Positions 1 to 64,000 of a DNA stretch of 64,000 bases are shown here, in pieces. The first letter of the stretch is position 1. The number at the start of each line of letters is the position of its first letter. The notes beneath the pieces are model-generated. The model saw nothing but the letters and a program-made list of their open reading frames with translations. It searched no databases and had not been told where the DNA came from. Made by a program: the position numbers and the translations under genes. The stretch spans positions 1,824,001 to 1,888,000 of the forward strand of contig OZ239628.1 in assembly GCA_965195345.1 (NCBI GenBank), written 5' to 3'. The stretch comes from an uncultured Thiomicrospira sp. (GTDB lineage Bacteria > Pseudomonadota > Gammaproteobacteria > CAKMZV01).

Positions 1-771
1 TTTGAACTTGATTTTCACTATACCGATTTGTTACAAATGGCAGATCGATTCGTATTTCTACGCATATTATTAAAAGAAGTTGCTAAAAAAAGTGACATGT
101 TCATTACTTTCATGCCTAAACCAACCATAGGAGACTGGCGTTCAGGTGCCCATATAAACTTTTCTATGCAGCATATTGATCGACTGGGTGAAAATATTTT
201 TCAAAACGGCAAAGAGTGGTCTGAATTATCTCAATACGCAGTTGGTGGTCTTATGGCACATGCTGAAGCAATCACTGCTCTCACCTGCCCCACAGTTAAT
301 TCTTACAATGGATTAGTACCTAGAGTTGGCGGGTTTGAAGGAGGAACAGTTACATGGGCTCCGACAAATATTACTTATGGTTACAATAACCGTTCTGCTC
401 AATTTCGCTTGCCTCAAAGTAGACACTGTATTGAAAACAGAGCGGCTGATATGACGATGAATGTTTATTTATCGCTCGCTATGACATTATCCGCTTCACT
501 TGAAGGCATGAAAGCACAAATGGATCCAGGTAGCCCTACCGACATCGATTTATACAGCTTAACAGAACAAGAATTTAAAGACATGGGAATTCGCCGCTTA
601 CCGCGTAATTTATTAGTGGCAACTGAGGCATTAAGAACAGACTCTCTCGCCATCAAGACTTTAGGTTCTACTATGCATAACTCCTACATTGCGTATAAAA
701 ATGATGAGTGGGAAAGATACCATCAAGCGGTAACTGATTGGGAAGTTAAAGAATATTTAAGGCTATACTAA
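1..771 (+). CDS. Glutamine synthetase-family ligase, type III/GlnT-GmaS-like (5'-truncated by window)
   Basis: Frame is open from base 1 (FELDFHY...). GS catalytic motifs FMPKP, SGAHINFS, PTVNSY, TWAP, YGYNNRS and IENR are present; C-terminus VTDWEVKEYLRLY is typical of GS-like gamma-glutamyl ligases. Confidence 0.75.
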   Translation, partial: FELDFHYTDLLQMADRFVFLRILLKEVAKKSDMFITFMPKPTIGDWRSGAHINFSMQHIDRLGENIFQNGKEWSELSQYAVGGLMAHAEAITALTCPTVNSYNGLVPRVGGFEGGTVTWAPTNITYGYNNRSAQFRLPQSRHCIENRAADMTMNVYLSLAMTLSASLEGMKAQMDPGSPTDIDLYSLTEQEFKDMGIRRLPRNLLVATEALRTDSLAIKTLGSTMHNSYIAYKNDEWERYHQAVTDWEVKEYLRLY

Positions 772-979
772 ACGCCGCTGGCGGTTTTGCACGTCCTTTG
801 CCTTAATTTGTTGATTTTTCAACTTTATTCCATGCATCTTCCAAGAACAAGAGTCCATCTATATAGTTGACAATGGAATGGATGCATCGTCCGTTGTAAC
901 TGAAATATGACAATATCGTATTGAAGGATTATCCAATTCAAAGCCCTAATGAATAAAAATAATTCAACCAATTATAACT

Positions 980-1003
980 TAGGTAGGTAGGTAGGTAGGT
1001 AGG
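980..1003 (+). repeat. (TAGG)6 perfect tetranucleotide microsatellite
   Basis: Read directly: t-aggtaggtaggtaggtaggtagg, ending 60 bp upstream of the ATG at 1064. Confidence 0.97.
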
Positions 1004-1004
1004 A

Positions 1005-1010
1005 TACAAT
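1005..1010 (+). promoter_or_regulatory. Candidate sigma70 -10 hexamer (TACAAT) for the 1260-aa secreted protein
   Basis: 5/6 match to TATAAT directly after the microsatellite. An alternative TATAAC lies at 973-978. An AAGGA RBS precedes ATG 1064. Confidence 0.45.
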
Positions 1011-1063
1011 GCGCAGCGTGGTTATTTTCCAACATCCAAATTATTTATTTTAAGGAACATTCA

Positions 1064-4000
1064 ATGAACAATTTTTTCCCAGCTTTAATGCTTTCTCTAT
1101 TGGCCTTAACAACATCACTGCATGCGCAAGCAACTTCTACTGAGAGCGCAAATGCTGCGCTTTCTGTGGAAACATATGCAGGTAGCAGTGAGGGTTTTCT
1201 TAATGGACCTACCAATATAGCAAGGTTTAATTTTCCACATGGGCTAGCAATTGCGCCAGATGGGCGTGTCTTTGTCGGAGATACTTTTAACAATAGGATT
1301 CGTGTAATCAGTGCTGATGGTTCTAATGTATCTACTTTTGCAAGTGGAGTTAATGTACTAGTTCAATTAGCAATCGGATCAGATGGACGCATATTCGTTT
1401 CGGAATTTTTTAATGGACAACTTAAAGTGATAAGCGCCGACGGTTCAAATGTCACTACCCTAGCCTCTGGACTAAATAACCCCCAATCAGTCGCCGTGGC
1501 ACCAGATGGACGTGTCTTCTTTGGTGACGCAAGCGGAAGAATTTTTGTTCTTAACGCTGATGGTACGAATAGAAGCACGTTCGCTTCAGGATTTAGTTCG
1601 CCTGAAGGCATTGCAATCTCTTCAGATGGGCGTGTTTTTGTTGCAGAGACTCTTGCAAATAGAATTCGTGTTATTAGTGCAGATGGCTCCAATGTGTCAA
1701 CCTTGCCAGGGACATATAATAGACCAAGAGGAGTGACAGTTACACGTGATGGGCGTGTCTTTATATCGGACACCGGTAATCATCGCATTCAAGTTATTAG
1801 TGCAGATGGCTTAACAGTGAGCACTTATGCAGGAAGTGGGGTAGAAGGTTTTGCTGATGGATCAACCAGTACTGCTCAATTTAATGACCCCATTCAGCTT
1901 GCCCTTGATGCCAATGGACGGCTTCTTTTTGCAGACCGTGACAATCATCGCATACGTGTCATATCAGCTCCTGCAAACGAAGAGCCTTCTGATTTGGTCA
2001 ATAGCCGTATTAGTGTGAATAGTGGTTTGTTATCAGCGAACCAAGCTTTGGCTGTTGGAGATGTTATTGAATTGATTGTTAATGCAAAAGGCAGCTCAGA
2101 TGTCCTTGTGCAAACAACCTACACACTTAGCAACCCTATACAATTACGTGCCCATGTATGGCCAAGAGACCTTGCAAAGCATGTTAATCAATTGAATGCT
2201 TCGGTGACAATTGGAGAGTGCTCAAGTGGTGGAAATAAAGCAGCGTGTGACCCAAATGATGTGTCTCCAATTGCCAGTAGCTTTCGCAATCTCCTTTGGG
2301 CATCACCCAGTTTAGGAGAGATTGAAGTCCAACTCAATCATATGCCAACGCCCGATAGAACAACAGCCTCATTAACAAGAGATTTAGCAATAACAGATGG
2401 AGCATTAGGTGCCGAACAAGCTTTAGCAGTTGGAGATGTCATTGAACTGATTGTTAATGCGAAAGGCAGCTCAGATGTTCTTATGCAAACGGCTCTCACT
2501 TTGAGCCACCCTGTGCATTTACGTTCTCATGTATGGCCGAAACTCTTAGCCAATCAAGTGAATCAGCTAAATACTACAGTTGCGATCGGAGAGTGTACAA
2601 CTGGTCGATTTAAAGCATACTGTAATGTACAAGATGTCGCCTCAATCGGCAGCAGCTATCGCAATGTCCTTTGGTCATCACCCAGTTTAGGAGAAGTTGA
2701 AGTACAACTCAATCACACGCCAACCCCCGATAGAACAACAGCTTCATTAACAAGAGATTTAGCAATAACAGATGGAACATTAGGTGCCGAACAAGCTTTA
2801 GCCGTTGGAGATGTAATTCAATTGGTTGTTAGCGCGAAAGGCAGCTCTGATGTCCTTATGCAAACAGTTCTTACTTTGAACAATCCTGTGCATTTGCGTT
2901 CTCATGTATGGCCAAAGCTCTTAGCCAATCAAGTGAATCAGCTAAATACTACAGTCGCGATTGGCGAGTGTACAACTGGTCGATTTAAAGCATACTGTAA
3001 TGCACAAGATGTCGCTTCAATCGGCAGCAGCTATCGCAATGTCCTTTGGGTATCACCCAGTTTAGGAGAGGTTGAAATACAATTGAACGCTATTGTTAGA
3101 AATGTAGGTAATTCATCATTGAACATCACGGCTTCTGTTGGACAGTTGCTTTTTTCATGGCCAACTGACCCGATTGCTGATTTTTATCGTGTGCAGATTA
3201 ATCCTACTGGAGTGGATGGATTTATTCCATTATCAACGCCAAGTCAGTCACTGAAAACGACAAACTTTACCTTTGGTATTTCGTTGTCGGATCATATAAA
3301 CCTTGCCACTAGTAATGTTTCGTTTTTAGTAGAAAGCTGTATAGGCAATCCAGATGGCAATAATAATTGTATACAGTGGACTGCTCAAACAAGGATTAAT
3401 GATTTAAATCAATTAATTGGCTTTATCAAAGCGAATAATGCTGGATACAGAGATAGATTTGAAACTGTTAGTATCAGTAGAGATGGTAAAACGCTGGCAG
3501 TGAGTGCACTTAGTGAAGATAGCAGTGGTAGGGGCGTTAATGCTAGACAAGACCAATCAAGGTCTAATTCTGGTGCAGCCTATGTTTTCACACAAACCGC
3601 TACTGGTCTATGGACGCAGCAGGCTTTCCTAAAAGCGAGTAATGCAGATATTAATGATTATTTTGGTAATAGTCTTAGTTTAAGCAGTGATGGTAATACG
3701 CTCGCGGTGGGTGCAATCGGTGAACGAAGTCTCGCTACTGGTGTTAATGGTGATGAGAATAATAACAGCGCATCTCATAATGCAGGGGCTGCCTATGTTT
3801 TTGTGCGAAGCGCTAGTGGCACATGGAGTCAACAAGCCTATATAAAAGCGAGTAATACAGAAGTAGATGATCAATTCGCTGCAAGCATAGCTTTGAGCGG
3901 TGATGGTAATACGTTGGCAGTAGGTGCCCTATATGAAGACGGTAGAACTGGCGGGATTAACGGTGACCAGAGCAACGAAGCGAATAACTTCACATTTCAT

Positions 4001-4846
4001 GCAGGGGCTGCTTACGTATACACCCGTAATAGTAGTACTCAGTGGACCCAGCAAGCATATATTAAAGCACATAATCCAAGTCACGATAATCGATTTGGCG
4101 TAAGTGTAAGCTTGGATGACGATGGCAATACACTGGTGGTAGGTTCAATGTATGAGGGTAGTAACTCAACAGGCGTGGCGAACGGCATTGATGATATTGT
4201 AATAAATGGTCCACACTCAATAAATTTCGCAGGTGCAGCATACGTTTACACCCGCAGTATCACTGGTGTATGGAGTCAACAAGCCTTTATTAAACCAAAC
4301 AATACAGGTGTTGGTGACAGATTTGGCTTTGATGTCAGTTTAAGTGCCGATGGTAATACGCTCGCGGTAGCTTCAGAGAGTGAAGATAGCAGTGGTACCG
4401 GGGTTAATCCAATTGAAGAAGGCGATGGTTTAACAGATTCAGGTGCAGTATTTATTTACGCTCGTAATAAAGATAGTCTCTGGGGTTTTCAAGCCTACAT
4501 TAAAGCGAGCAACCCAACTTCTAATGATCGCTTTGGACATAGCGTAAGCCTCAGTGGTGATGGCAATATGCTGGCTGTAGGTGCTCCTTTTGAGGATAGC
4601 CGATCTATTGGGTTAAATGGCATTGAGAGTGATGAAAGTGGAAGTGATGTAGGTGCGGTTTACACATTTATCCGAAGTGGCAGTGTATGGAGTCAACAAG
4701 CCTACATTAAACCAACGAGAATAAGTGGTTTTGGTGATCATTTTGGATTTAGCTTAAGCTTCAGTGGTGATGGTAGCAGACTGGCTATAGGAGCACCTTT
4801 AGAGTCCAGTGGTGCTTTTTCTGAAGGTGCAGCGTACTTGTATTAA
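1064..4846 (+). CDS. Secreted multidomain adhesin/lectin-like protein: signal peptide, 6 NHL repeats, 3 GbpA-domain-2-like repeats, Fn3-like domain, 7 FG-GAP/integrin-alpha-like repeats
   Basis: Sec signal MNNFFPALMLSLLALTTSLHAQA; six PxG(L/V)AxxxDGRVFVxDxxNxRIRVI-type units; three ~125-aa repeats; seven (Y/F)IKAxNxxxxDxFGxSxSLSxDGNTLAVGA-type units. Confidence 0.85.
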   Translation: MNNFFPALMLSLLALTTSLHAQATSTESANAALSVETYAGSSEGFLNGPTNIARFNFPHGLAIAPDGRVFVGDTFNNRIRVISADGSNVSTFASGVNVLVQLAIGSDGRIFVSEFFNGQLKVISADGSNVTTLASGLNNPQSVAVAPDGRVFFGDASGRIFVLNADGTNRSTFASGFSSPEGIAISSDGRVFVAETLANRIRVISADGSNVSTLPGTYNRPRGVTVTRDGRVFISDTGNHRIQVISADGLTVSTYAGSGVEGFADGSTSTAQFNDPIQLALDANGRLLFADRDNHRIRVISAPANEEPSDLVNSRISVNSGLLSANQALAVGDVIELIVNAKGSSDVLVQTTYTLSNPIQLRAHVWPRDLAKHVNQLNASVTIGECSSGGNKAACDPNDVSPIASSFRNLLWASPSLGEIEVQLNHMPTPDRTTASLTRDLAITDGALGAEQALAVGDVIELIVNAKGSSDVLMQTALTLSHPVHLRSHVWPKLLANQVNQLNTTVAIGECTTGRFKAYCNVQDVASIGSSYRNVLWSSPSLGEVEVQLNHTPTPDRTTASLTRDLAITDGTLGAEQALAVGDVIQLVVSAKGSSDVLMQTVLTLNNPVHLRSHVWPKLLANQVNQLNTTVAIGECTTGRFKAYCNAQDVASIGSSYRNVLWVSPSLGEVEIQLNAIVRNVGNSSLNITASVGQLLFSWPTDPIADFYRVQINPTGVDGFIPLSTPSQSLKTTNFTFGISLSDHINLATSNVSFLVESCIGNPDGNNNCIQWTAQTRINDLNQLIGFIKANNAGYRDRFETVSISRDGKTLAVSALSEDSSGRGVNARQDQSRSNSGAAYVFTQTATGLWTQQAFLKASNADINDYFGNSLSLSSDGNTLAVGAIGERSLATGVNGDENNNSASHNAGAAYVFVRSASGTWSQQAYIKASNTEVDDQFAASIALSGDGNTLAVGALYEDGRTGGINGDQSNEANNFTFHAGAAYVYTRNSSTQWTQQAYIKAHNPSHDNRFGVSVSLDDDGNTLVVGSMYEGSNSTGVANGIDDIVINGPHSINFAGAAYVYTRSITGVWSQQAFIKPNNTGVGDRFGFDVSLSADGNTLAVASESEDSSGTGVNPIEEGDGLTDSGAVFIYARNKDSLWGFQAYIKASNPTSNDRFGHSVSLSGDGNMLAVGAPFEDSRSIGLNGIESDESGSDVGAVYTFIRSGSVWSQQAYIKPTRISGFGDHFGFSLSFSGDGSRLAIGAPLESSGAFSEGAAYLY
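2030..3090 (+). repeat. Three tandem intragenic repeats, period 375 bp (125 aa)
   Basis: gatagaacaacagc occurs at 2354 and 2729. Copies 2 and 3 are nearly identical at DNA level; copy 1 is more diverged. Confidence 0.92.
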
Positions 4847-4907
4847 TATGATTAAAATGCATTTTTAACTTTAAATAATTAAAAGTGCTCAGATAGGAAA
4901 GTATATC

Positions 4908-4948
4908 TTAGAAGGTGTTGAAGCATGCTTTGTTTCAGCACCTTCTAA
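4908..4948. terminator. Stem-loop downstream of the adhesin gene (probable terminator)
   Basis: ttagaaggtgttgaa ... ttcagcaccttctaa forms a 15-bp stem with one G-U pair. Confidence 0.6.
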
Positions 4949-5277
4949 ATTTGGGAATGGATACGTCGCATTAGATTTCATGTTGCCCATTAGTCCTCTT
5001 TGTGGGATAACTTAAAATAGCCTGACTTTAGAACCTGCCCTAATGTGAACAGGGATTTATTCATACGTTTTAAGAACGCCACCTTAATACTCTCGCATTT
5101 ACCAGTAATCAAACCTTCTTCAAAAAAACCACGAATAGGATAATATTTCCGATAATTGCTATCTACCGTAAATCGTGCCAGTAATAATTGAAAAATTGTG
5201 GCTTTTGCTACTTGCAATCTCCTCATTCAAAAACTGATACAATCCAGCCACTTTATAAATTTGTAATGGAGTTTGCT

Positions 5278-6918
5278 ATGCAGCGAGAATCGATGGAGTT
5301 TGATGTTGTTATTGTCGGAGCAGGTCCTGCTGGGTTGAGCGCTGCGATTGCATTAAAGAAAGCAAATAAAGATTTATCCGTGGTTGTTTTAGAAAAAGGG
5401 TCGGAAGTTGGTGCGCATATTTTATCGGGCGCAATATTTGAAACAACCGCACTTGATGAGTTAATCCCCGATTGGAAAAAACTGGGCGCACCGGTTAAGA
5501 CAGCCGTCAAAGGAGATGATTTCTACCTATACAAGAATGAAGAAAAAGCCACTAAGTTGCCACATTTTTTCATCCCAAAAAGCATGCATAATGATGGAAA
5601 TTATATTATTAGCCTTGGCAATCTGTGTCGTTGGATGGCGGAACAAGCCGAAGAAATGGGCGTTGAAATATTTCCTGGCTTTTCCGCCGCAGATATACTC
5701 TACAACGATGAGGGTGCTGTTAGAGGAGTCGTGACCAATGACATGGGAATTGACTACGATGGTAATAAAAAAGACAGTTTTGAGCCCGGTATGGAACTAC
5801 TTGCAAAGTACACATTATTCTCCGAAGGCTGTCGAGGTCATCTTGGCAAGCAATTGATTGAACGTTATCAACTTTCAGACAATTGCGATGCTCAACATTA
5901 CGCGCTTGGTGTCAAAGAAATTTGGGAAATCGATCCAAAAAAACATCAAGAAGGCTTAGTAGTACACGGTGCTGGTTGGCCATTGTCTGAAAACAGTGCT
6001 GCTGGTGGTTCTTTCTCGTACCACGCCGAAAATAACCAATTGGTTATTGGACTGATTACTGACTTGAATTACCGCAATCCGTACCTTTCACCATTTGAGG
6101 AATTCCAACGTTTCAAAATGCAAAAAATGAATAAGACGTTGCTTGAAGGAGGCAAACGCATAAGCTACGGTGCACGTGCGATCACTAAAGGTGGCATGAA
6201 TGCCTTACCACGCCAACATTTTCCTGGAGGATTGCTGATTGGGTGCGATGCAGGCACTTTGAATTTTTCCAAAATCAAGGGGTCGCATACTGCTATGAAA
6301 TCTGGTATGTTGGCTGCCCAAGTAGTTGCAGAAGCCATAACTTCTGGCAATAACGGAGGTAGTGATTTAATGGAATACACTACGGCATTCAAACAATCAT
6401 GGCTCTATGATGAACTGCAAAATTCGCGCAATTTTGGCGCGGCATTACACAATTACGGCATGTGGGTTGGCGGCGCCATCAACTTCATTCAATACAATTT
6501 ATTTGGTGGGAAATTCCCCATCACATTGCGCGACAATAAGCCCGATAACACACAGTTAGTCTCCTCTTCACATGCGCAGCCTATTGAATATCCCAAACCC
6601 GATGGAGTGATTACTTTTGATCGATTATCTTCGGTTTATTTATCGAATACCAATCACGAGGAAGCACAACCTTGTCATCTCACCTTGAAGAACAGTCTAA
6701 TTCCTATTGAAAAAAACCTTGCAATCTATGACGCTCCAGAACAACGTTATTGCCCTGCAGGAGTATACGAAATAATAACTAAGGATGATCAGCCACAATT
6801 ACAAATTAATGCCCAAAATTGCATACACTGCAAAACTTGCGACATTAAAGACCCCACCCAAAACATTCATTGGATAACGCCCGAAGGTGGTGGAGGTCCA
6901 AACTACACCTCAATGTAA
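5278..6918 (+). CDS. Electron transfer flavoprotein-ubiquinone oxidoreductase (ETF-QO)
   Basis: RESMEFDVVIVGAGPAGL FAD motif, EKGSEVGAHILSG, and C-terminal 4Fe-4S motifs YCPAGVYE and NCIHCKTCDIKDP. Start moved to ATG 5278 behind GGAG. Confidence 0.95.
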   Translation: MQRESMEFDVVIVGAGPAGLSAAIALKKANKDLSVVVLEKGSEVGAHILSGAIFETTALDELIPDWKKLGAPVKTAVKGDDFYLYKNEEKATKLPHFFIPKSMHNDGNYIISLGNLCRWMAEQAEEMGVEIFPGFSAADILYNDEGAVRGVVTNDMGIDYDGNKKDSFEPGMELLAKYTLFSEGCRGHLGKQLIERYQLSDNCDAQHYALGVKEIWEIDPKKHQEGLVVHGAGWPLSENSAAGGSFSYHAENNQLVIGLITDLNYRNPYLSPFEEFQRFKMQKMNKTLLEGGKRISYGARAITKGGMNALPRQHFPGGLLIGCDAGTLNFSKIKGSHTAMKSGMLAAQVVAEAITSGNNGGSDLMEYTTAFKQSWLYDELQNSRNFGAALHNYGMWVGGAINFIQYNLFGGKFPITLRDNKPDNTQLVSSSHAQPIEYPKPDGVITFDRLSSVYLSNTNHEEAQPCHLTLKNSLIPIEKNLAIYDAPEQRYCPAGVYEIITKDDQPQLQINAQNCIHCKTCDIKDPTQNIHWITPEGGGGPNYTSM

Positions 6919-6928
6919 CCTCAGCATA

Positions 6929-7951
6929 ATGCCATTGGAATACCCTTTCAGAGATTTCCCTGAACCCGGATACACACTGGAAGTTGCTGCGGGTATTTTT
7001 TGGGTACGAATGCCCTTGCCTTTTTCGCTCGATCACGTTAATTTATGGATATTGAAGGATGGTTGCGGTTGGGTAGTCATCGATACTGGTCTTGCTAATA
7101 AGAAAACCAAAGAATTATGGCAAACCATCGAGAAAGAGCTACTAAAAGAGAAACCAGTAAACAAACTCATTGTTACCCACCTTCACCCTGATCATTTCGC
7201 CGCTGCTGGCTATTTATGCGAACGCTGGCAGTGCCCTTTGTATATAAGTCGAAGTGAGTATTTCATCGGTCGGGCGGTGTTTGAAAATGCTAAAAGCGCA
7301 GCACCACACGAAGCACTTAAATTTTATGAATCAGCCGGCTTTGATGATGATGCATTAGAAAAATACCGTAAAAATTACGGCAGTTTTGCCAACGATGCTT
7401 CTGCTATCCCCAACATTTACAAACGCCTTAATGACAATGATGAATTAATCATTGACGGTTGCCGTTGGCGCATCATTACTGGAAGCGGGCACAGCCCAGA
7501 ACATTGTTGTTTGCTTTGTGAAGAAAAAAACATATTCATTGCTGGCGATCAACTCATACCTAACATAACCTCCAATGTTAGCGTATGGTCTGTGGAACCC
7601 GACGCAAATCCATTAAAAGATTGGCTCGAGTCGTGCAACAAATTACTGAATCTCATTCCCAATAATGTCTTGGTACTACCCGGTCATGGTCTGCCTTTTA
7701 GCGGAACGCATCAACGGCTGAATGAACTCATCAAGAATCATGACCAATCCTTGGATAAACTTTATACCTTGTTGGTTGAACCTAAAAGAGTGATTGATGT
7801 TTTTGACGTTTTATTCAAACGCAAAGTATCCACAGAAACGCTACTATTTGCAACGGGTGAATCAATAGCACACCTCAATTATTTAATGGTTCAAAAAAAA
7901 ATAATCCGCATCAACAAAAATGGCGTCTACTACTACCAACAAAACAGTTAG
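6929..7951 (+). CDS. MBL-fold metallo-hydrolase
   Basis: THLHPDH (HxHxDH), GHSPEH, AGDQ, PGHG; N-terminal RMPLPFSLDHVN. Start at MPLEYPF is more likely than 6887. Confidence 0.9.
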   Translation: MPLEYPFRDFPEPGYTLEVAAGIFWVRMPLPFSLDHVNLWILKDGCGWVVIDTGLANKKTKELWQTIEKELLKEKPVNKLIVTHLHPDHFAAAGYLCERWQCPLYISRSEYFIGRAVFENAKSAAPHEALKFYESAGFDDDALEKYRKNYGSFANDASAIPNIYKRLNDNDELIIDGCRWRIITGSGHSPEHCCLLCEEKNIFIAGDQLIPNITSNVSVWSVEPDANPLKDWLESCNKLLNLIPNNVLVLPGHGLPFSGTHQRLNELIKNHDQSLDKLYTLLVEPKRVIDVFDVLFKRKVSTETLLFATGESIAHLNYLMVQKKIIRINKNGVYYYQQNS

Positions 7952-8168
7952 AACATGCATCTCCTTTAAATTGAGTTATTAAGGGATAGCCTTTTCTGAG
8001 AAAGCATTTTAAAGAAATTAAAATTATAGAAGAATTTTTGACAGATTTTATTGCCCTTCAGTCCAATTAGTAGCAGTAAGATGAAGATCAAGGTTTGCAA
8101 TGAATCGGAGTAACGTTCAACTATTTTTTGTTGCCCTTGGTGAAAGATTTTTTACAGTCATGACTTCA

Positions 8169-8540
8169 CTATGTAATGTCCTCGTTAGAGGCTGCTTGTT
8201 TTATAAAGTAATTGCTGTTCTTTAACGCAACATCTTCTTGTGAATATATTTTTAAGTGCCGTCTTTTTTTACCACTGCCTTCTAAAATTGAATTTAAGTC
8301 TGTGAAATTAGCACCATCACTAAACTCAATTGAGATATGTTCTTTGTAAACATATATACCACCGACCAAGCCGTTAGATCCGCTGAAAACTATTCCTCCA
8401 TATTTAACATCTTCAATTAACGCTTTATTTGCTTTGAGGAATAGTATGCGTATTGCAATAACCATTTCAAATTGATTCTTTGACAAAGACTCTACATCTA
8501 AGAGAAACTCATTTACTCTTTTGTTGTCTGATATATTCAT
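8169..8540 (-). CDS. DUF1801/YdhG-like protein
   Basis: EDVKYGG, HISIEFSDGA and LEGSGKKRRHLKI motifs. The ORF could extend to 8582. Confidence 0.75.
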   Translation of the reverse strand: MNISDNKRVNEFLLDVESLSKNQFEMVIAIRILFLKANKALIEDVKYGGIVFSGSNGLVGGIYVYKEHISIEFSDGANFTDLNSILEGSGKKRRHLKIYSQEDVALKNSNYFIKQAASNEDIT

Positions 8541-8574
8541 TCCAATTATGCGTGTATGGTTATGAAGATGCGAC

Positions 8575-9321
8575 TTAGTCACTCTTCAATGCGCAAAACC
8601 GTAGCCGACGATAATCTAATATCCATTGGTTTTGACTATTGCAAAGTTTTGGTTTCAAAAAATCGTAAATATGGGCAAGTAATGCTTCTCTTTGATCTTC
8701 TTCAACCGTAGCGACTATGTTAGAAGTGAAGGTAGATAACCAACCACGTACGTCCGTCGGTATATGTGTCGGGCGATCAAATAGCTGAATAGAGGCAATT
8801 TGAAATCCACTACGCTCTAAGCGCTCTTTCGTCTCATTGATGGTAGGAAATGTCCATGGGTTCTTAAAAAAACCGCCGTAGTGTGGCAAAGACTCTTCTA
8901 ATGTTTCCACTATGGACATAATATTTCCTGCGCCCCCCATTTCTACCACAAAGCGTCCTGAATTTTTCAATGCTTTATACGCCCCGTCATAAACCGCTTG
9001 TTGATCGGGCATCCAGTGCAAAGCCGCATTGGAAAATACCGCATCAAATGATTGATCAAAGCGCAGTTTTTGCCCATCCATTACTTTGGCATCCACGCCT
9101 TTTTCTTGCGTTGATCGCACCATATCTTCACTATAATCGACTCCTTGTACAATACACCCTAGCTGTTGCAATCGTAAAGCAATCGTTCCTTCTCCACAAC
9201 CCAAATCAAGAATGCACTCATCAACTTGGGGATTCAGCAATTCAATTACTTCATTACCGAGTTCAGAAACAAAGGAAGCATGTTTTTGATAGTCCTTTGA
9301 ATTCCAATTTTGCTCTGCCAT
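8575..9321 (-). CDS. Class I SAM-dependent methyltransferase (Tam-like)
   Basis: ILDLGCGEG, FDAVFSNAALHWM, DYRRLRF. Confidence 0.9.
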   Translation of the reverse strand: MAEQNWNSKDYQKHASFVSELGNEVIELLNPQVDECILDLGCGEGTIALRLQQLGCIVQGVDYSEDMVRSTQEKGVDAKVMDGQKLRFDQSFDAVFSNAALHWMPDQQAVYDGAYKALKNSGRFVVEMGGAGNIMSIVETLEESLPHYGGFFKNPWTFPTINETKERLERSGFQIASIQLFDRPTHIPTDVRGWLSTFTSNIVATVEEDQREALLAHIYDFLKPKLCNSQNQWILDYRRLRFCALKSD

Positions 9322-9355
9322 TTATTATTCCTGTGTAGTGAAATGGAAAATAAAA

Positions 9356-10633
9356 TTATAACTTTTTCTGCAATAGACAATAATAGAAACCATCAAGCGC
9401 TTGTTCATTAGGAAATACTTGCCAGCCAACTTCTTGTTCTATTCCAAAGGGGAGATTGATAACCATTTGTTGCGCATCGGGATGCCGTTTCAGCCACTGT
9501 TTCAATTGCCATTCATTTTCTTGTTTAAGAACAGAGCATGTCGAATAAACTAAGCGTCCCCCACTTTTCAAAAAAGACCAAGAAACATCAAGCAATTGCT
9601 TCTGCAGAGATGCAAAAGATTGTAAATCGCTTTCCCTGCGTAACCATTTTATATCTGGATTGTGTCGAATAGTCCCTGTCGCTGAACAAGGAGCGTCAAC
9701 AATTATAGCGTCGAATTTTACATCCGATGGCCAAACAATAGTATTTGTTGCATCACCTTCTATCACGTTAACATCTATTGAATAACGCTTGAATTGCTCT
9801 TGCATTGTGCGAGTACGCTCAGTATCTATTTCGATGCTATGCAGTTTGGCAAGTGGCGCTATCTGTTTAATATTAAGGGATTTATTCCCTGGTGCTGAGC
9901 AAACATCCATTATGACTTCGTCGTTCTTCGGTTGTAGTATTTCAACAACCGTTTGCGAGCACAACGACTGAACACTACACACTCCTTCATCCCAACGAGG
10001 TAGGTTCTTTTTCTTAATGGGTGTATTTAGCAACAAACTGTTTTCAAAATACAAAGATTGAACTTCATTTTTTGCAGCTTTTAGCTCTTCTATGTATTCC
10101 AACGCACTTTGTTGCAGTGGATTATTGCGCAAGACCATTGGCGCTTGCACTTGATATGCCTTTTGCATATCGATAGCTAAGTCATTCCATTGAGCGCGTA
10201 ACATATTTTCAAACCACTTCGGTAGTTCGGAAAACTGTTGCTCTTTACGCCGTTGCAACCATGTCTCTTTTTCTCTCAAATAACGTCGTAGTATTCCATT
10301 TACTACTTTTTCAGGCAACTTCATCGACTTTGCCGCCTCAACGGTGGCACTAACAGCAGAATAATCAGGAATACGTAAATAATCTATTTGGAATATGCCC
10401 ACTTCAAGCAATGACGTCAGTAAACCTTTTTTATCAGAACGCGTCATCATTTGGTCAACTTGCCACCCCAAACTTTGATGATAACGCAACACGCCTGAAC
10501 ACAAAGTGCGCAGTAATGCTTTATCACGATCATCTTGAAGCTGTTGTTGCGTAAGTTGTAACTGCTTTTCTAATGATTTCCCAAAATGAAGGACTTTATG
10601 TACAACGATTGCGGCTTCGCTACGTGCACTCAT
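9356..10633 (-). CDS. rsmB: 16S rRNA m5C967 methyltransferase RsmB
   Basis: NusB-like N-domain (VNGILRRY), DVCSAPGNKS, DAPCSATGTIRHNPD, YSTCS, DGFYY; directly downstream of fmt. Start at MSARSEAA. Confidence 0.9.
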   Translation of the reverse strand: MSARSEAAIVVHKVLHFGKSLEKQLQLTQQQLQDDRDKALLRTLCSGVLRYHQSLGWQVDQMMTRSDKKGLLTSLLEVGIFQIDYLRIPDYSAVSATVEAAKSMKLPEKVVNGILRRYLREKETWLQRRKEQQFSELPKWFENMLRAQWNDLAIDMQKAYQVQAPMVLRNNPLQQSALEYIEELKAAKNEVQSLYFENSLLLNTPIKKKNLPRWDEGVCSVQSLCSQTVVEILQPKNDEVIMDVCSAPGNKSLNIKQIAPLAKLHSIEIDTERTRTMQEQFKRYSIDVNVIEGDATNTIVWPSDVKFDAIIVDAPCSATGTIRHNPDIKWLRRESDLQSFASLQKQLLDVSWSFLKSGGRLVYSTCSVLKQENEWQLKQWLKRHPDAQQMVINLPFGIEQEVGWQVFPNEQALDGFYYCLLQKKL

Positions 10634-10634
10634 A

Positions 10635-11549
10635 TCAAGAATCAACGCATGTGGGCAAATCAGGGTTGCCATTTAAAAATTCCGTCACTGTAATCAGTTT
10701 ACGATTAGCAGGTTGTAAGTGTTCTATGGAAAGGGCATCTTTACCGCATCCAATAATCAATTTTTTATTACTTTTTTGTATCTCTCCAATACTGAGTGCC
10801 GCTTGTACTACTTTTGCACCATAAATCTTGTACCGCACACCATTCATCATGCTCCAACAACCAGGCGCAGGGTTGAAAGCTCTAATTTTGCGCTCAAGCA
10901 CAGCAGCAGACTGATTGAAATCTAATTGTGCTTCGCTACTATTAACTTTTTCGGCATAAGTTGTCCCGTGTATTTGTTGTTTGACAGGCGGGTATTTATC
11001 AGGATTAGCAAGCACTTTTAGCAAGCAAGGCGCGCTCATGCAAGCTAATTTGTTATGCAAAGTCGCGGTTGTTTCATTGGCATCAATGGCTACTTTTTCA
11101 AGCAACCGAACCGCTCCTGTATCTAATTTTGAATCCATCTGCATGATTGATACTCCCGTTTGCGTATCGCCTGCTTCAATAGCACGATGTATCGGAGCAG
11201 CTCCTCGCCATCTCGGTAAAATGGAGACGTGAATATTCAAACAGCCTAATTCGAATAATTCCAGCACATTAAGAGGCAATATCTTACCGTAAGAAACAAC
11301 AATCATTGCATCGGCGTTGTAGCTGTCAAGTTGGGATATTAGCGGATCATCGCCCAAATACTGCGGTTGAAAAACAGGTAATCCGTGTTTCAAGGCAATC
11401 TCTTTAACAGGAGAAATTTTAATTTTTCGACCTCTGCCAGCCTGCTTATCTTTTTGCGTGAGTACGGCTACAATTTGATGTTCGCTGTTTAATAAGTCTG
11501 CTAACACAACTCGTGCAAATTCAGGCGATCCAGCAAAAATCAATCGCAT
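10635..11549 (-). CDS. fmt: Methionyl-tRNA formyltransferase
   Basis: MRLIFAGSPEFA, LNIHVSILPRWRGAAPIHRAI, LDTG, IRAFNPAPG. Confidence 0.96.
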   Translation of the reverse strand: MRLIFAGSPEFARVVLADLLNSEHQIVAVLTQKDKQAGRGRKIKISPVKEIALKHGLPVFQPQYLGDDPLISQLDSYNADAMIVVSYGKILPLNVLELFELGCLNIHVSILPRWRGAAPIHRAIEAGDTQTGVSIMQMDSKLDTGAVRLLEKVAIDANETTATLHNKLACMSAPCLLKVLANPDKYPPVKQQIHGTTYAEKVNSSEAQLDFNQSAAVLERKIRAFNPAPGCWSMMNGVRYKIYGAKVVQAALSIGEIQKSNKKLIIGCGKDALSIEHLQPANRKLITVTEFLNGNPDLPTCVDS

Positions 11550-13186
11550 TACGACGGCTGAATTGTGTCTTCTAAATCATGCGGCTGTAAAAATTGCTCA
11601 AACATGCTCAGTACCTCTTGTTTGGTCTCTTCATCAGCCTTATGCGTTAATCCCTCAAAAAGTAATCGATTAATCGTTTGCTTGTTTAGTGAAATTAAAT
11701 CACCGAGCACCCGAGTAAACTCAATACGGTTATCGGGATAAAGATAAAGCATTGCTCGAACAATCACTTTACACAACCGTGGTTTTAACATGACTAATGC
11801 TTCTAATATCTCTTCTGGTTGAAAATGTTCGAGCAACGGCAAACTTTGTTCAATTAACTTTTGTGTTTTTGCTGGAGAAATACCAATACCCCCCGCTAAT
11901 GTCTGTAAAGCACCATCACTAATTTTTGTGACAAGGTAATCATTACGAGGGTCAAGGTTTGCATTAATTGGGCTAATCATCCGTAATGTGATAGCGTAGG
12001 GAATGTTTTCAACGTCTTTGTCTGGTTTGCGCATCACAACAACCCGAAAGAGCATAAAAAGCCCTGCACTTGCCATAACGCACAAAAGAAAGAAAAACAA
12101 GCCCAACGCATTAGTAAATTGCATCACTTGCGAACCAATAATAGGTCCTGCAATCAGTCCACTACTGAATAAAAGCATTAAGGAACTCATAGCTGGGATA
12201 GCTTTATCAGAGTCCATTTGATTGTAAATGAACTTCACACAAACAGGATAAATCGTACTCAACAACCCTCCAAGAACGCCAATAGAAAGCACTATCAATA
12301 ACCAATGTGCCCCAGAGTACGTTAGAATAATCGTTGCTAGTATGCTGATTATTGCTATAATATTAATCAGCAATAGCACTCTGCGCTCATCTATTATGTC
12401 GCTCAAACGACCTATTGGTATTTGAAAGATAATGGAACTGCCCATTGCCAAAGAAACCATTATGGCAATCTGATTGCTTTCCAATTCCAACCATAATGCA
12501 AATAAAGACAATAGCGATGCCAGCGCCCCGAAAGCAATTCCGCCCAATACTGTCATAACTGCTCCACTTGGAGTATCACGAAGCATTTCAATGAGTGGTA
12601 AGTTTTTCTGATTATCGCCGATTTGAGGAGATGCAAAACGCGTCAATAAAACTGGGATCATTGATATGCTAAACATCATGGCAATGAGACCTATGGAACG
12701 TAAATCATAGGAATGAAACCAGGTTGCCACAAAAGGTGCCAACAAAATACCCGCACCAAAAAACAACTGATACATGGCATAAATCATACCTCTTGAATGA
12801 TGTTCACTGGTTGCACTTAACCAACTTTCCAATGTCAAGTACATCCCTGCCATGGATAGACCGATTATCAAACGCAATATGAAGAAAATAATTTCATTAT
12901 GGAAAAAAATATGCGCGGTAACGACAATAACAATAACCGATGTGGCAAATGCATAACTACGTATATGCCCAACTCGAGATATAACATAGTGTCCGTAATA
13001 ACTGCCAATTAAAATCCCCATCGAATAACCCGACATTACCCAACCAATAACTGAGGTAGATGTCCCCCCAGAATCCATGTATATCGGCATCAGAAGAAAC
13101 ATCGCGTTATTGCCAATGGAAGCAAATAGTATAGCAATCAAAATTGCATTGATACGATAGCTTATTTGAAATAGTTGAGTAAACAT
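11549..13186 (-). CDS. MFS transporter (YcaD-like) with ~130-aa soluble C-terminal extension
   Basis: About 12 hydrophobic segments; VGHIRSYA, LESWL, QIPIGRLSD and LDPR motifs. Its stop codon overlaps the fmt start. Confidence 0.85.
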   Translation of the reverse strand: MFTQLFQISYRINAILIAILFASIGNNAMFLLMPIYMDSGGTSTSVIGWVMSGYSMGILIGSYYGHYVISRVGHIRSYAFATSVIVIVVTAHIFFHNEIIFFILRLIIGLSMAGMYLTLESWLSATSEHHSRGMIYAMYQLFFGAGILLAPFVATWFHSYDLRSIGLIAMMFSISMIPVLLTRFASPQIGDNQKNLPLIEMLRDTPSGAVMTVLGGIAFGALASLLSLFALWLELESNQIAIMVSLAMGSSIIFQIPIGRLSDIIDERRVLLLINIIAIISILATIILTYSGAHWLLIVLSIGVLGGLLSTIYPVCVKFIYNQMDSDKAIPAMSSLMLLFSSGLIAGPIIGSQVMQFTNALGLFFFLLCVMASAGLFMLFRVVVMRKPDKDVENIPYAITLRMISPINANLDPRNDYLVTKISDGALQTLAGGIGISPAKTQKLIEQSLPLLEHFQPEEILEALVMLKPRLCKVIVRAMLYLYPDNRIEFTRVLGDLISLNKQTINRLLFEGLTHKADEETKQEVLSMFEQFLQPHDLEDTIQPS

Positions 13187-13296
13187 TTTCCTTAGTGTTG
13201 AATTTTATTAATCTAAATTGAAATCACTGGTTTTAGATTGATTTTCTCCGAAAACTGGATTGGCATTATGAGACGTAATTTGCGCCCAAAAATGGT

Positions 13297-13872
13297 TCAC
13301 ATTCTGTTGAAAGTATCTTTGATATGCTTAGCAACGTAGTGTGCAAATGATGGTCTTACTAGTAAATGAACACTACCATCTTCATTGGGCGGTCTAAAAA
13401 TAATTACTGGCGATTGCATCAACATAGTCGCAACGACTTTACCAGCAGGCAGTGCCGATCGAATATCATAGTTTATTAAATGCGACAACAATGTTTCACT
13501 CTTCAATCCACTCAATTGCAAGCATGTATATCCCCCTGAATTATCAACGACTACCATTGAGTCTTCGAACTTATCTGTTTGCTCAAGAATCGCTTGTTGA
13601 TCTCCGTTCTTTAAAACAAGTAAAAATTCATCTGGACTCATCCACAAACATAATTTTTCACCACCGGTGGTAATTTGCAACGGTTCTCCAAGATTGAACC
13701 CGAGATATTGGTGAACAATAATTTTGGCACGTTCTAAATCTTTTATACGCAAAACAAGGTAAGCATTATCAGCACATTCAATACAGTTGACTTCATCGCT
13801 CTTTATCAAAAAGCCATTTTCATCAACCATTGATTCTAATATTGAAGAAAACACTGGAGTAAAATTAATCAT
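13297..13872 (-). CDS. soxG: Heterotetrameric sarcosine oxidase-family gamma subunit
   Basis: LWMSPDEFLL, VVDNSGG, LLVRPSFAHY; overlaps the soxA stop. Confidence 0.85.
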   Translation of the reverse strand: MINFTPVFSSILESMVDENGFLIKSDEVNCIECADNAYLVLRIKDLERAKIIVHQYLGFNLGEPLQITTGGEKLCLWMSPDEFLLVLKNGDQQAILEQTDKFEDSMVVVDNSGGYTCLQLSGLKSETLLSHLINYDIRSALPAGKVVATMLMQSPVIIFRPPNEDGSVHLLVRPSFAHYVAKHIKDTFNRM

Positions 13873-16858
13873 TACCGTCACTCCTTTTCCCTTCGGGATC
13901 GTAGAAAACTGAATCACCTATCGTGCATGGGATTTTTTGCATCTCTTGACCTAATTTAACCAAACCCACTTGAACCTTCTCCCCCTTCCGACTTAACCCC
14001 TCACGAATAATAGCCATCGCAATAGAGCGATTTAAATTTGGGCTAAAGTAGCTTGAAGTAACGTGCCCATGCGATAACCCATCCTCTGCAACTACGTGCG
14101 AACCTTCGGGTAAAACGAATTGAGGATCCTCCGTGTACAAACCCACTAATTGCTTACGATTGCCATTCGCTAATGAGGGAAGCGTGAATGAACGCTTACC
14201 TATGTAGGAGAAAGTTTTATTTTTTGAAAGTAACCATTCAAGATTGGCATCGTGTGGCGTAACGGAACCATCAGTATCCTGACCAATAATAACGTAGCCT
14301 TTTTCAGCACGAAGCACATGTAAGGTTTCCGTGCCGTAGGGGGTAATATTCCACTGTTTCCCGTGTTCTTCTATTTGTTGCCAAAGATACGCGCCGTAGT
14401 TCGATCTAACGTTGATTTCATAAGCAAGCTCCCCAGAGAAACTAATACGCATTACACGCGCTTCAACGCCACAAACCGTCCCTTGACGCCAATCCATAAA
14501 TTTAAAGGCATCTTTATCAAAATTAATATCGGAATTGAGCAGCCGCATCAATTTTCTTGCATTAGGTCCAACAACAGCTATTGTAGAAAAATGATCGGTA
14601 ACGCTTGTTAATTTGACATCAAGATCGCTCCATTCAGTTTGCAACCACATCTCCAGTGTGGAATAGACGCTGGCTGCACCACCTGTGGTGGTGGTCATCA
14701 AAAAATGATCATCTGCCAAGCATGCGCTAACGCCATCATCAATAACCATGCCTTTTTCGTTGCACATAATTCCATAACGGCATTTGCCAACCGCCAACTT
14801 ACTCCAATTGTTGGTGTAAACGCGATCTAAAAACTCCCGTGAATCTTTGCCCTGTATGTCAATCTTCCCAAGCGTTGAGGCATCCATCATCGCTAATGAC
14901 TCTCTGGCTGCGGTGCATTCACGTTGTACTGCTTGGTACATATCTTCACCGGGTTCAGGAAAGTACCAAGGACGATACCATTGCCCTACCATTTCAAACA
15001 TTGCACCTTTTTTAACATGCTCGCCTTGTATGGTAGTAAAGCGTTGAGGCTGCAATAAATCACCTATTGAACGTCCTGCCAACGCTCCGAATTCAACAGC
15101 ATTATAGGCAGGACGATAAGTGGTTGTTCCTATGTCTTGCATAGGAATATTCAACAAAGAAGACGCAACTGCTATCCCATTTATATTACCGGTTTTTCCT
15201 TGATCTGTTCCAAATCCCATTGCAGTGTAACGTTTAATATGCTCAATGGATTCATACCCTTCGGTTATCGATACTTTGATATCTTTAGTGGTAACGTCAT
15301 TCTGCATATCGAGAAATACGCGCGCGCGCTTAATGATTTCCAACGGAGTGAAAAATGAACTGGTGTTAACGTGTTTGCCATTTTGCACTTCTGCACTCTG
15401 CACTGTCTCCCCTAATTCACTCATGATCTGGGATGATTTATGCTGCGCATCGACAATAATTTCCTGCCAGCAACTCAATCCACACATGCTGCCACTTACT
15501 GCTCTATTTAATCGTTCTTTTGTTGGCATAAATGAACGATATTTTTCATCATAAAATGGTTTATTACCCGTATGACAGTCTAAATGTACAATGGGATTAA
15601 AACCTCCCGAACTTGTTAACAAGTCGCAAGGCAACGTTTTCGTATCTGTTCCAATTTCCCAAGAACCATTCCGTTCAACACATGGGCTAACCAGTACCGA
15701 CTCAACACGCTCTTTGCCATTTGCTTTCAAAATACAATGCCCTTGAAGGATTTCTACGCCCAGATGTTTAACCCGTTCAGTAACATCGGAATCAATACGA
15801 CTTCGCACATCAATTAACTGTACTTTAATACCGCGTTTTGCTAAGTCATGAGCAACGGTATAAATGCTGTCGTTGTTTCCATAAACTACCGTATTCTTAC
15901 CTGCAATACAATTGTACTCATTCGCAAATCTTCGCGTTGATTGAGCCAATTGAATATTAATCAGATCGTTGTTTTCAAACAACATTCCCCGCTCATGAGC
16001 TCCACAGGCGAGAATAACTTTTTTCGCACGAATTTTATGTAATATTTGGCGTGCTTTGCTGTTTGTCCGCTGATTAGGTGCACAAAAGACATCGATTTTT
16101 TCCAAAGCTAAAAGATAGTTGTGATCATGCCAAGCAAAAACACAACTATTTTGTAATACATTAACGCGCCCTTGTGTATTAAGCAATCGCTTTTCACAGG
16201 CATTATGCCACTGCCGTGCTTGATCATCAAACAACGTATCACTGAGCATTTCACCGCCTAAACGAGAACGCTCATCAACTAACATCACACTAAGATTAGG
16301 TGCTTTTTCTAAAATATTATCAACGACAGTCATCCCCGCGCACCCCCCTCCAACAACCAATACATCGCAATGATGAAATTGGTGCTCGTACACTTCGGCA
16401 TCAGGACTATCTGGTGCTTCTGAGAAGCCTGACAATGCGCGTAATCCGTCCTCAACCTTTGCCCAAACTGATTGTTTTATAAAGGTTTTATAATAAAATC
16501 CAGCAGCCATAAAACGATGTAATGGCTTGATTAGCGCACGCAAGTCGATTTTTTGCACATCAGTAGCTGATTTCGCAACCAGTCCATCGTACAGCTTTAT
16601 TTCTGTGGCTTTTTGATTTGGCGAATAATACCCCCCACTTTCAAGCGAAACCAATGCATTCGGTTCTTCAACGCCCGCTGCCATAATGCCACGTTTTCTG
16701 CCGTACTTAAAACTTCTTGCAAGAAATTGTTTATCGTTAGCAATTAAAGCGGAAGCAAGCGAGTCTCCATCGTCACCTTGCAAAACCTCTCCGTTAAAGC
16801 AAAAGCTGACTTTCTTTTCTGCTTTTACTTGGCTATGGATGTGATGATTGATGCGCAT
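13865..16858 (-). CDS. soxA: Heterotetrameric sarcosine oxidase-family alpha subunit
   Basis: GDSLASAL...RSFKY, EEPNALV, KRYTAMGFGTDQGK, GcvT-like DASTLGKIDIQG, RISFSGELAYE, LRAEKG. Confidence 0.95.
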   Translation of the reverse strand: MRINHHIHSQVKAEKKVSFCFNGEVLQGDDGDSLASALIANDKQFLARSFKYGRKRGIMAAGVEEPNALVSLESGGYYSPNQKATEIKLYDGLVAKSATDVQKIDLRALIKPLHRFMAAGFYYKTFIKQSVWAKVEDGLRALSGFSEAPDSPDAEVYEHQFHHCDVLVVGGGCAGMTVVDNILEKAPNLSVMLVDERSRLGGEMLSDTLFDDQARQWHNACEKRLLNTQGRVNVLQNSCVFAWHDHNYLLALEKIDVFCAPNQRTNSKARQILHKIRAKKVILACGAHERGMLFENNDLINIQLAQSTRRFANEYNCIAGKNTVVYGNNDSIYTVAHDLAKRGIKVQLIDVRSRIDSDVTERVKHLGVEILQGHCILKANGKERVESVLVSPCVERNGSWEIGTDTKTLPCDLLTSSGGFNPIVHLDCHTGNKPFYDEKYRSFMPTKERLNRAVSGSMCGLSCWQEIIVDAQHKSSQIMSELGETVQSAEVQNGKHVNTSSFFTPLEIIKRARVFLDMQNDVTTKDIKVSITEGYESIEHIKRYTAMGFGTDQGKTGNINGIAVASSLLNIPMQDIGTTTYRPAYNAVEFGALAGRSIGDLLQPQRFTTIQGEHVKKGAMFEMVGQWYRPWYFPEPGEDMYQAVQRECTAARESLAMMDASTLGKIDIQGKDSREFLDRVYTNNWSKLAVGKCRYGIMCNEKGMVIDDGVSACLADDHFLMTTTTGGAASVYSTLEMWLQTEWSDLDVKLTSVTDHFSTIAVVGPNARKLMRLLNSDINFDKDAFKFMDWRQGTVCGVEARVMRISFSGELAYEINVRSNYGAYLWQQIEEHGKQWNITPYGTETLHVLRAEKGYVIIGQDTDGSVTPHDANLEWLLSKNKTFSYIGKRSFTLPSLANGNRKQLVGLYTEDPQFVLPEGSHVVAEDGLSHGHVTSSYFSPNLNRSIAMAIIREGLSRKGEKVQVGLVKLGQEMQKIPCTIGDSVFYDPEGKRSDGND

Positions 16859-16861
16859 AAT

Positions 16862-17140
16862 TTAAATGCCTTTTTTCTCTTTTAGGATGGCGGAAACCTC
16901 CGAAATACTGTGGTCAATGGTTGAGCGCCTAACAAGAAAGTATTTCCGACATCCCGCTGTATGCACCCATTGTTCCCACTGCTCTCCTTTATGGTTAGAA
17001 CGATAAAAAACGTAATCTGCCCATTGCTCATCGCTCAATGATTCGGGATCGATTGGACGCCCAATAAAAGCTTCCCCAGCAGGAGTAAAATCCCCCTCTT
17101 CTCTGTGCTCTTTACAGTATGGACAATATATTTCAAACAT
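16862..17140 (-). CDS. soxD: Heterotetrameric sarcosine oxidase-family delta subunit
   Basis: CPYC...WVHTAGC zinc motif; 92 aa; lies between beta and alpha. Confidence 0.95.
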   Translation of the reverse strand: MFEIYCPYCKEHREEGDFTPAGEAFIGRPIDPESLSDEQWADYVFYRSNHKGEQWEQWVHTAGCRKYFLVRRSTIDHSISEVSAILKEKKGI

Positions 17141-17152
17141 AACTTCCCTCTC

Positions 17153-18400
17153 CTAATGAGCCACACCTGCGGCACCATGTTCGTCGATAAGTGCGCCTGT
17201 GGTAAAGCGACTGATATGGAATGGTTCAGCTAATGGATGGCATTTATCTTGAGCGATGGTGTGCGCAAATACATTGCCTGAACCTGGAGTTGCCTTAAAT
17301 CCACCCGTTCCCCAACCACAATTAAAGTAAAGACCACCTACTGGCATTGGGCTTACGATTGGACAGGCGTCTGGACATACATCAACGATTCCTCCCCATT
17401 GACGATTCATTCTTACTCGTGAAAAAATAGGAAATAGCTCAATAATTGCCGCAGCACAGTGTTCAATAACATGCGATCCACCGCGTTGCGCATAAGAGTT
17501 GTATCCGTCAACACCTGCTCCAATAACCAGATCGCCTTTATCGCTTTGACTGATATATCCATGTACTGCATTTGACATGACGACTGTATTTAATACTGGC
17601 TTCATTGCTTCGGATACATACGCTTGCAATGGATGACTTTCCACAGGCAAACGCAAGCCTGCCATTTTGGCAATTACCGATGAGTTACCAGCACTAACAG
17701 AACCAATGCGGTCAGCGAGTATTTCACCTTTTGTTGTTTGCACCCCGCGCACTCGCCCATTCTCAATTTCAATGCCCATGACTTCACAATTTTGAATAAT
17801 ATCCACACCAAGACGAGCCGCTGCACGCGCAAATCCCCAAGCAACACCATCGTGCCTAGCCACCCCTGCGCGCGGTTGCCAAGACGCACCTAATATTGGA
17901 AAGCGCACATCTTTGCCTATATTGATAATAGGAATGCGATCTTTCACTTCCTGTGCATTGAGAGCCACAGCATCAACACCATTGATTAAATTTGCATTGA
18001 CTCGACGTTCAATATCTCGCATATCTTGTAAGTTGTGCCCGAGGTTAAATACCCCGCGTTGTGAGAACATAACGTTGAAATTCAAATCCTCACTTAACCC
18101 TTCCCAGAGCTTTAATGCATGTTCATAGATGCCAGCTGATTCATCCCATAAATAATTTGAGCGGATAATGGTGGTATTACGGCCAGTATTTCCGCCGCCA
18201 ATGTAACCTTTTTCTAAAACAGCCACATTCGTGATTCCACATTCTTTAGCAAGATAATAAGCGGTTGCTAAACCGTGTCCTCCGCCACCGATGATAATAA
18301 CATCGTATTTAGACTTTGGTTTTGACGCAGGAATTGCTCTAGCCCAATCTTGACCATTAAATCCTGCCTTTAATAATGATAGCCATGAATAATTTGACAT
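17153..18400 (-). CDS. soxB: Heterotetrameric sarcosine oxidase-family beta subunit
   Basis: [55 protein letters not shown]. Confidence 0.96.
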
Positions 18401-18815
18401 AAAACCGTTCAACTATAGCACCTTGATTTCAAAAGTAAATGCACATCTGTAAAAGTCCGCATTCTACCTTTTAAATAGGTACTTACGAACAATATTCTTT
18501 ACGTAAACTAAACAATATTTTTCTATACAACTGCCCTATTCCATCAAATTATCAAATACCTAACTGAACAATCCTTTATTTCTGCGTGTTCAGGGCAATA
18601 TTCAGCGCAATATTTGATTGAATCAAGTCTTTTCAAGTGAGCAAACTCTTCCCACCATCAAATAAAATAAGAGGCATACCTTATGCTATAAATGTCTAAT
18701 AAATACAAGAATAGAACCACCTATAATCATCCCTATTAAAATCCATTCATAAATCCACTCAATGCGGTTCAATCAACATCCAGTAACTAAAAACTATTAA
18801 AAAAGAGAATTTCAG

Positions 18816-20441
18816 ATGAATCACGAGACCAAAGAACAACATAACCCATTTAGTACTCCATTAGCTAGAGCGTTAGAAAAAGACGTTTCGCGCTTAAATG
18901 GAAAAACGCTGATTGATCTTGAAGATGATGCGCTTTCATTGCGTCTAGAAGTAGGTGATATCTATGCTGATTACAGCAATCACATAATTGACGATGCAAC
19001 TTTTAATCGACTGATAGGTTTGTGCAATCAGCAGGGTTTACGCTCTGCTATCGATAATTTATTTGCAGGTGACAACGTTAATTTCACTGAAGAACGAGCT
19101 GCTTTGCATGGTGCTTTGCGAGGAAGTGCAACGCATGCTGCACTCGAATCTGAAGTGCAAAATACATTAAAACGGTGTTATCGTTTGAGTAGCGACATCC
19201 GCAATAATATTTGGCGAGGCGCTGGAGGAGACGCTATTACCGACATAGTGCACATTGGCATTGGTGGTTCAGAATTGGGTCCAAAGTTCATTATTGAAGC
19301 GCTACAAGATTTTGCTGGAAGAACAAGTGAAGAATCAAAAAATACCCCTTTGCGGATACATTTTGTATCAAACGTTGATGGTTACGAATTGAATAATGTA
19401 CTGCAAAAAATTAATCCTCAATCCAGTCTTTTTATTATTGCGTCCAAATCTTTCAACACACAAGAAACACTGTTGAATGCTAAAGCTGCCAAAGCGTGGT
19501 TGTTATCTGCTTACGAGAATAATAATGCGGTCATTGCCAATCATTTCATTGCCATCAGTGCCAATATTGAAAAAGCCCACCTTTTTGGCATCCCTGAGGA
19601 TAATGTTTTCCCGATGTGGGATTGGGTTGGAGGGCGCTATTCAATATGGTCTGCTGTTGGACTTCCAGCAATCATTGCACTTGGTAAGAATCATTTCGAT
19701 AGCTTTTTACAAGGCGGGAAGCTCATGGACACGCATTTCCAATGCGCTGATTTTTCTAAAAACCTGCCGATTATTTTAGCGGTACTGGGTATTTGGTACA
19801 TCAATTTCAAAGGTTCTCAAACGCACGCATTTATTCCTTATAACCAGCCTCTGAACAAGCTCAGTTTCTATCTACAGCAATTAGAAATGGAATCCAACGG
19901 AAAATCAGTAAATAAATGGAACGAACCGATTGAGTATTCAACTGTTCCTGTTATTTGGGGCGGTACTGGCATTAACGGACAGCATGCTTATTACCAAATG
20001 TTATATCAAGGAACGAATTTAGTGCCTATTGACTTTATATTGGCGGGGCAAACCTCCTATACAGAAACATTACAACACAGTACTTTGATAGCAAATTACT
20101 TGGCGCATTCAGATGTATTGGCGCATGGATTCGATAAAGAAAATAACAATCCTCATAAGCGGGTTCTGGGCAATAGACCCTTTACAACCATTTTGCTTAA
20201 AAAACTAAATCCCGCCGCATTAGGTCAACTGATTGCCTTGTATGAACATAAGGTTTTTGTACAGAGCATTATATGGAACATCAATGCTTTTGACCAGTGG
20301 GGCGTTGAAGGTGGTAAGAAAGGCGCAAAGCATTGGGAAGAGTTCTTTTCAGAAAACAACTCTGAAAAACCAGCTATCAGTGAAAGCGCAAACTTATTGC
20401 TTGCACAAATCAGAAAGAATTCTGACCTGGGATCCAACTAG
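18816..20441 (+). CDS. pgi: Glucose-6-phosphate isomerase
   Basis: GIGGSELGP, ASKSFNTQET, DWVGGRYS, QQLEMESNGK, NGQH, FDQWGVEGGK. Confidence 0.95.
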   Translation: MNHETKEQHNPFSTPLARALEKDVSRLNGKTLIDLEDDALSLRLEVGDIYADYSNHIIDDATFNRLIGLCNQQGLRSAIDNLFAGDNVNFTEERAALHGALRGSATHAALESEVQNTLKRCYRLSSDIRNNIWRGAGGDAITDIVHIGIGGSELGPKFIIEALQDFAGRTSEESKNTPLRIHFVSNVDGYELNNVLQKINPQSSLFIIASKSFNTQETLLNAKAAKAWLLSAYENNNAVIANHFIAISANIEKAHLFGIPEDNVFPMWDWVGGRYSIWSAVGLPAIIALGKNHFDSFLQGGKLMDTHFQCADFSKNLPIILAVLGIWYINFKGSQTHAFIPYNQPLNKLSFYLQQLEMESNGKSVNKWNEPIEYSTVPVIWGGTGINGQHAYYQMLYQGTNLVPIDFILAGQTSYTETLQHSTLIANYLAHSDVLAHGFDKENNNPHKRVLGNRPFTTILLKKLNPAALGQLIALYEHKVFVQSIIWNINAFDQWGVEGGKKGAKHWEEFFSENNSEKPAISESANLLLAQIRKNSDLGSN

Positions 20442-21732
20442 TACCAGCGAGTGGAATTTTTGCCATTGCTGCCGCCTCAACAGTAAGCGCTGCCATATCT
20501 TCAGGTTCTAAATTGTGAACATCACTTTTCCCACAGGCACGGGCCAATGTTTGCACTTCTAAAGATAAACTGCTCAAATAGTTCGCAATACGCCTGCCAC
20601 CCATAACGGGATCCAATGATTTTGCTAATTTCGGATCTTGCGTAGTAATTCCCGCAGGATCATTGCCCGCTTGATATTCATAATAATAACCAGCACTGGA
20701 ACCCAATTTATTATATTCAGCTTCCAAAGCTGGATTGTTATCACCCAAAGCAATCAATGCCGCTGTGCCAATCGAAACAGCATCCGCTCCCATGGCAAGT
20801 GCCTTGGCAACATCTGCGCCAGATCGAATGCCACCAGAAACAATAAGTTGTACTTTTCGATGCATTCCTAATTCTTGCAACGCTTCAACCGCTTGACGTA
20901 CAGCTGGCAATGTCGGAATGCCAACGTGCTCAATGAATACATCCTGCGTTGCAGCTGTACCACCCTGCATACCATCAACCACCACCACATCAGCACCTGC
21001 TTTCACTGCAAGCGCGGTATCGTAATATGTACGAGCAGCACCAACTTTAATATAGATGGGTTTTTCCCAATTAGTGATTTCGCGCAATTCGGTAATTTTA
21101 ATTTCTAAGTCGTCCGGTCCTGTCCAATCAGGATGCCTACAAGCACTCCGTTGATCAATATTTTCAGGTAACTGACGCATAGATGCCACACGTTCATTTA
21201 TTTTTTGCCCAAGCAACATACCTCCACCACCGGGTTTGGCACCTTGTCCAACGACCACTTCAATGGCATCTGCCTTGCGTAAGTCATCGGGATTCATCCC
21301 GTAACGTGAAGGTAGGTACTGATAAACCAACAATGACGAATGCTCTCTCTCTTCAGGAGTCATACCTCCATCGCCTGTTGTGGTTGAAGTGCCCGCCTCG
21401 CTTGCCCCTCTACCCAAAGATTCTTTTGCTTGAGCAGAAAGTGAACCAAAGCTCATTCCAGCTATGGTTATGGGAATTTTCAATTCCAGTGGTTTTTTTG
21501 CATAACGCGTGCCTAATGTAACACTGGTGTCACAACTCTCACGATATCCCTCCAACGGATAACGAGACATGCTTGCACCTAAAAAAATCAAATCGTCAAA
21601 ATTTGGCAACGTGCGTTTTGCACCACCTCCACGAATTGAATATATCCCTTCATTTGCAGCTCGTTGGATTTCTCGGATAACGTCTTTACTGAATGTATGC
21701 GATTCGCGCAACCATGATAGATCTTGTGTCAC
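20410..21732 (-). CDS. glxD: FMN-binding glutamate-synthase-family protein GlxD (N-methylglutamate synthase subunit C, MgsC)
   Basis: SRYPLEGYRE, AGMSFGSLS, GQGAKPGGGG, RHPDWTGPDDL, DGMQGGTAAT, PLAGTSWIPG. Confidence 0.92.
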   Translation of the reverse strand: MTQDLSWLRESHTFSKDVIREIQRAANEGIYSIRGGGAKRTLPNFDDLIFLGASMSRYPLEGYRESCDTSVTLGTRYAKKPLELKIPITIAGMSFGSLSAQAKESLGRGASEAGTSTTTGDGGMTPEEREHSSLLVYQYLPSRYGMNPDDLRKADAIEVVVGQGAKPGGGGMLLGQKINERVASMRQLPENIDQRSACRHPDWTGPDDLEIKITELREITNWEKPIYIKVGAARTYYDTALAVKAGADVVVVDGMQGGTAATQDVFIEHVGIPTLPAVRQAVEALQELGMHRKVQLIVSGGIRSGADVAKALAMGADAVSIGTAALIALGDNNPALEAEYNKLGSSAGYYYEYQAGNDPAGITTQDPKLAKSLDPVMGGRRIANYLSSLSLEVQTLARACGKSDVHNLEPEDMAALTVEAAAMAKIPLAGTSWIPGQNSF

Positions 21733-21744
21733 TGTAACTTCCTC

Positions 21745-22416
21745 TTAATACGCATTATCTGTTTTAAAATGATAAAGCTTTCTGGCGGAACCATAACGCT
21801 TAAAATCACTCGGTTTTTTGTCATCAATACCTGCTGAATTTAGCAAGGATTGTAGCTGTTTAATATGTTCTTCTCGCATTTCCTTTTCTATGCAATCGGC
21901 TCCCAAAGATTTTGGTGTACCTGCCAAATAAATACGTGTTTCATAAATGGAATCACCTAATGCGTTTCCTGCATCACCGCAAATAACCAAACATCCTTTT
22001 TGAGCCATGAACGCGGACATATGCCCTACTGACCCGCGCACTACAATGTCCACGCCTTTCATGGAAATGCCACAACGCGATGAGGCATCACCATCAATCA
22101 CTACTAATCCTCCATGGGCGGTTGCGCCACAATATTGTGAAGCATTGCCTGTCACATGCACTTTTCCCGACATCATATTCTCTGCAAGTCCGGGTCCTGC
22201 ATTACCATTAATGCGAATATTGCTATGTTGATTCATACCCGCGCAATAATAACCAACGTGACCGTGTATTGTAAGTTCAATCTTAGACGTTAATCCCACC
22301 GCTATGTTATGCTTTCCTTTGGAATTTTCAATAGATGCTGTTGTTGCCGATGACGCTTTTTGCAATGCCGCGTTAACTTCTCGCAATGTTTGTGTATTAA
22401 GATCAAACGTAGTCAT
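21745..22416 (-). CDS. glxC: GXGXG-domain protein GlxC (MgsB)
   Basis: GHVGYYCAGMN, AENMMSG, RCGISMKG, FKRYGSARKLYHF; ATGA overlap with glxB. Confidence 0.92.
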   Translation of the reverse strand: MTTFDLNTQTLREVNAALQKASSATTASIENSKGKHNIAVGLTSKIELTIHGHVGYYCAGMNQHSNIRINGNAGPGLAENMMSGKVHVTGNASQYCGATAHGGLVVIDGDASSRCGISMKGVDIVVRGSVGHMSAFMAQKGCLVICGDAGNALGDSIYETRIYLAGTPKSLGADCIEKEMREEHIKQLQSLLNSAGIDDKKPSDFKRYGSARKLYHFKTDNAY

Positions 22417-23333
22417 TTCGAATTCTCCATACTCCATGAATAAATGAGTCCAGGTTCTGGCTCCCAAATGGTAGCGTTTTCATAGCCTGGTAACGTTGAA
22501 ATAGCCCTAAATTCTGACGACATCGCCACCCAATCATCATTTTCTGCCAGTATCGCTGGTTTACAGCCAATTGGATCGCGCATAACAGCAAAGCCATCAC
22601 GTGTACCAATAGCAAAGGTATAGAAACCATCCAAATCATCTTGAGCGCGCATCATTGCCTCATTCAAACTATCCCCTTTTTGCAACCGCCAGTTAAAGTA
22701 CGCTGAGGCTACTTCGCTATCGTTATCTGTGACAATGGGAATATCGTATTCAAGCAACTTACGTCGCCAAATATTGTGATTTGACAAAGAGCCGTTATGT
22801 ACCAAACAAATGTCATTACCCGTAGAGAATGGATGAGAATGCGCGGTGGTTACCGCACTTTCTGTCGCCATACGCGTGTGTCCTAATGCGTGTGTGCCGG
22901 TGTTTTGGCGCAATTGAAAGCGTTCAATCACATCGACAGGCAATCCTTTTTCTTTATAAATTTCAATCAAATTTCCACTGCTATTGATAATGCATTGAGG
23001 GTAGTTATTTTGAAACCAATCTTCAACGATGTCTCTATTGGCTTGCAATGATATCAATGCGTGTGAGTCTTTTATTTTGAATGAAACATTTGCACCAAAT
23101 GTCGATAAAAATTCTCGTTCAACATGTGTCCAATCAATAGCCTGATCGCCTCCACTGGCGCTATCAAGCACTGTGCACTTTATATAATCGGATGAAACTG
23201 GATCATGATACACAGCAAAACCAGCGCTATCGGGTCCTCTTTCAGTCATCTCTAACAGCATATCAGCAAGATAATGCCCAAGCTTTCCATGCAAAGCCTC
23301 ATTTTTTAAAAATAAACCAACAATGCCACACAT
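22413..23333 (-). CDS. glxB: Class II glutamine amidotransferase GlxB (MgsA)
   Basis: Ntn start MCGIVG, RGPDSAG, GHTRMATES, HNGSLSNHN. Confidence 0.92.
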   Translation of the reverse strand: MCGIVGLFLKNEALHGKLGHYLADMLLEMTERGPDSAGFAVYHDPVSSDYIKCTVLDSASGGDQAIDWTHVEREFLSTFGANVSFKIKDSHALISLQANRDIVEDWFQNNYPQCIINSSGNLIEIYKEKGLPVDVIERFQLRQNTGTHALGHTRMATESAVTTAHSHPFSTGNDICLVHNGSLSNHNIWRRKLLEYDIPIVTDNDSEVASAYFNWRLQKGDSLNEAMMRAQDDLDGFYTFAIGTRDGFAVMRDPIGCKPAILAENDDWVAMSSEFRAISTLPGYENATIWEPEPGLIYSWSMENSK

Positions 23334-23376
23334 TGCACTCTCCCTAATTAAAATTGCTAGTGAAGTTAATTGAGGG

Positions 23377-23409
23377 CACATTGTCAATGCCAATGTGTAT
23401 CCGTGTCAA
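23377..23409 (-). promoter_or_regulatory. Candidate glxBCD promoter (TTGACA-N18-GACAAT) overlapped by inverted repeat CACATTG-N7-CAATGTG
   Basis: Minus-strand TTGACA at 23409-23404 and GACAAT at 23385-23380; inverted repeat at 23377-23383 and 23391-23397. Confidence 0.45.
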
Positions 23410-23609
23410 TACGTATAGAGAAATAAAATATAGGCTATGTTTGCGTACTTTTAAATCTATCGATACCCAGATCGTTTCATGCTTCTTTATATATGGGCGT
23501 GCGCTGGTGTAAAAAAGTAACTTTCTTAACGATTAGGAGTAAAATTCACAACTCTAAATCGTAGTTTTAAATCAATGTGCCCATTGTGCATTCTGATACT
23601 GGAGGTATC

Positions 23610-25100
23610 GTGGAAAAAGTTAAATTATTATTGGAAGGTCAGTTTGTAGAAAGCAGTTCTAATGAATGGTTCCCTGTTTTAAATCCAGCAAACCAAGAAA
23701 TAATTGCCAAGTATCCTAATGCTACCAGCAATGAAGTTAATCGTGCAATTGCTTCTGCAAAGAAAGCATTTATAAAATGGCGTGAAAAACCAGCACCAAC
23801 GCGCGCACGCACGATGCTTGCATACCAACATTTACTCAAGCAAGAGCAAAAAAATATAGCCAAAATTCTATCTCGTGAAACGGGAAAAACACACGAAGAC
23901 GCTATGGGTGAAATCTGGCGTGGTATAGAAGTTGTTGAACACGCTGCGAACGTTTGCTCTCTCATGATGGGCGAGACGGTTGAAAATGTCGCGAATAGGG
24001 TCAATTCTTACAGTTACGTTCAACCACTTGGTGTCTGCGCGGGCATCACCCCTTTTAATTTCCCTGCAATGATTCCTTTATGGATGTTTCCAATGGCTAT
24101 TGTTACGGGGAATACCTTTATTCTCAAACCTTCAGAACAAGACCCTCTAACTCCGATGTTCTTGGCAGAGTTGCTTCTTGAAGCTGGTGTGGATGCTGAC
24201 GTAATGCAAATAGTCCATGGTGGAAAAGACCAAGTCAATCAAATCCTTGAACATCCTGATGTTAATGCTATTTCCTTCGTTGGTTCTACAGCGGTTGGCA
24301 AACACATCTATACGAGCGGTTGTGCGAATGGCAAACGTGTACAAGCGCTTTGTGGTGCAAAAAATCACTTAGTCGCCATGCCCGATGCGGATAAAAATCA
24401 AGTCATCAATAATTTAGTTGGCGCTTCAGTAGGCGCAGCGGGTCAGCGTTGTATGGCAATAAGTGTTGCCGTTTTTGTCGGTGACAGCAAAGAATGGATA
24501 CCTGATTTAGCCAAAGCCATGGCAAAGATAAAGCCAGGATTGAGCGATGACCCTGAAGCAGGATACGGTCCTCTTATAAACAAAACAGCTAAGGAACGTG
24601 TTCTCAATTTGATCGCTTCAGGCAAAGAACAAGGCGCTGAATGTATGCTCGATGGTTCCAATTTTATCCTTGACAAATCACCTGAAGGCAATTGGGTTGG
24701 ACCCACTCTATTTAACAATGTTTCAACCGATATGCGCATTTATCAAGAAGAAATTTTCGGTCCCGTTCTATGTTGTATGCAAGTGGACACCTTAGAAGAA
24801 GCTATTGCACTAATCAATAGTAATAGCAATGGTAACGGGACATCAATCTTTACAGCCAGTGGAGCAGCTGCCGCAAAGTTTGAACACGAAATTCTTGTGG
24901 GCAATGTTGGCATCAACATTCCCATTCCTGTCCCATTACCTTTTTTCCATTTTTCGGGTTGGCGTGGTTCTTTTTTTGGAGACTTACATGCTTATGGCAA
25001 GCAGGCTGTACGTTTCTATACCGAAACGAAAACGGTTACTGCACGATGGTTTGATGACAAATCAAGCAGTGCTGTCAACACTACTATCACTTTGAAATAA
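23610..25100 (+). CDS. mmsA: CoA-acylating methylmalonate-semialdehyde dehydrogenase
   Basis: [47 protein letters not shown] start behind GGAGG. Confidence 0.95.
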
Positions 25101-25176
25101 TCATGGATGATTGATTACTACCAAAGTCTTTTGAGTCCGTTGTGCAAATCACCTTGAATAATCGCAGGAAACAGTA

Positions 25177-26355
25177 ATGGATTTTTCATACACAAACGAA
25201 CAATTATTAACTCAGAAAACGGCGCGTGATTTTGCCAATACTGAACTGGCGGCCAATGCCAAGCCGTTAGATAATGATAAAAACGCGCATATATACAATG
25301 AAAATATACAAAAACTCAGCAAATTAGGGTTTATGGGCATGCTGGTTGATGAGGAATATCATGGTTCACAGGCGGGCACCGTTGCTTATACGCTTGCAAT
25401 CACTGAAATTGCGCGCCACTGTGCTGCCACGGCTGTGGGTGTATCCATTAACAATCTGATTAGTAGCCTTCTGTTTACCTTTGGCACAGAACAGCAAAAA
25501 GAAAAATACCTTAAACCATTGTGTCTTGGGGAAAAATTGAACGCTGGTTTTTGCCTTACTGAATCCAGTGCAGGTTCAAATCCCGCGCAAATGAAAACAA
25601 GTGCCCAATTGATCAAAAAAAACAATAAGCAGCAATGGCAATTAAATGGATCAAAGCAATGGATTACTAACGGAAATATTTCTGATTTCTACATTGTGTG
25701 GGCGCGATCCGATTCAGAAGCTGAAGAAGGAAAAGGGATTACTTGTTTCATCGTCGATAGAGATACCGAGGGTCTTGAGGTAGGTCCTAATGAAGATAAG
25801 ATGGGACAGCGTGGCAACCCCACTAATACGATTTTTTTCAACAACTGTTTAATACCGCAGGAAAATATTATTGGTTCGGTACATGAGGGCTATAAATACG
25901 CTATAGGGGGGTTGGTTGGTGGTCGTTTAGGGATAGCGGCACTGGCTCTTGGCGTGGCTAGCGAAGCGCTTGATTTTTCAACTCGATATATGCTTGAGCG
26001 CGAACAAGGCGGGAAAAAAATTGCTTACCATCAGGGTTTGCAATGGATGTTGTCTGATGCATGGACTGATTTAGAAGCGGGGCGTTTACTATTGCATCAG
26101 GCTGCGTGGCTGAAAGATAATGATATGCCTTATACAAAGCAAGCAAGCATGGCGAAGCTATATTGCAGTGACAAAGGCAACAAAATCTGCTACAACGCCT
26201 TGCAACTAACAGGCGGTTACGGATTCACCAAAGATTTTCCTTTAGAAAGATATTGCCGTGATATACGGGTTACGTCAATCTATGAAGGGACAAGTGAAAT
26301 TCAAAAGCTGATAATCAGTCGCTGTATACTACAAGAGTTCAATGCAAATCTGTAA
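25177..26355 (+). CDS. Acyl-CoA dehydrogenase (short/branched-chain type)
   Basis: FCLTESSAGSN, LNGSKQWITN, EDKMGQRG, IYEGTSEIQ. Confidence 0.93.
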   Translation: MDFSYTNEQLLTQKTARDFANTELAANAKPLDNDKNAHIYNENIQKLSKLGFMGMLVDEEYHGSQAGTVAYTLAITEIARHCAATAVGVSINNLISSLLFTFGTEQQKEKYLKPLCLGEKLNAGFCLTESSAGSNPAQMKTSAQLIKKNNKQQWQLNGSKQWITNGNISDFYIVWARSDSEAEEGKGITCFIVDRDTEGLEVGPNEDKMGQRGNPTNTIFFNNCLIPQENIIGSVHEGYKYAIGGLVGGRLGIAALALGVASEALDFSTRYMLEREQGGKKIAYHQGLQWMLSDAWTDLEAGRLLLHQAAWLKDNDMPYTKQASMAKLYCSDKGNKICYNALQLTGGYGFTKDFPLERYCRDIRVTSIYEGTSEIQKLIISRCILQEFNANL

Positions 26356-26469
26356 ATCTATGAGTAATGATGACAAAGTAAACATGGATAATATTGTCAA
26401 CCACTGTGTTGTTAAAAAGCAATCACATGACAATGGCAAATACCTTAAATTCTGAAGAGCTAACATAAA

Positions 26470-27645
26470 ATGAATACCGATATATTAGCAGCCAAACGTA
26501 CTCCAAGTGGCAATTTTCAAGGAGCATTATCGACTCTACAAGCGTATCAGTTAGGATCAATTGCAATAAAAGGAGCACTTGAACAATTAGCTATTAACCT
26601 CAATGCTATCGATGAAGCTATTATGGGATGTGTCCTACAAGCAGGTCAAGGTCAAGCGCCCACTCGTCAAGCAGCATTAGGTGCGCACTTACCCAACGCT
26701 CTTCCATGCACAACCGTCAATAAAATGTGTGGTTCTGGAATGCGGGCAATGATGATGATACACGATATGATTATTGCAGGCAGTATAAAAACTGGTATTG
26801 CTGGAGGCATGGAGAGCATGAGCAATGCCCCCTATTTACTACAAAAAGCACGAAGCGGAATGCGCTTGGGTCACGGTGAAATTATAGACCACATGTTTAA
26901 AGATGGACTGGAAGACGCCTTTGAAAACTTATTGATGGGGTGTTATGCTCAACAAACGGCTGATCAATTCAACATTTCTCGCAAAGAAATGGATGATTTT
27001 GCCATTTCCTCGCTAAAAAAAGCCCAACTTGCTCAACAAAATGGATACGATAAGGATGAAATATCTACGGTTAAAATAACTTCTTCAAAGGGTGAGAATA
27101 TCATCCAACATGACGAACAGCCTAACACTGCTAAAATCGATAAGATTCCTACGTTGCGCCCCGTTTTCACAAAGGATGGTAGCGTAACCGCTGCAAACTC
27201 CAGCTCCATATCCGATGGTGCATCGGCTTTGATTTTGGCGCATCCTGAGTTCACAGCAGAACAAGGCTTAACCCCAATCGCTCAAATCATAGCGCATACT
27301 TCACACGCCCAACTGCCTGCTGAATTTACCATTGCTCCAATTGGTGCGATTGAAAAACTTTTAGATAAAGTGCATTGGACGATAAGTGATGTTGACCTGT
27401 TTGAAATAAATGAAGCCTTTGCGGTCGTTACGTTGGCAACGGTTCAATCATTGAAGATTCCTATGGAAAAAGTAAATATTTCTGGTGGAGCCTGTGCTGT
27501 GGGTCATCCGATTGGTTCCAGTGCTTCACGTATCTGTGTCACTTTAATCTATAATCTGAAACGCCTTGGATTGCAAAAGGGCATTGCTGCCGTATGCATT
27601 GGAGGCGGTGAAGCAACAGCCATTGCTATTGAGATTGTCAATTAA
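26470..27645 (+). CDS. Acetyl-CoA C-acyltransferase (thiolase)
   Basis: NKMCGSG, EINEAF, GHPIG, VCIGGG. Confidence 0.95.
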   Translation: MNTDILAAKRTPSGNFQGALSTLQAYQLGSIAIKGALEQLAINLNAIDEAIMGCVLQAGQGQAPTRQAALGAHLPNALPCTTVNKMCGSGMRAMMMIHDMIIAGSIKTGIAGGMESMSNAPYLLQKARSGMRLGHGEIIDHMFKDGLEDAFENLLMGCYAQQTADQFNISRKEMDDFAISSLKKAQLAQQNGYDKDEISTVKITSSKGENIIQHDEQPNTAKIDKIPTLRPVFTKDGSVTAANSSSISDGASALILAHPEFTAEQGLTPIAQIIAHTSHAQLPAEFTIAPIGAIEKLLDKVHWTISDVDLFEINEAFAVVTLATVQSLKIPMEKVNISGGACAVGHPIGSSASRICVTLIYNLKRLGLQKGIAAVCIGGGEATAIAIEIVN

Positions 27646-27693
27646 CTGCTTTGTGATGGAAAATGACTATATCAATGGTGCGTACCTAGAATA

Positions 27694-27727
27694 GTAGGCG
27701 GATTGCGTTTATAGACGCACCCTCCTA
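27694..27727. repeat. GTAG-initiated imperfect hairpin (REP-like or terminator)
   Basis: gtaggcggattgcgtttatagacgcaccctccta contains a tgcgtt/gacgca inner stem and a tagg/ccta outer stem. Confidence 0.35.
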
Positions 27728-27792
27728 TAATAAACAAACCGAACAAAACCATTTAAACAAACGCACTTCACATATCTAACAACATTACCTTT

Positions 27793-28761
27793 ATGAACCT
27801 CTCTATCATGGAAAATTTCAGTTTTAGCACTTTTGTCTTTATTTTATTTATTGTCATTTTAATTCTTCTTCTTAGGGGTATTAAAATCGTCCCTCAAGCT
27901 GAAAAATGGGTCATTGAAAGGTTAGGAAGTTACAACCGCACGTTAGAAGGTGGATTAAATTATGTCGTTCCTATCCTTGATTCCATTCGAGCGCGCTTTA
28001 TGACGCAAGAACAAGTTATTGACATACCTACTCAGCAAGTAATCACGAGAGATAATGTGTCGATCACCATTGATGGTTTGGTATTTATCCGCGTCACAGA
28101 TGCACAAAAAACCGTGTATGGAATTCTTGATATGCGTCATGCTGTTGCTCAGTTGGCTCAAACAACGTTACGATCGGAAATTGGAAAAATGGATTTGGAT
28201 GATTCGCTATCGTCACGCGATTTACTTAATTCTGCACTGTTGAGTGCGTTGGATCTCGCGGCTGGGGGATGGGGTGTCAAAGTTACTCGGGTTGAGATTT
28301 CAGATATTGATGTCTCGTCAGAAGTTAAAAAGGCAATGGAATTACAATTGCGCGCCGAACGCGAAAGAAGAGCAACTGAAAGCCGTGCAGAAGGTGATAA
28401 AAATGCAGCCATCGCCCAAGCAGAAGGCGATCGTCAACGAGTTTATAAAGAAGCCGAAGCAATAGAACGAACAGCAGATGCAAAAAAATACGAACAAATA
28501 CAATTAGCAACTGGTCAAAAAGAAGCAATGGAAATGATCAGCTCCGTAATGCAGAACAACCCTCAAGCAGCTGAATTTTTACTCGCAAAGGATCGCATAA
28601 AAGCGTTTAATGATTTAGCAAATAACACCAACCAAGATAAAGTGATTGTCCCTTATGAAGCCAATGCTTTAGTTGGTGCTCTCAGCATTGTTACCGACTC
28701 AATCAAACAAATGACGCCGAAGAAAAAACCTACAATACCTACAGAGAATAACGATGAGTGA
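27793..28761 (+). CDS. SPFH/band-7 (stomatin-like, QmcA/YbbK-type) protein
   Basis: N-terminal TM, VIERLG, VITRDNV, AQTTLRSEIG, WGVKVTRVEI, AERERRA coiled coil. Confidence 0.92.
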   Translation: MNLSIMENFSFSTFVFILFIVILILLLRGIKIVPQAEKWVIERLGSYNRTLEGGLNYVVPILDSIRARFMTQEQVIDIPTQQVITRDNVSITIDGLVFIRVTDAQKTVYGILDMRHAVAQLAQTTLRSEIGKMDLDDSLSSRDLLNSALLSALDLAAGGWGVKVTRVEISDIDVSSEVKKAMELQLRAERERRATESRAEGDKNAAIAQAEGDRQRVYKEAEAIERTADAKKYEQIQLATGQKEAMEMISSVMQNNPQAAEFLLAKDRIKAFNDLANNTNQDKVIVPYEANALVGALSIVTDSIKQMTPKKKPTIPTENNDE

Positions 28762-29212
28762 GTTTTTCATTCCTGCCATTCCTGCTTGGTATCTTGTAGG
28801 CATTGGTTTAGTTATCATTGCTATAGAAGTGTTCTTTATTAACCTTTTTGTTATTTTTTGGTTTGGTCTTGCTACCATACTCATTGGGTTACTGGAACTT
28901 TTCATAAAGTTTGAGCGTGGAGAGTCCCAATTACTACTCATCGCACTCATTGGCAGTATCACGTTATTTCTGTATTTAAAACGGTACAAGCCTCAGCGAA
29001 AAACAAACCATAACATTGATAACTATTCAACTGGTGAGACCGGCGTAATCACCGAAACAGAAAATGGTTTAAAAGTTCAGTATAAAGGAACGCTTTGGGA
29101 TATTGCTCAACCGACCTCCTCATTCTTAAAATCTGGTGATTGCGTAACAATAACCGCACTAAAAGATAACAAGGCGACCATCCAAACATCTTCCATGAGT
29201 GATAGTAGTTAA
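28754..29212 (+). CDS. NfeD-family (YbbJ-like) membrane protein
   Basis: Three TM segments plus an OB-like C-terminus (VQYKGTLW); overlaps the SPFH gene as in the canonical pair. Confidence 0.85.
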   Translation: MSEFFIPAIPAWYLVGIGLVIIAIEVFFINLFVIFWFGLATILIGLLELFIKFERGESQLLLIALIGSITLFLYLKRYKPQRKTNHNIDNYSTGETGVITETENGLKVQYKGTLWDIAQPTSSFLKSGDCVTITALKDNKATIQTSSMSDSS

Positions 29213-29324
29213 TTGAGAGTAATTGAGCAATTCTATCTAGCCTAATATTGCAATTCTTTCGTTTGCCATTGTAAGTAAATATAATTTTCATTGAACAATC
29301 AATCACCTCAAACAATATCATTGA

Positions 29325-30110
29325 ATGCACCCAATTCTTGAAATAAAAAACGCCACTGTTTATCAAGGGGATACCTTAGTATTTAAGGATTTAAATCTCA
29401 CCATAGATGACCAGTATAACACCGTTATTCTTGGGCCGAATGGCGCAGGGAAGAGCACGTTACTAAAACTGCTAACTCGTGAAACTTACCCCGTTAAGAA
29501 ACCCGATACCCAAATTAATATCCTAGGAGAAAAGCAATGGAACATTTGGGATCTACGCGCACATATGGGCATTCTTTCAAGTCATCTACAGAGCGAGTAC
29601 TTGTTAAATGCACCAGCAAGAAACGTTATACTTTCTGGCTTCTATTCAAGCAACGACGTAAAAACGCATCACCACTTTAGTAAAAAGCAACAACTGCGCG
29701 TTGATGAGCTGATTGCATTCTTAGATATTGCGCCTCTGCTGGATCGGGTGTTTGGTGAGCTGTCCACTGGCGAACAACGGAAATTGCTCTTTGCTCGTGC
29801 TTTAGTACATAAACCAAAATTAATGGTGTTGGATGAACCAACCAGTGGTCTCGATATTTCAGCATGTTTTGAATATATCAAGATAATTCAGCGGCTTATA
29901 AAGTCAGGGACGAAGATTCTTTTGATTACTCATCATCTCCATGAAATCCCACCAGAAATTGAGCGGGTAATTCTTCTCAAAAAAGGCGAAATCGTCCAAG
30001 ACGGATTAAAAGAGAGCATTCTAACGACAGATAATCTAGCTTATATATTTGGCACTTCGCTGAGACTAACTGAAATAGAAGGCTTCTATCACGTCTCACC
30101 TACTAAATGA
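29325..30110 (+). CDS. ABC transporter ATP-binding protein (ModF/YlmA-like, stand-alone)
   Basis: GPNGAGKS, LSTGEQRK, LDEPTSGLD, THHLHEIPP. Confidence 0.9.
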   Translation: MHPILEIKNATVYQGDTLVFKDLNLTIDDQYNTVILGPNGAGKSTLLKLLTRETYPVKKPDTQINILGEKQWNIWDLRAHMGILSSHLQSEYLLNAPARNVILSGFYSSNDVKTHHHFSKKQQLRVDELIAFLDIAPLLDRVFGELSTGEQRKLLFARALVHKPKLMVLDEPTSGLDISACFEYIKIIQRLIKSGTKILLITHHLHEIPPEIERVILLKKGEIVQDGLKESILTTDNLAYIFGTSLRLTEIEGFYHVSPTK

Positions 30111-30296
30111 CCGACATAAAAGATTTTGATGAGCAAACATGTTTGAATTTTGTCTATTAGTTCCCCTCAAATACGCCGCGTAACCACCAAATTACAGAGA
30201 TGGAAAAACACGCATTTACATTTATACGCCTGTGGAAACAAAATTTTCAACTATTAAGCCCCCAATCATTGATTTTTCAAATACAATATATGATCA

Positions 30297-31148
30297 ATGA
30301 ACATTGATCATATGCGTGCCTTTCTTGAAATTGCAGCAACAGGTAGTTTCCAACTTGCTGCTGAGAAGCTTTTTGTTACCCAATCAACTATCAGCGCACG
30401 TATCAAAGTGCTTGAAGAACAACTCAACCGTCCTTTATTCATTCGAAAACGCAACGGTTCTGAATTAACCGCTGGTGGGCATCATTTTTATCGACACGCT
30501 TTAACTGCTGTACGTGCATGGGAGCGCGCGCAAAATGAAATTGCACTGCCTGAAGATTTAAAAGCAGTGATTAACTTAGGGATACAAATCAACCACCTTG
30601 AAAAAATCTCTGATCCTTGGCTAAAATGGATGAATAAAAATCATCCTGGTGTCGCTGCTAATATCATTTCTGATTACACTGGTCCATTGATGACGCGTTT
30701 ACGCGATGGGTTGCTTGATCTTGCGATTGTATATGACCCACAGCAACGGCCTGATTTAGTCATTGAACCATACATTCGTGAAGACTTAATATTAGTTAGC
30801 TCAACTCCAAGGAATCTGCACCCGCGCTCGATTGATGATTACGTATTTATAGATTGGGGTGAGTCTTTTCGTACACAGTACAATTTAGCATTTCCAAAAG
30901 CACCGTACCCTCGCCTAACTATTAGTACGGGTAGTGTGGGATTGAATCATATATTGCTTAATGGCGGATCAGGCTACTTTCTTGAGAGCACTGTCAGACC
31001 TATGATAGACACAGGGCAACTATTTCTTGTGGGAGACGCCCCTATTTTTCAACGCCCGACTTACCTGTTATATCAAAAAACACCTTTCGATGAAAAAATG
31101 ATTTCAGCATCCGTGACAGGTTTACGTGAAGCAATCACTGGTGCATGA
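30297..31148 (+). CDS. LysR-family transcriptional regulator
   Basis: GSFQLAAEKLFVTQSTISARIKVLEEQL HTH; LDLAI; YVFIDWG (HdfR-like). Confidence 0.93.
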   Translation: MNIDHMRAFLEIAATGSFQLAAEKLFVTQSTISARIKVLEEQLNRPLFIRKRNGSELTAGGHHFYRHALTAVRAWERAQNEIALPEDLKAVINLGIQINHLEKISDPWLKWMNKNHPGVAANIISDYTGPLMTRLRDGLLDLAIVYDPQQRPDLVIEPYIREDLILVSSTPRNLHPRSIDDYVFIDWGESFRTQYNLAFPKAPYPRLTISTGSVGLNHILLNGGSGYFLESTVRPMIDTGQLFLVGDAPIFQRPTYLLYQKTPFDEKMISASVTGLREAITGA

Positions 31149-31162
31149 CTGAAAAATCCACA

Positions 31163-31867
31163 TTAAGCATTTATTGCTTGAAAAGTTAATTCAGATAAAC
31201 GCTTTCGTTGCTCGCCTGATTCATGAAAATTACTCGGTTGCAACCAGATTTCAAAAGCCTGCCTTAACTCAGACCACTCTGAATCAATACATGCGAACCA
31301 AGCCGTATCTCTGTTCTTGCCTTTAACTATCATGTGTTGTCGAAAAACACCTTCGTAACTAAAACCCAAACGCTTTGCTGCACTACGCGATGCTAAATTG
31401 AGTGCATTACATTTCCATTCATAGCGTCGATAACCCGTTTCAAATGCAAACTTCATGAACAGATACATACTCTCAGTCGCCATTATTGTTCTGCTTAACA
31501 ATGGCGAATAACAAATATGACCAACTTCTATTGTTCCCATGACTGGATTGATGTTCAGATAACTAGCCACTCCAACAGCCTTACCAGACTGTAAATCAAT
31601 AATGGCATAGAATAACGGATCTTTACTTTCAACCATACACCCCAACCAATCAATGTATTCTTCTAATGTTGCAAACGGACCATACGGAAGATAGCGCCAA
31701 ATTACCCCCTCTTTATCGATGCTATTTGCCAAAAACAAATCCTTCCCGTGTTTTTCAACATCCAACTTTTCTACTGCGCAATAACTCCCCTCAATACGCT
31801 TTCCTTGCGGAAAGCTTGCCGATTGCCAATGCAGTAACTCTTGACCCAACGTATCCGTACTATTCAT
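31163..31867 (-). CDS. GNAT N-acetyltransferase (RimJ/RimL-like)
   Basis: IEVGHI, GYRRYEWKCNALN, RLGFSYEGVFRQ, KGKNRDTAW. Confidence 0.9.
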   Translation of the reverse strand: MNSTDTLGQELLHWQSASFPQGKRIEGSYCAVEKLDVEKHGKDLFLANSIDKEGVIWRYLPYGPFATLEEYIDWLGCMVESKDPLFYAIIDLQSGKAVGVASYLNINPVMGTIEVGHICYSPLLSRTIMATESMYLFMKFAFETGYRRYEWKCNALNLASRSAAKRLGFSYEGVFRQHMIVKGKNRDTAWFACIDSEWSELRQAFEIWLQPSNFHESGEQRKRLSELTFQAINA

Positions 31868-32093
31868 CGTTAGCTCCTTTATATAATGTCATGTATACAA
31901 TGTGCATAAAACACATACTCCCGTATAAATATTCATTTAATACAACTTGCATACACTGTATTCTATCTGTTTTTTTTATAGCTCTACTTATAGGTTTACT
32001 TAACAGCGTTTCTTTATAGCATTTCTTATAATATAATTCTGTTGACTAAGTAATTGTCGCTTGCAAATATTTTATTTCAAATATAAGGATTTC

Positions 32094-33107
32094 ATGTCTA
32101 TTCTACGCCAACCACTACCCTTTCCAAAACAACAACCCATCGAATATCTATCATTAAAAAACGAACCGCATTTTAATGCATCCATTCATTTGCAGTTAGA
32201 GAAACCTGCTAACGTAACGACATTGAGTGATTTAGGATACGACTCCAAAACATGTGCTGTGATGCCTTCACAATTGGCGATCACTTCAGCATTTCGAATA
32301 CTTTCCGATGAAGGAGTAGCAACGGTATACGATTTGTGCAAGCAAATGGAATCAAACAAGAACATTGCTAATGCAACGGGAGGCGTGCGCCTCGGTTCAT
32401 TCATTCGCGGAGCAGGCTATCGTTCACAATTTATGCATGATTTATGTGCCTCCCCTGAATTGGCTCAATTTCTAAGTGGTTTGACAGGTGTTTCTGTTGG
32501 CGTTCATTCCTTACCCTCTATAGCTTGTGGTATTAACTATGCACCTCAAGATATTACTAAAGCCATTGACACTTGGCACATTGACTCCATGTCTTTTGAC
32601 ATAGTCATGTTAATGGTTGATCCTTCCACACTTAAAGGAGGAGAGTTCCAATATTTCATGGGTACAAAACAAGAAGGCAGCTCTATTCTTGGAATATCAG
32701 GAGAACAAGGTTCGATTAAAGAATTGCCCTCTGATAGAGTCGTTAGTGTACAGTTTCCAGCAGCTGGTTATGGTTTCTTGCAACATGGCAACATGGTTTT
32801 TCACCGCGCTTGCCGTCTGCACGAACCCGCCGAACGTATTACTGTTGTTCCATCGTTTGTCGTTCTTGATCCGAGTAAAAAAGATGGCACGAACATCGAT
32901 TCGCTCATGAATTGGAAGGATCCGGGCATGTTAGCTGAATTGGCAAGACACGAAGCATGGATTGCTCTAAATCATTTGGAAAATTTGATTGAAGACATTG
33001 ATCTAACTGCTCCACCTCAACAGATTGGTAAAGCATTGGATGAATCAGTTGCTAGTTTGAATCATTTCTCAGATAAGTTGAAACAGTTAAATCAAACAAA
33101 TCATTGA
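32094..33107 (+). CDS. Putative Fe(II)/2-oxoglutarate oxygenase of unknown substrate
   Basis: WHIDS (HxD, His codon 32577), KGGE, distal FHRA (His codon 32802) and ERIT Arg give the DSBH facial-triad pattern. AAGGA RBS precedes ATG 32094. Confidence 0.65.
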   Translation: MSILRQPLPFPKQQPIEYLSLKNEPHFNASIHLQLEKPANVTTLSDLGYDSKTCAVMPSQLAITSAFRILSDEGVATVYDLCKQMESNKNIANATGGVRLGSFIRGAGYRSQFMHDLCASPELAQFLSGLTGVSVGVHSLPSIACGINYAPQDITKAIDTWHIDSMSFDIVMLMVDPSTLKGGEFQYFMGTKQEGSSILGISGEQGSIKELPSDRVVSVQFPAAGYGFLQHGNMVFHRACRLHEPAERITVVPSFVVLDPSKKDGTNIDSLMNWKDPGMLAELARHEAWIALNHLENLIEDIDLTAPPQQIGKALDESVASLNHFSDKLKQLNQTNH

Positions 33108-33109
33108 TT

Positions 33110-34063
33110 ATGTCTGCCAAATCAAATCAACAAAAAATCCTCCTTACAGGCGCTGCCGGGTGTATTGGTTCTTGGGTTATCAAGCAATGCTTGGATAACG
33201 GACACGATATTGTTGCTGTCGACATCAGTGCCCAGCGTTCGCGTCTTGAACTATTGGTTGGGCAGGATAGGGCGCACTCTATCACTTGGGACGTTTGCGA
33301 CATCCGCAATAAAAATGCTCTGTTAGGAATAGCAGAAAAACATGAAGTAAATGCTATTATTCATCTAGCCGCTTTGCAAGTGCCATTTTGTAAAGCGGAC
33401 GCCACACTTGGAGCTGAAGTGAATGTCGTTGGAACCATTAACGTGTTTGAAGTGGCTCGTACACTAGGTATTAAGCGCATTGCTTACGCTTCTTCGGTTG
33501 CAGCTACCGCTATGTTCGAGAAGTCAGCTTGGTTGAAAACATTGTATGGTGCATATAAAATATGTAATGAGCAGACTGCCAAAGTGTATTGGCAAGATTA
33601 CAACATTCCCAGTGTCGGCATACGTCCAAGTGTGATTTACGGTGTTTCACGCGACCAAGGAATGAGTGCTTTGCCAAGCATTGCGATACTGGCAAGTTGC
33701 TTACAGCAACCCTTCAATATTAGCTTTCGTGGTCATGTCGGTTTTGTCTACGCAGCCAATATTGCCCATGCACTGATTCAATCGGTAAAAAATGCACACA
33801 GTGACGCACACGTCTTTGATTACAATGGCATTCAACTAAGCGTTGAGGATTTTGTCAAATCTGTAAAAAAACGATTGCCAACATCCAATATAACCATTAC
33901 GGGAGGCGAACTGCCTTTTCCATCGGACATGAGCAATCAACCTTTAATTGACCATATCGGAGAGTTTGAAGAGATTGGTATAGAAGATGGCATAACGGAA
34001 ACGATACAGCTGTTTCAATCATTGGTAAAAAGCGGGCAACTTAACTTATCACATTTAAAGTGA
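33110..34063 (+). CDS. NAD-dependent epimerase/dehydratase (extended SDR)
   Basis: TGAAGCIG, IHLAA, ASS, YGAYK (YxxxK). Confidence 0.9.
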   Translation: MSAKSNQQKILLTGAAGCIGSWVIKQCLDNGHDIVAVDISAQRSRLELLVGQDRAHSITWDVCDIRNKNALLGIAEKHEVNAIIHLAALQVPFCKADATLGAEVNVVGTINVFEVARTLGIKRIAYASSVAATAMFEKSAWLKTLYGAYKICNEQTAKVYWQDYNIPSVGIRPSVIYGVSRDQGMSALPSIAILASCLQQPFNISFRGHVGFVYAANIAHALIQSVKNAHSDAHVFDYNGIQLSVEDFVKSVKKRLPTSNITITGGELPFPSDMSNQPLIDHIGEFEEIGIEDGITETIQLFQSLVKSGQLNLSHLK

Positions 34064-34108
34064 ATTTCAAAAAATACTGCAAATTATAAATATCACAAGG
34101 AAACATAC

Positions 34109-34957
34109 ATGAAAATCATACGCTTTGGAGATAGCAATCAGGAAAAGCCAGGAATTATTGATAAAAACGGTATATTTCGAGATGCATCGGCAATAGTGGA
34201 TGATTGGCACGGCAATAGCATAGGTGCTGACTCACTTGCTCAAATAGCCGCTCATGATTTATTATCATTGCCCGCTGTGCCCTCCTCTGTGCGTCTTGGA
34301 GCACCTATTACGAACATCAGCAAAATCATCGTCATAGGATTGAACTATCGCAACCATGCTAAAGAAGCAAATATGGACGTCCCCACTGAACCAATCATGT
34401 TGTTAAAATCAACTTCTGCTGTGACAGGACCTAATGATTCAATCGAATTGCCTTTGGGTAGTTCTCAAGTGGATTGGGAAGTAGAGCTCGGCGTAGTTAT
34501 TGGCAAAAAAGCTAAAAATGTATCGGTAGAAAATGCCCTATCACACGTTGCAGGTTACACCATTGCCAATGATGTTTCTGAACGTGATTGGCAAATAAAT
34601 AGAGGCACTCAGTGGACAAAAGGCAAATGCGCTGATACATTTTGCCCACTTGGACCATGGTTAGTTACAGCAGATGAAGTGGGCGACCCACAAGATCTGC
34701 AACTTAATTTATGGGTTAATCAAGAAAATATGCAAAATGGCAACACCCATGATATGGTCTTCAATGTTGCAGATTTGGTCAGTCGCATTTCCCATTACAC
34801 CACACTAAATGCAGGTGACGTAATGATTACAGGTACACCCGCAGGTGTAGGAATTGGGCAGAAGCCTCCACGTTTTTTAAAGGCTGGAGATCATTTGCGC
34901 TTAACCATAGCAGGGTTAGGAGAACAAAACAGTGTCGTGACAGCGCCGTATGCATAA
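34109..34957 (+). CDS. Fumarylacetoacetate hydrolase-family protein
   Basis: IGLNYRNH, DWEVELGVVIG, NDVSERDWQ, KGKCADTFCPLGP, TGTPAGVG. Confidence 0.93.
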   Translation: MKIIRFGDSNQEKPGIIDKNGIFRDASAIVDDWHGNSIGADSLAQIAAHDLLSLPAVPSSVRLGAPITNISKIIVIGLNYRNHAKEANMDVPTEPIMLLKSTSAVTGPNDSIELPLGSSQVDWEVELGVVIGKKAKNVSVENALSHVAGYTIANDVSERDWQINRGTQWTKGKCADTFCPLGPWLVTADEVGDPQDLQLNLWVNQENMQNGNTHDMVFNVADLVSRISHYTTLNAGDVMITGTPAGVGIGQKPPRFLKAGDHLRLTIAGLGEQNSVVTAPYA

Positions 34958-35720
34958 TAAAGTTGTTGTTGTAACAGGTGGCGCACAAAACATTGGCAAT
35001 GCCATTGCGCACGTTTTTGCTAGCGCGGGTGCTACTACTATTATTGGTGATATAAACGCTCCAAGCGTTGAGAAAAATGTTAAAGAAAACCATGTATCGC
35101 ACATCGATTTTCATCCGCTCAATGTATGCGATGAAAAGAGCGTTGATGCCTTTTTTCGTTGGCTGGAAGAGAAATACGGGTGCATTGGCGTACTAGTCAA
35201 TAACGCTGGCATTGCTATTGAGGAAAAATTTTCTGACACCAGCCTCGATGATTGGAATAGAGTCATGGATGTCAATGTTACAGGAGTTTTTCTTTGCGCA
35301 AAAGCCGCCATCAATCAAATAAAAAAACACAACCGAAAAGGCGTCATTGTCAACATCGGTTCGATTGAAGGATTGGCAGCCAATCCCATGCATGGAGTGT
35401 ACGGTACATCTAAAGGATCAGTACACGCCATGACACGTAATATTGCCATTGATCATGGTTGTGACGGTATTCGTTGTAATGCTATTGCACCTGGTTGGAT
35501 CAATACCCCTTTCAACGATTCTTTTATACATAACTTTCCTAACCCAGAAAATGCACTTAAGGAGATTCTTGCACTGCATCCAATGGGACAAATCGGCACA
35601 CCTTCGAATGTAGGGCAGCTTGCATTATGGCTTGCAAGCGATGCTTCAGAATTCATCAACGGGCAGGTTATCTCTATTGATGGCGCACGCACAGCCAAAC
35701 TCCCCCTTCCAGCACTATGA
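34950..35720 (+). CDS. Classical SDR oxidoreductase (probably NAD-preferring)
   Basis: TGGAQNIG, acidic residue in GDIN, NNAG, YGTSK, NAIAPG. Confidence 0.92.
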   Translation: MHNKVVVVTGGAQNIGNAIAHVFASAGATTIIGDINAPSVEKNVKENHVSHIDFHPLNVCDEKSVDAFFRWLEEKYGCIGVLVNNAGIAIEEKFSDTSLDDWNRVMDVNVTGVFLCAKAAINQIKKHNRKGVIVNIGSIEGLAANPMHGVYGTSKGSVHAMTRNIAIDHGCDGIRCNAIAPGWINTPFNDSFIHNFPNPENALKEILALHPMGQIGTPSNVGQLALWLASDASEFINGQVISIDGARTAKLPLPAL

Positions 35721-36493
35721 GTGTCCCGATAAACTTCGGTAAAAGACAGTTAGATGGCAAAGTTGCTATCATAACGGGTGCCAGCAGAGGTTTGGGAAAA
35801 GCCATTTCCCAAGTTTTCGTGGATGCTCAGATGCACTTAGTGCTCGTTGCACGTGATAAAAAATCCGTTGAAAGTATTGCTCAGGATTTACGAAACAGTG
35901 GTCAAAAAATCGTAACAGTTATCGGCGATGTTCGCGATGAATCTTTTTGTAACTCAATCGTTGAAAACGCCGTTCAACACTTCGGGAAGATAGATGTTTT
36001 AGTCAATAATGCTGGTGTTATTGGTCGCTTACCTATCATCGAAACATCAACGAGCGAATGGAAGCGCGTAATGGAAACAAATTTAGACGCTGTTTTTTAT
36101 CTGTCTCGTGCCGCCATTCAACATATGTCATCTGGAAGCACTATTATAAATGTCGCATCAACTGTATCTGCATTGGGGTGCGCCAACCTTGTCCCTTATT
36201 GCGCCAGCAAAGGGGCCGTAGCTAATTTCACCCGTGCACTTGCACTTGAACTTGCTCCCAGAAAAATCACCGTGAACGCCATTTCCCCAGGCGCAATGGA
36301 TTCTCCTATGTTAATGTCTGAACATAAGGAAAATGTGACAGAAGAGATGGTACGAAAAATGAATTGCGACAGTATCCCTCAAGGGCGAATTGCCAATGTA
36401 TATGAAGTTGCAAGAGGTGCTTTATACTTAGCGCAAGAAATGCATTCAACGGGCGTTATTTTACCTATTGATGGCGGGTATACTGCTCAATGA
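35717..36493 (+). CDS. Classical SDR oxidoreductase (probably NADP-preferring)
   Basis: TGASRGLG, basic residue in VARD, NNAG, YCASK, NAISPG, IDGGYTAQ. Confidence 0.92.
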   Translation: MSVPINFGKRQLDGKVAIITGASRGLGKAISQVFVDAQMHLVLVARDKKSVESIAQDLRNSGQKIVTVIGDVRDESFCNSIVENAVQHFGKIDVLVNNAGVIGRLPIIETSTSEWKRVMETNLDAVFYLSRAAIQHMSSGSTIINVASTVSALGCANLVPYCASKGAVANFTRALALELAPRKITVNAISPGAMDSPMLMSEHKENVTEEMVRKMNCDSIPQGRIANVYEVARGALYLAQEMHSTGVILPIDGGYTAQ

Positions 36494-36619
36494 GCGATCG
36501 GTTTTCAAAAGAGTGAAGCAGTAGTCATTTAAATCGTTTAAAAAAGAGAATATAAAATCGCGTGAGAGTATTCAGTGTGAAGGGGCTCATCTGAAATATT
36601 TTCTCAAATACTTGGACAA

Positions 36620-37723
36620 CTACAAAATAGCACGTTCCTTTCGATCGATGACATTAATGATATCTAAAGGAGTCAACCCTTCCATGCACTTTATAGGATT
36701 GTAGCAATGGCTGTTACTTTTCACTAAATTACAAGGGCAACACGACAAATTTTTAACAATAAGTGCTTGATGCCTGTTGTTATAGATAGGGAAACTTGAT
36801 TCTGGAGCAAGCAAGCCAAATAATCCTATAACGCTAGGACCATCGGTTGATAACGCCAAATGCATGAATCCTGAATCGGTTGCTACAACCCACTGACATT
36901 GCTGCAAAAAAGCGGCAGCAACTGTAATGGGCTCTTCAATGATGGGGATTTTTGCATCTACTGCATCTAATAATTTTTGAGTTGCCTGCGTTTCTCCCGG
37001 ACCTACTACTGCCACAGGCAACATCTCCTTTAAAATTAACAGATTAACAAACTTAATCCAGTAGGCACTTGGCCACGTTCGTCTGTAATCTCTTGCAAAA
37101 GGATTAAACGCTAATAACGGTCTCTTATCTGGGTTAATATTTTGGGCAATATTTCGCGCTTTTGCATACGTTTTTTCATCACCCCAATAGTGGCGACGAT
37201 ACACGTCAACAGGCTCTAATCCGATAGCCCTTAGAAGATCAAAATGATTTTCACCTCGATAACGATCGTGAAACTCCTTGTGCAATCGAACCGTTAAAAA
37301 CATTCCCCTGCCATCGCTATCGTAGCCTACTCGATTAGGCACATTTGCAAGCCACATCGCCAGCGCAGCATGAATGTTCCCAGAAAGCAATAGCGCAAGA
37401 TCAAACGATTTCTCTTGCATCTTTTTAATGACCTGCCATTGATATTTCTTCGTTTCTTTAGATGAAAAAGGAACACATTCGTCTACATAAGGGCAATGCT
37501 GCATAAGCTCAAATCCATGACGATTGATGAGATTCATAATATGCGCATTGGGGAAAAGTCGGCGCACTTCTCGAAAAAATGCGCTTCCAATGGCTAAATC
37601 CCCTAAAGGATCAATCCCTCTAATAACAATTTTTTTAACACTTGAAGTATCAAAGTATTTGGCACGAATTAGCCTCGCATCACGATCAACAAAATCACTG
37701 GAGACTGTAAAAGTATTCACCAA
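36620..37723 (-). CDS. Glycosyltransferase family 9 (heptosyltransferase-like)
   Basis: LGDL, RRLFPNAHI, DSGFMHLA, GLFG, C-terminal CCPC...C...CM motif. Confidence 0.85.
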   Translation of the reverse strand: MVNTFTVSSDFVDRDARLIRAKYFDTSSVKKIVIRGIDPLGDLAIGSAFFREVRRLFPNAHIMNLINRHGFELMQHCPYVDECVPFSSKETKKYQWQVIKKMQEKSFDLALLLSGNIHAALAMWLANVPNRVGYDSDGRGMFLTVRLHKEFHDRYRGENHFDLLRAIGLEPVDVYRRHYWGDEKTYAKARNIAQNINPDKRPLLAFNPFARDYRRTWPSAYWIKFVNLLILKEMLPVAVVGPGETQATQKLLDAVDAKIPIIEEPITVAAAFLQQCQWVVATDSGFMHLALSTDGPSVIGLFGLLAPESSFPIYNNRHQALIVKNLSCCPCNLVKSNSHCYNPIKCMEGLTPLDIINVIDRKERAIL

Positions 37724-38109
37724 TACCTCTTATTATCAGGATGTTCGTCGGCAATAGTTATTGTTCCTAAAAGGATGTAAAGTAATAACTTGCTCTAAAA
37801 GATGACGGAAATTTAGTATGTGTATTCATAGCCATCTCAAGTTCATCTCCTCAAATACTATGCTTATTCTGCCCGTCTTTAAATCAATCAAATAGTAGTA
37901 TCAGAGACACAATCAAAGTGCATTATATAAGATAGTGTGAAAAGATCATATGCAATGATAATCACGCGCTTTATCAATTCCTTATGACTTCAATCCATTC
38001 AGAGCATGGATGTAAGCTATCTGGATGGTTAAAAAATTCTAATTTTAAATGTACCATCACGCATTAACAGTCATAATAAGCGACATGATTATTTTTTGGC
38101 ATCACCAGC

Positions 38110-38511
38110 ATGATAGATCACTTCAATCTCCCAGTATCAAACCTTGAGCGCAGTGCCAACTTCTATGAAGTAACACTGGCAAGCCTAAACATAGAACTGT
38201 TAATGCGAGATGGAGACGCTGTTGGCTTTGGCAAAAATACATGGGAGTTTGGTATCGTCCATGAATCAAGAGAGTTGATACAAATGCATTGTGCATTTAT
38301 TGCGCATTCTCAAGAAGAGGTGCGAAGATTCTATGCAGCAGCATTGGAAGCTGGAGGCATTGACAATGGTGCTCCAGGATTACGAACCGAATATGCGCCG
38401 TCATATTATTCAGCCTACGTGCTTGATCCTGATGGTCACAATATTGAAGCGGTATGCAGGTGTGACAACCTAGATATGCCTAACAAGGTAATAAACCTAG
38501 GCACAATATAA
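38110..38511 (+). CDS. VOC/glyoxalase-family protein
   Basis: MIDH, HCAF, GGIDNGAPGLR, YYSAYVLDPDGHNIEAVC. Confidence 0.92.
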   Translation: MIDHFNLPVSNLERSANFYEVTLASLNIELLMRDGDAVGFGKNTWEFGIVHESRELIQMHCAFIAHSQEEVRRFYAAALEAGGIDNGAPGLRTEYAPSYYSAYVLDPDGHNIEAVCRCDNLDMPNKVINLGTI

Positions 38512-38549
38512 GCAAAATTTACGTTTGTTGACTTTAAATCCACCAGACT

Positions 38550-39005
38550 ATGAAAGAAACTCGACATATCAGAAAAGCCACACCGAATGATGCTGATGAT
38601 TTGAAAAAATGCATGGAGTCGGCATACATAGGCTATCAAGAGAGAATGAAAGGCGCACCACTTCCGCCAATGGATGCTGATTATTCATTCGAAATTAAAA
38701 ACTACCCAACTTGGGTCATTGAATCAGAAAAAGGGCTGCTTGGCGGTCTTATTATGGTGTTCAAAGATGGTCGCGCCTCTATAGCAAACATTGCCATCAA
38801 TCCTAAATATCAGGGACAAGGAATTGGTCGCGAACTGATGGATTTCGCAGAATCAAAAGCAAAGGAGAAGAACTTTTTTGAACTGCATTTGACAACCCAT
38901 GTATTGCTTGAAGAGAACTTATCTTTGTATCAACATCTTGGATGGCAAGAATTGAGCAGAGATGAAAACCGAGTTTTCATGAAGAAACAATTACCTTTTA
39001 CCTAA
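38550..39005 (+). CDS. GNAT N-acetyltransferase
   Basis: PPMDADY, NIAINPKYQGQGIG, ENLSLYQHLGW. Confidence 0.9.
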   Translation: MKETRHIRKATPNDADDLKKCMESAYIGYQERMKGAPLPPMDADYSFEIKNYPTWVIESEKGLLGGLIMVFKDGRASIANIAINPKYQGQGIGRELMDFAESKAKEKNFFELHLTTHVLLEENLSLYQHLGWQELSRDENRVFMKKQLPFT

Positions 39006-39222
39006 AAATCCAGTACTTACACGAAGAATCAAACGGATTATTGGTTACAAAAATCTTCTCTTTAAAACTTTTTGATGCTTCCTTTTATCAGCTTGACCTA
39101 CTATGGCGCACTAAGAAATCCTTTAAAGAATTCCTTTAAAAACGGCTTTCAGTGTAACCTATAACCTCTATTATTGGTAGAATAGAGGCCCTCAAAATTT
39201 CCCCAACGAACAATTATATAAT

Positions 39223-40695
39223 ATGGGCAAAAATACAGTGCCAGACATCTTGCACCAATCCAATGTCGATGTACAAGATGATATTGTTGACCTACTTAAA
39301 AACACTAGTTATAAAGAAGGGTTTCATACTAATATCGTTTCTGAAACCTTTGAAAAAGGATTGAATGAAGATATCGTTCGCAGAATATCATCGAAGAAAA
39401 ATGAACCTGAATGGATGCTTGAGTGGCGTTTGAATGCATTCAGAGAATGGCAAGAAATGGAAGAACCACATTGGGCGCATGTTGATTTCAAATCATTAGA
39501 CTATCAAGATTTTCATTACTACTCAGCACCAGAATCTTCCAGTTGTGAAAGCGACAAACCAAACGAAGAATTGGTTGATACGTTTGAGCGCCTTGGTGTA
39601 ACTCTTAACGATACGAGCAATATAGCGGTTGATGCTATTTTTGATAGCGTATCAGTATCTACTACGCACCGTTCTAAATTAGCGGAGCTGGGAATCATAT
39701 TTTGCTCGTTTAGCGAAGCAATAGAAGATCACCCTGATTTGGTGAAAAAATACATGGGGACGGTCGTCCCACACAATGATAACTTTTTTGCTGCGTTGAA
39801 TTCTGCTTGTGCATCGGATGGAACTTTTGTCTATATTCCTCCTGGAGTACGCTGTCCGCTTGAAATATCAACGTATTTTCGGATGAACGAAGCAAAAACA
39901 GGTCAATTCGAACGCACATTGCTTATCGCTGACAAAAACAGTTACGTAAGCTACATTGAAGGTTGTTCTGCTCCTATTCAAGACAGTTACCAGTTACATG
40001 CTGCTGTGGTTGAGGTTGTTGTACTCGAGGGCGCTGAAGTCAAGTATTCGACTGTGCAAAACTGGTATCCGGGTGATGAAGATTCAGAGGGTGGTATTTT
40101 AAATTTTGTGACTAAACGTGGCATTTGTGCTGAGGCCAACTCTAAACTTTCTTGGACACAAGCAGAAACAGGTTCTTCTATAACTTGGAAGTACCCGTCT
40201 GTCATACTCCAAGGTGATAATTCGATTGGTGAATTCTACTCAGTAGCTCTAACAAACGGCAAGCAACAAGCCGACACAGGCACAAAAATGATACATATTG
40301 GTAAAAATACCAGTTCAACTATTATCAGCAAAGGGATATCAGCAGGGCGAAGCCAAAATACATATCGCGGGCAAGTTAAGATAATGAAAAACGCTGAAGG
40401 TGCAAGAAACTTCACACAATGCGATTCCATGTTAATTGGCAACCAGTGTGGCGCACATACTTTCCCGTACATTGACTGCGCCAATCCAACGGCTCAACTT
40501 GAACACGAAGCGACCACTTCAAAAATCGGAGATGACCAAATGTTCTATTGTGCTCAACGTGGCATTAGTGAAGAAGATGCAGTGAGCATCATAGTCAATG
40601 GATTTTGCAAGGAAGTCTTTTCAGAATTACCGATGGAATTTGCAGTTGAAGCAAGAAAGCTTTTAGCGATCAGTCTCGAAGGTTCCGTTGGATAA
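39223..40695 (+). CDS. sufB: Fe-S cluster assembly protein SufB
   Basis: [49 protein letters not shown]. Confidence 0.97.
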
Positions 40696-40709
40696 ACAAG
40701 GATTATTTT

Positions 40710-41465
40710 ATGTTATTGGAAATTAATAATTTACACGCATCGGTTACAGAAAGCGACACGCCAATTCTAAAGGGGCTCAATTTGAGCATAAAGAAAGGCG
40801 AGGTGCATGCCATTATGGGACCAAATGGATCAGGGAAAAGCACTCTGTCAAATGTTATCACTGGACGCGATGATTACGAAGTAACTGCTGGATCGATTTC
40901 CTTTGAGAAAAAAGATCTATTAGAGATGGATGTTTCAGAGCGCGCTGGTGAAGGTATTTTTATGGCGTTCCAATACCCTGTTGAAATTCCTGGGGTATCC
41001 AATAAAATGTTCATGCAAGCATCTTTCAATGCCTTACGCGAGTATCGTAATGAACCAACGTTGAACACGCTTGAATTTAACAAGTTGCTTAAGCAACGCC
41101 TTACGTTGCTTAATATGCCTAAAGAACTACTTGAGCGCTCCGTCAATTGTGGCTTTTCAGGTGGAGAGAAAAAACGCAACGACATTTTTCAATTAGCAGT
41201 GCTTGATCCAAAGTTAGCGATTCTTGATGAAACGGACTCTGGACTTGATATAGATGCAATGCGCGCAGTAGCAACGGGCGTTAATAAATTACGCAACGAA
41301 GAGCGTTCTTTTTTAATTATTACGCACTATCAACGATTACTCGATTATATCGAACCTGATTTTGTACATATTTTGTCCGACGGGAAAATCATTAAATCTG
41401 GGGATAAAAGCCTTGCCCTTAAGCTCGAAGAAAAAGGGTATAACTGGGTGAATGAAGGACATTAA
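40710..41465 (+). CDS. sufC: Fe-S cluster assembly ATPase SufC
   Basis: GPNGSGKSTL, FQYPVEIPGV, FSGGEKKR, DETDSGLD, ITHYQRLL. Confidence 0.97.
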   Translation: MLLEINNLHASVTESDTPILKGLNLSIKKGEVHAIMGPNGSGKSTLSNVITGRDDYEVTAGSISFEKKDLLEMDVSERAGEGIFMAFQYPVEIPGVSNKMFMQASFNALREYRNEPTLNTLEFNKLLKQRLTLLNMPKELLERSVNCGFSGGEKKRNDIFQLAVLDPKLAILDETDSGLDIDAMRAVATGVNKLRNEERSFLIITHYQRLLDYIEPDFVHILSDGKIIKSGDKSLALKLEEKGYNWVNEGH

Positions 41466-42682
41466 TGATTGTTATGCAAAAAACCAAAAAACTGCTTTCT
41501 TGTGAACAACGATTAAAGCAATCTTTTCAGCAGTTGCCAAAAGATTTATTAACTCAACGTCGAGAACAGGCGTTTGAAGCGTTTAACGTGAATGGATTAC
41601 CCTCACAGAAACATGAAGATTGGCAAAACACACCCATAAGCTCTCTAAAAACACCATCTCCTGCAAGCGTTCCAGGTCAGCTACCGATTTTTGATGTTTT
41701 TGAGATTGATTTTCCTGTTATCAATATTGTTGATGGGCATATAGATTATGCTTCGCTACCGAAAAACATAACAATTGAAGAAAACCTTCCGCCATCACTG
41801 CCAATTAGCGCCGAAGACGACCCACTTTTTTTGATCAACCAAGCCTTTATTCAAAAACATATTACTGTCATTGTTAAAGAAAATGGCTATTTGTGGCTTC
41901 GTTACCTTGGAACTCAAGCGAGCACCGCTAGCTCCCAAATAGACATTCAGGTTGGCTCATCATGTGAGCTAACGGTCATCGAAAGCCACGGGTCTGGGCA
42001 TGCTGAAATGGTGGCCAACCATAGCTTAGGGTTCTGTGTTGGCGCCAATGCACAAGTTAAGCATTACAAGTGGCAAACGCAAAATAAAGAAAGTCAACAT
42101 TTTGCACACCATTTCTTTCATCTTGGCAAAGACGCTCAATTTTCCAGCACGAGCATATTAGCTGGAGGCAGTTTGTGTCGTCAGAATAGTTTCACGCGCT
42201 TGGCTGAATCAGGTTGCACTAGTGAAGTAAACAGCTTATACGTTGGTTCAAAAGGGCAAACAATTGATACCAGGACATTTACAAAGCATCAAGCACCGCA
42301 TTGCAATAGCTATCAAATTCACAAAGGGATTCTGGATGATGATGCAAGAGGCGTTTTTCAAGGCCGCATATACGTTGATCCTCAAGCGCTTAAAACCGAC
42401 GGGCAAATGGATAACCGTGCACTGCTGTTATCTGAAAAAGCACAAAATAACAGCAAACCACAATTGGAAATTTATGCGGATGATGTGAAGTGTTCACATG
42501 GATTTACTTGTGGGCAAATGGACAAAGACCAGTTATTTTATATACAAAGCCGTGGCATTCCGCTTAAAGAGGCTCAAAAATATCTTATGTATGCTTTTGC
42601 TGCTGAAGTGGCATTACGTATTGATTACGAGCCAATGCGCAATGCCGTCGAACGCGCTCTATCAAAACAATTAATTAAATGA
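41465..42682 (+). CDS. sufD: Fe-S cluster assembly protein SufD
   Basis: EDWQNT, GVFQGRIYV, PQLEIYADDVKCSHG, FYIQSRGI. Confidence 0.94.
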   Translation: MIVMQKTKKLLSCEQRLKQSFQQLPKDLLTQRREQAFEAFNVNGLPSQKHEDWQNTPISSLKTPSPASVPGQLPIFDVFEIDFPVINIVDGHIDYASLPKNITIEENLPPSLPISAEDDPLFLINQAFIQKHITVIVKENGYLWLRYLGTQASTASSQIDIQVGSSCELTVIESHGSGHAEMVANHSLGFCVGANAQVKHYKWQTQNKESQHFAHHFFHLGKDAQFSSTSILAGGSLCRQNSFTRLAESGCTSEVNSLYVGSKGQTIDTRTFTKHQAPHCNSYQIHKGILDDDARGVFQGRIYVDPQALKTDGQMDNRALLLSEKAQNNSKPQLEIYADDVKCSHGFTCGQMDKDQLFYIQSRGIPLKEAQKYLMYAFAAEVALRIDYEPMRNAVERALSKQLIK

Positions 42683-43899
42683 AGTCTTTACAAAACATTC
42701 GAGATGATTTCCCTGCGTTGCATCAGGAAATTAACGGTCACCCTCTAATTTACTTAGATAATGCAGCCACATCACAAAAACCTTGGCAAGTAATTGAGGC
42801 GTTGCGTACGCATTACGAATTTAACAATGCTAACGTTCATCGGGGCATCCATACGCTTTCAGATCGAGCAACACGCGCCTACGAGGGAGCACGTGACAAA
42901 ATAGTACAATTTATAAATGCCTCCTCGCGTGAAGAAGTCATCTTTGTCCGTGGTGCTACTGAAGGTATAAATATAGTTTCACAGTGTTTTATTGCCCCCA
43001 ACATTCAAAAAGGCGATGCCGTTGTAATTTCCGAATTAGAACATCATTCAAATATTGTTCCTTGGCAGCTTTTAGAGAAAATGGGATTGGAGGTGCGCTG
43101 GTTACCTGTGAATGACAAAGGGGAGATGGTAATAGATGACCTTGCTGGCTTATTAAATGGGCGTGTTAAGTTAGTAGCTATCAATGCCATTTCAAATTCA
43201 CTTGGCACAGTTTCTTCGGTAAAGACCATTACCGATATTGCCCATCAGCACAATATCCCTGTGCTTGTTGATGCTTGTCAAGTCCCAGCACATGCCAAAT
43301 TGGATGTTCAAGAATGGGATTGTGATTTCTGCGTATTTTCGAGCCATAAAGCATTCGGTCCCACTGGCACTGGCATCCTATACGGGAAAAAACATCACTT
43401 AGAAAACATGCCCCCTTGGTTGGGTGGCGGTGATATGATTTCTGAGGTTCGCTTTGACGGTTTTGAACCAAATGACTTGCCTTATAAATTTGAGGCAGGC
43501 ACACCAAATATAGCTGATGTGATCGCTTTTGGCGTGGCTATTGATTACATTAGTAATTTGAGCAGACCAGAAATATTGGCACATGAAACCAACCTACTCA
43601 ATGCAGCAACCGACGCATTACAACAAGTACCTGGTTTGGAAATAGTTGGCACCAGCAGTCATAAAACTTCAGTACTTTCTTTCTACTTGCCTAAAAGTGA
43701 TTTACATCCTGCTGATATTGGTGCATTGCTTGATAAATATGGTATCGCTATTCGAGCTGGTCACCATTGCACCATGCCAATATTAGCTAAATATGGTTTA
43801 CCTGCAACTGCGCGTGCATCCTTTTCTATCTATAATACGGTTGAAGAGGCGCATGCTTTGGGTGAGGCAATGCAAAAAATTGTTGCTAAATTCTCCTAA
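42679..43899 (+). CDS. sufS: Cysteine desulfurase SufS
   Basis: YLDNAATSQKP, ANVHRG, EHHSN, SSHK (PLP Lys), FEAGTP, RAGHHC. Confidence 0.96.
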   Translation: MKSLQNIRDDFPALHQEINGHPLIYLDNAATSQKPWQVIEALRTHYEFNNANVHRGIHTLSDRATRAYEGARDKIVQFINASSREEVIFVRGATEGINIVSQCFIAPNIQKGDAVVISELEHHSNIVPWQLLEKMGLEVRWLPVNDKGEMVIDDLAGLLNGRVKLVAINAISNSLGTVSSVKTITDIAHQHNIPVLVDACQVPAHAKLDVQEWDCDFCVFSSHKAFGPTGTGILYGKKHHLENMPPWLGGGDMISEVRFDGFEPNDLPYKFEAGTPNIADVIAFGVAIDYISNLSRPEILAHETNLLNAATDALQQVPGLEIVGTSSHKTSVLSFYLPKSDLHPADIGALLDKYGIAIRAGHHCTMPILAKYGLPATARASFSIYNTVEEAHALGEAMQKIVAKFS

Positions 43900-43961
43900 T
43901 CAGCTATTAGTTGCTTTTCCAATTTAGAGTGAAGGCGTTCAGCATCCTTTAAATATAGAGG

Positions 43962-44999
43962 TCATTTGAAAACGGGAAGTACTTCTTTGCAAAACAAATC
44001 CATCGACCGTTTTTGTTCTTTCAGACCCAATCCCATACTAGCATAATAAATAAACGAGTCCACGCCAGCTTCTTGATACAACGTCAGCTTCTTGATAACT
44101 TCATCTGGTGTGCCAAACATCATATTTTCGCTAAGCATCTGTGCTTCGTATTCGGAACGATTCTGCAACTCATCCAACGGGATTCCTTTCGGAAAGCCAT
44201 TTTCAACGTCCCCAAGATTTTTGAACAAATTTTCAAATTGGGATAACTGATTTTGAGCGGCTTGAATGGGAACCATCCATTCATCTTTTCTATCATAGAC
44301 TGCCGTATGGCGCATCATTGCAAAAGTCGGTCTTTTACAACCGGAATTGGCCTGCAACGCTTCGCTCAACCTATCGCAATACAACGCCACTTCAGACATA
44401 GGTTTAGTAATCGGCCACGACATGATATTAAATCCATTTTTCACTGCATAATCAAAGGTTATTGGCGCGCGTGCTGCTACCCAAATTGGTGGATATGGTT
44501 TCTGTAACGGCTTAGGAACGGATGTCGAGAGAGGAAATTTCCAATACTCTCCATCGTGTGCATAATCCTCCTGCCACAATGCCTGAAGAGCAGGAACCAT
44601 CTCCTGCATATAAAGCCAAGCATCCGATTGTTTAAGTCCGTTTTTTAAGCGATCAAATTCACGCTGGTAGGCTCCCGAACCTATGCCAAACTCAAGCCTC
44701 CCGCCACTAATTAAATCAATAAAAGCTGCTTCACCAGCCAAACGAATAGGATGCCAATAAGCTGCTACAGCAACAGCTGTCCCCAAACGAATACTGTTTG
44801 TATTTTCTGCCCATCGAGCAAGGATAAGAAATGGATTAGGTGCGACGGTCATCTCCAAAGCGTGATGCTCGGCAGCCCATACTATTTCAAACCCACCTCT
44901 TTCGGCCATTTGCACCATTTCTAATGTATGCTTCTCAATCTCTGCCATGCTTTGATTGGCATTCATTCTTTCAATATTGATGGCTAAATGAAATTTCAT
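43962..44999 (-). CDS. Luciferase-like flavin-dependent monooxygenase, TgnB-like
   Basis: WAAEHH, TVAPNP, YWHPIRLAGEAA, GAYQREF, PKPLQKPYPPIWVAAR. Resemblance to trigonelline monooxygenase TgnB is from memory of that family. Confidence 0.85.
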   Translation of the reverse strand: MKFHLAINIERMNANQSMAEIEKHTLEMVQMAERGGFEIVWAAEHHALEMTVAPNPFLILARWAENTNSIRLGTAVAVAAYWHPIRLAGEAAFIDLISGGRLEFGIGSGAYQREFDRLKNGLKQSDAWLYMQEMVPALQALWQEDYAHDGEYWKFPLSTSVPKPLQKPYPPIWVAARAPITFDYAVKNGFNIMSWPITKPMSEVALYCDRLSEALQANSGCKRPTFAMMRHTAVYDRKDEWMVPIQAAQNQLSQFENLFKNLGDVENGFPKGIPLDELQNRSEYEAQMLSENMMFGTPDEVIKKLTLYQEAGVDSFIYYASMGLGLKEQKRSMDLFCKEVLPVFK

Positions 45000-45053
45000 A
45001 CTCTTCCTTTGTCAGTTTTGCGTTTTTTCGAACTATTTACTATAATCATCTCT

Positions 45054-45842
45054 TCACAATTTCTTCAAAAACTTCAAAATTGATCGGATAAAGCGTTGTG
45101 GTTGTTCACACAAACCCATGTGTTGTAATTTTGCCACTATCTCAACGGTGCTGCCCTTTATTTCAGAAGCGATTGCTTGGCTCATTTGTGGAGTAGAACC
45201 GCTGTCAAAATAACAAGTCATGACCAGCGTGGGTTGGGTTATCGGTGGATTGGGTCGAATCAACTCAATAACACCTTTTGCTAATACTTGCCTACACTGT
45301 GTATAAATTCTTAAATTATTTGCTAAAACCCATGCACGTACTTGCTCAATGTATTCAGCATTTTCTTCGATAAAGCGTGCAGTAAACCAGCGTTTAATTG
45401 TTGCTTCTAAAGTGGACGCTATGCCTTCCGAAGCGGTATCGATAGCACGTTGTTCAACTAATTTTTGCGCTTGCTCTTCTCGCTCGTGCGGAGAGTTTAG
45501 GATGACTAAAGCCTGAACTCGACATGCATAATCCATTGCAAATCGTCGATTAATCATTCCCCCCAAAGAGAAGCCAACCAAAACACACTGCTCAATTTTC
45601 AGTGCATCAAGCAAAGTAAGTAACTGCTGTGCGTACAATTTTAAATCGGGATTTTTAAATAATTCATCGCTTTGCCCATGTCCTGATAAATCATAGGTAA
45701 TCATGCAGTACTCTTTGGAAAAGGCGCTGACCCAAGATGTCCATATTTGTTGATTCAAACCTAAACCATGTATGAAAACGACACATGGAGCACCCACGCT
45801 GCCAAACTGTTGATAGGCTGTACCCTTGATTTTTTTCAACAT
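45054..45842 (-). CDS. Alpha/beta-fold hydrolase (PcaD/TgnD-like)
   Basis: IHGLGL, GFSLGG nucleophile elbow, DSGSTP Asp, LQHM His. Confidence 0.88.
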   Translation of the reverse strand: MLKKIKGTAYQQFGSVGAPCVVFIHGLGLNQQIWTSWVSAFSKEYCMITYDLSGHGQSDELFKNPDLKLYAQQLLTLLDALKIEQCVLVGFSLGGMINRRFAMDYACRVQALVILNSPHEREEQAQKLVEQRAIDTASEGIASTLEATIKRWFTARFIEENAEYIEQVRAWVLANNLRIYTQCRQVLAKGVIELIRPNPPITQPTLVMTCYFDSGSTPQMSQAIASEIKGSTVEIVAKLQHMGLCEQPQRFIRSILKFLKKL

Positions 45843-46119
45843 TTAAAATTAAGCAGATAAAGTGACTTCGTGTTTGAAATTATTCCTCATTGTATGCTCT
45901 CAAGATACGTAATTCAAATAATTTTATTCATTTTACTTTGCGGAATAAGCGACAAGATAATTCTTAAAAATAACAGGTGAAAAATAACATTTAAACGAGC
46001 AATAGTAATAGTCAAATTAGCATTCTCTGTTTTGATGAATGTTTTACAATGCCCTAAAGTATCATGCCATCTTTTTGTGGCATGTTTTAAATTTAAAACA
46101 AAAAAATCTTGAGAGACTA

Positions 46120-46629
46120 ATGTTTCATTTTCACAAATTAAAAGGGCAAGGTGAAAGTGCACCACCCGCTCCTCCCTTGCGACAAGTCGCACAGGTTTGG
46201 TTAGGTGCCTTTCTCGCTGCTGGGATAATTGGTTTTCTTGCTTGGTACAGCAAGCAACCATTAATTTTAGGCTCCTTCGGCGCCTCAATTTTTGTGCTGT
46301 TTATTCTTCCAGACACCCCATTTGCTCAACCACGTAATGTAATTGGTGGACACCTCGTTGCCACATTGATTGGATTGTTATTTTTCCATTTAATTGGTCC
46401 ACAATGGTGGAGTATGGCGCTATCGTTAGCTACTGCCTTAGCTCTCATGCAACTACTGCGTGTTCCCCACCCGCCGGCAGGATCGAACCCGTTTATCGTT
46501 TTTTTGGCATCGGCAAACTGGGAATTCCTTTTCATTCCAACATTATTAGGTGCTGTGCTACTTGTGGTTGTTGCTTTGTTTTATAACAATATAAATGCTG
46601 ATCGCACTTATCCCAAATACTGGTTTTAA
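46120..46629 (+). CDS. HPP-family membrane protein
   Basis: GSFGAS, AQPRNVIGGH, HPPAG, YPKYW. Start at MFHFHK is more likely than 46039. Confidence 0.92.
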   Translation: MFHFHKLKGQGESAPPAPPLRQVAQVWLGAFLAAGIIGFLAWYSKQPLILGSFGASIFVLFILPDTPFAQPRNVIGGHLVATLIGLLFFHLIGPQWWSMALSLATALALMQLLRVPHPPAGSNPFIVFLASANWEFLFIPTLLGAVLLVVVALFYNNINADRTYPKYWF

Positions 46630-46641
46630 AAACACCAAATT

Positions 46642-47409
46642 ATGCACTTATTAACCTCCACTGATTATTTTGCCCTTTTGAGTCTTATTCTCTGCTGGAC
46701 TGGCTACATAGCCTTCTGCCGTCATTTGACGCGTAAAGGATTGGGATTAGTTGCCATTGTTTCTAATCTGAGATTACACTGGATGAAAAGTTATGTGGAT
46801 AGTGCTGCTGAATCACCTCGCATAGCAGAAGCTCAAGTTTTGAATATGCTGCAAAACAGCGTGAGTTTCTATATAACAATTACCATTTTTGTCCTTGCTG
46901 GGTTAATGGCTATGTTCACATCTCTCGACACAGTAATTGTTGTATTAGATCAATTGCCCTACCAAATTGAAAACGCAACAATAACATTGCCTATTAAACT
47001 ATTACTGCTCATCGTAATTTTCATAATTGCCTTTTTCCGTTTTTCATGGGCATTACGACAAGGACGTTATTACGTAATAGCGTTGTTTGCTTTGCCACAA
47101 AAAGAATTGTCCATACATCAGCAAAAGATTATTTCTGAAAAACTAGCAAAATCTTTATCTATTGCTGCACAATCTTATAACAATGCTTACCATGCCTATT
47201 ACTTTGGGCTTTCAGCATTAAGTTGGATTGTTCATCCGTTGTTATTTATCGCCACCAATATTTGGGTAGTGCTCGTTATATATCGTCGCGAGTTCAAATC
47301 AAGAACATCGCATGTTCTTTTTGAAATCAATACACTTTATGATTCCTTGGAAGACGATACACTAAGCGATAAAACCTTGACCAATACGGATGAACAAAAT
47401 AGAAGTTGA
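46642..47409 (+). CDS. DUF599-family membrane protein
   Basis: RLHWM, FFRFSWALRQ, AYYF, YRREFKS. Confidence 0.85.
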   Translation: MHLLTSTDYFALLSLILCWTGYIAFCRHLTRKGLGLVAIVSNLRLHWMKSYVDSAAESPRIAEAQVLNMLQNSVSFYITITIFVLAGLMAMFTSLDTVIVVLDQLPYQIENATITLPIKLLLLIVIFIIAFFRFSWALRQGRYYVIALFALPQKELSIHQQKIISEKLAKSLSIAAQSYNNAYHAYYFGLSALSWIVHPLLFIATNIWVVLVIYRREFKSRTSHVLFEINTLYDSLEDDTLSDKTLTNTDEQNRS

Positions 47410-47419
47410 TTCTAAGTTA

Positions 47420-48364
47420 TTAATATCCTAATACGCTAACGACTGACCGAACTGCTTCAGCAGAGTTATCGAGCATGGCTTTTTCATTACTATCCAAATC
47501 CATTTCGACAATACGCTCCACACCTTCGCGCCCCAAAATAACAGGCAACCCAAGAAAGAGATCGGAATATCCGTACTCACCATTGGTATGAATAGCACAC
47601 GGAATAACACGTTTTTGGTCACGTAAAATTGACTCAATCATAACTGCCATGCCAGCTGCTGGTGCATAGTACGCACTGTAACCCAATAAACCGACGATCT
47701 CTCCCCCGCCAGCAGCAGTACGCTGGATTATTGAATCTAATCGGTCTTTAGAGATGAGTTCTGTTACTGGAATACCTCCTACTGAAGTATGTCGAGGTAA
47801 GGGTACCATGGTGTCACCATGACCACCAAGAACCATACCATGCACATCCTTAACACTTACATTCAATTCCTGTGCAATGAATGCTTTGTATCGAGCTGTG
47901 TCCAATGCCCCTGCTTGACCAATAATACGTTTTGATGAGAATCCTGTGACATGCTTCATAACATGGCACATAGCATCTAATGGGTTAGTCATCATGATAA
48001 TGATGCTATCGGGTGCGTATTTCTTAATATCTCCTGCCACTTTCTCCATGATGTTTTGATTGATTTGCACCAATTCATCACGACTTGGAAATTTCCCCGT
48101 TTTTGGGTCTTTACGTCGAGGAACTCCAGCAGTGACTGCCACAATATCTGCCCCTTCAATGATACTCGCTTCGTTACTACCTGAAACTCTTGAGTCAAAT
48201 CCAATGGCAGGGCTCGCTTGAAACAAATCTAAGCTTTTCCCCTCTGCAACTGAGCCTGCAACGTCAAACATGACTACATCGCCAACCTCTTTCTGTGCCA
48301 ACCAATGACCTGTAGTAGCACCAACGTTACCAGCTCCATATAGAGCAATTTTGTTTTTTTTCAT
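47420..48364 (-). CDS. mdh: LDH-like malate dehydrogenase with active-site loop insertion
   Basis: GAGNVG, TAGVPR, NPLD, LDTAR, GGHGDTM, RTAAGGGEIV, SAYYAPA. Confidence 0.88.
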   Translation of the reverse strand: MKKNKIALYGAGNVGATTGHWLAQKEVGDVVMFDVAGSVAEGKSLDLFQASPAIGFDSRVSGSNEASIIEGADIVAVTAGVPRRKDPKTGKFPSRDELVQINQNIMEKVAGDIKKYAPDSIIIMMTNPLDAMCHVMKHVTGFSSKRIIGQAGALDTARYKAFIAQELNVSVKDVHGMVLGGHGDTMVPLPRHTSVGGIPVTELISKDRLDSIIQRTAAGGGEIVGLLGYSAYYAPAAGMAVMIESILRDQKRVIPCAIHTNGEYGYSDLFLGLPVILGREGVERIVEMDLDSNEKAMLDNSAEAVRSVVSVLGY

Positions 48365-48503
48365 TTTTTCTCCTAATTGAAAATTCGCTTAAAAAACGAG
48401 TGCGATATTATTTTCCTACTGCTTTTTAAAGACTATTCACGCAGCAACAAGACCTTCTTTAAATTGTACTGTAAATCACTTTTCTTTACAGATACTCTCT
48501 TTT

Positions 48504-49286
48504 TTATTGTTTGATTATTTTCCGCGAAAAAATGTCTCCCTTTTTCCAAACAATATACTCTTGCGGAAGCATAACGGTCCACTCTTCATTATCAGTCAAC
48601 TCTTCGGTACTGATAACTGTAACAATATCGTTGACCCCAGTTACTCGAGAAAAATCAATAGACATGGCGGCATTCGCTAAAGCTGCCTCTCCAAAGGGAG
48701 CTCGTCGAGTAATCCAACGCAATTTAGTAGCACAATAACAATAAAGGTAACTCCCTTCTGTCATCAGTATATTAAATACGCCTAATTTTGCAAGAATTAG
48801 TGATTTTTCATATATGAAATTTGAAACTTGTAGATCAGTTTTCCTATCTGGAAATTTCTGATCCATCTCGTTGAGTAACCAACAAAAAGCGTGTTCACTG
48901 TCCGTGGTCCCAATTGGCTTAAATCGACCAAGTGGCATTTTTTTAACGCCTTTTAACTGACCATTATGCGCGAAAGACCATTCCTTCCCCCATAATTCAC
49001 GAGTGAATGGATGAGTGTTCTTTAAACATACACCCCCACTATTTGCTAACCGTATATGGCTGATTGCAACATTGCTTTTGATGGGGTAGTTTAACATGAG
49101 TTTGGCAATGCTTGAACTGGTACTCGGCAAATGATCATGAAACGCGCGCATGCCACCATCCTCGTATAACACTAAACCCCAACCATCACGATGAGGACCT
49201 GCTTTTCCTCCGCGCACGACAAGTCCACGCAGACTAAAACATAAGTCAGTTGGTACATTAGCACTCATTCCAAGTAATTCACACAT
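48504..49286 (-). CDS. Class II glutamine amidotransferase (YafJ-like)
   Basis: MCELLGMSANVPTD, HRDGWG, SHIR, NTHPF, AHNGQL, GTTDSE. Confidence 0.92.
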   Translation of the reverse strand: MCELLGMSANVPTDLCFSLRGLVVRGGKAGPHRDGWGLVLYEDGGMRAFHDHLPSTSSSIAKLMLNYPIKSNVAISHIRLANSGGVCLKNTHPFTRELWGKEWSFAHNGQLKGVKKMPLGRFKPIGTTDSEHAFCWLLNEMDQKFPDRKTDLQVSNFIYEKSLILAKLGVFNILMTEGSYLYCYCATKLRWITRRAPFGEAALANAAMSIDFSRVTGVNDIVTVISTEELTDNEEWTVMLPQEYIVWKKGDIFSRKIIKQ

Positions 49287-49381
49287 AATGTGCTATTGTA
49301 ATCGGAGTATAGGAATAGGATTAGTTCGGTCACGCATTTTTATTAGATACAATAAGCACTATTCCATCTATTTGCCATATT

Positions 49382-52428
<3,047 letters not shown>

Positions 52429-52449
52429 CTTAACTAATCAACTATATTC

Positions 52450-53328
52450 ATGACTACTAATCCCTTTTCAATTAAGTCCCTTCCTTTAACACATCAAGGA
52501 AAAGTGCGCGATATTTATTCCATAGACAATGATAAATTGTTGATGGTTTCTACAGACAGAGTCTCTGCATTTGATGTCATACTGCCCGATTTAATAGAGG
52601 ATAAAGGTGTTGTTCTTACAGATATTTCCAAATTCTGGTTCGATAAAACCAGTGGCATCGTCAACAACCATATTATCAAAGACTTCAATTTACGGAGCGT
52701 TTTAACTGAAGATGAGTATCAACGCGTCCATCGCCATTCAATGGTTGTGCATCGGCTGAAACCTTTGCCTGTAGAAGCTATTGTGCGCGGATATCTAATA
52801 GGATCAGGATGGAAAGAATATTGCCAATCTTCCTCTGTATGCAGCTTGCCTCTACCATCAGGCTTGGAGCAAGCGGAAAAAATGCCTCAACCACTTTATA
52901 CACCTTCTACTAAGGCAGCTGTAGGCGAGCACGATGAAAATATATCGTATGAACGCACTATTGAAATTCTCGGCGAAGCACTAGCTGATAAAATTCGAAG
53001 CATCAGTTTGAAGCTTTATGAAAGTGCTGCTGAGTATGCTTTGATGAGAGGAATTATCATCGCGGACACTAAGTTTGAATTTGGATTAGACCAGAACAAT
53101 GAAATCACCTTGATGGATGAAGCACTTACTCCAGACTCTTCTCGCTTCTGGGATATAAAAACTTACAAAACTGGAACGTCGCCTGAAAGTTTTGACAAGC
53201 AAATAATACGCGATTATCTGGAAACGCTTGATTGGGACAAAACGAACCCTGGACCTAGTCTTCCAAAACCAATCGTACAGCGCGCTCAATCACGCTATTC
53301 TGAAATCAAGGAAATTCTTACCAGTTAA
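52450..53328 (+). CDS. purC: SAICAR synthetase
   Basis: GKVRDIY, DRVSAFD, VRGYLIGSGW, TPSTKA, ADTKFEFG, DEALTPDSSRFW. Confidence 0.97.
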   Translation: MTTNPFSIKSLPLTHQGKVRDIYSIDNDKLLMVSTDRVSAFDVILPDLIEDKGVVLTDISKFWFDKTSGIVNNHIIKDFNLRSVLTEDEYQRVHRHSMVVHRLKPLPVEAIVRGYLIGSGWKEYCQSSSVCSLPLPSGLEQAEKMPQPLYTPSTKAAVGEHDENISYERTIEILGEALADKIRSISLKLYESAAEYALMRGIIIADTKFEFGLDQNNEITLMDEALTPDSSRFWDIKTYKTGTSPESFDKQIIRDYLETLDWDKTNPGPSLPKPIVQRAQSRYSEIKEILTS

Positions 53329-53459
53329 CTCCAAATAATCCTTATATTTTTCAAAAACATTGTAAATTTAAAAACTTATTTATAGCATAGTGTATACTAA
53401 TTGCATTAATACAGTTTTTTATCGGACAAAGCATTTAGATTAAACTTTAGGGAGAAATC

Positions 53460-54566
53460 ATGACAGAAGCTACAAAAAAAATGGATCGTAGATCGTTTAT
53501 CAAATCAACAGGAGTGGCTGCTATTGCCGCAACGGGCATCGCAGCTCCAACAATTGCCACAGCAAAAACCACACGTTTAAAAATGGTCACATCTTGGCCA
53601 AAAAACTTCCCCGGACTGGGCACAGCTGCTGCACGTTTTGCCAAGCGCATTGAAGAAGCTTCTGATGGTCGATACAAAATTCGCGTCTACGCAGGCAATG
53701 AATTAGTGCATCCTCTTAAGTGTTTAGATGCTGTTCAAGAAGGTACTGCCGAACTTTACCACTCTGCAGATTATTACTATAAAGGAAAAACTCCTGCTTT
53801 TGCATTCTATTCTGCCGTTCCTTTTGGCTTTACAGCGACCGAAATGGATGCTTGGATACATCATGGTGGTGGACAACAACTGTGGGATGAGTTGAGTGCG
53901 GATTTTGGAGTGAAGCCTTTTCCATGTTCAAATACTGGCGTTCAAATGGGTGGGTGGTTCAAAAAACCAATAACCTCTCTCGCCGACCTAAAAGGGCTGA
54001 AAATGCGTATGCCTGGACTGGGTGGAGATGTATTGAATGCCTTAGGTGGTAACGCCATTACATTGGGTGGCTCTGAAATTATGCCTGCTCTTCAAGCTGG
54101 AACAATTGATGCGACGGAGTGGGTTGGTCCGTGGAACGATCTTGCTTTTGGCTTCTACAAAGTAGTTAAAAATTACATGTACCCTGGATTTCATGAGCCA
54201 GGAACTACTTTGTCGCTCGGTATTAGTCGTAAGTTTTGGGATAAATTATCTAAGGCAGACCAAGCTATGTTTACCGCTTGCGCTTATGCCGAAAACAACT
54301 ACGGCTACGCTGAATTCACTGCCCACAATGGCCGCGCACTTGAAACACTTGTTAAAAAACATGGCGTTAATGTTTTTGAAATGCCTGACGATGTGTTCAA
54401 AGCGATTGGTGCCGCTTCAGCTGACGTATTGTCAAGCGCGGGTAAGAAAGATGCGATTTCTGGTAAGGTCTATAATAGTTTCCTCAAGTTCCATCGTGAT
54501 GTTACGAATTGGACTGCCTTAGCCGATCAAGCTTATGCAAACAAACGTTCTTTATATAGACTTTAA
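53460..54566 (+). CDS. dctP: TRAP transporter substrate-binding protein (TakP/SmoM-like, Tat signal)
   Basis: DRRSFIK Tat motif, MVTSWPK, NTGVQMGGWF, RMPGLGG, EWVGP, YPGFHEP. Confidence 0.92.
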   Translation: MTEATKKMDRRSFIKSTGVAAIAATGIAAPTIATAKTTRLKMVTSWPKNFPGLGTAAARFAKRIEEASDGRYKIRVYAGNELVHPLKCLDAVQEGTAELYHSADYYYKGKTPAFAFYSAVPFGFTATEMDAWIHHGGGQQLWDELSADFGVKPFPCSNTGVQMGGWFKKPITSLADLKGLKMRMPGLGGDVLNALGGNAITLGGSEIMPALQAGTIDATEWVGPWNDLAFGFYKVVKNYMYPGFHEPGTTLSLGISRKFWDKLSKADQAMFTACAYAENNYGYAEFTAHNGRALETLVKKHGVNVFEMPDDVFKAIGAASADVLSSAGKKDAISGKVYNSFLKFHRDVTNWTALADQAYANKRSLYRL

Positions 54567-54578
54567 TTATTTCTTGGT

Positions 54579-54603
54579 AAGGGGCGTAGTCTAAACGCCC
54601 CTT
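54579..54603. terminator. Intercistronic hairpin between dctP and dctQ
   Basis: aaggggcgt-agtctaa-acgcccctt: perfect 9-bp stem with no clear U-tract (mRNA stabiliser or partial terminator). Confidence 0.6.
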
Positions 54604-54612
54604 CCATTCACC

Positions 54613-55341
54613 ATGAACCTATTAAATTTATGGGAGTCGGTTTCTACACTCCCAATAACAGTTTCCGTTGCTGTCTTTTTTCTTGTCTTATTTCTGACAG
54701 TAGTTTTAGTAGGTCTGCCTATTTATTTTTTTGCCAAATCAGAAATCCCAGACTTAATCGCTCATTTTCGATCAATTCACACACACCGTCCAGAAAAATA
54801 CGCTGGATGGATTAAAGTAAGTTTATTTTTAGACCTTGTTAATAGGTTCTGCGGGCAATCGGTTGCTTGGCTAGCCCTAATCATGGTCTTAACTCAATTT
54901 TCTGTTGTTATATTACGTTACGTTTTCTCTTGGGGATCGGTGCAAATGCAGGAGTCTATCTGGTATATGCATGGATTAATATTTACCCTTGCCGTAGGGT
55001 ACACCTTACTTCGAGAAGGGCATGTACGCATTGATCTGTTCTATCGAACGACAAGCGATAAAGTTAAGTCTTGGATCAATATCATTGGCGTTCTCGTGTT
55101 TATTTTCCCCGTATGTTGGATAACCTTTAATATTGCCCTCCCGTATGTCAGCAATGCTTGGGCAGTAAGAGAAGGTTCGACTGAAGGCACTGGACTACAT
55201 TTTGTTTACTTGCTTAAAACGAGCATCCTGTTTTTTTCAGCCTTGCTTGCTCTTCAAGGCACTTCATTGTTGATTAAATCTTCTTTGATACTAAATGGCC
55301 TTGATGATGATCGTTTACTTAATTTTTCAGGTAAACGTTAA
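54613..55341 (+). CDS. dctQ: TRAP transporter small permease
   Basis: VVILRYVF, QESIWY, GHVRIDLFY, REGS. Confidence 0.9.
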   Translation: MNLLNLWESVSTLPITVSVAVFFLVLFLTVVLVGLPIYFFAKSEIPDLIAHFRSIHTHRPEKYAGWIKVSLFLDLVNRFCGQSVAWLALIMVLTQFSVVILRYVFSWGSVQMQESIWYMHGLIFTLAVGYTLLREGHVRIDLFYRTTSDKVKSWINIIGVLVFIFPVCWITFNIALPYVSNAWAVREGSTEGTGLHFVYLLKTSILFFSALLALQGTSLLIKSSLILNGLDDDRLLNFSGKR

Positions 55342-56954
55342 TGGATTGGATTGCTTCGCCTGAATTTCTTTCTCTGCTAATGGTTACAGGAACCTGTTTG
55401 TTCTTATTAATGGGTTTTCCAGTTTCACTAACCCTTGCAGGAAGCTCTTTATTGTTTGCCTTTTTAGGCGTTTATTTTGATGTTTTCGACTTTAGTTTCA
55501 TCTCAGCATTTCCTCAGAGAATTTTTTCGATTATCCGTAATGAAGTATTAGTTGCAGTACCCCTTTTTATATTTATGGGGGTAACTCTTGAACGTTCAAA
55601 AATTGCCGAAGATTTGCTTTCTAACATTGGAAAATTATTTGGATCTTTGCCCGGTGGGCTCGGTTATGCTGTGTTTTTAGTAGGCGCGCTAATGGCAGCT
55701 TCCACAGGCATAGTAGGAGCTACCGTTGTTACTATGGGACTACTTTCTCTACCCGTTATGCTACGCAATGGTTACAACCCCGCTCTAGCGTGTGGAAGCA
55801 TATGCGCTTCTGGCACGCTTGGACAAGTCATTCCGCCATCTATTGTACTTGTACTGCTTGGAGATCAGCTATCCACTGCATACCAACAAGCGCAATATGA
55901 ATTAGGGAACTTTTCTCCAGACACTGTATCTGTTAACGATCTCTTTGCAGGTGCACTAATACCAGGACTATGCTTAGTTGCACTATATATGCTCTATATT
56001 GCATGGACAACCATTCGAAACCCGCACAAAGCACCTCCTCTTCCAACTGTCGATGGAAAAACTGTAAAACTGGATCAAGAAATCTTAAAATCATTATTGC
56101 CTCCAATTATTTTAATAATTGCTGTTTTAGGTTCTATTTTGGGAGGACTTGCATCCCCAACAGAATCTGCATCCGTTGGTGCCGTTGGTGCTTTAATGCT
56201 GGCTGGATATCGTCTTAATCAAAAAAATCGTAAACCAATATTGATGGCATTAATTGCTTTCATAATTATGCTAACGCTCACTTACTTTGTTGATTTGCGT
56301 ATGCAACGCAAAGTTATTTCTCTTCATGAATGGCTTCTGATAGGAATAGCATTACTTTGTGCTCTTGTAATGATATGGGGCATATTTTTATCGGTTATCC
56401 ATTGTTACCGTCAAAAATTTCAAGACCAATCCGTTCTGGTTTATATAGTTCGAGAAACGACCACTTACTCAACAATGGTGTTCACTATTTTGATAGGTGC
56501 TTCTATGTTCTCCTTGGTATTTCGTGGCTATGGTGGTGATGAGATAGTTGAGGAGTTTCTCTCCGCTTTACCTGGAGGGACAATTACTGTTTTTTTGGTC
56601 ATTATGTTAACTATGTTTTTATTAGGATTCATTCTTGATTTCCTTGAAATTGTTTTTATCGTTGTGCCTATCGTGGCTCCTATACTGCTTACGATGGAGA
56701 TTGCACCAGGGGTGACCATTCATCCTGTTTGGCTTGGTGTCATGATGGCTATTAACTTACAAACATCTTTTTTAACGCCGCCTTTTGGATTTTCATTATT
56801 TTATTTACGCGGTGTAGCACCCAAAATAATACAGACCTCTGACATTTACAAAGGCGTTATTCCTTTTGTGTTCATTCAGTTACTCATGTTGCTCATTCTG
56901 TGGTTCTTTCCTTCTTTAGCCACATGGCTACCTGATGTCATTTACAGTCAATAA
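55341..56954 (+). CDS. dctM: TRAP transporter large permease
   Basis: AVPLFIFMG, ASTGIVGA, GTLGQVIPPS, PTES, NLQTSFLTPPFG. Confidence 0.94.
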   Translation: MDWIASPEFLSLLMVTGTCLFLLMGFPVSLTLAGSSLLFAFLGVYFDVFDFSFISAFPQRIFSIIRNEVLVAVPLFIFMGVTLERSKIAEDLLSNIGKLFGSLPGGLGYAVFLVGALMAASTGIVGATVVTMGLLSLPVMLRNGYNPALACGSICASGTLGQVIPPSIVLVLLGDQLSTAYQQAQYELGNFSPDTVSVNDLFAGALIPGLCLVALYMLYIAWTTIRNPHKAPPLPTVDGKTVKLDQEILKSLLPPIILIIAVLGSILGGLASPTESASVGAVGALMLAGYRLNQKNRKPILMALIAFIIMLTLTYFVDLRMQRKVISLHEWLLIGIALLCALVMIWGIFLSVIHCYRQKFQDQSVLVYIVRETTTYSTMVFTILIGASMFSLVFRGYGGDEIVEEFLSALPGGTITVFLVIMLTMFLLGFILDFLEIVFIVVPIVAPILLTMEIAPGVTIHPVWLGVMMAINLQTSFLTPPFGFSLFYLRGVAPKIIQTSDIYKGVIPFVFIQLLMLLILWFFPSLATWLPDVIYSQ

Positions 56955-56973
56955 CTCCTTAATTCTTTAGAGT

Positions 56974-57885
56974 GTGAGCATTAATCTACGCTCAAGACCC
57001 ATGCAGTTAGCGATAGCTGGTTTAGTTGCAACTAATTTTTTTTGGGCTTTAAACGCTGTTCTAGCACGCTTTTTTCGTGATGACATCGGCGCTTTTGACC
57101 TTAATTTCCTCCGTTGGTTTTTTGCATTACTAATACTCACTCCATTTACGCTAAAGCACGTGAAAAAAGACTGGGCTCTGATTAGAGCCAATTTGGCGAA
57201 ATTATTGGTTTTTGGACTATTAGGCGTTAGCTTTTTCAATTTTGCTCTTTATCAATCAGCGCATACTACTTTGGCTGTCAACATTGGATTATTCAATTCA
57301 CTGGCGCCTATTTTTACTTTACTGCTCGCTATCCCTATTCTAAAAACCAAACCAAACTTGATGGTTTGGTTTGGTGTGACAGTGACATTTACAGGCGCTC
57401 TTTTAATCATTTTTAAATTCAACTGGCTTAATCTGATCAACTTCAAAGTCTATCAAGGTGATTTTTTGATGTTAAGTGCTTGTTTTGTTTGGGGTTTATA
57501 TACCGTTTTATTAAAAAAATGGCCTATCAACATACATCCTTTGAGTCTGCTTTGGATAACCATAGCTCTTGGGCTTATCGTTCTATTCGCTATTTTATTT
57601 TTAATAGACACTCCCAATCCCTCACCATTTAATGCTTTGAACGCCACCACTGTACCACTTGTTTTGTACACATCGGTGTTCCCAGCATTATTAGCCTATC
57701 TTTTCTGGTCAAACGGTGTGGCAAAAATAGGAGCGCCTTTATCTTCAGTTTTTTTATATCTCAACCCTTGCTTTATTGCAATCATTGGACTTTATGTTCT
57801 TCAAGAATCTTTAGAATGGTTCCATGTTTTAGGGGGAGGGCTTATACTTGCCGGACTTCTAATTAATTTTAAATATCATAAATAA
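56974..57885 (+). CDS. DMT/EamA-family transporter
   Basis: About 10 TM segments in two EamA repeats; FWALN, LRWFFA, GDFLML, YLNP. Confidence 0.88.
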   Translation: MSINLRSRPMQLAIAGLVATNFFWALNAVLARFFRDDIGAFDLNFLRWFFALLILTPFTLKHVKKDWALIRANLAKLLVFGLLGVSFFNFALYQSAHTTLAVNIGLFNSLAPIFTLLLAIPILKTKPNLMVWFGVTVTFTGALLIIFKFNWLNLINFKVYQGDFLMLSACFVWGLYTVLLKKWPINIHPLSLLWITIALGLIVLFAILFLIDTPNPSPFNALNATTVPLVLYTSVFPALLAYLFWSNGVAKIGAPLSSVFLYLNPCFIAIIGLYVLQESLEWFHVLGGGLILAGLLINFKYHK

Positions 57886-57942
57886 AAAAAATTATTATTC
57901 CAGTGTGAAATGACTAAACTTTGCGTATTATCTTTATACGAC

Positions 57943-58040
57943 TTGAAAATTTTCAATTAAAAAATGATATATCATCGATATGACTTTGTTTTTTTGAAAA
58001 TTTTTCTCGCATTTGACATAAAATTAACCTTTAGTAGCTT
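57943..58040 (+). promoter_or_regulatory. Candidate pepA promoter (TTGACA-N16-TAGCTT) with two upstream perfect palindromes
   Basis: TTGAAAATTTTCAA at 57943-57956, ATGATATATCAT at 57964-57975, TTGACA at 58013-58018, TAGCTT at 58035-58040. Confidence 0.45.
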
Positions 58041-58098
58041 CATAAGAGCTTACTATCGGATCGTTTAGATTAACACTTCTTTACACTTTAGGAAAATC

Positions 58099-59880
58099 AT
58101 GCATCCATTAATCAATCTTGTTAATAATTCACCTGTATCACTTAGCTTGCTAACTAAAAACTATTTAAGTACCCGTTGTGATTGCATTATCATCGGAGTA
58201 TATGAAGATTTAAGCATTATAGGAAATGCTTTTTCAAATGCTCTTGAACAAAAGAAAGCGCCTCTATTAAGCTTTTTAAATCGCAATTCTGGATTTAAAG
58301 CGAAAGTAGGTACTTCACTACTGTGGCAAAAACCAAGTTTCCTTTTTACTCAACGCTTATTAATCGTTGGTCTCGGGGCAGAAAAAGAACTCTCACAAGC
58401 CGATTTTATTAAAGTACAGCAAACGATCTCTGCTACTATTCATGAAAACAGATGGGATAACAGCATCAATGCAACAACGGTCATTCCTGTAAAACATCTC
58501 AACGAACTTTGGAAGTTGCGCACATGTGCGATAGAGCATACAAAAGCATTTTACAATTACTTGTGTCCACTTAAAGAAACAAAAGCTCCTCAAATACGAA
58601 ACATTCAGCTTGTACTTCCTAAAAATCCTCAAAAACTTCATCTTTACAATGAAGTACTTAAAACAGGCGTGGCCATCGGAAATGGCATAAATGTGGCAAA
58701 ACAACTTGGCAATACACCTGCCAACTTATGTACCCCTACAGTTCTTAAAGATTTTGCTTTATCGCTTGAGAAAAAAAGCAAACATTTAAAAGTGCATATT
58801 CATGACAAAAATGCACTTGGAAAATTGGACATGAATGCTTTTTTATCGGTTTCTGAAGGTTCATCTCAACCACCATTTCTCATTGAGATACACTATACTC
58901 CTGAAAAGGATTGTGGTTTAAATCCAGTTGTCTTAGTTGGTAAAGGTGTCACTTTTGATACCGGTGGCATTTCATTAAAACCTTCTGCTGGCATGGATGA
59001 AATGAAATTTGATATGTCTGGTGCAGGCAGTGTTTTTGGTGCTATGAATGCTTTTGAAAGCATGGAAATTAATCGCAAAGTAATTGCTTTGATTCCTGCT
59101 ACGGAAAATATGCCCGCACACAATGCCACAAAACCTGGGGATGTTGTTAAGAGCGCATCTGGTCAAACTATCGAAATTCTCAACACAGACGCTGAAGGTC
59201 GTTTGATTTTATGTGATACCTTATCCTATGCGCACCGATTTAGTCCAGAGAGCATTATTGATGTTGCCACCCTTACTGGAGCTTGCGTGGTTGCTTTAGG
59301 CGCGCATTATAGTGGACTCATGAGCAATGATGAAAGCCTCGCATCTTCGTTGTACGATGCTGGACAACTATCGCATGATCGCTGCTGGCAACTACCTTTA
59401 GATCAGGACTATGATGATCAGCTTAAAAGCAATTTTGCCGACATTGCGAACATTAGTTCAGGTCGAGGAGCCGGCACTATTACAGCTGGTTGCTTTCTCC
59501 AACGTTTCATCAACGATGTCCCGTGGGCGCATCTTGATGTTGCAGGCACTGCTTGGTTAACTGGGGATAAAAAAGGCTCCACAGGTCGCCCAGTTGCATT
59601 ACTGTGCGAATACGTAATAGCCAGTAGTAAATTTCTTCCTCCCTCCTCAACCAAATCAACCTCTGTAGACTCCGAAAAAAATAGATTGCCCACTCGAGGC
59701 GTTATCGGTCCAATTATTGAAGATGGATTGTTAAAGGGATTGAGCAGTCAGGCTATTATTGCTAATGTTTTGGAAAAAGCGCCCGCTGCGCGTACCAAAT
59801 CAACAACCATTGCTTTCTACGCGCACAGACTGCGTAAAAATAACGTTCAATTACCTCCCAGACCTCGTAAGCACATATAG
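58099..59880 (+). CDS. pepA: Leucyl aminopeptidase PepA (M17) with extra C-terminal domain
   Basis: VGKGVTFDTGG, MKFDM, NTDAEGRL, ATLTGA, WAHLDVAG, GRPV, followed by ~85 additional residues. Confidence 0.93.
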   Translation: MHPLINLVNNSPVSLSLLTKNYLSTRCDCIIIGVYEDLSIIGNAFSNALEQKKAPLLSFLNRNSGFKAKVGTSLLWQKPSFLFTQRLLIVGLGAEKELSQADFIKVQQTISATIHENRWDNSINATTVIPVKHLNELWKLRTCAIEHTKAFYNYLCPLKETKAPQIRNIQLVLPKNPQKLHLYNEVLKTGVAIGNGINVAKQLGNTPANLCTPTVLKDFALSLEKKSKHLKVHIHDKNALGKLDMNAFLSVSEGSSQPPFLIEIHYTPEKDCGLNPVVLVGKGVTFDTGGISLKPSAGMDEMKFDMSGAGSVFGAMNAFESMEINRKVIALIPATENMPAHNATKPGDVVKSASGQTIEILNTDAEGRLILCDTLSYAHRFSPESIIDVATLTGACVVALGAHYSGLMSNDESLASSLYDAGQLSHDRCWQLPLDQDYDDQLKSNFADIANISSGRGAGTITAGCFLQRFINDVPWAHLDVAGTAWLTGDKKGSTGRPVALLCEYVIASSKFLPPSSTKSTSVDSEKNRLPTRGVIGPIIEDGLLKGLSSQAIIANVLEKAPAARTKSTTIAFYAHRLRKNNVQLPPRPRKHI

Positions 59881-59947
59881 TTTTTAAAGCGCATAAATAA
59901 AGATGACTCTTAGTGATAGTTTTATGAAAAAAAAACGTTTCCCTCAT

Positions 59948-60910
59948 ATGTCAAAACTACTTCTATCGTTGACTTTTTTCTCAACTTTAGCAATAGCAGA
60001 TGTGCGTGTTGAAGCGTTCGGTAACCTAAAGTCATACCCAACGCATTCCCTAGCTTCAAAAGTTATCGCTTTGAGAGAAAGTAATATAGGTTCACTCATC
60101 AATGCAAATGTTATTGAAATAAACGCCCACGAAGGCGATGAGATCAAAAAAGGGACTTGGTTAATTAAACTGGATTGTTTCAACTCAAAGATACAATTTG
60201 ATCAAAGAAAATCTGCATATGAACTCAACGAATTGAATCTTTCTTGGGATAAAAAAGAGCTAACCAGAATGGAAAATTTAGTGAAGAAAAAACATCTAGC
60301 TCAAGCTGCTTTAGACTCTAAACAAAGACAGTTAGAATCTAAAGTCGTTGAACAAAAACTTCTAAAAATCAATCTTCGACAGGCTCAAAAAGAAGTGGAC
60401 CGTTGCACTCTATACGCCCCTTATGATAGTACTGTTATCAAACGTCACGCAAATCTTGGTGAATTTGCCACTGCAGGGAAAACCTTAGTAACATTACTCG
60501 ATACTAAAAACACACTCGTTGAAACAGAGGTCCCCTTAAGTTTAATTGAGGATTTCAAAAATGCTTCTTCGCACTGGCTACAAAATGGCGAAAAACGTGT
60601 TAACTTAACCATTAAAACTATGCTGCCCCAAGCCAATCTCAAGAACAATAGTCGAACAGTCCGACTAACAGCGGATGAAGCGTTACTTATTGGCGAGCAA
60701 AGTCGGATTTGGTGGACATCAAACACACCTCGCATCGATGGCAAGTACTTGCATCGATATGATGGAGATCTCGGTATTTGGGTAGAGTCAGACGAGGATT
60801 ATCGTTTCATTCCCCTACCTACGGCACAAGAGGGGCGTAATTTTGATATTCAATTAGATGATGCGATAAATATTGTTACTAGAAACGTTCATTTAATCAC
60901 CAAACATTAG
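59948..60910 (+). CDS. Efflux RND periplasmic adaptor (membrane fusion protein), orphan
   Basis: Signal-like N-terminus; lipoyl half-motifs EGDEIKKG and LYAPYDSTV...GE flank a coiled-coil hairpin. Confidence 0.8.
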   Translation: MSKLLLSLTFFSTLAIADVRVEAFGNLKSYPTHSLASKVIALRESNIGSLINANVIEINAHEGDEIKKGTWLIKLDCFNSKIQFDQRKSAYELNELNLSWDKKELTRMENLVKKKHLAQAALDSKQRQLESKVVEQKLLKINLRQAQKEVDRCTLYAPYDSTVIKRHANLGEFATAGKTLVTLLDTKNTLVETEVPLSLIEDFKNASSHWLQNGEKRVNLTIKTMLPQANLKNNSRTVRLTADEALLIGEQSRIWWTSNTPRIDGKYLHRYDGDLGIWVESDEDYRFIPLPTAQEGRNFDIQLDDAINIVTRNVHLITKH

Positions 60911-61033
60911 TACAATTTTCCCTCCTCAGGGTCGCTGCCAAAGCAATCCCGTATCCTCGTCCTAGTTCATCAGTTTATTTAAAGAATACACCATTATGCT
61001 TAAATGCTTATTGCATCTTAAAGTGCATAAAGG

Positions 61034-61300
61034 TGACCTATTTCCCAAAAACTATACTACGAGATGGATGAGATTTCCGATAATCCTAAAAGGAGGTCTC
61101 AATGAAAAGAAGATACAGCGAATGAAATAATTAAGGCAGTCAAACACCATGAATCAGGGTTAAAAGTTGAAGATATAAGCCGTGATTTAGGACTATCTAT
61201 AGAGACTCTCTACAACTGGCGTAGCAAGGTTGCGGGACTGGAAGTCAATGAAACTAAACGACAATATCCTCTACCTGTTGCTCAAATCCTTGATGAGTAA
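61034..61300 (+). mobile_element. Decayed IS3-family element (left end plus frameshifted, truncated orfA)
   Basis: TG-initiated end tgacctatttcccaaaaa; AGGAGG RBS; ATG 61102 gives MKRRYSE*, then a shifted frame reads EIIKAVKHHESGLKVEDISRDLGLSIETLYNWRSKVAGLEVNETKR (IS3 OrfA HTH). No intact orfB. Confidence 0.8.
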
Positions 61301-61640
61301 GATTGAATTCGGATTCCACAAAAAGTGTAAAGCCTTCTTTGTAAGCTCCCTCTACCTGCGCAGTTAGATAGCTTAAAATGAAATATTTGAACGCACTTTT
61401 ATATGCAATTTTGATTATTTTCCGTGCGTTTATTTTTCAAATGAAGTGTAAACTAATCGAACCATATCGCAATTCTCACCTCACTATTCAATACTGTGCG
61501 GTTTTCAGTATGCTTTTTGGTTTAGCTCGTGAGCGGAGTCATCGGTTTTTGATTTCTTCATTTCAAAAACCGATATAGGAATATTCGTAGAGTGCTTCCG
61601 TCAGAAATTTAGTAATATCAGACGCAAAAGAGACGTTTAT

Positions 61641-64000
61641 TTACTCGCTGTCTGAAAATACTTCTTGAACAGCCTTTTCAGCCTCTTTGGATAAAGGAGC
61701 TTTGCTTTCTAAAGTATTTTCTGTGAAAACGTTTTCAATATTTTCTTCATTAGCTGAGATAGTTGAGTCTCCAAGAATGTCATGTAACTCTTCATCTATC
61801 TTATCAACCGCACTATATCCCGCCATGTCTTCCATGAGAAGCCCTTTTCCTTTTCTGCGAGCTTGTGTTTGGTGATGACGCAAACCAGTACCAGACGGAA
61901 TTAAACGACCTACGATAACGTTTTCTTTGAGACCGATCAGTTTATCACGCTTACCAAAAACAGCAGCATCAGTTAATACTTTGGTAGTTTCTTGGAATGA
62001 AGCCGCTGAAATAAAGGACTCTGTAGCCAAAGACGCCTTAGTAATACCTAATAGGATACGATCAAATTTAATGGGCTGTTTTCCTTCAGCAATCAAGCTT
62101 TCATTCATTTGAAGAGCACGATGGTAATCGACTTGTTCTCCTTGAACCAAGAAAGCATCACCTGGATCAGCCACTTCAACTTTACGTAGCATTTGGCGAA
62201 TGATAACTTCAATATGTAAGTCGTTAATTTTAACGCCTTGTAAGCGGTAAACACTTTGCACTTCATCAATGATGTAATTAGCAAGTGGTTCGACTCCTTT
62301 AACACGCAAAATATCATGAGGATTAGGTGCACCATCAACTAATACTTCGCCTTTTTCAACATGCTCCCCTTCGAAAACATTGATTTGTCTCCATTTTGGT
62401 ATCAATATCTCAACCGAATTGTTTTTTAAATCCGTAATAATCAATCGATACTTTCCTTTAGTCTCTTTCCCAAAAGAAACCAGTCCGCTAATTTCAGCAA
62501 GAACGGAGGGTTCTTTAGGAATACGCGCTTCGAACAAATCTGCAACTCGTGGCAGACCGCCGGTAATATCTCTTGTTTTTGATGATGCTTGTGGAATCTT
62601 AGCCAAAATTGTTCCAGCTCCAACAGCATCTCCATCTTTGACGTTTACGAGAGCGCCACCTGATAAATAGTAGCTGACAGGCGTTTTTGTTCCAGTGAAG
62701 GTAACATCTTTTCCTTTTTTATCAATCAGTTTAATCATTGGGCGATTATCCTTCGCCCCTGCATCAACACTTTTATCTACAATGATCGATGTCAATCCTG
62801 TTATCTCGTCAGTGCTTGTATCAATTGTCTGACCTTCGATGAAATTAACAAACTTCACAGTACCGCCCATTTCTGTAATCATCGGGTGGGTATGCGGATC
62901 CCATTCAGCAACAATGTCACCAGTTTTAACTTTACCACCATCTTTGACGTTTAATTGAGTGCCGTAAGCTAATTTATAATGTTCGCGCTGTCTCCCTTGC
63001 TTATCATGAACAAATAGTTCAGCTGAACGAGAGATATTCAATAAATCGCCATTTTGATTTTTAATAACTCGATGATTTTTGAGCGTTACTTTTCCGTTAT
63101 TGTTAACAGAAATTTCCCTCTCAGCTGCTGCACGAGATGCTGCTCCGCCTATGTGGAAAGTTCTCATAGTCAACTGAGTACCCGGCTCACCAATGGACTG
63201 AGCAGCGATAATACCCACTGCTTCGCCAATATTAACCAATTTTCCTCGCGACAAATCTCGTCCATAACTATGTCGTGACATGCCAAATTGTGTTGTATCA
63301 GTAATCGGAGAACGTACAAATATTTCATCAACACTGTGTTCATGCAATGCTTCTACTTGTGGCTCATCCAGCAGAACATTTGCCTCAAGTAATATTTCCT
63401 TTGTTCCAGGAATATATACATCTTTCGCCAAAACACGTCCAAGCACACGATCTTTTAGAGGTTCAACAATATCCCCACCACCAATCAAGGCTCCTTTAGC
63501 AATGCCTTCGTCTTTTGAGTATTCGCTTGTAGTTATTACTACATCCTGAGAAACATCTACCAATCGACGTGTTAAATATCCTGAGTTTGCTGTTTTCAAT
63601 GCTGTATCTGCCAAGCCTTTACGAGCACCATGTGTCGAGGTAAAGTATTGCAGTACAGTTAATCCTTCACGGAAATTCGCGGTAATAGGCGTTTCAATGA
63701 TAGAACCGTCTGGCTTCGCCATCAAACCCCTCATTCCAGCAAGCTGTCGCAGCTGAGCCATCGAGCCACGAGCACCTGAATCAGCCATCATATAAATCGA
63801 ATTGAACGATTTAACCTTGTGATGCACACCGCCTTTATCGGTTACATCATCAAACTCGATGATACCGATCATAGCTTTGGTTACTTTCTCATTAGTATGC
63901 GTCCAAATATCGATAACCTTGTTATATCGTTCTCCTTCAGTAAGCAAGCCACTTTGGAACTGCTTGTCCACTTCTTTTACTTGTTCTTCTGCTTGTTCGA
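61641..64000 (-). CDS. rpoC: DNA-directed RNA polymerase beta' subunit (5'-truncated by window)
   Basis: SGARGS, bridge helix [26 protein letters not shown], trigger loop [43 protein letters not shown]. Frame is open to the window edge. Confidence 0.99.

Follow-up and report, generated by a model that had tools for sequence, protein, structure and literature searches.

A conserved five-gene module from an uncultured Thiomicrospira is a candidate catabolic operon for a quaternary-amine osmolyte

Five adjacent genes, g1–g5, in the 64,000-nucleotide stretch of uncultured Thiomicrospira sp. DNA analysed here (the window) combine an Fe(II)/2-oxoglutarate (2OG) oxygenase, three SDRs and a FAH-family hydrolase. 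At about even confidence, we read them as one catabolic operon for a quaternary-amine osmolyte, the most likely substrate being proline betaine and/or 4-hydroxyproline betaine or else a close analogue. The computed gene order, conservation, folds, motifs and betaine gene context, from which we infer substrate, step order and products, support the original prediction of an undescribed catabolic pathway for a marine small molecule.

Table 1. The g1–g5 module and its upstream region in the window
Feature	Coordinates	Strand	Description
Upstream of g1	31868..32093		A+T-rich intergenic region, divergent from GNAT gene; presumed promoter/regulatory region
g1	32094..33107	+	Fe(II)/2-oxoglutarate oxygenase, BesD/Hal-like clade, hydroxylase-type (H162-x-D164...H237, R248), 337 aa
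g2	33110..34063	+	Extended SDR, GalE / L-threonine-dehydrogenase-like fold; GxxGxxG, YxxxK, NAD-type Asp40
g3	34109..34957	+	FAH-family hydrolase, LRA6-like; putative acylpyruvate (2,4-dioxo acid) C-C hydrolase
g4	34950..35720	+	Classical SDR, NAD-type (Asp34)
g5	35717..36493	+	Classical SDR, NADP-type (Arg46)

The genes are co-oriented and tightly packed across 32094–36493 of the + strand. Specifically, g1 starts at ATG 32094; TTG 32061 is open too, yet the homologues begin at the ATG. The g2 ATG lies 2 bp past the g1 stop, with an alternative TTG at 33104 that would create a 4-bp overlap with g1. The 45-bp gap between g2 and g3 contains AAGGAAAC, while g3/g4 and g4/g5 overlap by 8 and 4 bp, respectively; the ORF coordinates thus reproduce the spacing and shared orientation claimed originally. 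Promoter and terminator pattern scans, including a sigma-70 pattern upstream of g1, returned nothing above shuffles, so that operon status is called from spacing and conservation. An Rfam search at E ≤ 1 gave zero matches across 30000–38500.

The order g1-g2-g3-g4-g5 is kept in 43 of the 48 related loci whose sequence extends 4.7 kb or more past g1, these loci being mostly MAGs and phylogenetically non-independent. The set is more than a chance neighbourhood, and the predicted joint conservation of the five genes therefore stands. Carriers belong to the Gamma- and Alphaproteobacteria and comprise Halieaceae/Luminiphilus, Porticoccaceae/SAR92, Arenicellales, sponge-symbiont-type MAGs, Hellea, Litorimonas and Hyphomonadaceae, including streamlined 1.9–2.1 Mb genomes in which the module sits beside demethylation genes. 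At least three carriers are cultured, namely Hellea balneolensis DSM 19091, Litorimonas sp. RW-G-Af-16 and Ca. Seongchinamella marina IMCC8485, which makes the hypothesis directly testable. The literature searched yielded no description of the module, and the g1 protein is nameless in every source that labels it.

The AF2 model of g1 adopts a DSBH fold (pLDDT 89.3, pTM 0.89), and Foldseek retrieves 190 PDB matches at E ≤ 0.001, with 2OG oxygenases throughout the matches listed, confirming the fold expected of the first ORF. The closest structures are HalB, HalD, BesD and a BesD-family hydroxylase (Foldseek E 6e-8; VIA Z 16–17), with HalB aligning in VIA over 221 residues at Z 17.2 and an rmsd of 3.5 Å; sequence identity to these top matches is 12–18%. 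SnoK/SnoN-type sugar-modifying 2OG enzymes are structural neighbours as well (Z 14.5–14.9). The profile match to HalD PF23169 is weak (23.8 bits, E 3.4e-5) and does not reach the gathering cut-off of 26, and NCBIfam gives zero matches; some homologues have a precomputed PF23169 hit, and HalD occurs in 19–31% of the members of ESM-Atlas neighbours. The predicted WHxD...GG...HR...R motif is real, as W161-H162-x-D164, G182-G183, H237-R238 and R248 are invariant across 31 sequences. Judged by motif position, H162, D164 and H237 would form the iron triad and R248 would contact the 2OG C5 carboxylate. In BesD-type radical halogenases the triad carboxylate is replaced by Gly or Ala, opening the halide site; the invariant Asp164 departs from this pattern and, as originally argued, makes g1 hydroxylase-type rather than halogenase-type. 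The g1 protein shares its DSBH fold and free-standing, small-molecule oxygenase character with the radical amino-acid halogenases BesD, HalA, HalB and HalD and the hydroxylase homologue described in PMC10041140 (PF23169). It differs from the halogenases in the retained triad Asp, in its catabolic rather than biosynthetic context, and in a length about 80 residues greater, with a C-terminal helical extension (helices 279–301 and 308–335 in the model).

The closest relative of g3 is L-2,4-diketo-3-deoxyrhamnonate hydrolase (LRA6), whose structure 8gsr is the nearest solved one (2.7e-92, 312 bits). The LRA6 equivalog NF053535 scores 388.1 bits, below its curated cut-off of 500, and FAA_hydrolase PF01557 scores 257.9 bits (cut-off 23.9) over the C-terminal domain. 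The D122-W-E124-x-E126 and N-D155-x-S-x-R motifs, whose residues we take to be metal ligands, are conserved in an alignment of 53 sequences (the window's protein and its orthologues). By homology, g3 is a probable acylpyruvate hydrolase acting on a 2,4-dioxo acid and yielding pyruvate; its nearest relatives, as reported in PMC11199699, hydrolyse 2,4-diketo acids to pyruvate and an acid.

Among the SDRs, g2 matches Epimerase PF01370 (96.8 bits), its residues T13-G14-x-x-G17-x-x-G20, Y146 and K150 do not vary across 24 sequences, and its fold is about equally close to L-threonine dehydrogenase (Z 29.1) and to UDP-sugar 4-epimerases (Z 28.7). Both g4 and g5 match adh_short and adh_short_C2 (adh_short at 168.5 and 196 bits, respectively) and carry the conserved TGxxxGxG, NNAG and YxxxK elements of classical SDRs. 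The cofactor fingerprints are NAD-type in g4 (Asp34) and g2 (Asp40) and NADP-type in g5 (Arg46), each residue being conserved in at least 95% of 54, 62 and 51 aligned sequences, respectively (the window's protein plus its orthologues), so that the two classical SDRs do have the opposite fingerprints predicted for them. The g4 protein is a generic classical SDR, and L-KDF dehydrogenase and BDH2 structures are absent from its best 60 PDB matches.

Gene context in other genomes points to betaines. Of 69 loci, 20 have an orthologue of HpbD (proline-betaine racemase / hydroxyproline-betaine epimerase) next to the module, 22 have BCCT or OpuAC transporters nearby, 13 have MtgBCD-type corrinoid glycine-betaine demethylation genes and 8 have sarcosine-oxidase-type genes. 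The Mtg-type neighbours run co-directionally with the module and include MttB-family, corrinoid-binding, pterin-binding, RamA/RACo, DUF1638 and MetF-like genes. At least one betaine-type neighbour occurs in 44 of the 57 module loci for which 3 kb or more of flank is available, in at least five different arrangements, as against one of 11 distant g1 paralogue loci, where it is a generic ABC-transporter ATPase. Additionally, Rieske genes (3/69) and DAO genes (5–6/69) occur near the module in a few Hellea-type loci. The HpbD-like protein is the sole enolase-superfamily neighbour of the module and is not FucD/RhamD-like; it scores 526–548 bits against the P. denitrificans HpbD structures 4E8G/4IZG/4J1O. 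Its residues K164, D193, E218, D241, K264 and D291, invariant in 19 copies, are the counterparts of those given as catalytic and ligand residues in PMC3950512, where HpbD is shown to racemise proline betaine and epimerise hydroxyproline betaine.

The window's own genome contributes less. The immediate neighbours are LysR, GNAT, GT9, glyoxalase and suf genes, with no betaine genes among them, and this LysR is not orthologous to the LysRs adjoining the module elsewhere. Since the sarcosine-oxidase genes of the window, present as soxBDAG, lie 14 kb from the module, its surroundings add little; of the predicted "amino acid or betaine" substrate, the betaine part is favoured by neighbours in other genomes, while the local N-methyl catabolism first cited for it carries little weight. 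The genome (99.7% complete) holds no HpbD orthologue, its best enolase-superfamily match showing 28% identity, and no MttB (zero PF06253 matches), which makes both accessories to the module. HpbD is likewise absent from 5/5 other module genomes without an adjacent copy (best match 34%), so that the proline-betaine link draws on the 20 of 69 loci. The same genome does encode one BCCT transporter, Rieske and DAO genes outside the module, and three proteins of ~805–811 aa that carry a dinucleotide-binding motif at the N terminus and match the GCV_T/folate-binding part of SoxA in tblastn; we read these proteins as probably DMG-dehydrogenase-like.

The module likely shares its substrate class with the HpbD pathway of Paracoccus denitrificans, Rhodobacter sphaeroides and Pelagibaca bermudensis (PMC3950512), as suggested by the adjoining HpbD orthologues and by LysR regulators and betaine transporters nearby. 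In that pathway, as outlined in PMC3950512, methyl groups are removed by Rieske (HpbB/C) and flavin (HpbA) demethylases and the ring is kept. The module contains no such demethylases but has a 2OG oxygenase, three SDRs and a C-C hydrolase, a set that implies ring opening and a different carbon fate. The cobalamin-dependent MtgBCD glycine betaine demethylation of marine bacteria (PMC12478193), found beside the module, is a separate system that strips methyl groups without cleaving the carbon skeleton.

We consider it possible, if on the doubtful side, that the module encodes a new oxidative ring-opening pathway for proline betaine / hydroxyproline betaine, in which a new Fe/2OG oxygenase clade acts on a quaternary-ammonium amino acid, a ketone expels the ring nitrogen and an acylpyruvate hydrolase yields pyruvate and dimethylglycine, without prior N-demethylation. 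In the reaction order proposed for the main reading, g1 would hydroxylate a ring carbon of the betaine with 2-oxoglutarate and O2, giving hydroxyproline betaine if at C4; alternatively, hydroxylation of hydroxyproline betaine at C2 would open the ring directly. The BesD-family enzymes covered in PMC10041140 act on free primary amino acids, not betaines, which counts against the main reading. The 4-hydroxyl would then be oxidised to a ketone by g2 or g4 as NAD-type dehydrogenase, for which a precedent is reported in PMC11199699, where fucose-route SDRs also accept cis-4-hydroxy-L-proline, oxidising it to 4-oxoproline. The quaternary nitrogen, now beta to the carbonyl, would leave, opening the ring to a 5-(dimethylamino)-4-oxo acid, and further hydration and oxidation would give 5-(dimethylamino)-2,4-dioxopentanoate. 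Cleavage of this compound by g3 would release pyruvate and dimethylglycine, the latter passing to the dimethylglycine and sarcosine oxidation genes of the same genome, while g5 (NADP-type) may serve as a reductase or handle the other stereoisomer. The simplest chemical scheme for the route needs one or two dehydrogenases; the module has three.

A module of the same kind acting on another quaternary amine or N-methylated amino acid (N-trimethyl-ornithine or -lysine, delta-valerobetaine, homoserine betaine or a carnitine-type compound), with acylpyruvate hydrolysis giving pyruvate and a product such as glycine betaine or beta-alanine betaine, is somewhat unlikely. BCCT and OpuAC transporters and MtgBCD-type genes point to betaines in general, a gamma-butyrobetaine-hydroxylase-like gene adjoins the module in 2 loci, and the module occurs without HpbD in 6/6 genomes checked. 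Moreover, 5-(trimethylammonio)-2,4-dioxopentanoate would release glycine betaine, on which the adjacent Mtg system acts (PMC12478193), and the BesD-family enzymes of PMC10041140 use Lys and Orn skeletons. Against these points, the sole substrate-specific neighbour is the HpbD-like protein with all named catalytic and ligand residues kept, and the module has no aminotransferase or amino-acid oxidase to form the 2-oxo group from an alpha-amino acid. The lack of an aminotransferase, deaminase or amino-acid transporter and the betaine gene context make catabolism of a free basic amino acid quite improbable. In that case g1 would hydroxylate lysine or ornithine at C4/C5, as the BesD-family hydroxylase does, and oxidation and cleavage would follow; its top structural matches do bind lysine or ornithine, but at the low identity and sub-threshold PF23169 score given above.

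Improbable, too, is a variant of the non-phosphorylative deoxy-sugar/pentonate route 3, in which an SDR oxidises a 2-keto-3-deoxy sugar acid at C4, the FAH enzyme releases pyruvate and lactate or glycolate, and g1 and g2 tailor an unusual sugar. Route 3 for L-fucose/L-rhamnose pairs an L-KDF/L-KDR 4-dehydrogenase (FucF/LRA5) with a 2,4-diketo-3-deoxy acid hydrolase (FucG/LRA6), as set out in PMC11199699. The module likewise couples an SDR gene, overlapping g3, with an LRA6-related hydrolase, and the expected chemistry is equal, a C4 hydroxyl being oxidised and the 1,3-diketone hydrolysed to pyruvate and an acid; g2 belongs to a sugar epimerase/dehydratase family and SnoK/SnoN-type enzymes are among the g1 neighbours. 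However, the resemblance to a described sugar-acid pathway is confined to this terminal pair, with no complete pathway matched. The module has no sugar dehydrogenase, lactonase or dehydratase, and the conserved neighbour clusters of the 69 module loci include no sugar 1-dehydrogenase, lactonase, sugar-acid dehydratase, mutarotase or sugar transporter. Neighbours are betaine-type, the enolase-superfamily one is HpbD-like, g3 falls below the equivalog cut-off, and neither g4 nor g5 stands particularly close to L-KDF dehydrogenase. A biosynthetic module making a hydroxylated osmolyte or small secondary metabolite is highly improbable: BesD, Hal and MysH relatives are biosynthetic, but the module has a C-C hydrolase and adjacent uptake systems, lacks ligase, NRPS/PKS, exporter and precursor-supply genes, and persists in streamlined genomes next to demethylation genes.

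Marine algae or animals and bacteria trade to a large extent in nitrogen-containing osmolytes, and little is known about the genes for using betaines beyond glycine betaine, choline and carnitine. The module is conserved and unnamed, and its carriers include abundant coastal clades as well as streamlined symbiont-type genomes. If the proline-betaine proposal is true, ring opening would be a common trait of coastal bacterioplankton (OM60/NOR5, SAR92), of alga-associated Hellea and Litorimonas, and of Gammaproteobacteria of the small-genome, invertebrate-symbiont type. Assigning its function would make the five genes a new marker set for osmolyte turnover and would extend the substrates of BesD/Hal-like oxygenases, which are of biocatalytic interest, to a new class, the quaternary amines. 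The acylpyruvate-hydrolase step of deoxy-sugar catabolism would thereby gain a second use.

The module is real and strongly conserved. The five plus-strand ORFs g1–g5 encode an Fe(II)/2-oxoglutarate (2OG) oxygenase (g1), an extended SDR (g2), an FAH-family hydrolase (g3) and two classical SDRs (g4 and g5), and their spacing matches the original prediction. A ribosome-binding-like site, AAGGAAAC, lies inside the 45-bp gap ahead of g3. On its 5′ side, g1 is separated by an A+T-rich spacer of 226 bp from a divergent GNAT gene, and on the 3′ side of g5 stands a convergent GT9 glycosyltransferase gene. Pattern scans returned 12 promoter sites against 18.1 expected from shuffles and 3 terminator sites against 5.5, leaving transcript starts and ends unsupported, and an Rfam scan of 30000–38500 at E ≤ 1 gave zero matches; the term operon is therefore applied to g1–g5 on the basis of packing and conservation.

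Features of the module and methylated-amine genes in the window
Feature	Window position	Strand	Remarks
g1	32094–33107	+	ORF
g2	33110–34063	+	ORF; 2-bp gap from g1; alternative TTG start at 33104 gives 4-bp overlap with g1
g3	34109–34957	+	ORF; preceded by 45-bp gap
g4	34950–35720	+	ORF; 8-bp overlap with g3
g5	35717–36493	+	ORF; 4-bp overlap with g4
Glutamine-synthetase-like fragment	28–771	+	at window edge
ETF-ubiquinone oxidoreductase (ETF-QO)	5188–6918	+	
soxBDAG	13297–18412	-	heterotetrameric sarcosine oxidase set (SoxG, SoxA, DAO-type SoxB)
N-methylglutamate-synthase-type genes	20410–23393	-	GATase, GXGXG, Glu_synthase

A scan for g1 relatives, with one genome per species, returned 80 loci, 66 of them with g1 at no less than 50% identity, and 48 of these extend at least 4.7 kb downstream of g1. 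The five-gene set, whose joint conservation the original prediction had proposed to check, keeps its order on the same strand (g2-g3-g4-g5 behind g1) in 43 of the 48, the other five holding partial sets. Carriers are labelled Luminiphilus/Halieaceae, Porticoccaceae/SAR92, Arenicellales, Ca. Persebacter and unclassified Gammaproteobacteria, together with Hellea, Litorimonas, Hyphomonadaceae/Caulobacterales and one Polaribacter-labelled MAG. The occurrence is scattered over the classes, and of 30 genomes related to the window's own, g1 is present in just the two of the same genus (3/31 counting the genome itself). In L001 and L002, loci of same-genus relatives, a 440–445-aa M24-family (creatinase/prolidase-type) gene follows g5 (12397–13719, +), and an extra SDR and an MTHFR-like gene stand ahead of g1; the window locus is without all three, and an M24 homologue (46% identity) is encoded elsewhere in the genome, at 686–687 kb.

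The g1 protein (337 aa) matches no NCBIfam family, its sole Pfam match is sub-threshold (HalD, 23.8 bits against a cut-off of 26), and a PDB sequence search gave chance matches only (E 0.37). A large protein search yielded 369 relatives at E ≤ 0.001; the 120 listed share 51–62% identity, and the seven of these that bear a source name are all "hypothetical protein". Clustered at 50%, the wider family comprises 704 representatives at E ≤ 0.001 and 140 at E ≤ 1e-30, and ESM-Atlas neighbours are "hypothetical" or HalD-like. Structurally, the AlphaFold model (pLDDT 89.3) adopts the double-stranded beta-helix presupposed by the original prediction, with a C-terminal helical extension. The best Foldseek matches in the PDB are a BesD-family hydroxylase (7jsd), HalA, HalB, BesD and HalD (E 6e-8 to 5e-7, identity 13–19%), which VIA-align places at Z 16–17; their lead is modest, with MysH, SnoK/SnoN, lysyl hydroxylases and proline hydroxylases next at Z 13–15. 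When 31 of the listed relatives were aligned, W161, H162, D164, G182, G183, H237, R238 and R248 did not vary, which exactly reproduces the WHxD...GG...HR...R pattern noted earlier. Because the Asp of the triad is kept (D164, invariant in all 31 sequences), g1 is predicted to be a hydroxylase-type enzyme and not a halogenase, in line with the earlier call. Distant paralogues at 11 loci (L068, L070–L072 and L074–L080; 37–44% identity), hosted by Arenicellales, Steroidobacteraceae, Kiloniellaceae and others, are without the four partner genes; their neighbourhoods have no recurrent context and thus give no clue to the substrate of the g1 family.

The partner enzymes belong to broad families. The extended SDR g2 (PF01370, 96.8 bits) contains GxxGxxG and YxxxK motifs and a conserved NAD-type Asp40, and its fold does not fix its specificity, since GalE-like L-threonine dehydrogenases (Z 29.1) lie less than 1 Z from UDP-sugar 4-epimerases (Z 28.7). 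FAH-family g3 (257.9 bits) has L-2,4-diketo-3-deoxyrhamnonate hydrolase as its best relative (PDB 8gsr, 2.7e-92) and scores 388 bits against NF053535, under that model's cut-off of 500. Both g4 and g5 are classical SDRs without a specific family assignment; the opposite cofactor fingerprints proposed for them hold up, with a conserved NAD-type Asp34 in g4 and a conserved NADP-type Arg46 in g5. Recognition of g4 as a KDF-dehydrogenase-type enzyme was dropped, its PDB matches being generic SDRs and the best 60 including no L-KDF dehydrogenase or BDH2 entry. The PDB search with g5 gave no match at E ≤ 1e-40.

In other genomes, the surroundings of the module point to betaines. Neighbouring ORFs were clustered and cluster representatives scanned against Pfam; in counts over 69 module-type loci, many of them close kin, an enolase-superfamily gene directly adjoins the module in 20, a BCCT transporter lies nearby in 17 (any BCCT/OpuAC-type transporter gene in 22), genes of the MttB/corrinoid protein/pterin methyltransferase/RACo/DUF1638/MTHFR set in 13, sarcosine-oxidase, DAO or GCV_T genes in 8 and an Ldh_2-family gene in 3. 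Of the 57 module loci flanked by 3 kb or more, 44 have at least one betaine-type neighbour; in the 11 paralogue loci a gene of these classes turns up just once, as a generic ABC-transporter ATPase. Arrangements differ by lineage, so the link between module and betaine genes is not a single inherited accident: Mtg genes (cobalamin-dependent glycine betaine demethylation), module and enolase in Halieaceae; module, enolase and LysR in Porticoccaceae; LysR, DAO, GCV_T, BCCT, module and sox in Hellea, and module, methyltransferase and BCCT in other Hellea; OpuAC ABC genes and module in some Gammaproteobacteria; and a divergent enolase beside the module in Litorimonas. The LysR of the window resembles those beside the module elsewhere at HTH level only. 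Two Halieaceae-type loci, L038 (4102–5749) and L059, carry a gamma-butyrobetaine-hydroxylase-like TauD-family gene and an HD-domain gene (clusters c144 and c146) between Mtg-type genes and a BCCT gene, immediately ahead of the module. In five Hellea/Caulobacterales-type loci (L007, L008, L015, L017 and L025), a gene for a 211-aa class-I SAM methyltransferase lies between g5 and a BCCT gene, some 4.3 kb past the start of g1.

The adjoining enolase-superfamily gene matches P. denitrificans HpbD structures 4E8G/4IZG/4J1O at 526–548 bits and with P. bermudensis 2PMQ/4H2H at 448–483 bits, entries that sections of PMC3950512 assign to proline betaine racemase/hydroxyproline betaine 2-epimerase. According to the same sections, the catalytic bases are K164 and K266, the metal is coordinated by D194, E219 and D242, and the substrate is bound by D293 and W312. 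Once two one-residue indels are taken into account, the equivalents K164, D193, E218, D241, K264 and D291 of the adjoining gene do not vary among 19 copies, and two Trp, both candidates for the W312 position, are likewise invariant. The Mtg-type set is the counterpart of the cobalamin-dependent glycine betaine demethylation system that parts of PMC12478193 describe with RamA, DUF1638 and MetF2; the paper adds that other methylated compounds may be handled by the multiple MttB paralogues. The window's genome has no HpbD orthologue (best match 28% identity) and no MttB family member, and HpbD occurs in none of five other module genomes without an adjacent copy (best 34%). On this basis HpbD and the Mtg system count as accessories, with g1–g5 as the self-sufficient core.

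Parts of PMC11199699 describe LRA6/FucG-type FAH enzymes that convert 2,4-diketo acids to pyruvate and a carboxylic acid, and a sugar route in which an SDR oxidises the C4 hydroxyl of a 2-keto-3-deoxy acid to the diketo acid; a further reaction of those SDRs, shared by mammalian BDH2, turns cis-4-hydroxy-L-proline into 4-oxoproline, the substrate being bound in its five-membered ring form. By the proposed route, the 4-hydroxyl of the proline-betaine ring would be supplied by g1, or be already there in hydroxyproline betaine, and oxidation would give 4-oxoproline betaine. Its quaternary nitrogen, beta to the carbonyl, should leave readily, a loss that is general chemistry of quaternised Mannich bases. 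The resulting ring-opened 5-(dimethylamino)-4-oxo acid would be hydrated and oxidised at C2 to 5-(dimethylamino)-2,4-dioxopentanoate, which g3 would split into pyruvate and dimethylglycine. In a shorter variant, g1 would hydroxylate C2 of hydroxyproline betaine, with direct ring opening to 5-(dimethylamino)-4-hydroxy-2-oxopentanoate; where HpbD is present, both C2 epimers could enter. Two NAD-type dehydrogenases and one NADP-type exceed the minimum needed. The product of either variant is consistent with the dimethylglycine and sarcosine genes that lie near the module and are also present in the window's own genome.

That genome, a single 1.92-Mb contig (G000:C1, 99.7% complete), is rich in methylated-amine genes. 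The N-methyl catabolism said to surround the operon is indeed encoded in the window, at a distance of at least 14 kb, and the one BCCT gene lies far from the module. A second methylated-amine island at about 92–122 kb (L084, L085) contains an Ldh_2-family gene, an OpuAC ABC transporter, formate-THF ligase (FTHFS), two GmaS-like genes, DAO genes, a second N-methylglutamate gene set, a second SoxA-like protein/sox-like set, a Rieske oxygenase and a 765-aa DUF1989+GCV_T protein, whose architecture we take to be TMAO-demethylase-like. Three paralogous ORFs of 804–811 aa (390735–393164, 704208–706643 and 1746567–1748981) carry a GGGxxG dinucleotide-binding motif at their start, and by tblastn their C-terminal part matches the GCV_T/folate-binding region of SoxA; they look dimethylglycine- or sarcosine-dehydrogenase-like. 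The module as sole source of dimethylglycine was rejected, as the genome has two homocysteine-S-methyltransferase-domain genes. At 1415735–1418013 (L081), a gene of this type (360 aa) lies directly upstream of an enolase-superfamily gene, 28% identical to HpbD, and could form another betaine-related pair with it. A possible surface or host-contact protein of 1260 aa is encoded elsewhere in the window (1064–4846, +); it combines NHL and FG-GAP repeats with a GbpA_2 (GlcNAc-binding protein) domain.

The module is best read as a betaine catabolic operon, probably of proline-betaine type. For (hydroxy)proline betaine as its actual substrate we consider the case evenly balanced, and the specific ring opening to pyruvate and dimethylglycine is a tentative proposal. 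A less likely substrate, another betaine with a linear skeleton, would undergo the same terminal chemistry and yield glycine betaine, which accounts for the Mtg genes but leaves HpbD unexplained. A variant of the sugar-acid route 3, to which only the relatives of g3 and the family of g2 point, is improbable: the conserved neighbours of the module include no enzyme for its upstream sugar steps and no sugar transporter. Breakdown of free Lys/Orn has no deaminating step and is likewise very unlikely, and a biosynthetic module, at odds with the hydrolase, the uptake genes and the small genomes, is the most remote of these readings.

A literature search, with subscription journals and bioRxiv supplements outside its scope, found no description of the gene set or of a 2OG-dependent proline betaine route. 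The enzyme families of g1–g5 are all known; what is new is their combination, the g1 clade and the probable pathway of proline-betaine type. Cultured carriers, Hellea balneolensis DSM 19091 and Litorimonas sp. RW-G-Af-16 among them, and five small soluble enzymes make the module directly testable, and it is hence of moderate to high interest.

What the first reader, a model, noticed from the sequence alone, without database searches (positions are those of the whole stretch)
63267..63521. RNA polymerase beta' has lost all four cysteine ligands of its C-terminal zinc site
Seen (codons checked in the DNA): [15 protein letters not shown] and [21 protein letters not shown]. Known: the E. coli equivalents are QDLVVTEDDCGTHEG and [21 protein letters not shown], where C814, C888, C895 and C898 bind a structural Zn important for beta' folding and RNAP assembly and are very widely conserved in bacteria. 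Here they are Tyr (63519-63521), Asp (63297-63299), Ser (63276-63278) and Ser (63267-63269), while the flanking bridge helix and trigger loop are intact. Four separate substitutions argue against sequencing error. Tgt and SoxD keep their Zn motifs, so the loss is specific. Inference: a zinc-free version of this RNAP module, stabilised by H-bonds or packing, analogous to Cys-minus ribosomal proteins; it could reflect zinc-sparing or oxidative adaptation, or be a lineage marker.
Basis: partly seen in the sequence, partly recalled or inferred. Interest (0 to 1): 0.85.

Follow-up and report, generated by a model that had tools for sequence, protein, structure and literature searches.

The report
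RNA polymerase missing one zinc site
The only RNA polymerase beta-prime gene of this small gammaproteobacterium, and of every known member of its small order, has replaced all four cysteines of a normally conserved structural zinc site, alongside zinc-free forms of two ribosomal proteins and DksA, so the lineage seems to run its core machinery on less zinc.

Summary
rpoC (minus strand, 61641 to beyond 64000) is intact, 1438 aa and single-copy. It reads Tyr/Asp/Ser/Ser where E. coli beta' has C814/C888/C895/C898. The N-terminal zinc ribbon is kept. Assembled contigs from two samples agree at these codons.

All 5 species of the organism's GTDB order share the loss: ligand 1 varies (Y/F/I/G), and ligands 2-4 are always Asp, Ser, Ser, with an invariant Arg after ligand 3. 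About 300 other proteobacterial beta' sequences keep all four Cys.

The loss is not isolated. All 5 genomes carry only Cys-free L31, only the Cys-poor L36 type, and only a DksA2-like DksA. ClpX, DnaJ and Tgt zinc motifs remain. The clade's RpoC sits on the longest branch of the tree.

The loss is also not unique. 120 of 120 Phycisphaerae-type (Planctomycetota) beta' sequences lack ligands 2-4, with Ser-or-Thr/Ser/Asp instead.

Best reading: a functional zinc-free variant of the module, probably part of a reduced zinc quota. No paper reporting this was found. Interest is moderate to high.

The parts
61641..64000 (-). C-terminal 785 codons of rpoC (beta' subunit). The gene continues beyond the window end, and the full ORF is 1438 aa.
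   Evidence: ORF listing. Full ORF recovered from the genome. Pfam PF04997/PF00623/PF04983/PF05000/PF04998 listed for P0003. Single copy.
63519..63521 (-). Codon at zinc-ligand position 1 (E. coli C814): TAC, Tyr. It varies within the order (Y, Y, F, I, G).
   Evidence: Numbering from the ungapped PDB match.
63300..63518 (-). The ~73-residue beta-rich subdomain that the zinc site normally clamps shut. It is retained at full length.
   Evidence: Alignment. The AlphaFold2 model gives pLDDT 88-96 for residues 51-110, with the same secondary-structure elements as the Cys-bearing control.
63297..63299 (-). Codon at ligand position 2 (E. coli C888): GAT, Asp. It is GAT in all 5 order members.
63276..63278 (-). 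Codon at ligand position 3 (E. coli C895): TCA, Ser. It is TCN in all 5 order members.
63273..63275 (-). Arg codon (CGA) directly after ligand 3. Arg is invariant in the 5 order members, while outgroups mostly have Ala or Ser here. It is a candidate salt-bridge partner of the new Asp (inference).
63267..63269 (-). Codon at ligand position 4 (E. coli C898): AGT, Ser. It is AGT in all 5 order members.

Best explanation
This is the working beta' subunit of the organism's only RNA polymerase. The second, C-terminal structural zinc site (a Cys4 clamp that ties residue ~814 to residues ~888-898 across a ~73-residue subdomain) has been replaced by a metal-free arrangement.

Shown:
- All four thiol ligands are gone, and there is no Cys anywhere in the 170-residue region.
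- The replacement arose once, in the ancestor of a small gammaproteobacterial order.
- Since then Asp (ligand 2), Ser (ligand 3), the following Arg, and Ser (ligand 4) have stayed invariant across deep divergence.

Inferred:
- The Asp/Ser/Ser hydroxyl-carboxylate cluster, an Asp-Arg salt bridge and a mostly hydrophobic residue at ligand 1 hold the two strands together in place of Zn(Cys)4. RNAP would then carry one zinc (the N-terminal ribbon) instead of two.
- The change is part of a lineage-wide cut in zinc demand. The same five genomes have only zinc-free forms of L31, L36 and DksA, the classic zinc-sparing substitutes, here as the sole copies. Whether low zinc selected for it, or it was fixed by drift during a burst of RpoC evolution, is not settled.
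For: Gene integrity and copy number:
- Intact 1438-aa ORF with the catalytic motif and the N-terminal Cys4 ribbon.
- One rpoC in a 99.7%-complete single-contig genome.
- The ligand codons are confirmed in contigs of two samples.

Distribution:
- 5 of 5 species of the order lack the Cys, and the order holds only these 5 genomes.
- CCCC is found in 23 of 23 class relatives of other families with a match, in 117 of the 120 best hits in a 5.8-billion-protein database, where the other 3 are this clade, in 80 of 80 named proteobacterial genome loci, and in 76 of 77 further hits.
- A profile of the clade's motif gives 76.6-85.5 bits for clade members and at most 48.8 bits for the others among 343 matching genomes of 400 class genomes scored. 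The 9 best non-clade loci are all CCCC.

Constraint on the replacements:
- Asp, Ser, Arg and Ser are invariant, with codons GAT, TCN, CGN and AGT in all 5.
- Within-clade RpoC distances are 0.47-0.53 substitutions per site.

Fold:
- AlphaFold2 gives the same secondary-structure elements as for a Cys-bearing relative, with pLDDT 88-96 across the clamped subdomain.
- The best Foldseek matches are E. coli and Pseudomonas beta'.

Zinc economy:
- The only L31 is Cys-free in 5 of 5 order members, against 3 of 25 outgroups.
- The only L36 is the Cys-poor type in 5 of 5, against 1 of 24 outgroups.
- The only DksA is DksA2-like (CTCE, CTCA or CSSA) in 5 of 5, against a DksA2-like best hit in 5 of 24 outgroup genomes.
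- The DksA2 pattern and its zinc-sparing role are described in PMC11672702 (passages read).
- A zinc shortfall drives RpoC into inclusion bodies in Cupriavidus (PMC12632275, passages read). This shows the site matters where it exists.
Against: - No metal content, structure or activity data exist for this enzyme, so 'zinc-free' is inferred from the loss of ligands only.
- AlphaFold2 confidence is lower at the ligand-bearing stretches than in the Cys control: 77 against 93 for residues 41-50, and 81 against 90 for residues 121-130. The alignment behind both models is 64 of 69 Cys-bearing sequences, so the models say little about local geometry.
- Ligand 1 is not conserved (Y/F/I/G), so a defined four-residue substitute site is not supported.
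- The clade's RpoC sits on the longest branch of the tree (0.49 against a median of 0.017). It differs at 79 positions that are at least 95% conserved in 108 relatives. The loss may therefore be one of many relaxed or drift changes.
- All five genomes represent one evolutionary event per trait, so the co-occurrence with L31, L36 and DksA cannot be tested statistically.
- One outgroup (G020) has Cys-free L31, Cys-poor L36 and a DksA2-like DksA, yet keeps CCCC in beta'.
- FolE2-only is common among outgroups and is not distinctive: FolE-IA was found in 8 of 26 outgroups and FolE2 in 19 of 26.
- The genome still encodes a Zur-like regulator and a ZnuA/AztC-family binding protein and many other Cys4 sites. 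It is not a zinc-free organism.
Confidence: 0.7

Rival explanations
1. Neutral or relaxed degeneration. The site was lost by drift during a period of accelerated RpoC evolution (small population, reduced genome), after other substitutions had made the clamp dispensable. There is no link to zinc supply, and the co-occurring zinc-free L31, L36 and DksA are independent lineage-specific losses of the recurrent kind known for zinc ribbons.
For: - The clade stem is the longest branch in the RpoC tree, and 79 clade-specific changes hit otherwise conserved positions, including another Cys (C607 to Ser).
- Ligand 1 is free to vary.
- Genomes are small, 1.8-2.1 Mb.
- Zinc-free L31 or DksA2-like proteins also occur in outgroups that keep the beta' site.
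- FolE2-only is widespread.
Against: - Asp, Ser, Arg and Ser are invariant down to codon family across within-clade distances of about 0.5 substitutions per site. That indicates purifying selection on the replacements.
- Four zinc sites of the most abundant zinc proteins went the same way in one lineage.
- A second lineage converged on the same Ser/Ser/Asp residue set.
Confidence: 0.3
2. Redox adaptation. Zn(Cys)4 sites are oxidant-sensitive, so the lineage removed exposed thiolate clusters from core machinery to resist oxidative or chlorine stress, not to save zinc.
For: - Every site lost (beta' site 2, L31, L36, DksA) is a Cys-rich zinc cluster.
- The review passages read describe redox sensitivity of the DksA thiols.
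Against: - Proteome Cys content is ordinary, 1.10% in 1161 ORFs of at least 200 aa.
- The beta' N-terminal Cys4 ribbon, the ClpX Cys4, four DnaJ CxxCxGxG motifs, the Tgt site and a TraR-like C4 protein are all kept.
- According to the same review, two-Cys DksA2 is more oxidant-reactive than zinc DksA, not less.
Confidence: 0.1
3. The site still binds a metal through other ligands, for example Asp plus nearby His or other residues, or a different cation.
For: An Asp replaces ligand 2, and G000 has a His between ligands 3 and 4.
Against: - That His is Tyr or Leu in two of the five genomes.
- There is no Cys in the whole 170-residue region (one search prints 0 for G000).
- Ligand 1 is Gly in one member.
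- Ser hydroxyls are poor zinc ligands (general knowledge).
Confidence: 0.05
4. Artefact: a sequencing or assembly error, a pseudogene, or a silent duplicate.
For: None found. The only gap is that no RNA run was listed for this sequence.
Against: - The ORF is full-length with no stops and is single-copy.
- The codons are identical in contigs of two samples.
- The same replacements occur in four other species and in two further database proteins.
Confidence: 0.01

Closest known systems
Canonical bacterial beta' second zinc site (E. coli C814/C888/C895/C898; Markov et al. 1999, recalled, paper not held)
   Same: Same gene, same position between the bridge helix and the trigger loop, same length of clamped subdomain, and same flanking motifs (VRSP.T.., [16 protein letters not shown]).
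   Different: All four thiol ligands are replaced (Y/D/S/S). About 300 other proteobacterial sequences examined keep them.
Zinc-independent (C-minus) paralogues of the Zur regulon: L31B, L36B and DksA2
   Same: A structural Zn(Cys)4 site is replaced by non-ligand residues while the fold and function are kept. These very substitutes are the sole copies in the same five genomes. DksA2 is described in PMC11672702 (passages read).
   Different: Those are usually extra paralogues switched on at low zinc. Here there is one essential gene and no zinc-binding copy. beta' is not mentioned among such substitutes in that review: 'RpoC' occurs 0 times (listing), and only the first 300,000 characters are held.
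Phycisphaerae-type (Planctomycetota) beta', found here
   Same: An independent loss of the same site with the same residue set. Ligands 2-4 are Ser (114) or Thr (6), Ser (120) and Asp (120) in 120 of 120 sequences. The N-terminal ribbon is kept in the 4 sequences inspected.
   Different: The order of Asp and Ser is permuted (S/S/D against D/S/S). 110 of 120 keep Cys at ligand 1. The 13 Phycisphaerae-type sequences printed carry a Cys just before ligand 3. It is a large, common clade in a different phylum.
Zinc and non-zinc forms of other core proteins (ribosomal protein S4, PMC3087516; GluRS putative zinc-binding domain, PMC4381286). Only titles and abstracts were seen, in the listing.
   Same: Natural variants of information-processing proteins that have dispensed with a structural zinc motif.
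   Different: Different proteins. No RNA polymerase case is described there.
Archaeal and eukaryotic largest RNAP subunits (recalled, not tested here)
   Same: As recalled, the homologous region after the bridge helix folds without this zinc, so a metal-free version of the module has precedent.
   Different: A different domain of life and distant sequence.

Membership tests
Bacterial RNA polymerase beta' (RpoC) | Five Rpb1-type Pfam domains in order | tested here: met
   PF04997, PF00623, PF04983, PF05000 and PF04998 are listed for P0003. PF04998 scores 245 bits in the genome.
Bacterial RNA polymerase beta' (RpoC) | Catalytic NADFDGD motif | tested here: met
   Present at residue 457 of the 1438-aa protein.
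Bacterial RNA polymerase beta' (RpoC) | N-terminal zinc ribbon (CxC...CxxC) | tested here: met
   Cys at 70, 72, 85 and 88. Also kept in P0004 and P0005.
Bacterial RNA polymerase beta' (RpoC) | Conserved bridge-helix and trigger-loop flanks | tested here: met
   Invariant columns Y2...V38 and A149...G169 are shared with 68 relatives.
Bacterial RNA polymerase beta' (RpoC) | Second Cys4 zinc site (E. coli 814/888/895/898) | tested here: not met
   Y/D/S/S. This feature is near-universal rather than defining: it is also missing in 120 of 120 Phycisphaerae-type sequences.
Zinc-sparing C-minus substitutes (Zur-regulon type) | Cys ligands of a structural zinc site replaced while the fold is kept | tested here: met
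   Ligand loss. Predicted fold retention (prediction only).
Zinc-sparing C-minus substitutes (Zur-regulon type) | A zinc-binding paralogue coexists in the genome | tested here: not met
   Only one rpoC is present.
Zinc-sparing C-minus substitutes (Zur-regulon type) | Expression controlled by Zur or by zinc | not tested
   A Zur-like gene exists, but no operator search or expression data were obtained.
DksA2-type DksA (neighbouring finding) | Only the first and third of the four zinc Cys are kept, or fewer | tested here: met
   CTCE, CTCA, CSSA, CSSA and CTCA in the five genomes. The pattern is as described in PMC11672702. The protein passes TIGR02420 dksA (137.5 bits against a cut-off of 115.5).

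The most novel reading that the evidence does not exclude
Loss of the beta' site would be the last step towards a constitutively zinc-minimal gene-expression machinery: ribosome without zinc, DksA without zinc, and RNAP with one zinc instead of two. The same Asp/Ser/Ser solution arose independently in a gammaproteobacterial order and in Phycisphaerae. That would define a portable, metal-free design for a module that E. coli cannot assemble without zinc. It would mean the 'essential' assembly role of this zinc depends on sequence context.
Probability: 0.35. Interest if true: 0.75.

Novelty: new variant of a known kind. Interest (0 to 1): 0.6.

Why it matters
The second beta' zinc site is treated as a fixed structural feature of bacterial RNA polymerase, needed for beta' folding and enzyme assembly. 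Natural, order-wide, zinc-free versions give a direct way to ask what that zinc does. One can swap the ~95-residue module between enzymes and measure assembly, stability and zinc stoichiometry.

RNA polymerase would also join the list of abundant zinc proteins that some bacteria have re-engineered to lower their zinc quota. Here the substitutes for L31, L36 and DksA are the only copies, which suggests a habitat or lifestyle of chronic zinc scarcity.

The convergent Ser/Ser/Asp replacement in Phycisphaerae suggests a general structural solution, not a one-off accident.

Tried and rejected
Naming the organism:
It returned 80 other Proteobacteria and left out the clade.
- Sources give no name to P0004 or P0005.
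- The lineage is therefore known only as a 5-species, 3-genus, 1-family GTDB order of Gammaproteobacteria.

Clade in metagenomes:
- The tool's own patterns from alignment A1 matched 31 stretches in metagenome contigs. None encoded an RpoC relative.
- A narrow-region protein search collected only 81 candidates and did not even recover P0004 or P0005, so it says little.

Expression: no RNA holder was listed. This is not evidence either way.

Structure:
- The tools return no coordinates, so the proposed Asp-Arg and Ser contacts could not be measured.
- Foldseek gave TMq ~0.62 and rmsd ~7.7 A to E. coli beta', because the isolated flanks are poorly modelled.

Breadth outside Proteobacteria:
- It rests only on the 150 best cluster representatives, out of 8750 with E <= 0.001.
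- By script, 137 of the 150 were CCCC.
- 8 more are CCCC by eye, where ligand 1 was misaligned or an insertion intervened (P0294, P0288, P0325, P0322, P0333, P0332, P0292, P0317).
- 4 are frameshift-garbled fragments that I set aside (P0253, P0337, P0297, P0326).
- 1 is a true loss (P0316).
- Other lineages without the site may exist lower in that list.

Genomes without a match:
- In one search, 3 of 26 outgroup genomes gave no RpoC match with this query: G010 (62% complete), G021 and G027.
- In one search, 57 of 400 scored genomes had no match at E <= 0.01, and G251 was not scored. Their ligand status is unknown.
- G043, G144 and G298 are flagged unpublished and enter only the tallies.

Zinc-economy checks that led nowhere:
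- FolE2-only proved common in outgroups.
- The dksA-folE2 neighbourhood is yajC-secD-secF, not a Zur island.

Literature:
- Eight searches ran. They covered E. coli and Thermus residue numbers, RpoC with zinc terms, zinc-independent paralogues, and Planctomycetes.
- None found a paper describing loss of this site.
- Markov et al. 1999 (PMC317019) is not held, and Lane & Darst 2010 was not located.
- PMC11515920, on beta' domain insertions, contains no 'zinc' or 'cysteine'.
- Supplements were not consulted.

Full report
WHAT IS THERE. The minus strand from 61641 to beyond the window end encodes the C-terminal 785 residues of RpoC, the beta' subunit of RNA polymerase. The window lies in a 1,920,693-base single-contig genome that is 99.7% complete and 39.8% G+C. 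From that genome I recovered the whole gene: 1438 codons, no internal stop, NADFDGD at residue 457. A protein search and a Pfam PF04998 search of the genome each find one rpoC.

THE FOUR CODONS. The 170-residue stretch window:63141-63650:- aligns without gaps to residues 771-940 of E. coli beta' chains in the PDB.
- TAC at 63521-63519 (Tyr)
- GAT at 63299-63297 (Asp)
- TCA at 63278-63276 (Ser)
- AGT at 63269-63267 (Ser)
That these E. coli positions are the zinc ligands is recalled from Markov et al. 1999, which could not be read here. In every Cys-bearing relative examined the same columns are Cys. The N-terminal zinc ribbon is intact, with Cys at 70, 72, 85 and 88. Logan contigs of two runs from two samples of one study, one of them probably the source, cover all four codons with no differing letter.

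HOW WIDE IS THE LOSS AMONG RELATIVES.
- The organism's GTDB order holds only five species in one family and three genera. All five lack the four Cys. Ligand 1 is Y, Y, F, I or G. Ligand 2 is always Asp (GAT), ligand 3 always Ser (TCN), ligand 4 always Ser (AGT). The residue after ligand 3 is always Arg, where outgroups mostly have Ala or Ser.
- Of 26 class-level relatives from 26 other families, 23 gave a match and all 23 are CCCC. Three gave no match with this query: G010 (62% complete), G021 and G027.
- Of the 120 best hits in a 5.8-billion-protein database, 117 are CCCC. The other three are this protein and two clade members, P0004 (I/D/S/S) and P0005 (F/D/S/S).
- 80 of 80 named proteobacterial genome loci are CCCC.
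- 76 of 77 further hits are CCCC, and the last has a gap at ligand 1.
- A profile of the clade's 33-residue motif was run over 400 class genomes drawn from about 240 families. It scored 76.6-85.5 bits on the three clade members sampled and at most 48.8 bits on the other 340 genomes with a match. The nine best non-clade loci are CCCC. 57 genomes had no match and one was not scored.
- The clade's motif patterns found no RpoC in 241 million metagenome records.
The loss is therefore an order-level shared derived character of a rare lineage. It is not a sporadic mutation.

NOT UNIQUE IN BACTERIA. I read the four columns in the 150 best representatives of 1.84 billion 50%-identity clusters.
- 145 have the four Cys: 137 by script, and 8 by eye where ligand 1 was misaligned or an insertion intervened.
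- 4 are frameshift-garbled fragments that I set aside.
- 1, P0316 (1471 aa), truly lacks the site (A/S/S/D).
Its 120 closest relatives are labelled Phycisphaerales, Phycisphaeraceae or Planctomycetota where named. All 120 lack ligands 2-4: Ser in 114 or Thr in 6, then Ser in 120, then Asp in 120. Of the 120, 110 keep Cys at ligand 1. The 13 of them printed carry a Cys one residue before ligand 3. The four whose N-termini I inspected keep the N-terminal ribbon. So a second, much larger lineage has independently given up the Cys4 site, and it converged on the same residue set in a different order. Only the top 150 of 8750 significant representatives were inspected, so further cases may exist.

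THE GENOMIC COMPANY THE LOSS KEEPS.
- L31. Pfam searches of the five order genomes and 26 outgroups show that each order genome has one L31 and that it is Cys-free (78 residues in G000). Among 25 outgroups read, 22 have the four-Cys form and 3 the Cys-free form: G005, G020 and G025.
- L36. Each order genome has one L36 of the longer type, lacking the CxxC pair. Among outgroups, 23 of 24 have the CxxC...C...H form, and only G020 does not.
- DksA. Each order genome has one DksA, and its four zinc positions read CTCE, CTCA, CSSA, CSSA and CTCA. In outgroups the best hits are CCCC in 19 genomes and DksA2-like in 5: G027, G016, G010, G025 and G020. The G000 protein passes NCBI's dksA model. Keeping only the first and third Cys is the DksA2 pattern, and a 2024 review describes it as a zinc-sparing paralogue of the Zur regulon (PMC11672702, passages read).
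- What is kept. G000 retains the ClpX Cys4 motif, all four DnaJ CxxCxGxG motifs, the Tgt CxCxxC...H site, a TraR-like C4 protein, rpoZ, a Zur-like regulator (best NCBIfam hit Zur, below cut-off) and a ZnuA/AztC-family binding protein.
- Cysteine content of 1161 long ORFs is 1.10%.
- FolE. FolE2 without FolE-IA is found in G000. FolE-IA was found in none of the five order genomes and FolE2 in four of them. The pattern is just as common in outgroups: FolE-IA in 8 of 26 and FolE2 in 19 of 26. I do not count it.

HOW IT MOST LIKELY WORKS.
Shown:
- The thiol ligands are absent, and no Cys remains in the 170-residue region (one search prints 0).
- The ~73-residue subdomain between ligand 1 and ligands 2-4 is retained at full length.
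- Asp, Ser, Arg and Ser have stayed invariant while the clade's RpoC diverged by 0.47-0.53 substitutions per site. That is close to the mean distance (0.57) among the other gammaproteobacterial sequences in the tree.
Predicted:
- AlphaFold2 gives the same strands and helices for the G000 segment as for a Cys-bearing relative. pLDDT is 88-96 over residues 51-110.
- Confidence is lower at the ligand-bearing stretches: 77 against 93 for residues 41-50, and 81 against 90 for residues 121-130.
- The best structural matches are E. coli and Pseudomonas beta'.
- Both models lean on an alignment that is 64 of 69 Cys-bearing. No coordinates are returned, so local geometry is untested.
Inferred:
- A carboxylate-hydroxyl cluster (Asp, Ser, Ser), an Asp-Arg salt bridge and a mostly bulky residue at ligand 1 replace Zn(Cys)4. 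RNAP would then carry one zinc instead of two.
- Where the site exists it matters. In Cupriavidus a zinc-import defect sends RpoC into inclusion bodies (PMC12632275, passages read).

WHY IT HAPPENED. Two readings remain open.
- Reduced zinc quota. The four zinc sites lost are those of the cell's most abundant zinc proteins. For three of them the zinc-free form is a known low-zinc substitute, and here it is the sole copy.
- Drift. The clade's RpoC stem is the longest branch of the tree, 0.49 against a median of 0.017. 79 positions that are at least 95% conserved in 108 relatives are changed in the clade, including another Cys. Ligand 1 is unconstrained. One outgroup (G020) has all three zinc-free companions yet keeps the beta' site.
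All five genomes are one event per trait, so no statistical association can be claimed. An oxidative-stress rationale is weak, because Cys content is ordinary and many Cys4 sites are retained.

COMPARISON WITH WHAT IS KNOWN. The protein is a member of the bacterial beta' family by every feature tested except this zinc site. It works like the C-minus substitutes of the Zur regulon, but it is not one of them: there is no zinc-binding paralogue, and regulation is untested. Eight full-text searches found no description of a beta' without this site. The metallostasis review does not mention RpoC among zinc-sparing cases (listing; only the first half of its text is held). Two key subscription-era papers could not be read, so prior mention in them cannot be excluded. 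Zinc and non-zinc forms are documented for ribosomal protein S4 and for GluRS (abstracts seen).

VERDICT. The loss is not 'specific', since three other abundant zinc sites went too. It is also not unique, since Phycisphaerae lack the site. I rate it a new variant of a known kind, with moderate to high interest (0.6).

Noticed in passing
G000:C1:60329-60562 (outside the window); L140-L142, L145 in relatives: The only L31 gene of all five order genomes is the long, Cys-free type. 22 of 25 outgroups read have the four-Cys type.
   Followed up: yes
G000:C1:418926-419045 (outside the window); L167, L168, L171, L173: The only L36 gene of all five order genomes is the longer type without the CxxC pair. 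In G000 it lies far from rpoC, while in G016 the CxxC-type L36 lies about 17 kb from rpoC. 23 of 24 outgroups have the CxxC...C...H type.
   Followed up: yes
G000:C1:1640376-1640819 (outside the window); L176-L179: The only DksA of all five order genomes is DksA2-like (CTCE, CTCA or CSSA at the four zinc positions). In G004 the match includes one in-frame TAA, which I did not examine.
   Followed up: partly
P0316 and P0350-P0468 (protein database): 120 of 120 Phycisphaerae-type (Planctomycetota) beta' sequences lack ligands 2-4 of the same zinc site (Ser or Thr, Ser, Asp). 110 of 120 keep Cys at ligand 1. The N-terminal ribbon is kept in the four inspected. I found no paper on this.
   Followed up: partly
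whole rpoC (P0003, P0004, P0005): The clade's RpoC sits on the longest branch of a 111-sequence tree. It differs at 79 positions that are at least 95% conserved in 108 relatives, including a second conserved Cys (position 607, now Ser).
   Followed up: partly
window 51319-60910, plus strand: Downstream of rpoC there is no str operon. The genes are tgt, purC (SAICAR synthetase), a TRAP transporter (DctP/Q/M), an EamA transporter, an M17 aminopeptidase and a HlyD-family adaptor, all on the opposite strand.
   Followed up: no
P0253, P0297, P0326, P0337 (cluster representatives): Four short RpoC 'representatives' have Arg/Pro/Ser-rich junk in the middle of an otherwise conserved region. They look like frameshifted gene calls from high-GC metagenome contigs and could mislead automated column counts.
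   Followed up: no
G000:C1:1355250-1355336 (outside the window): A second, 115-codon TraR/DksA-family ORF keeps a full CxxC...CxxC zinc finger, although the main DksA has lost its own.
   Followed up: no
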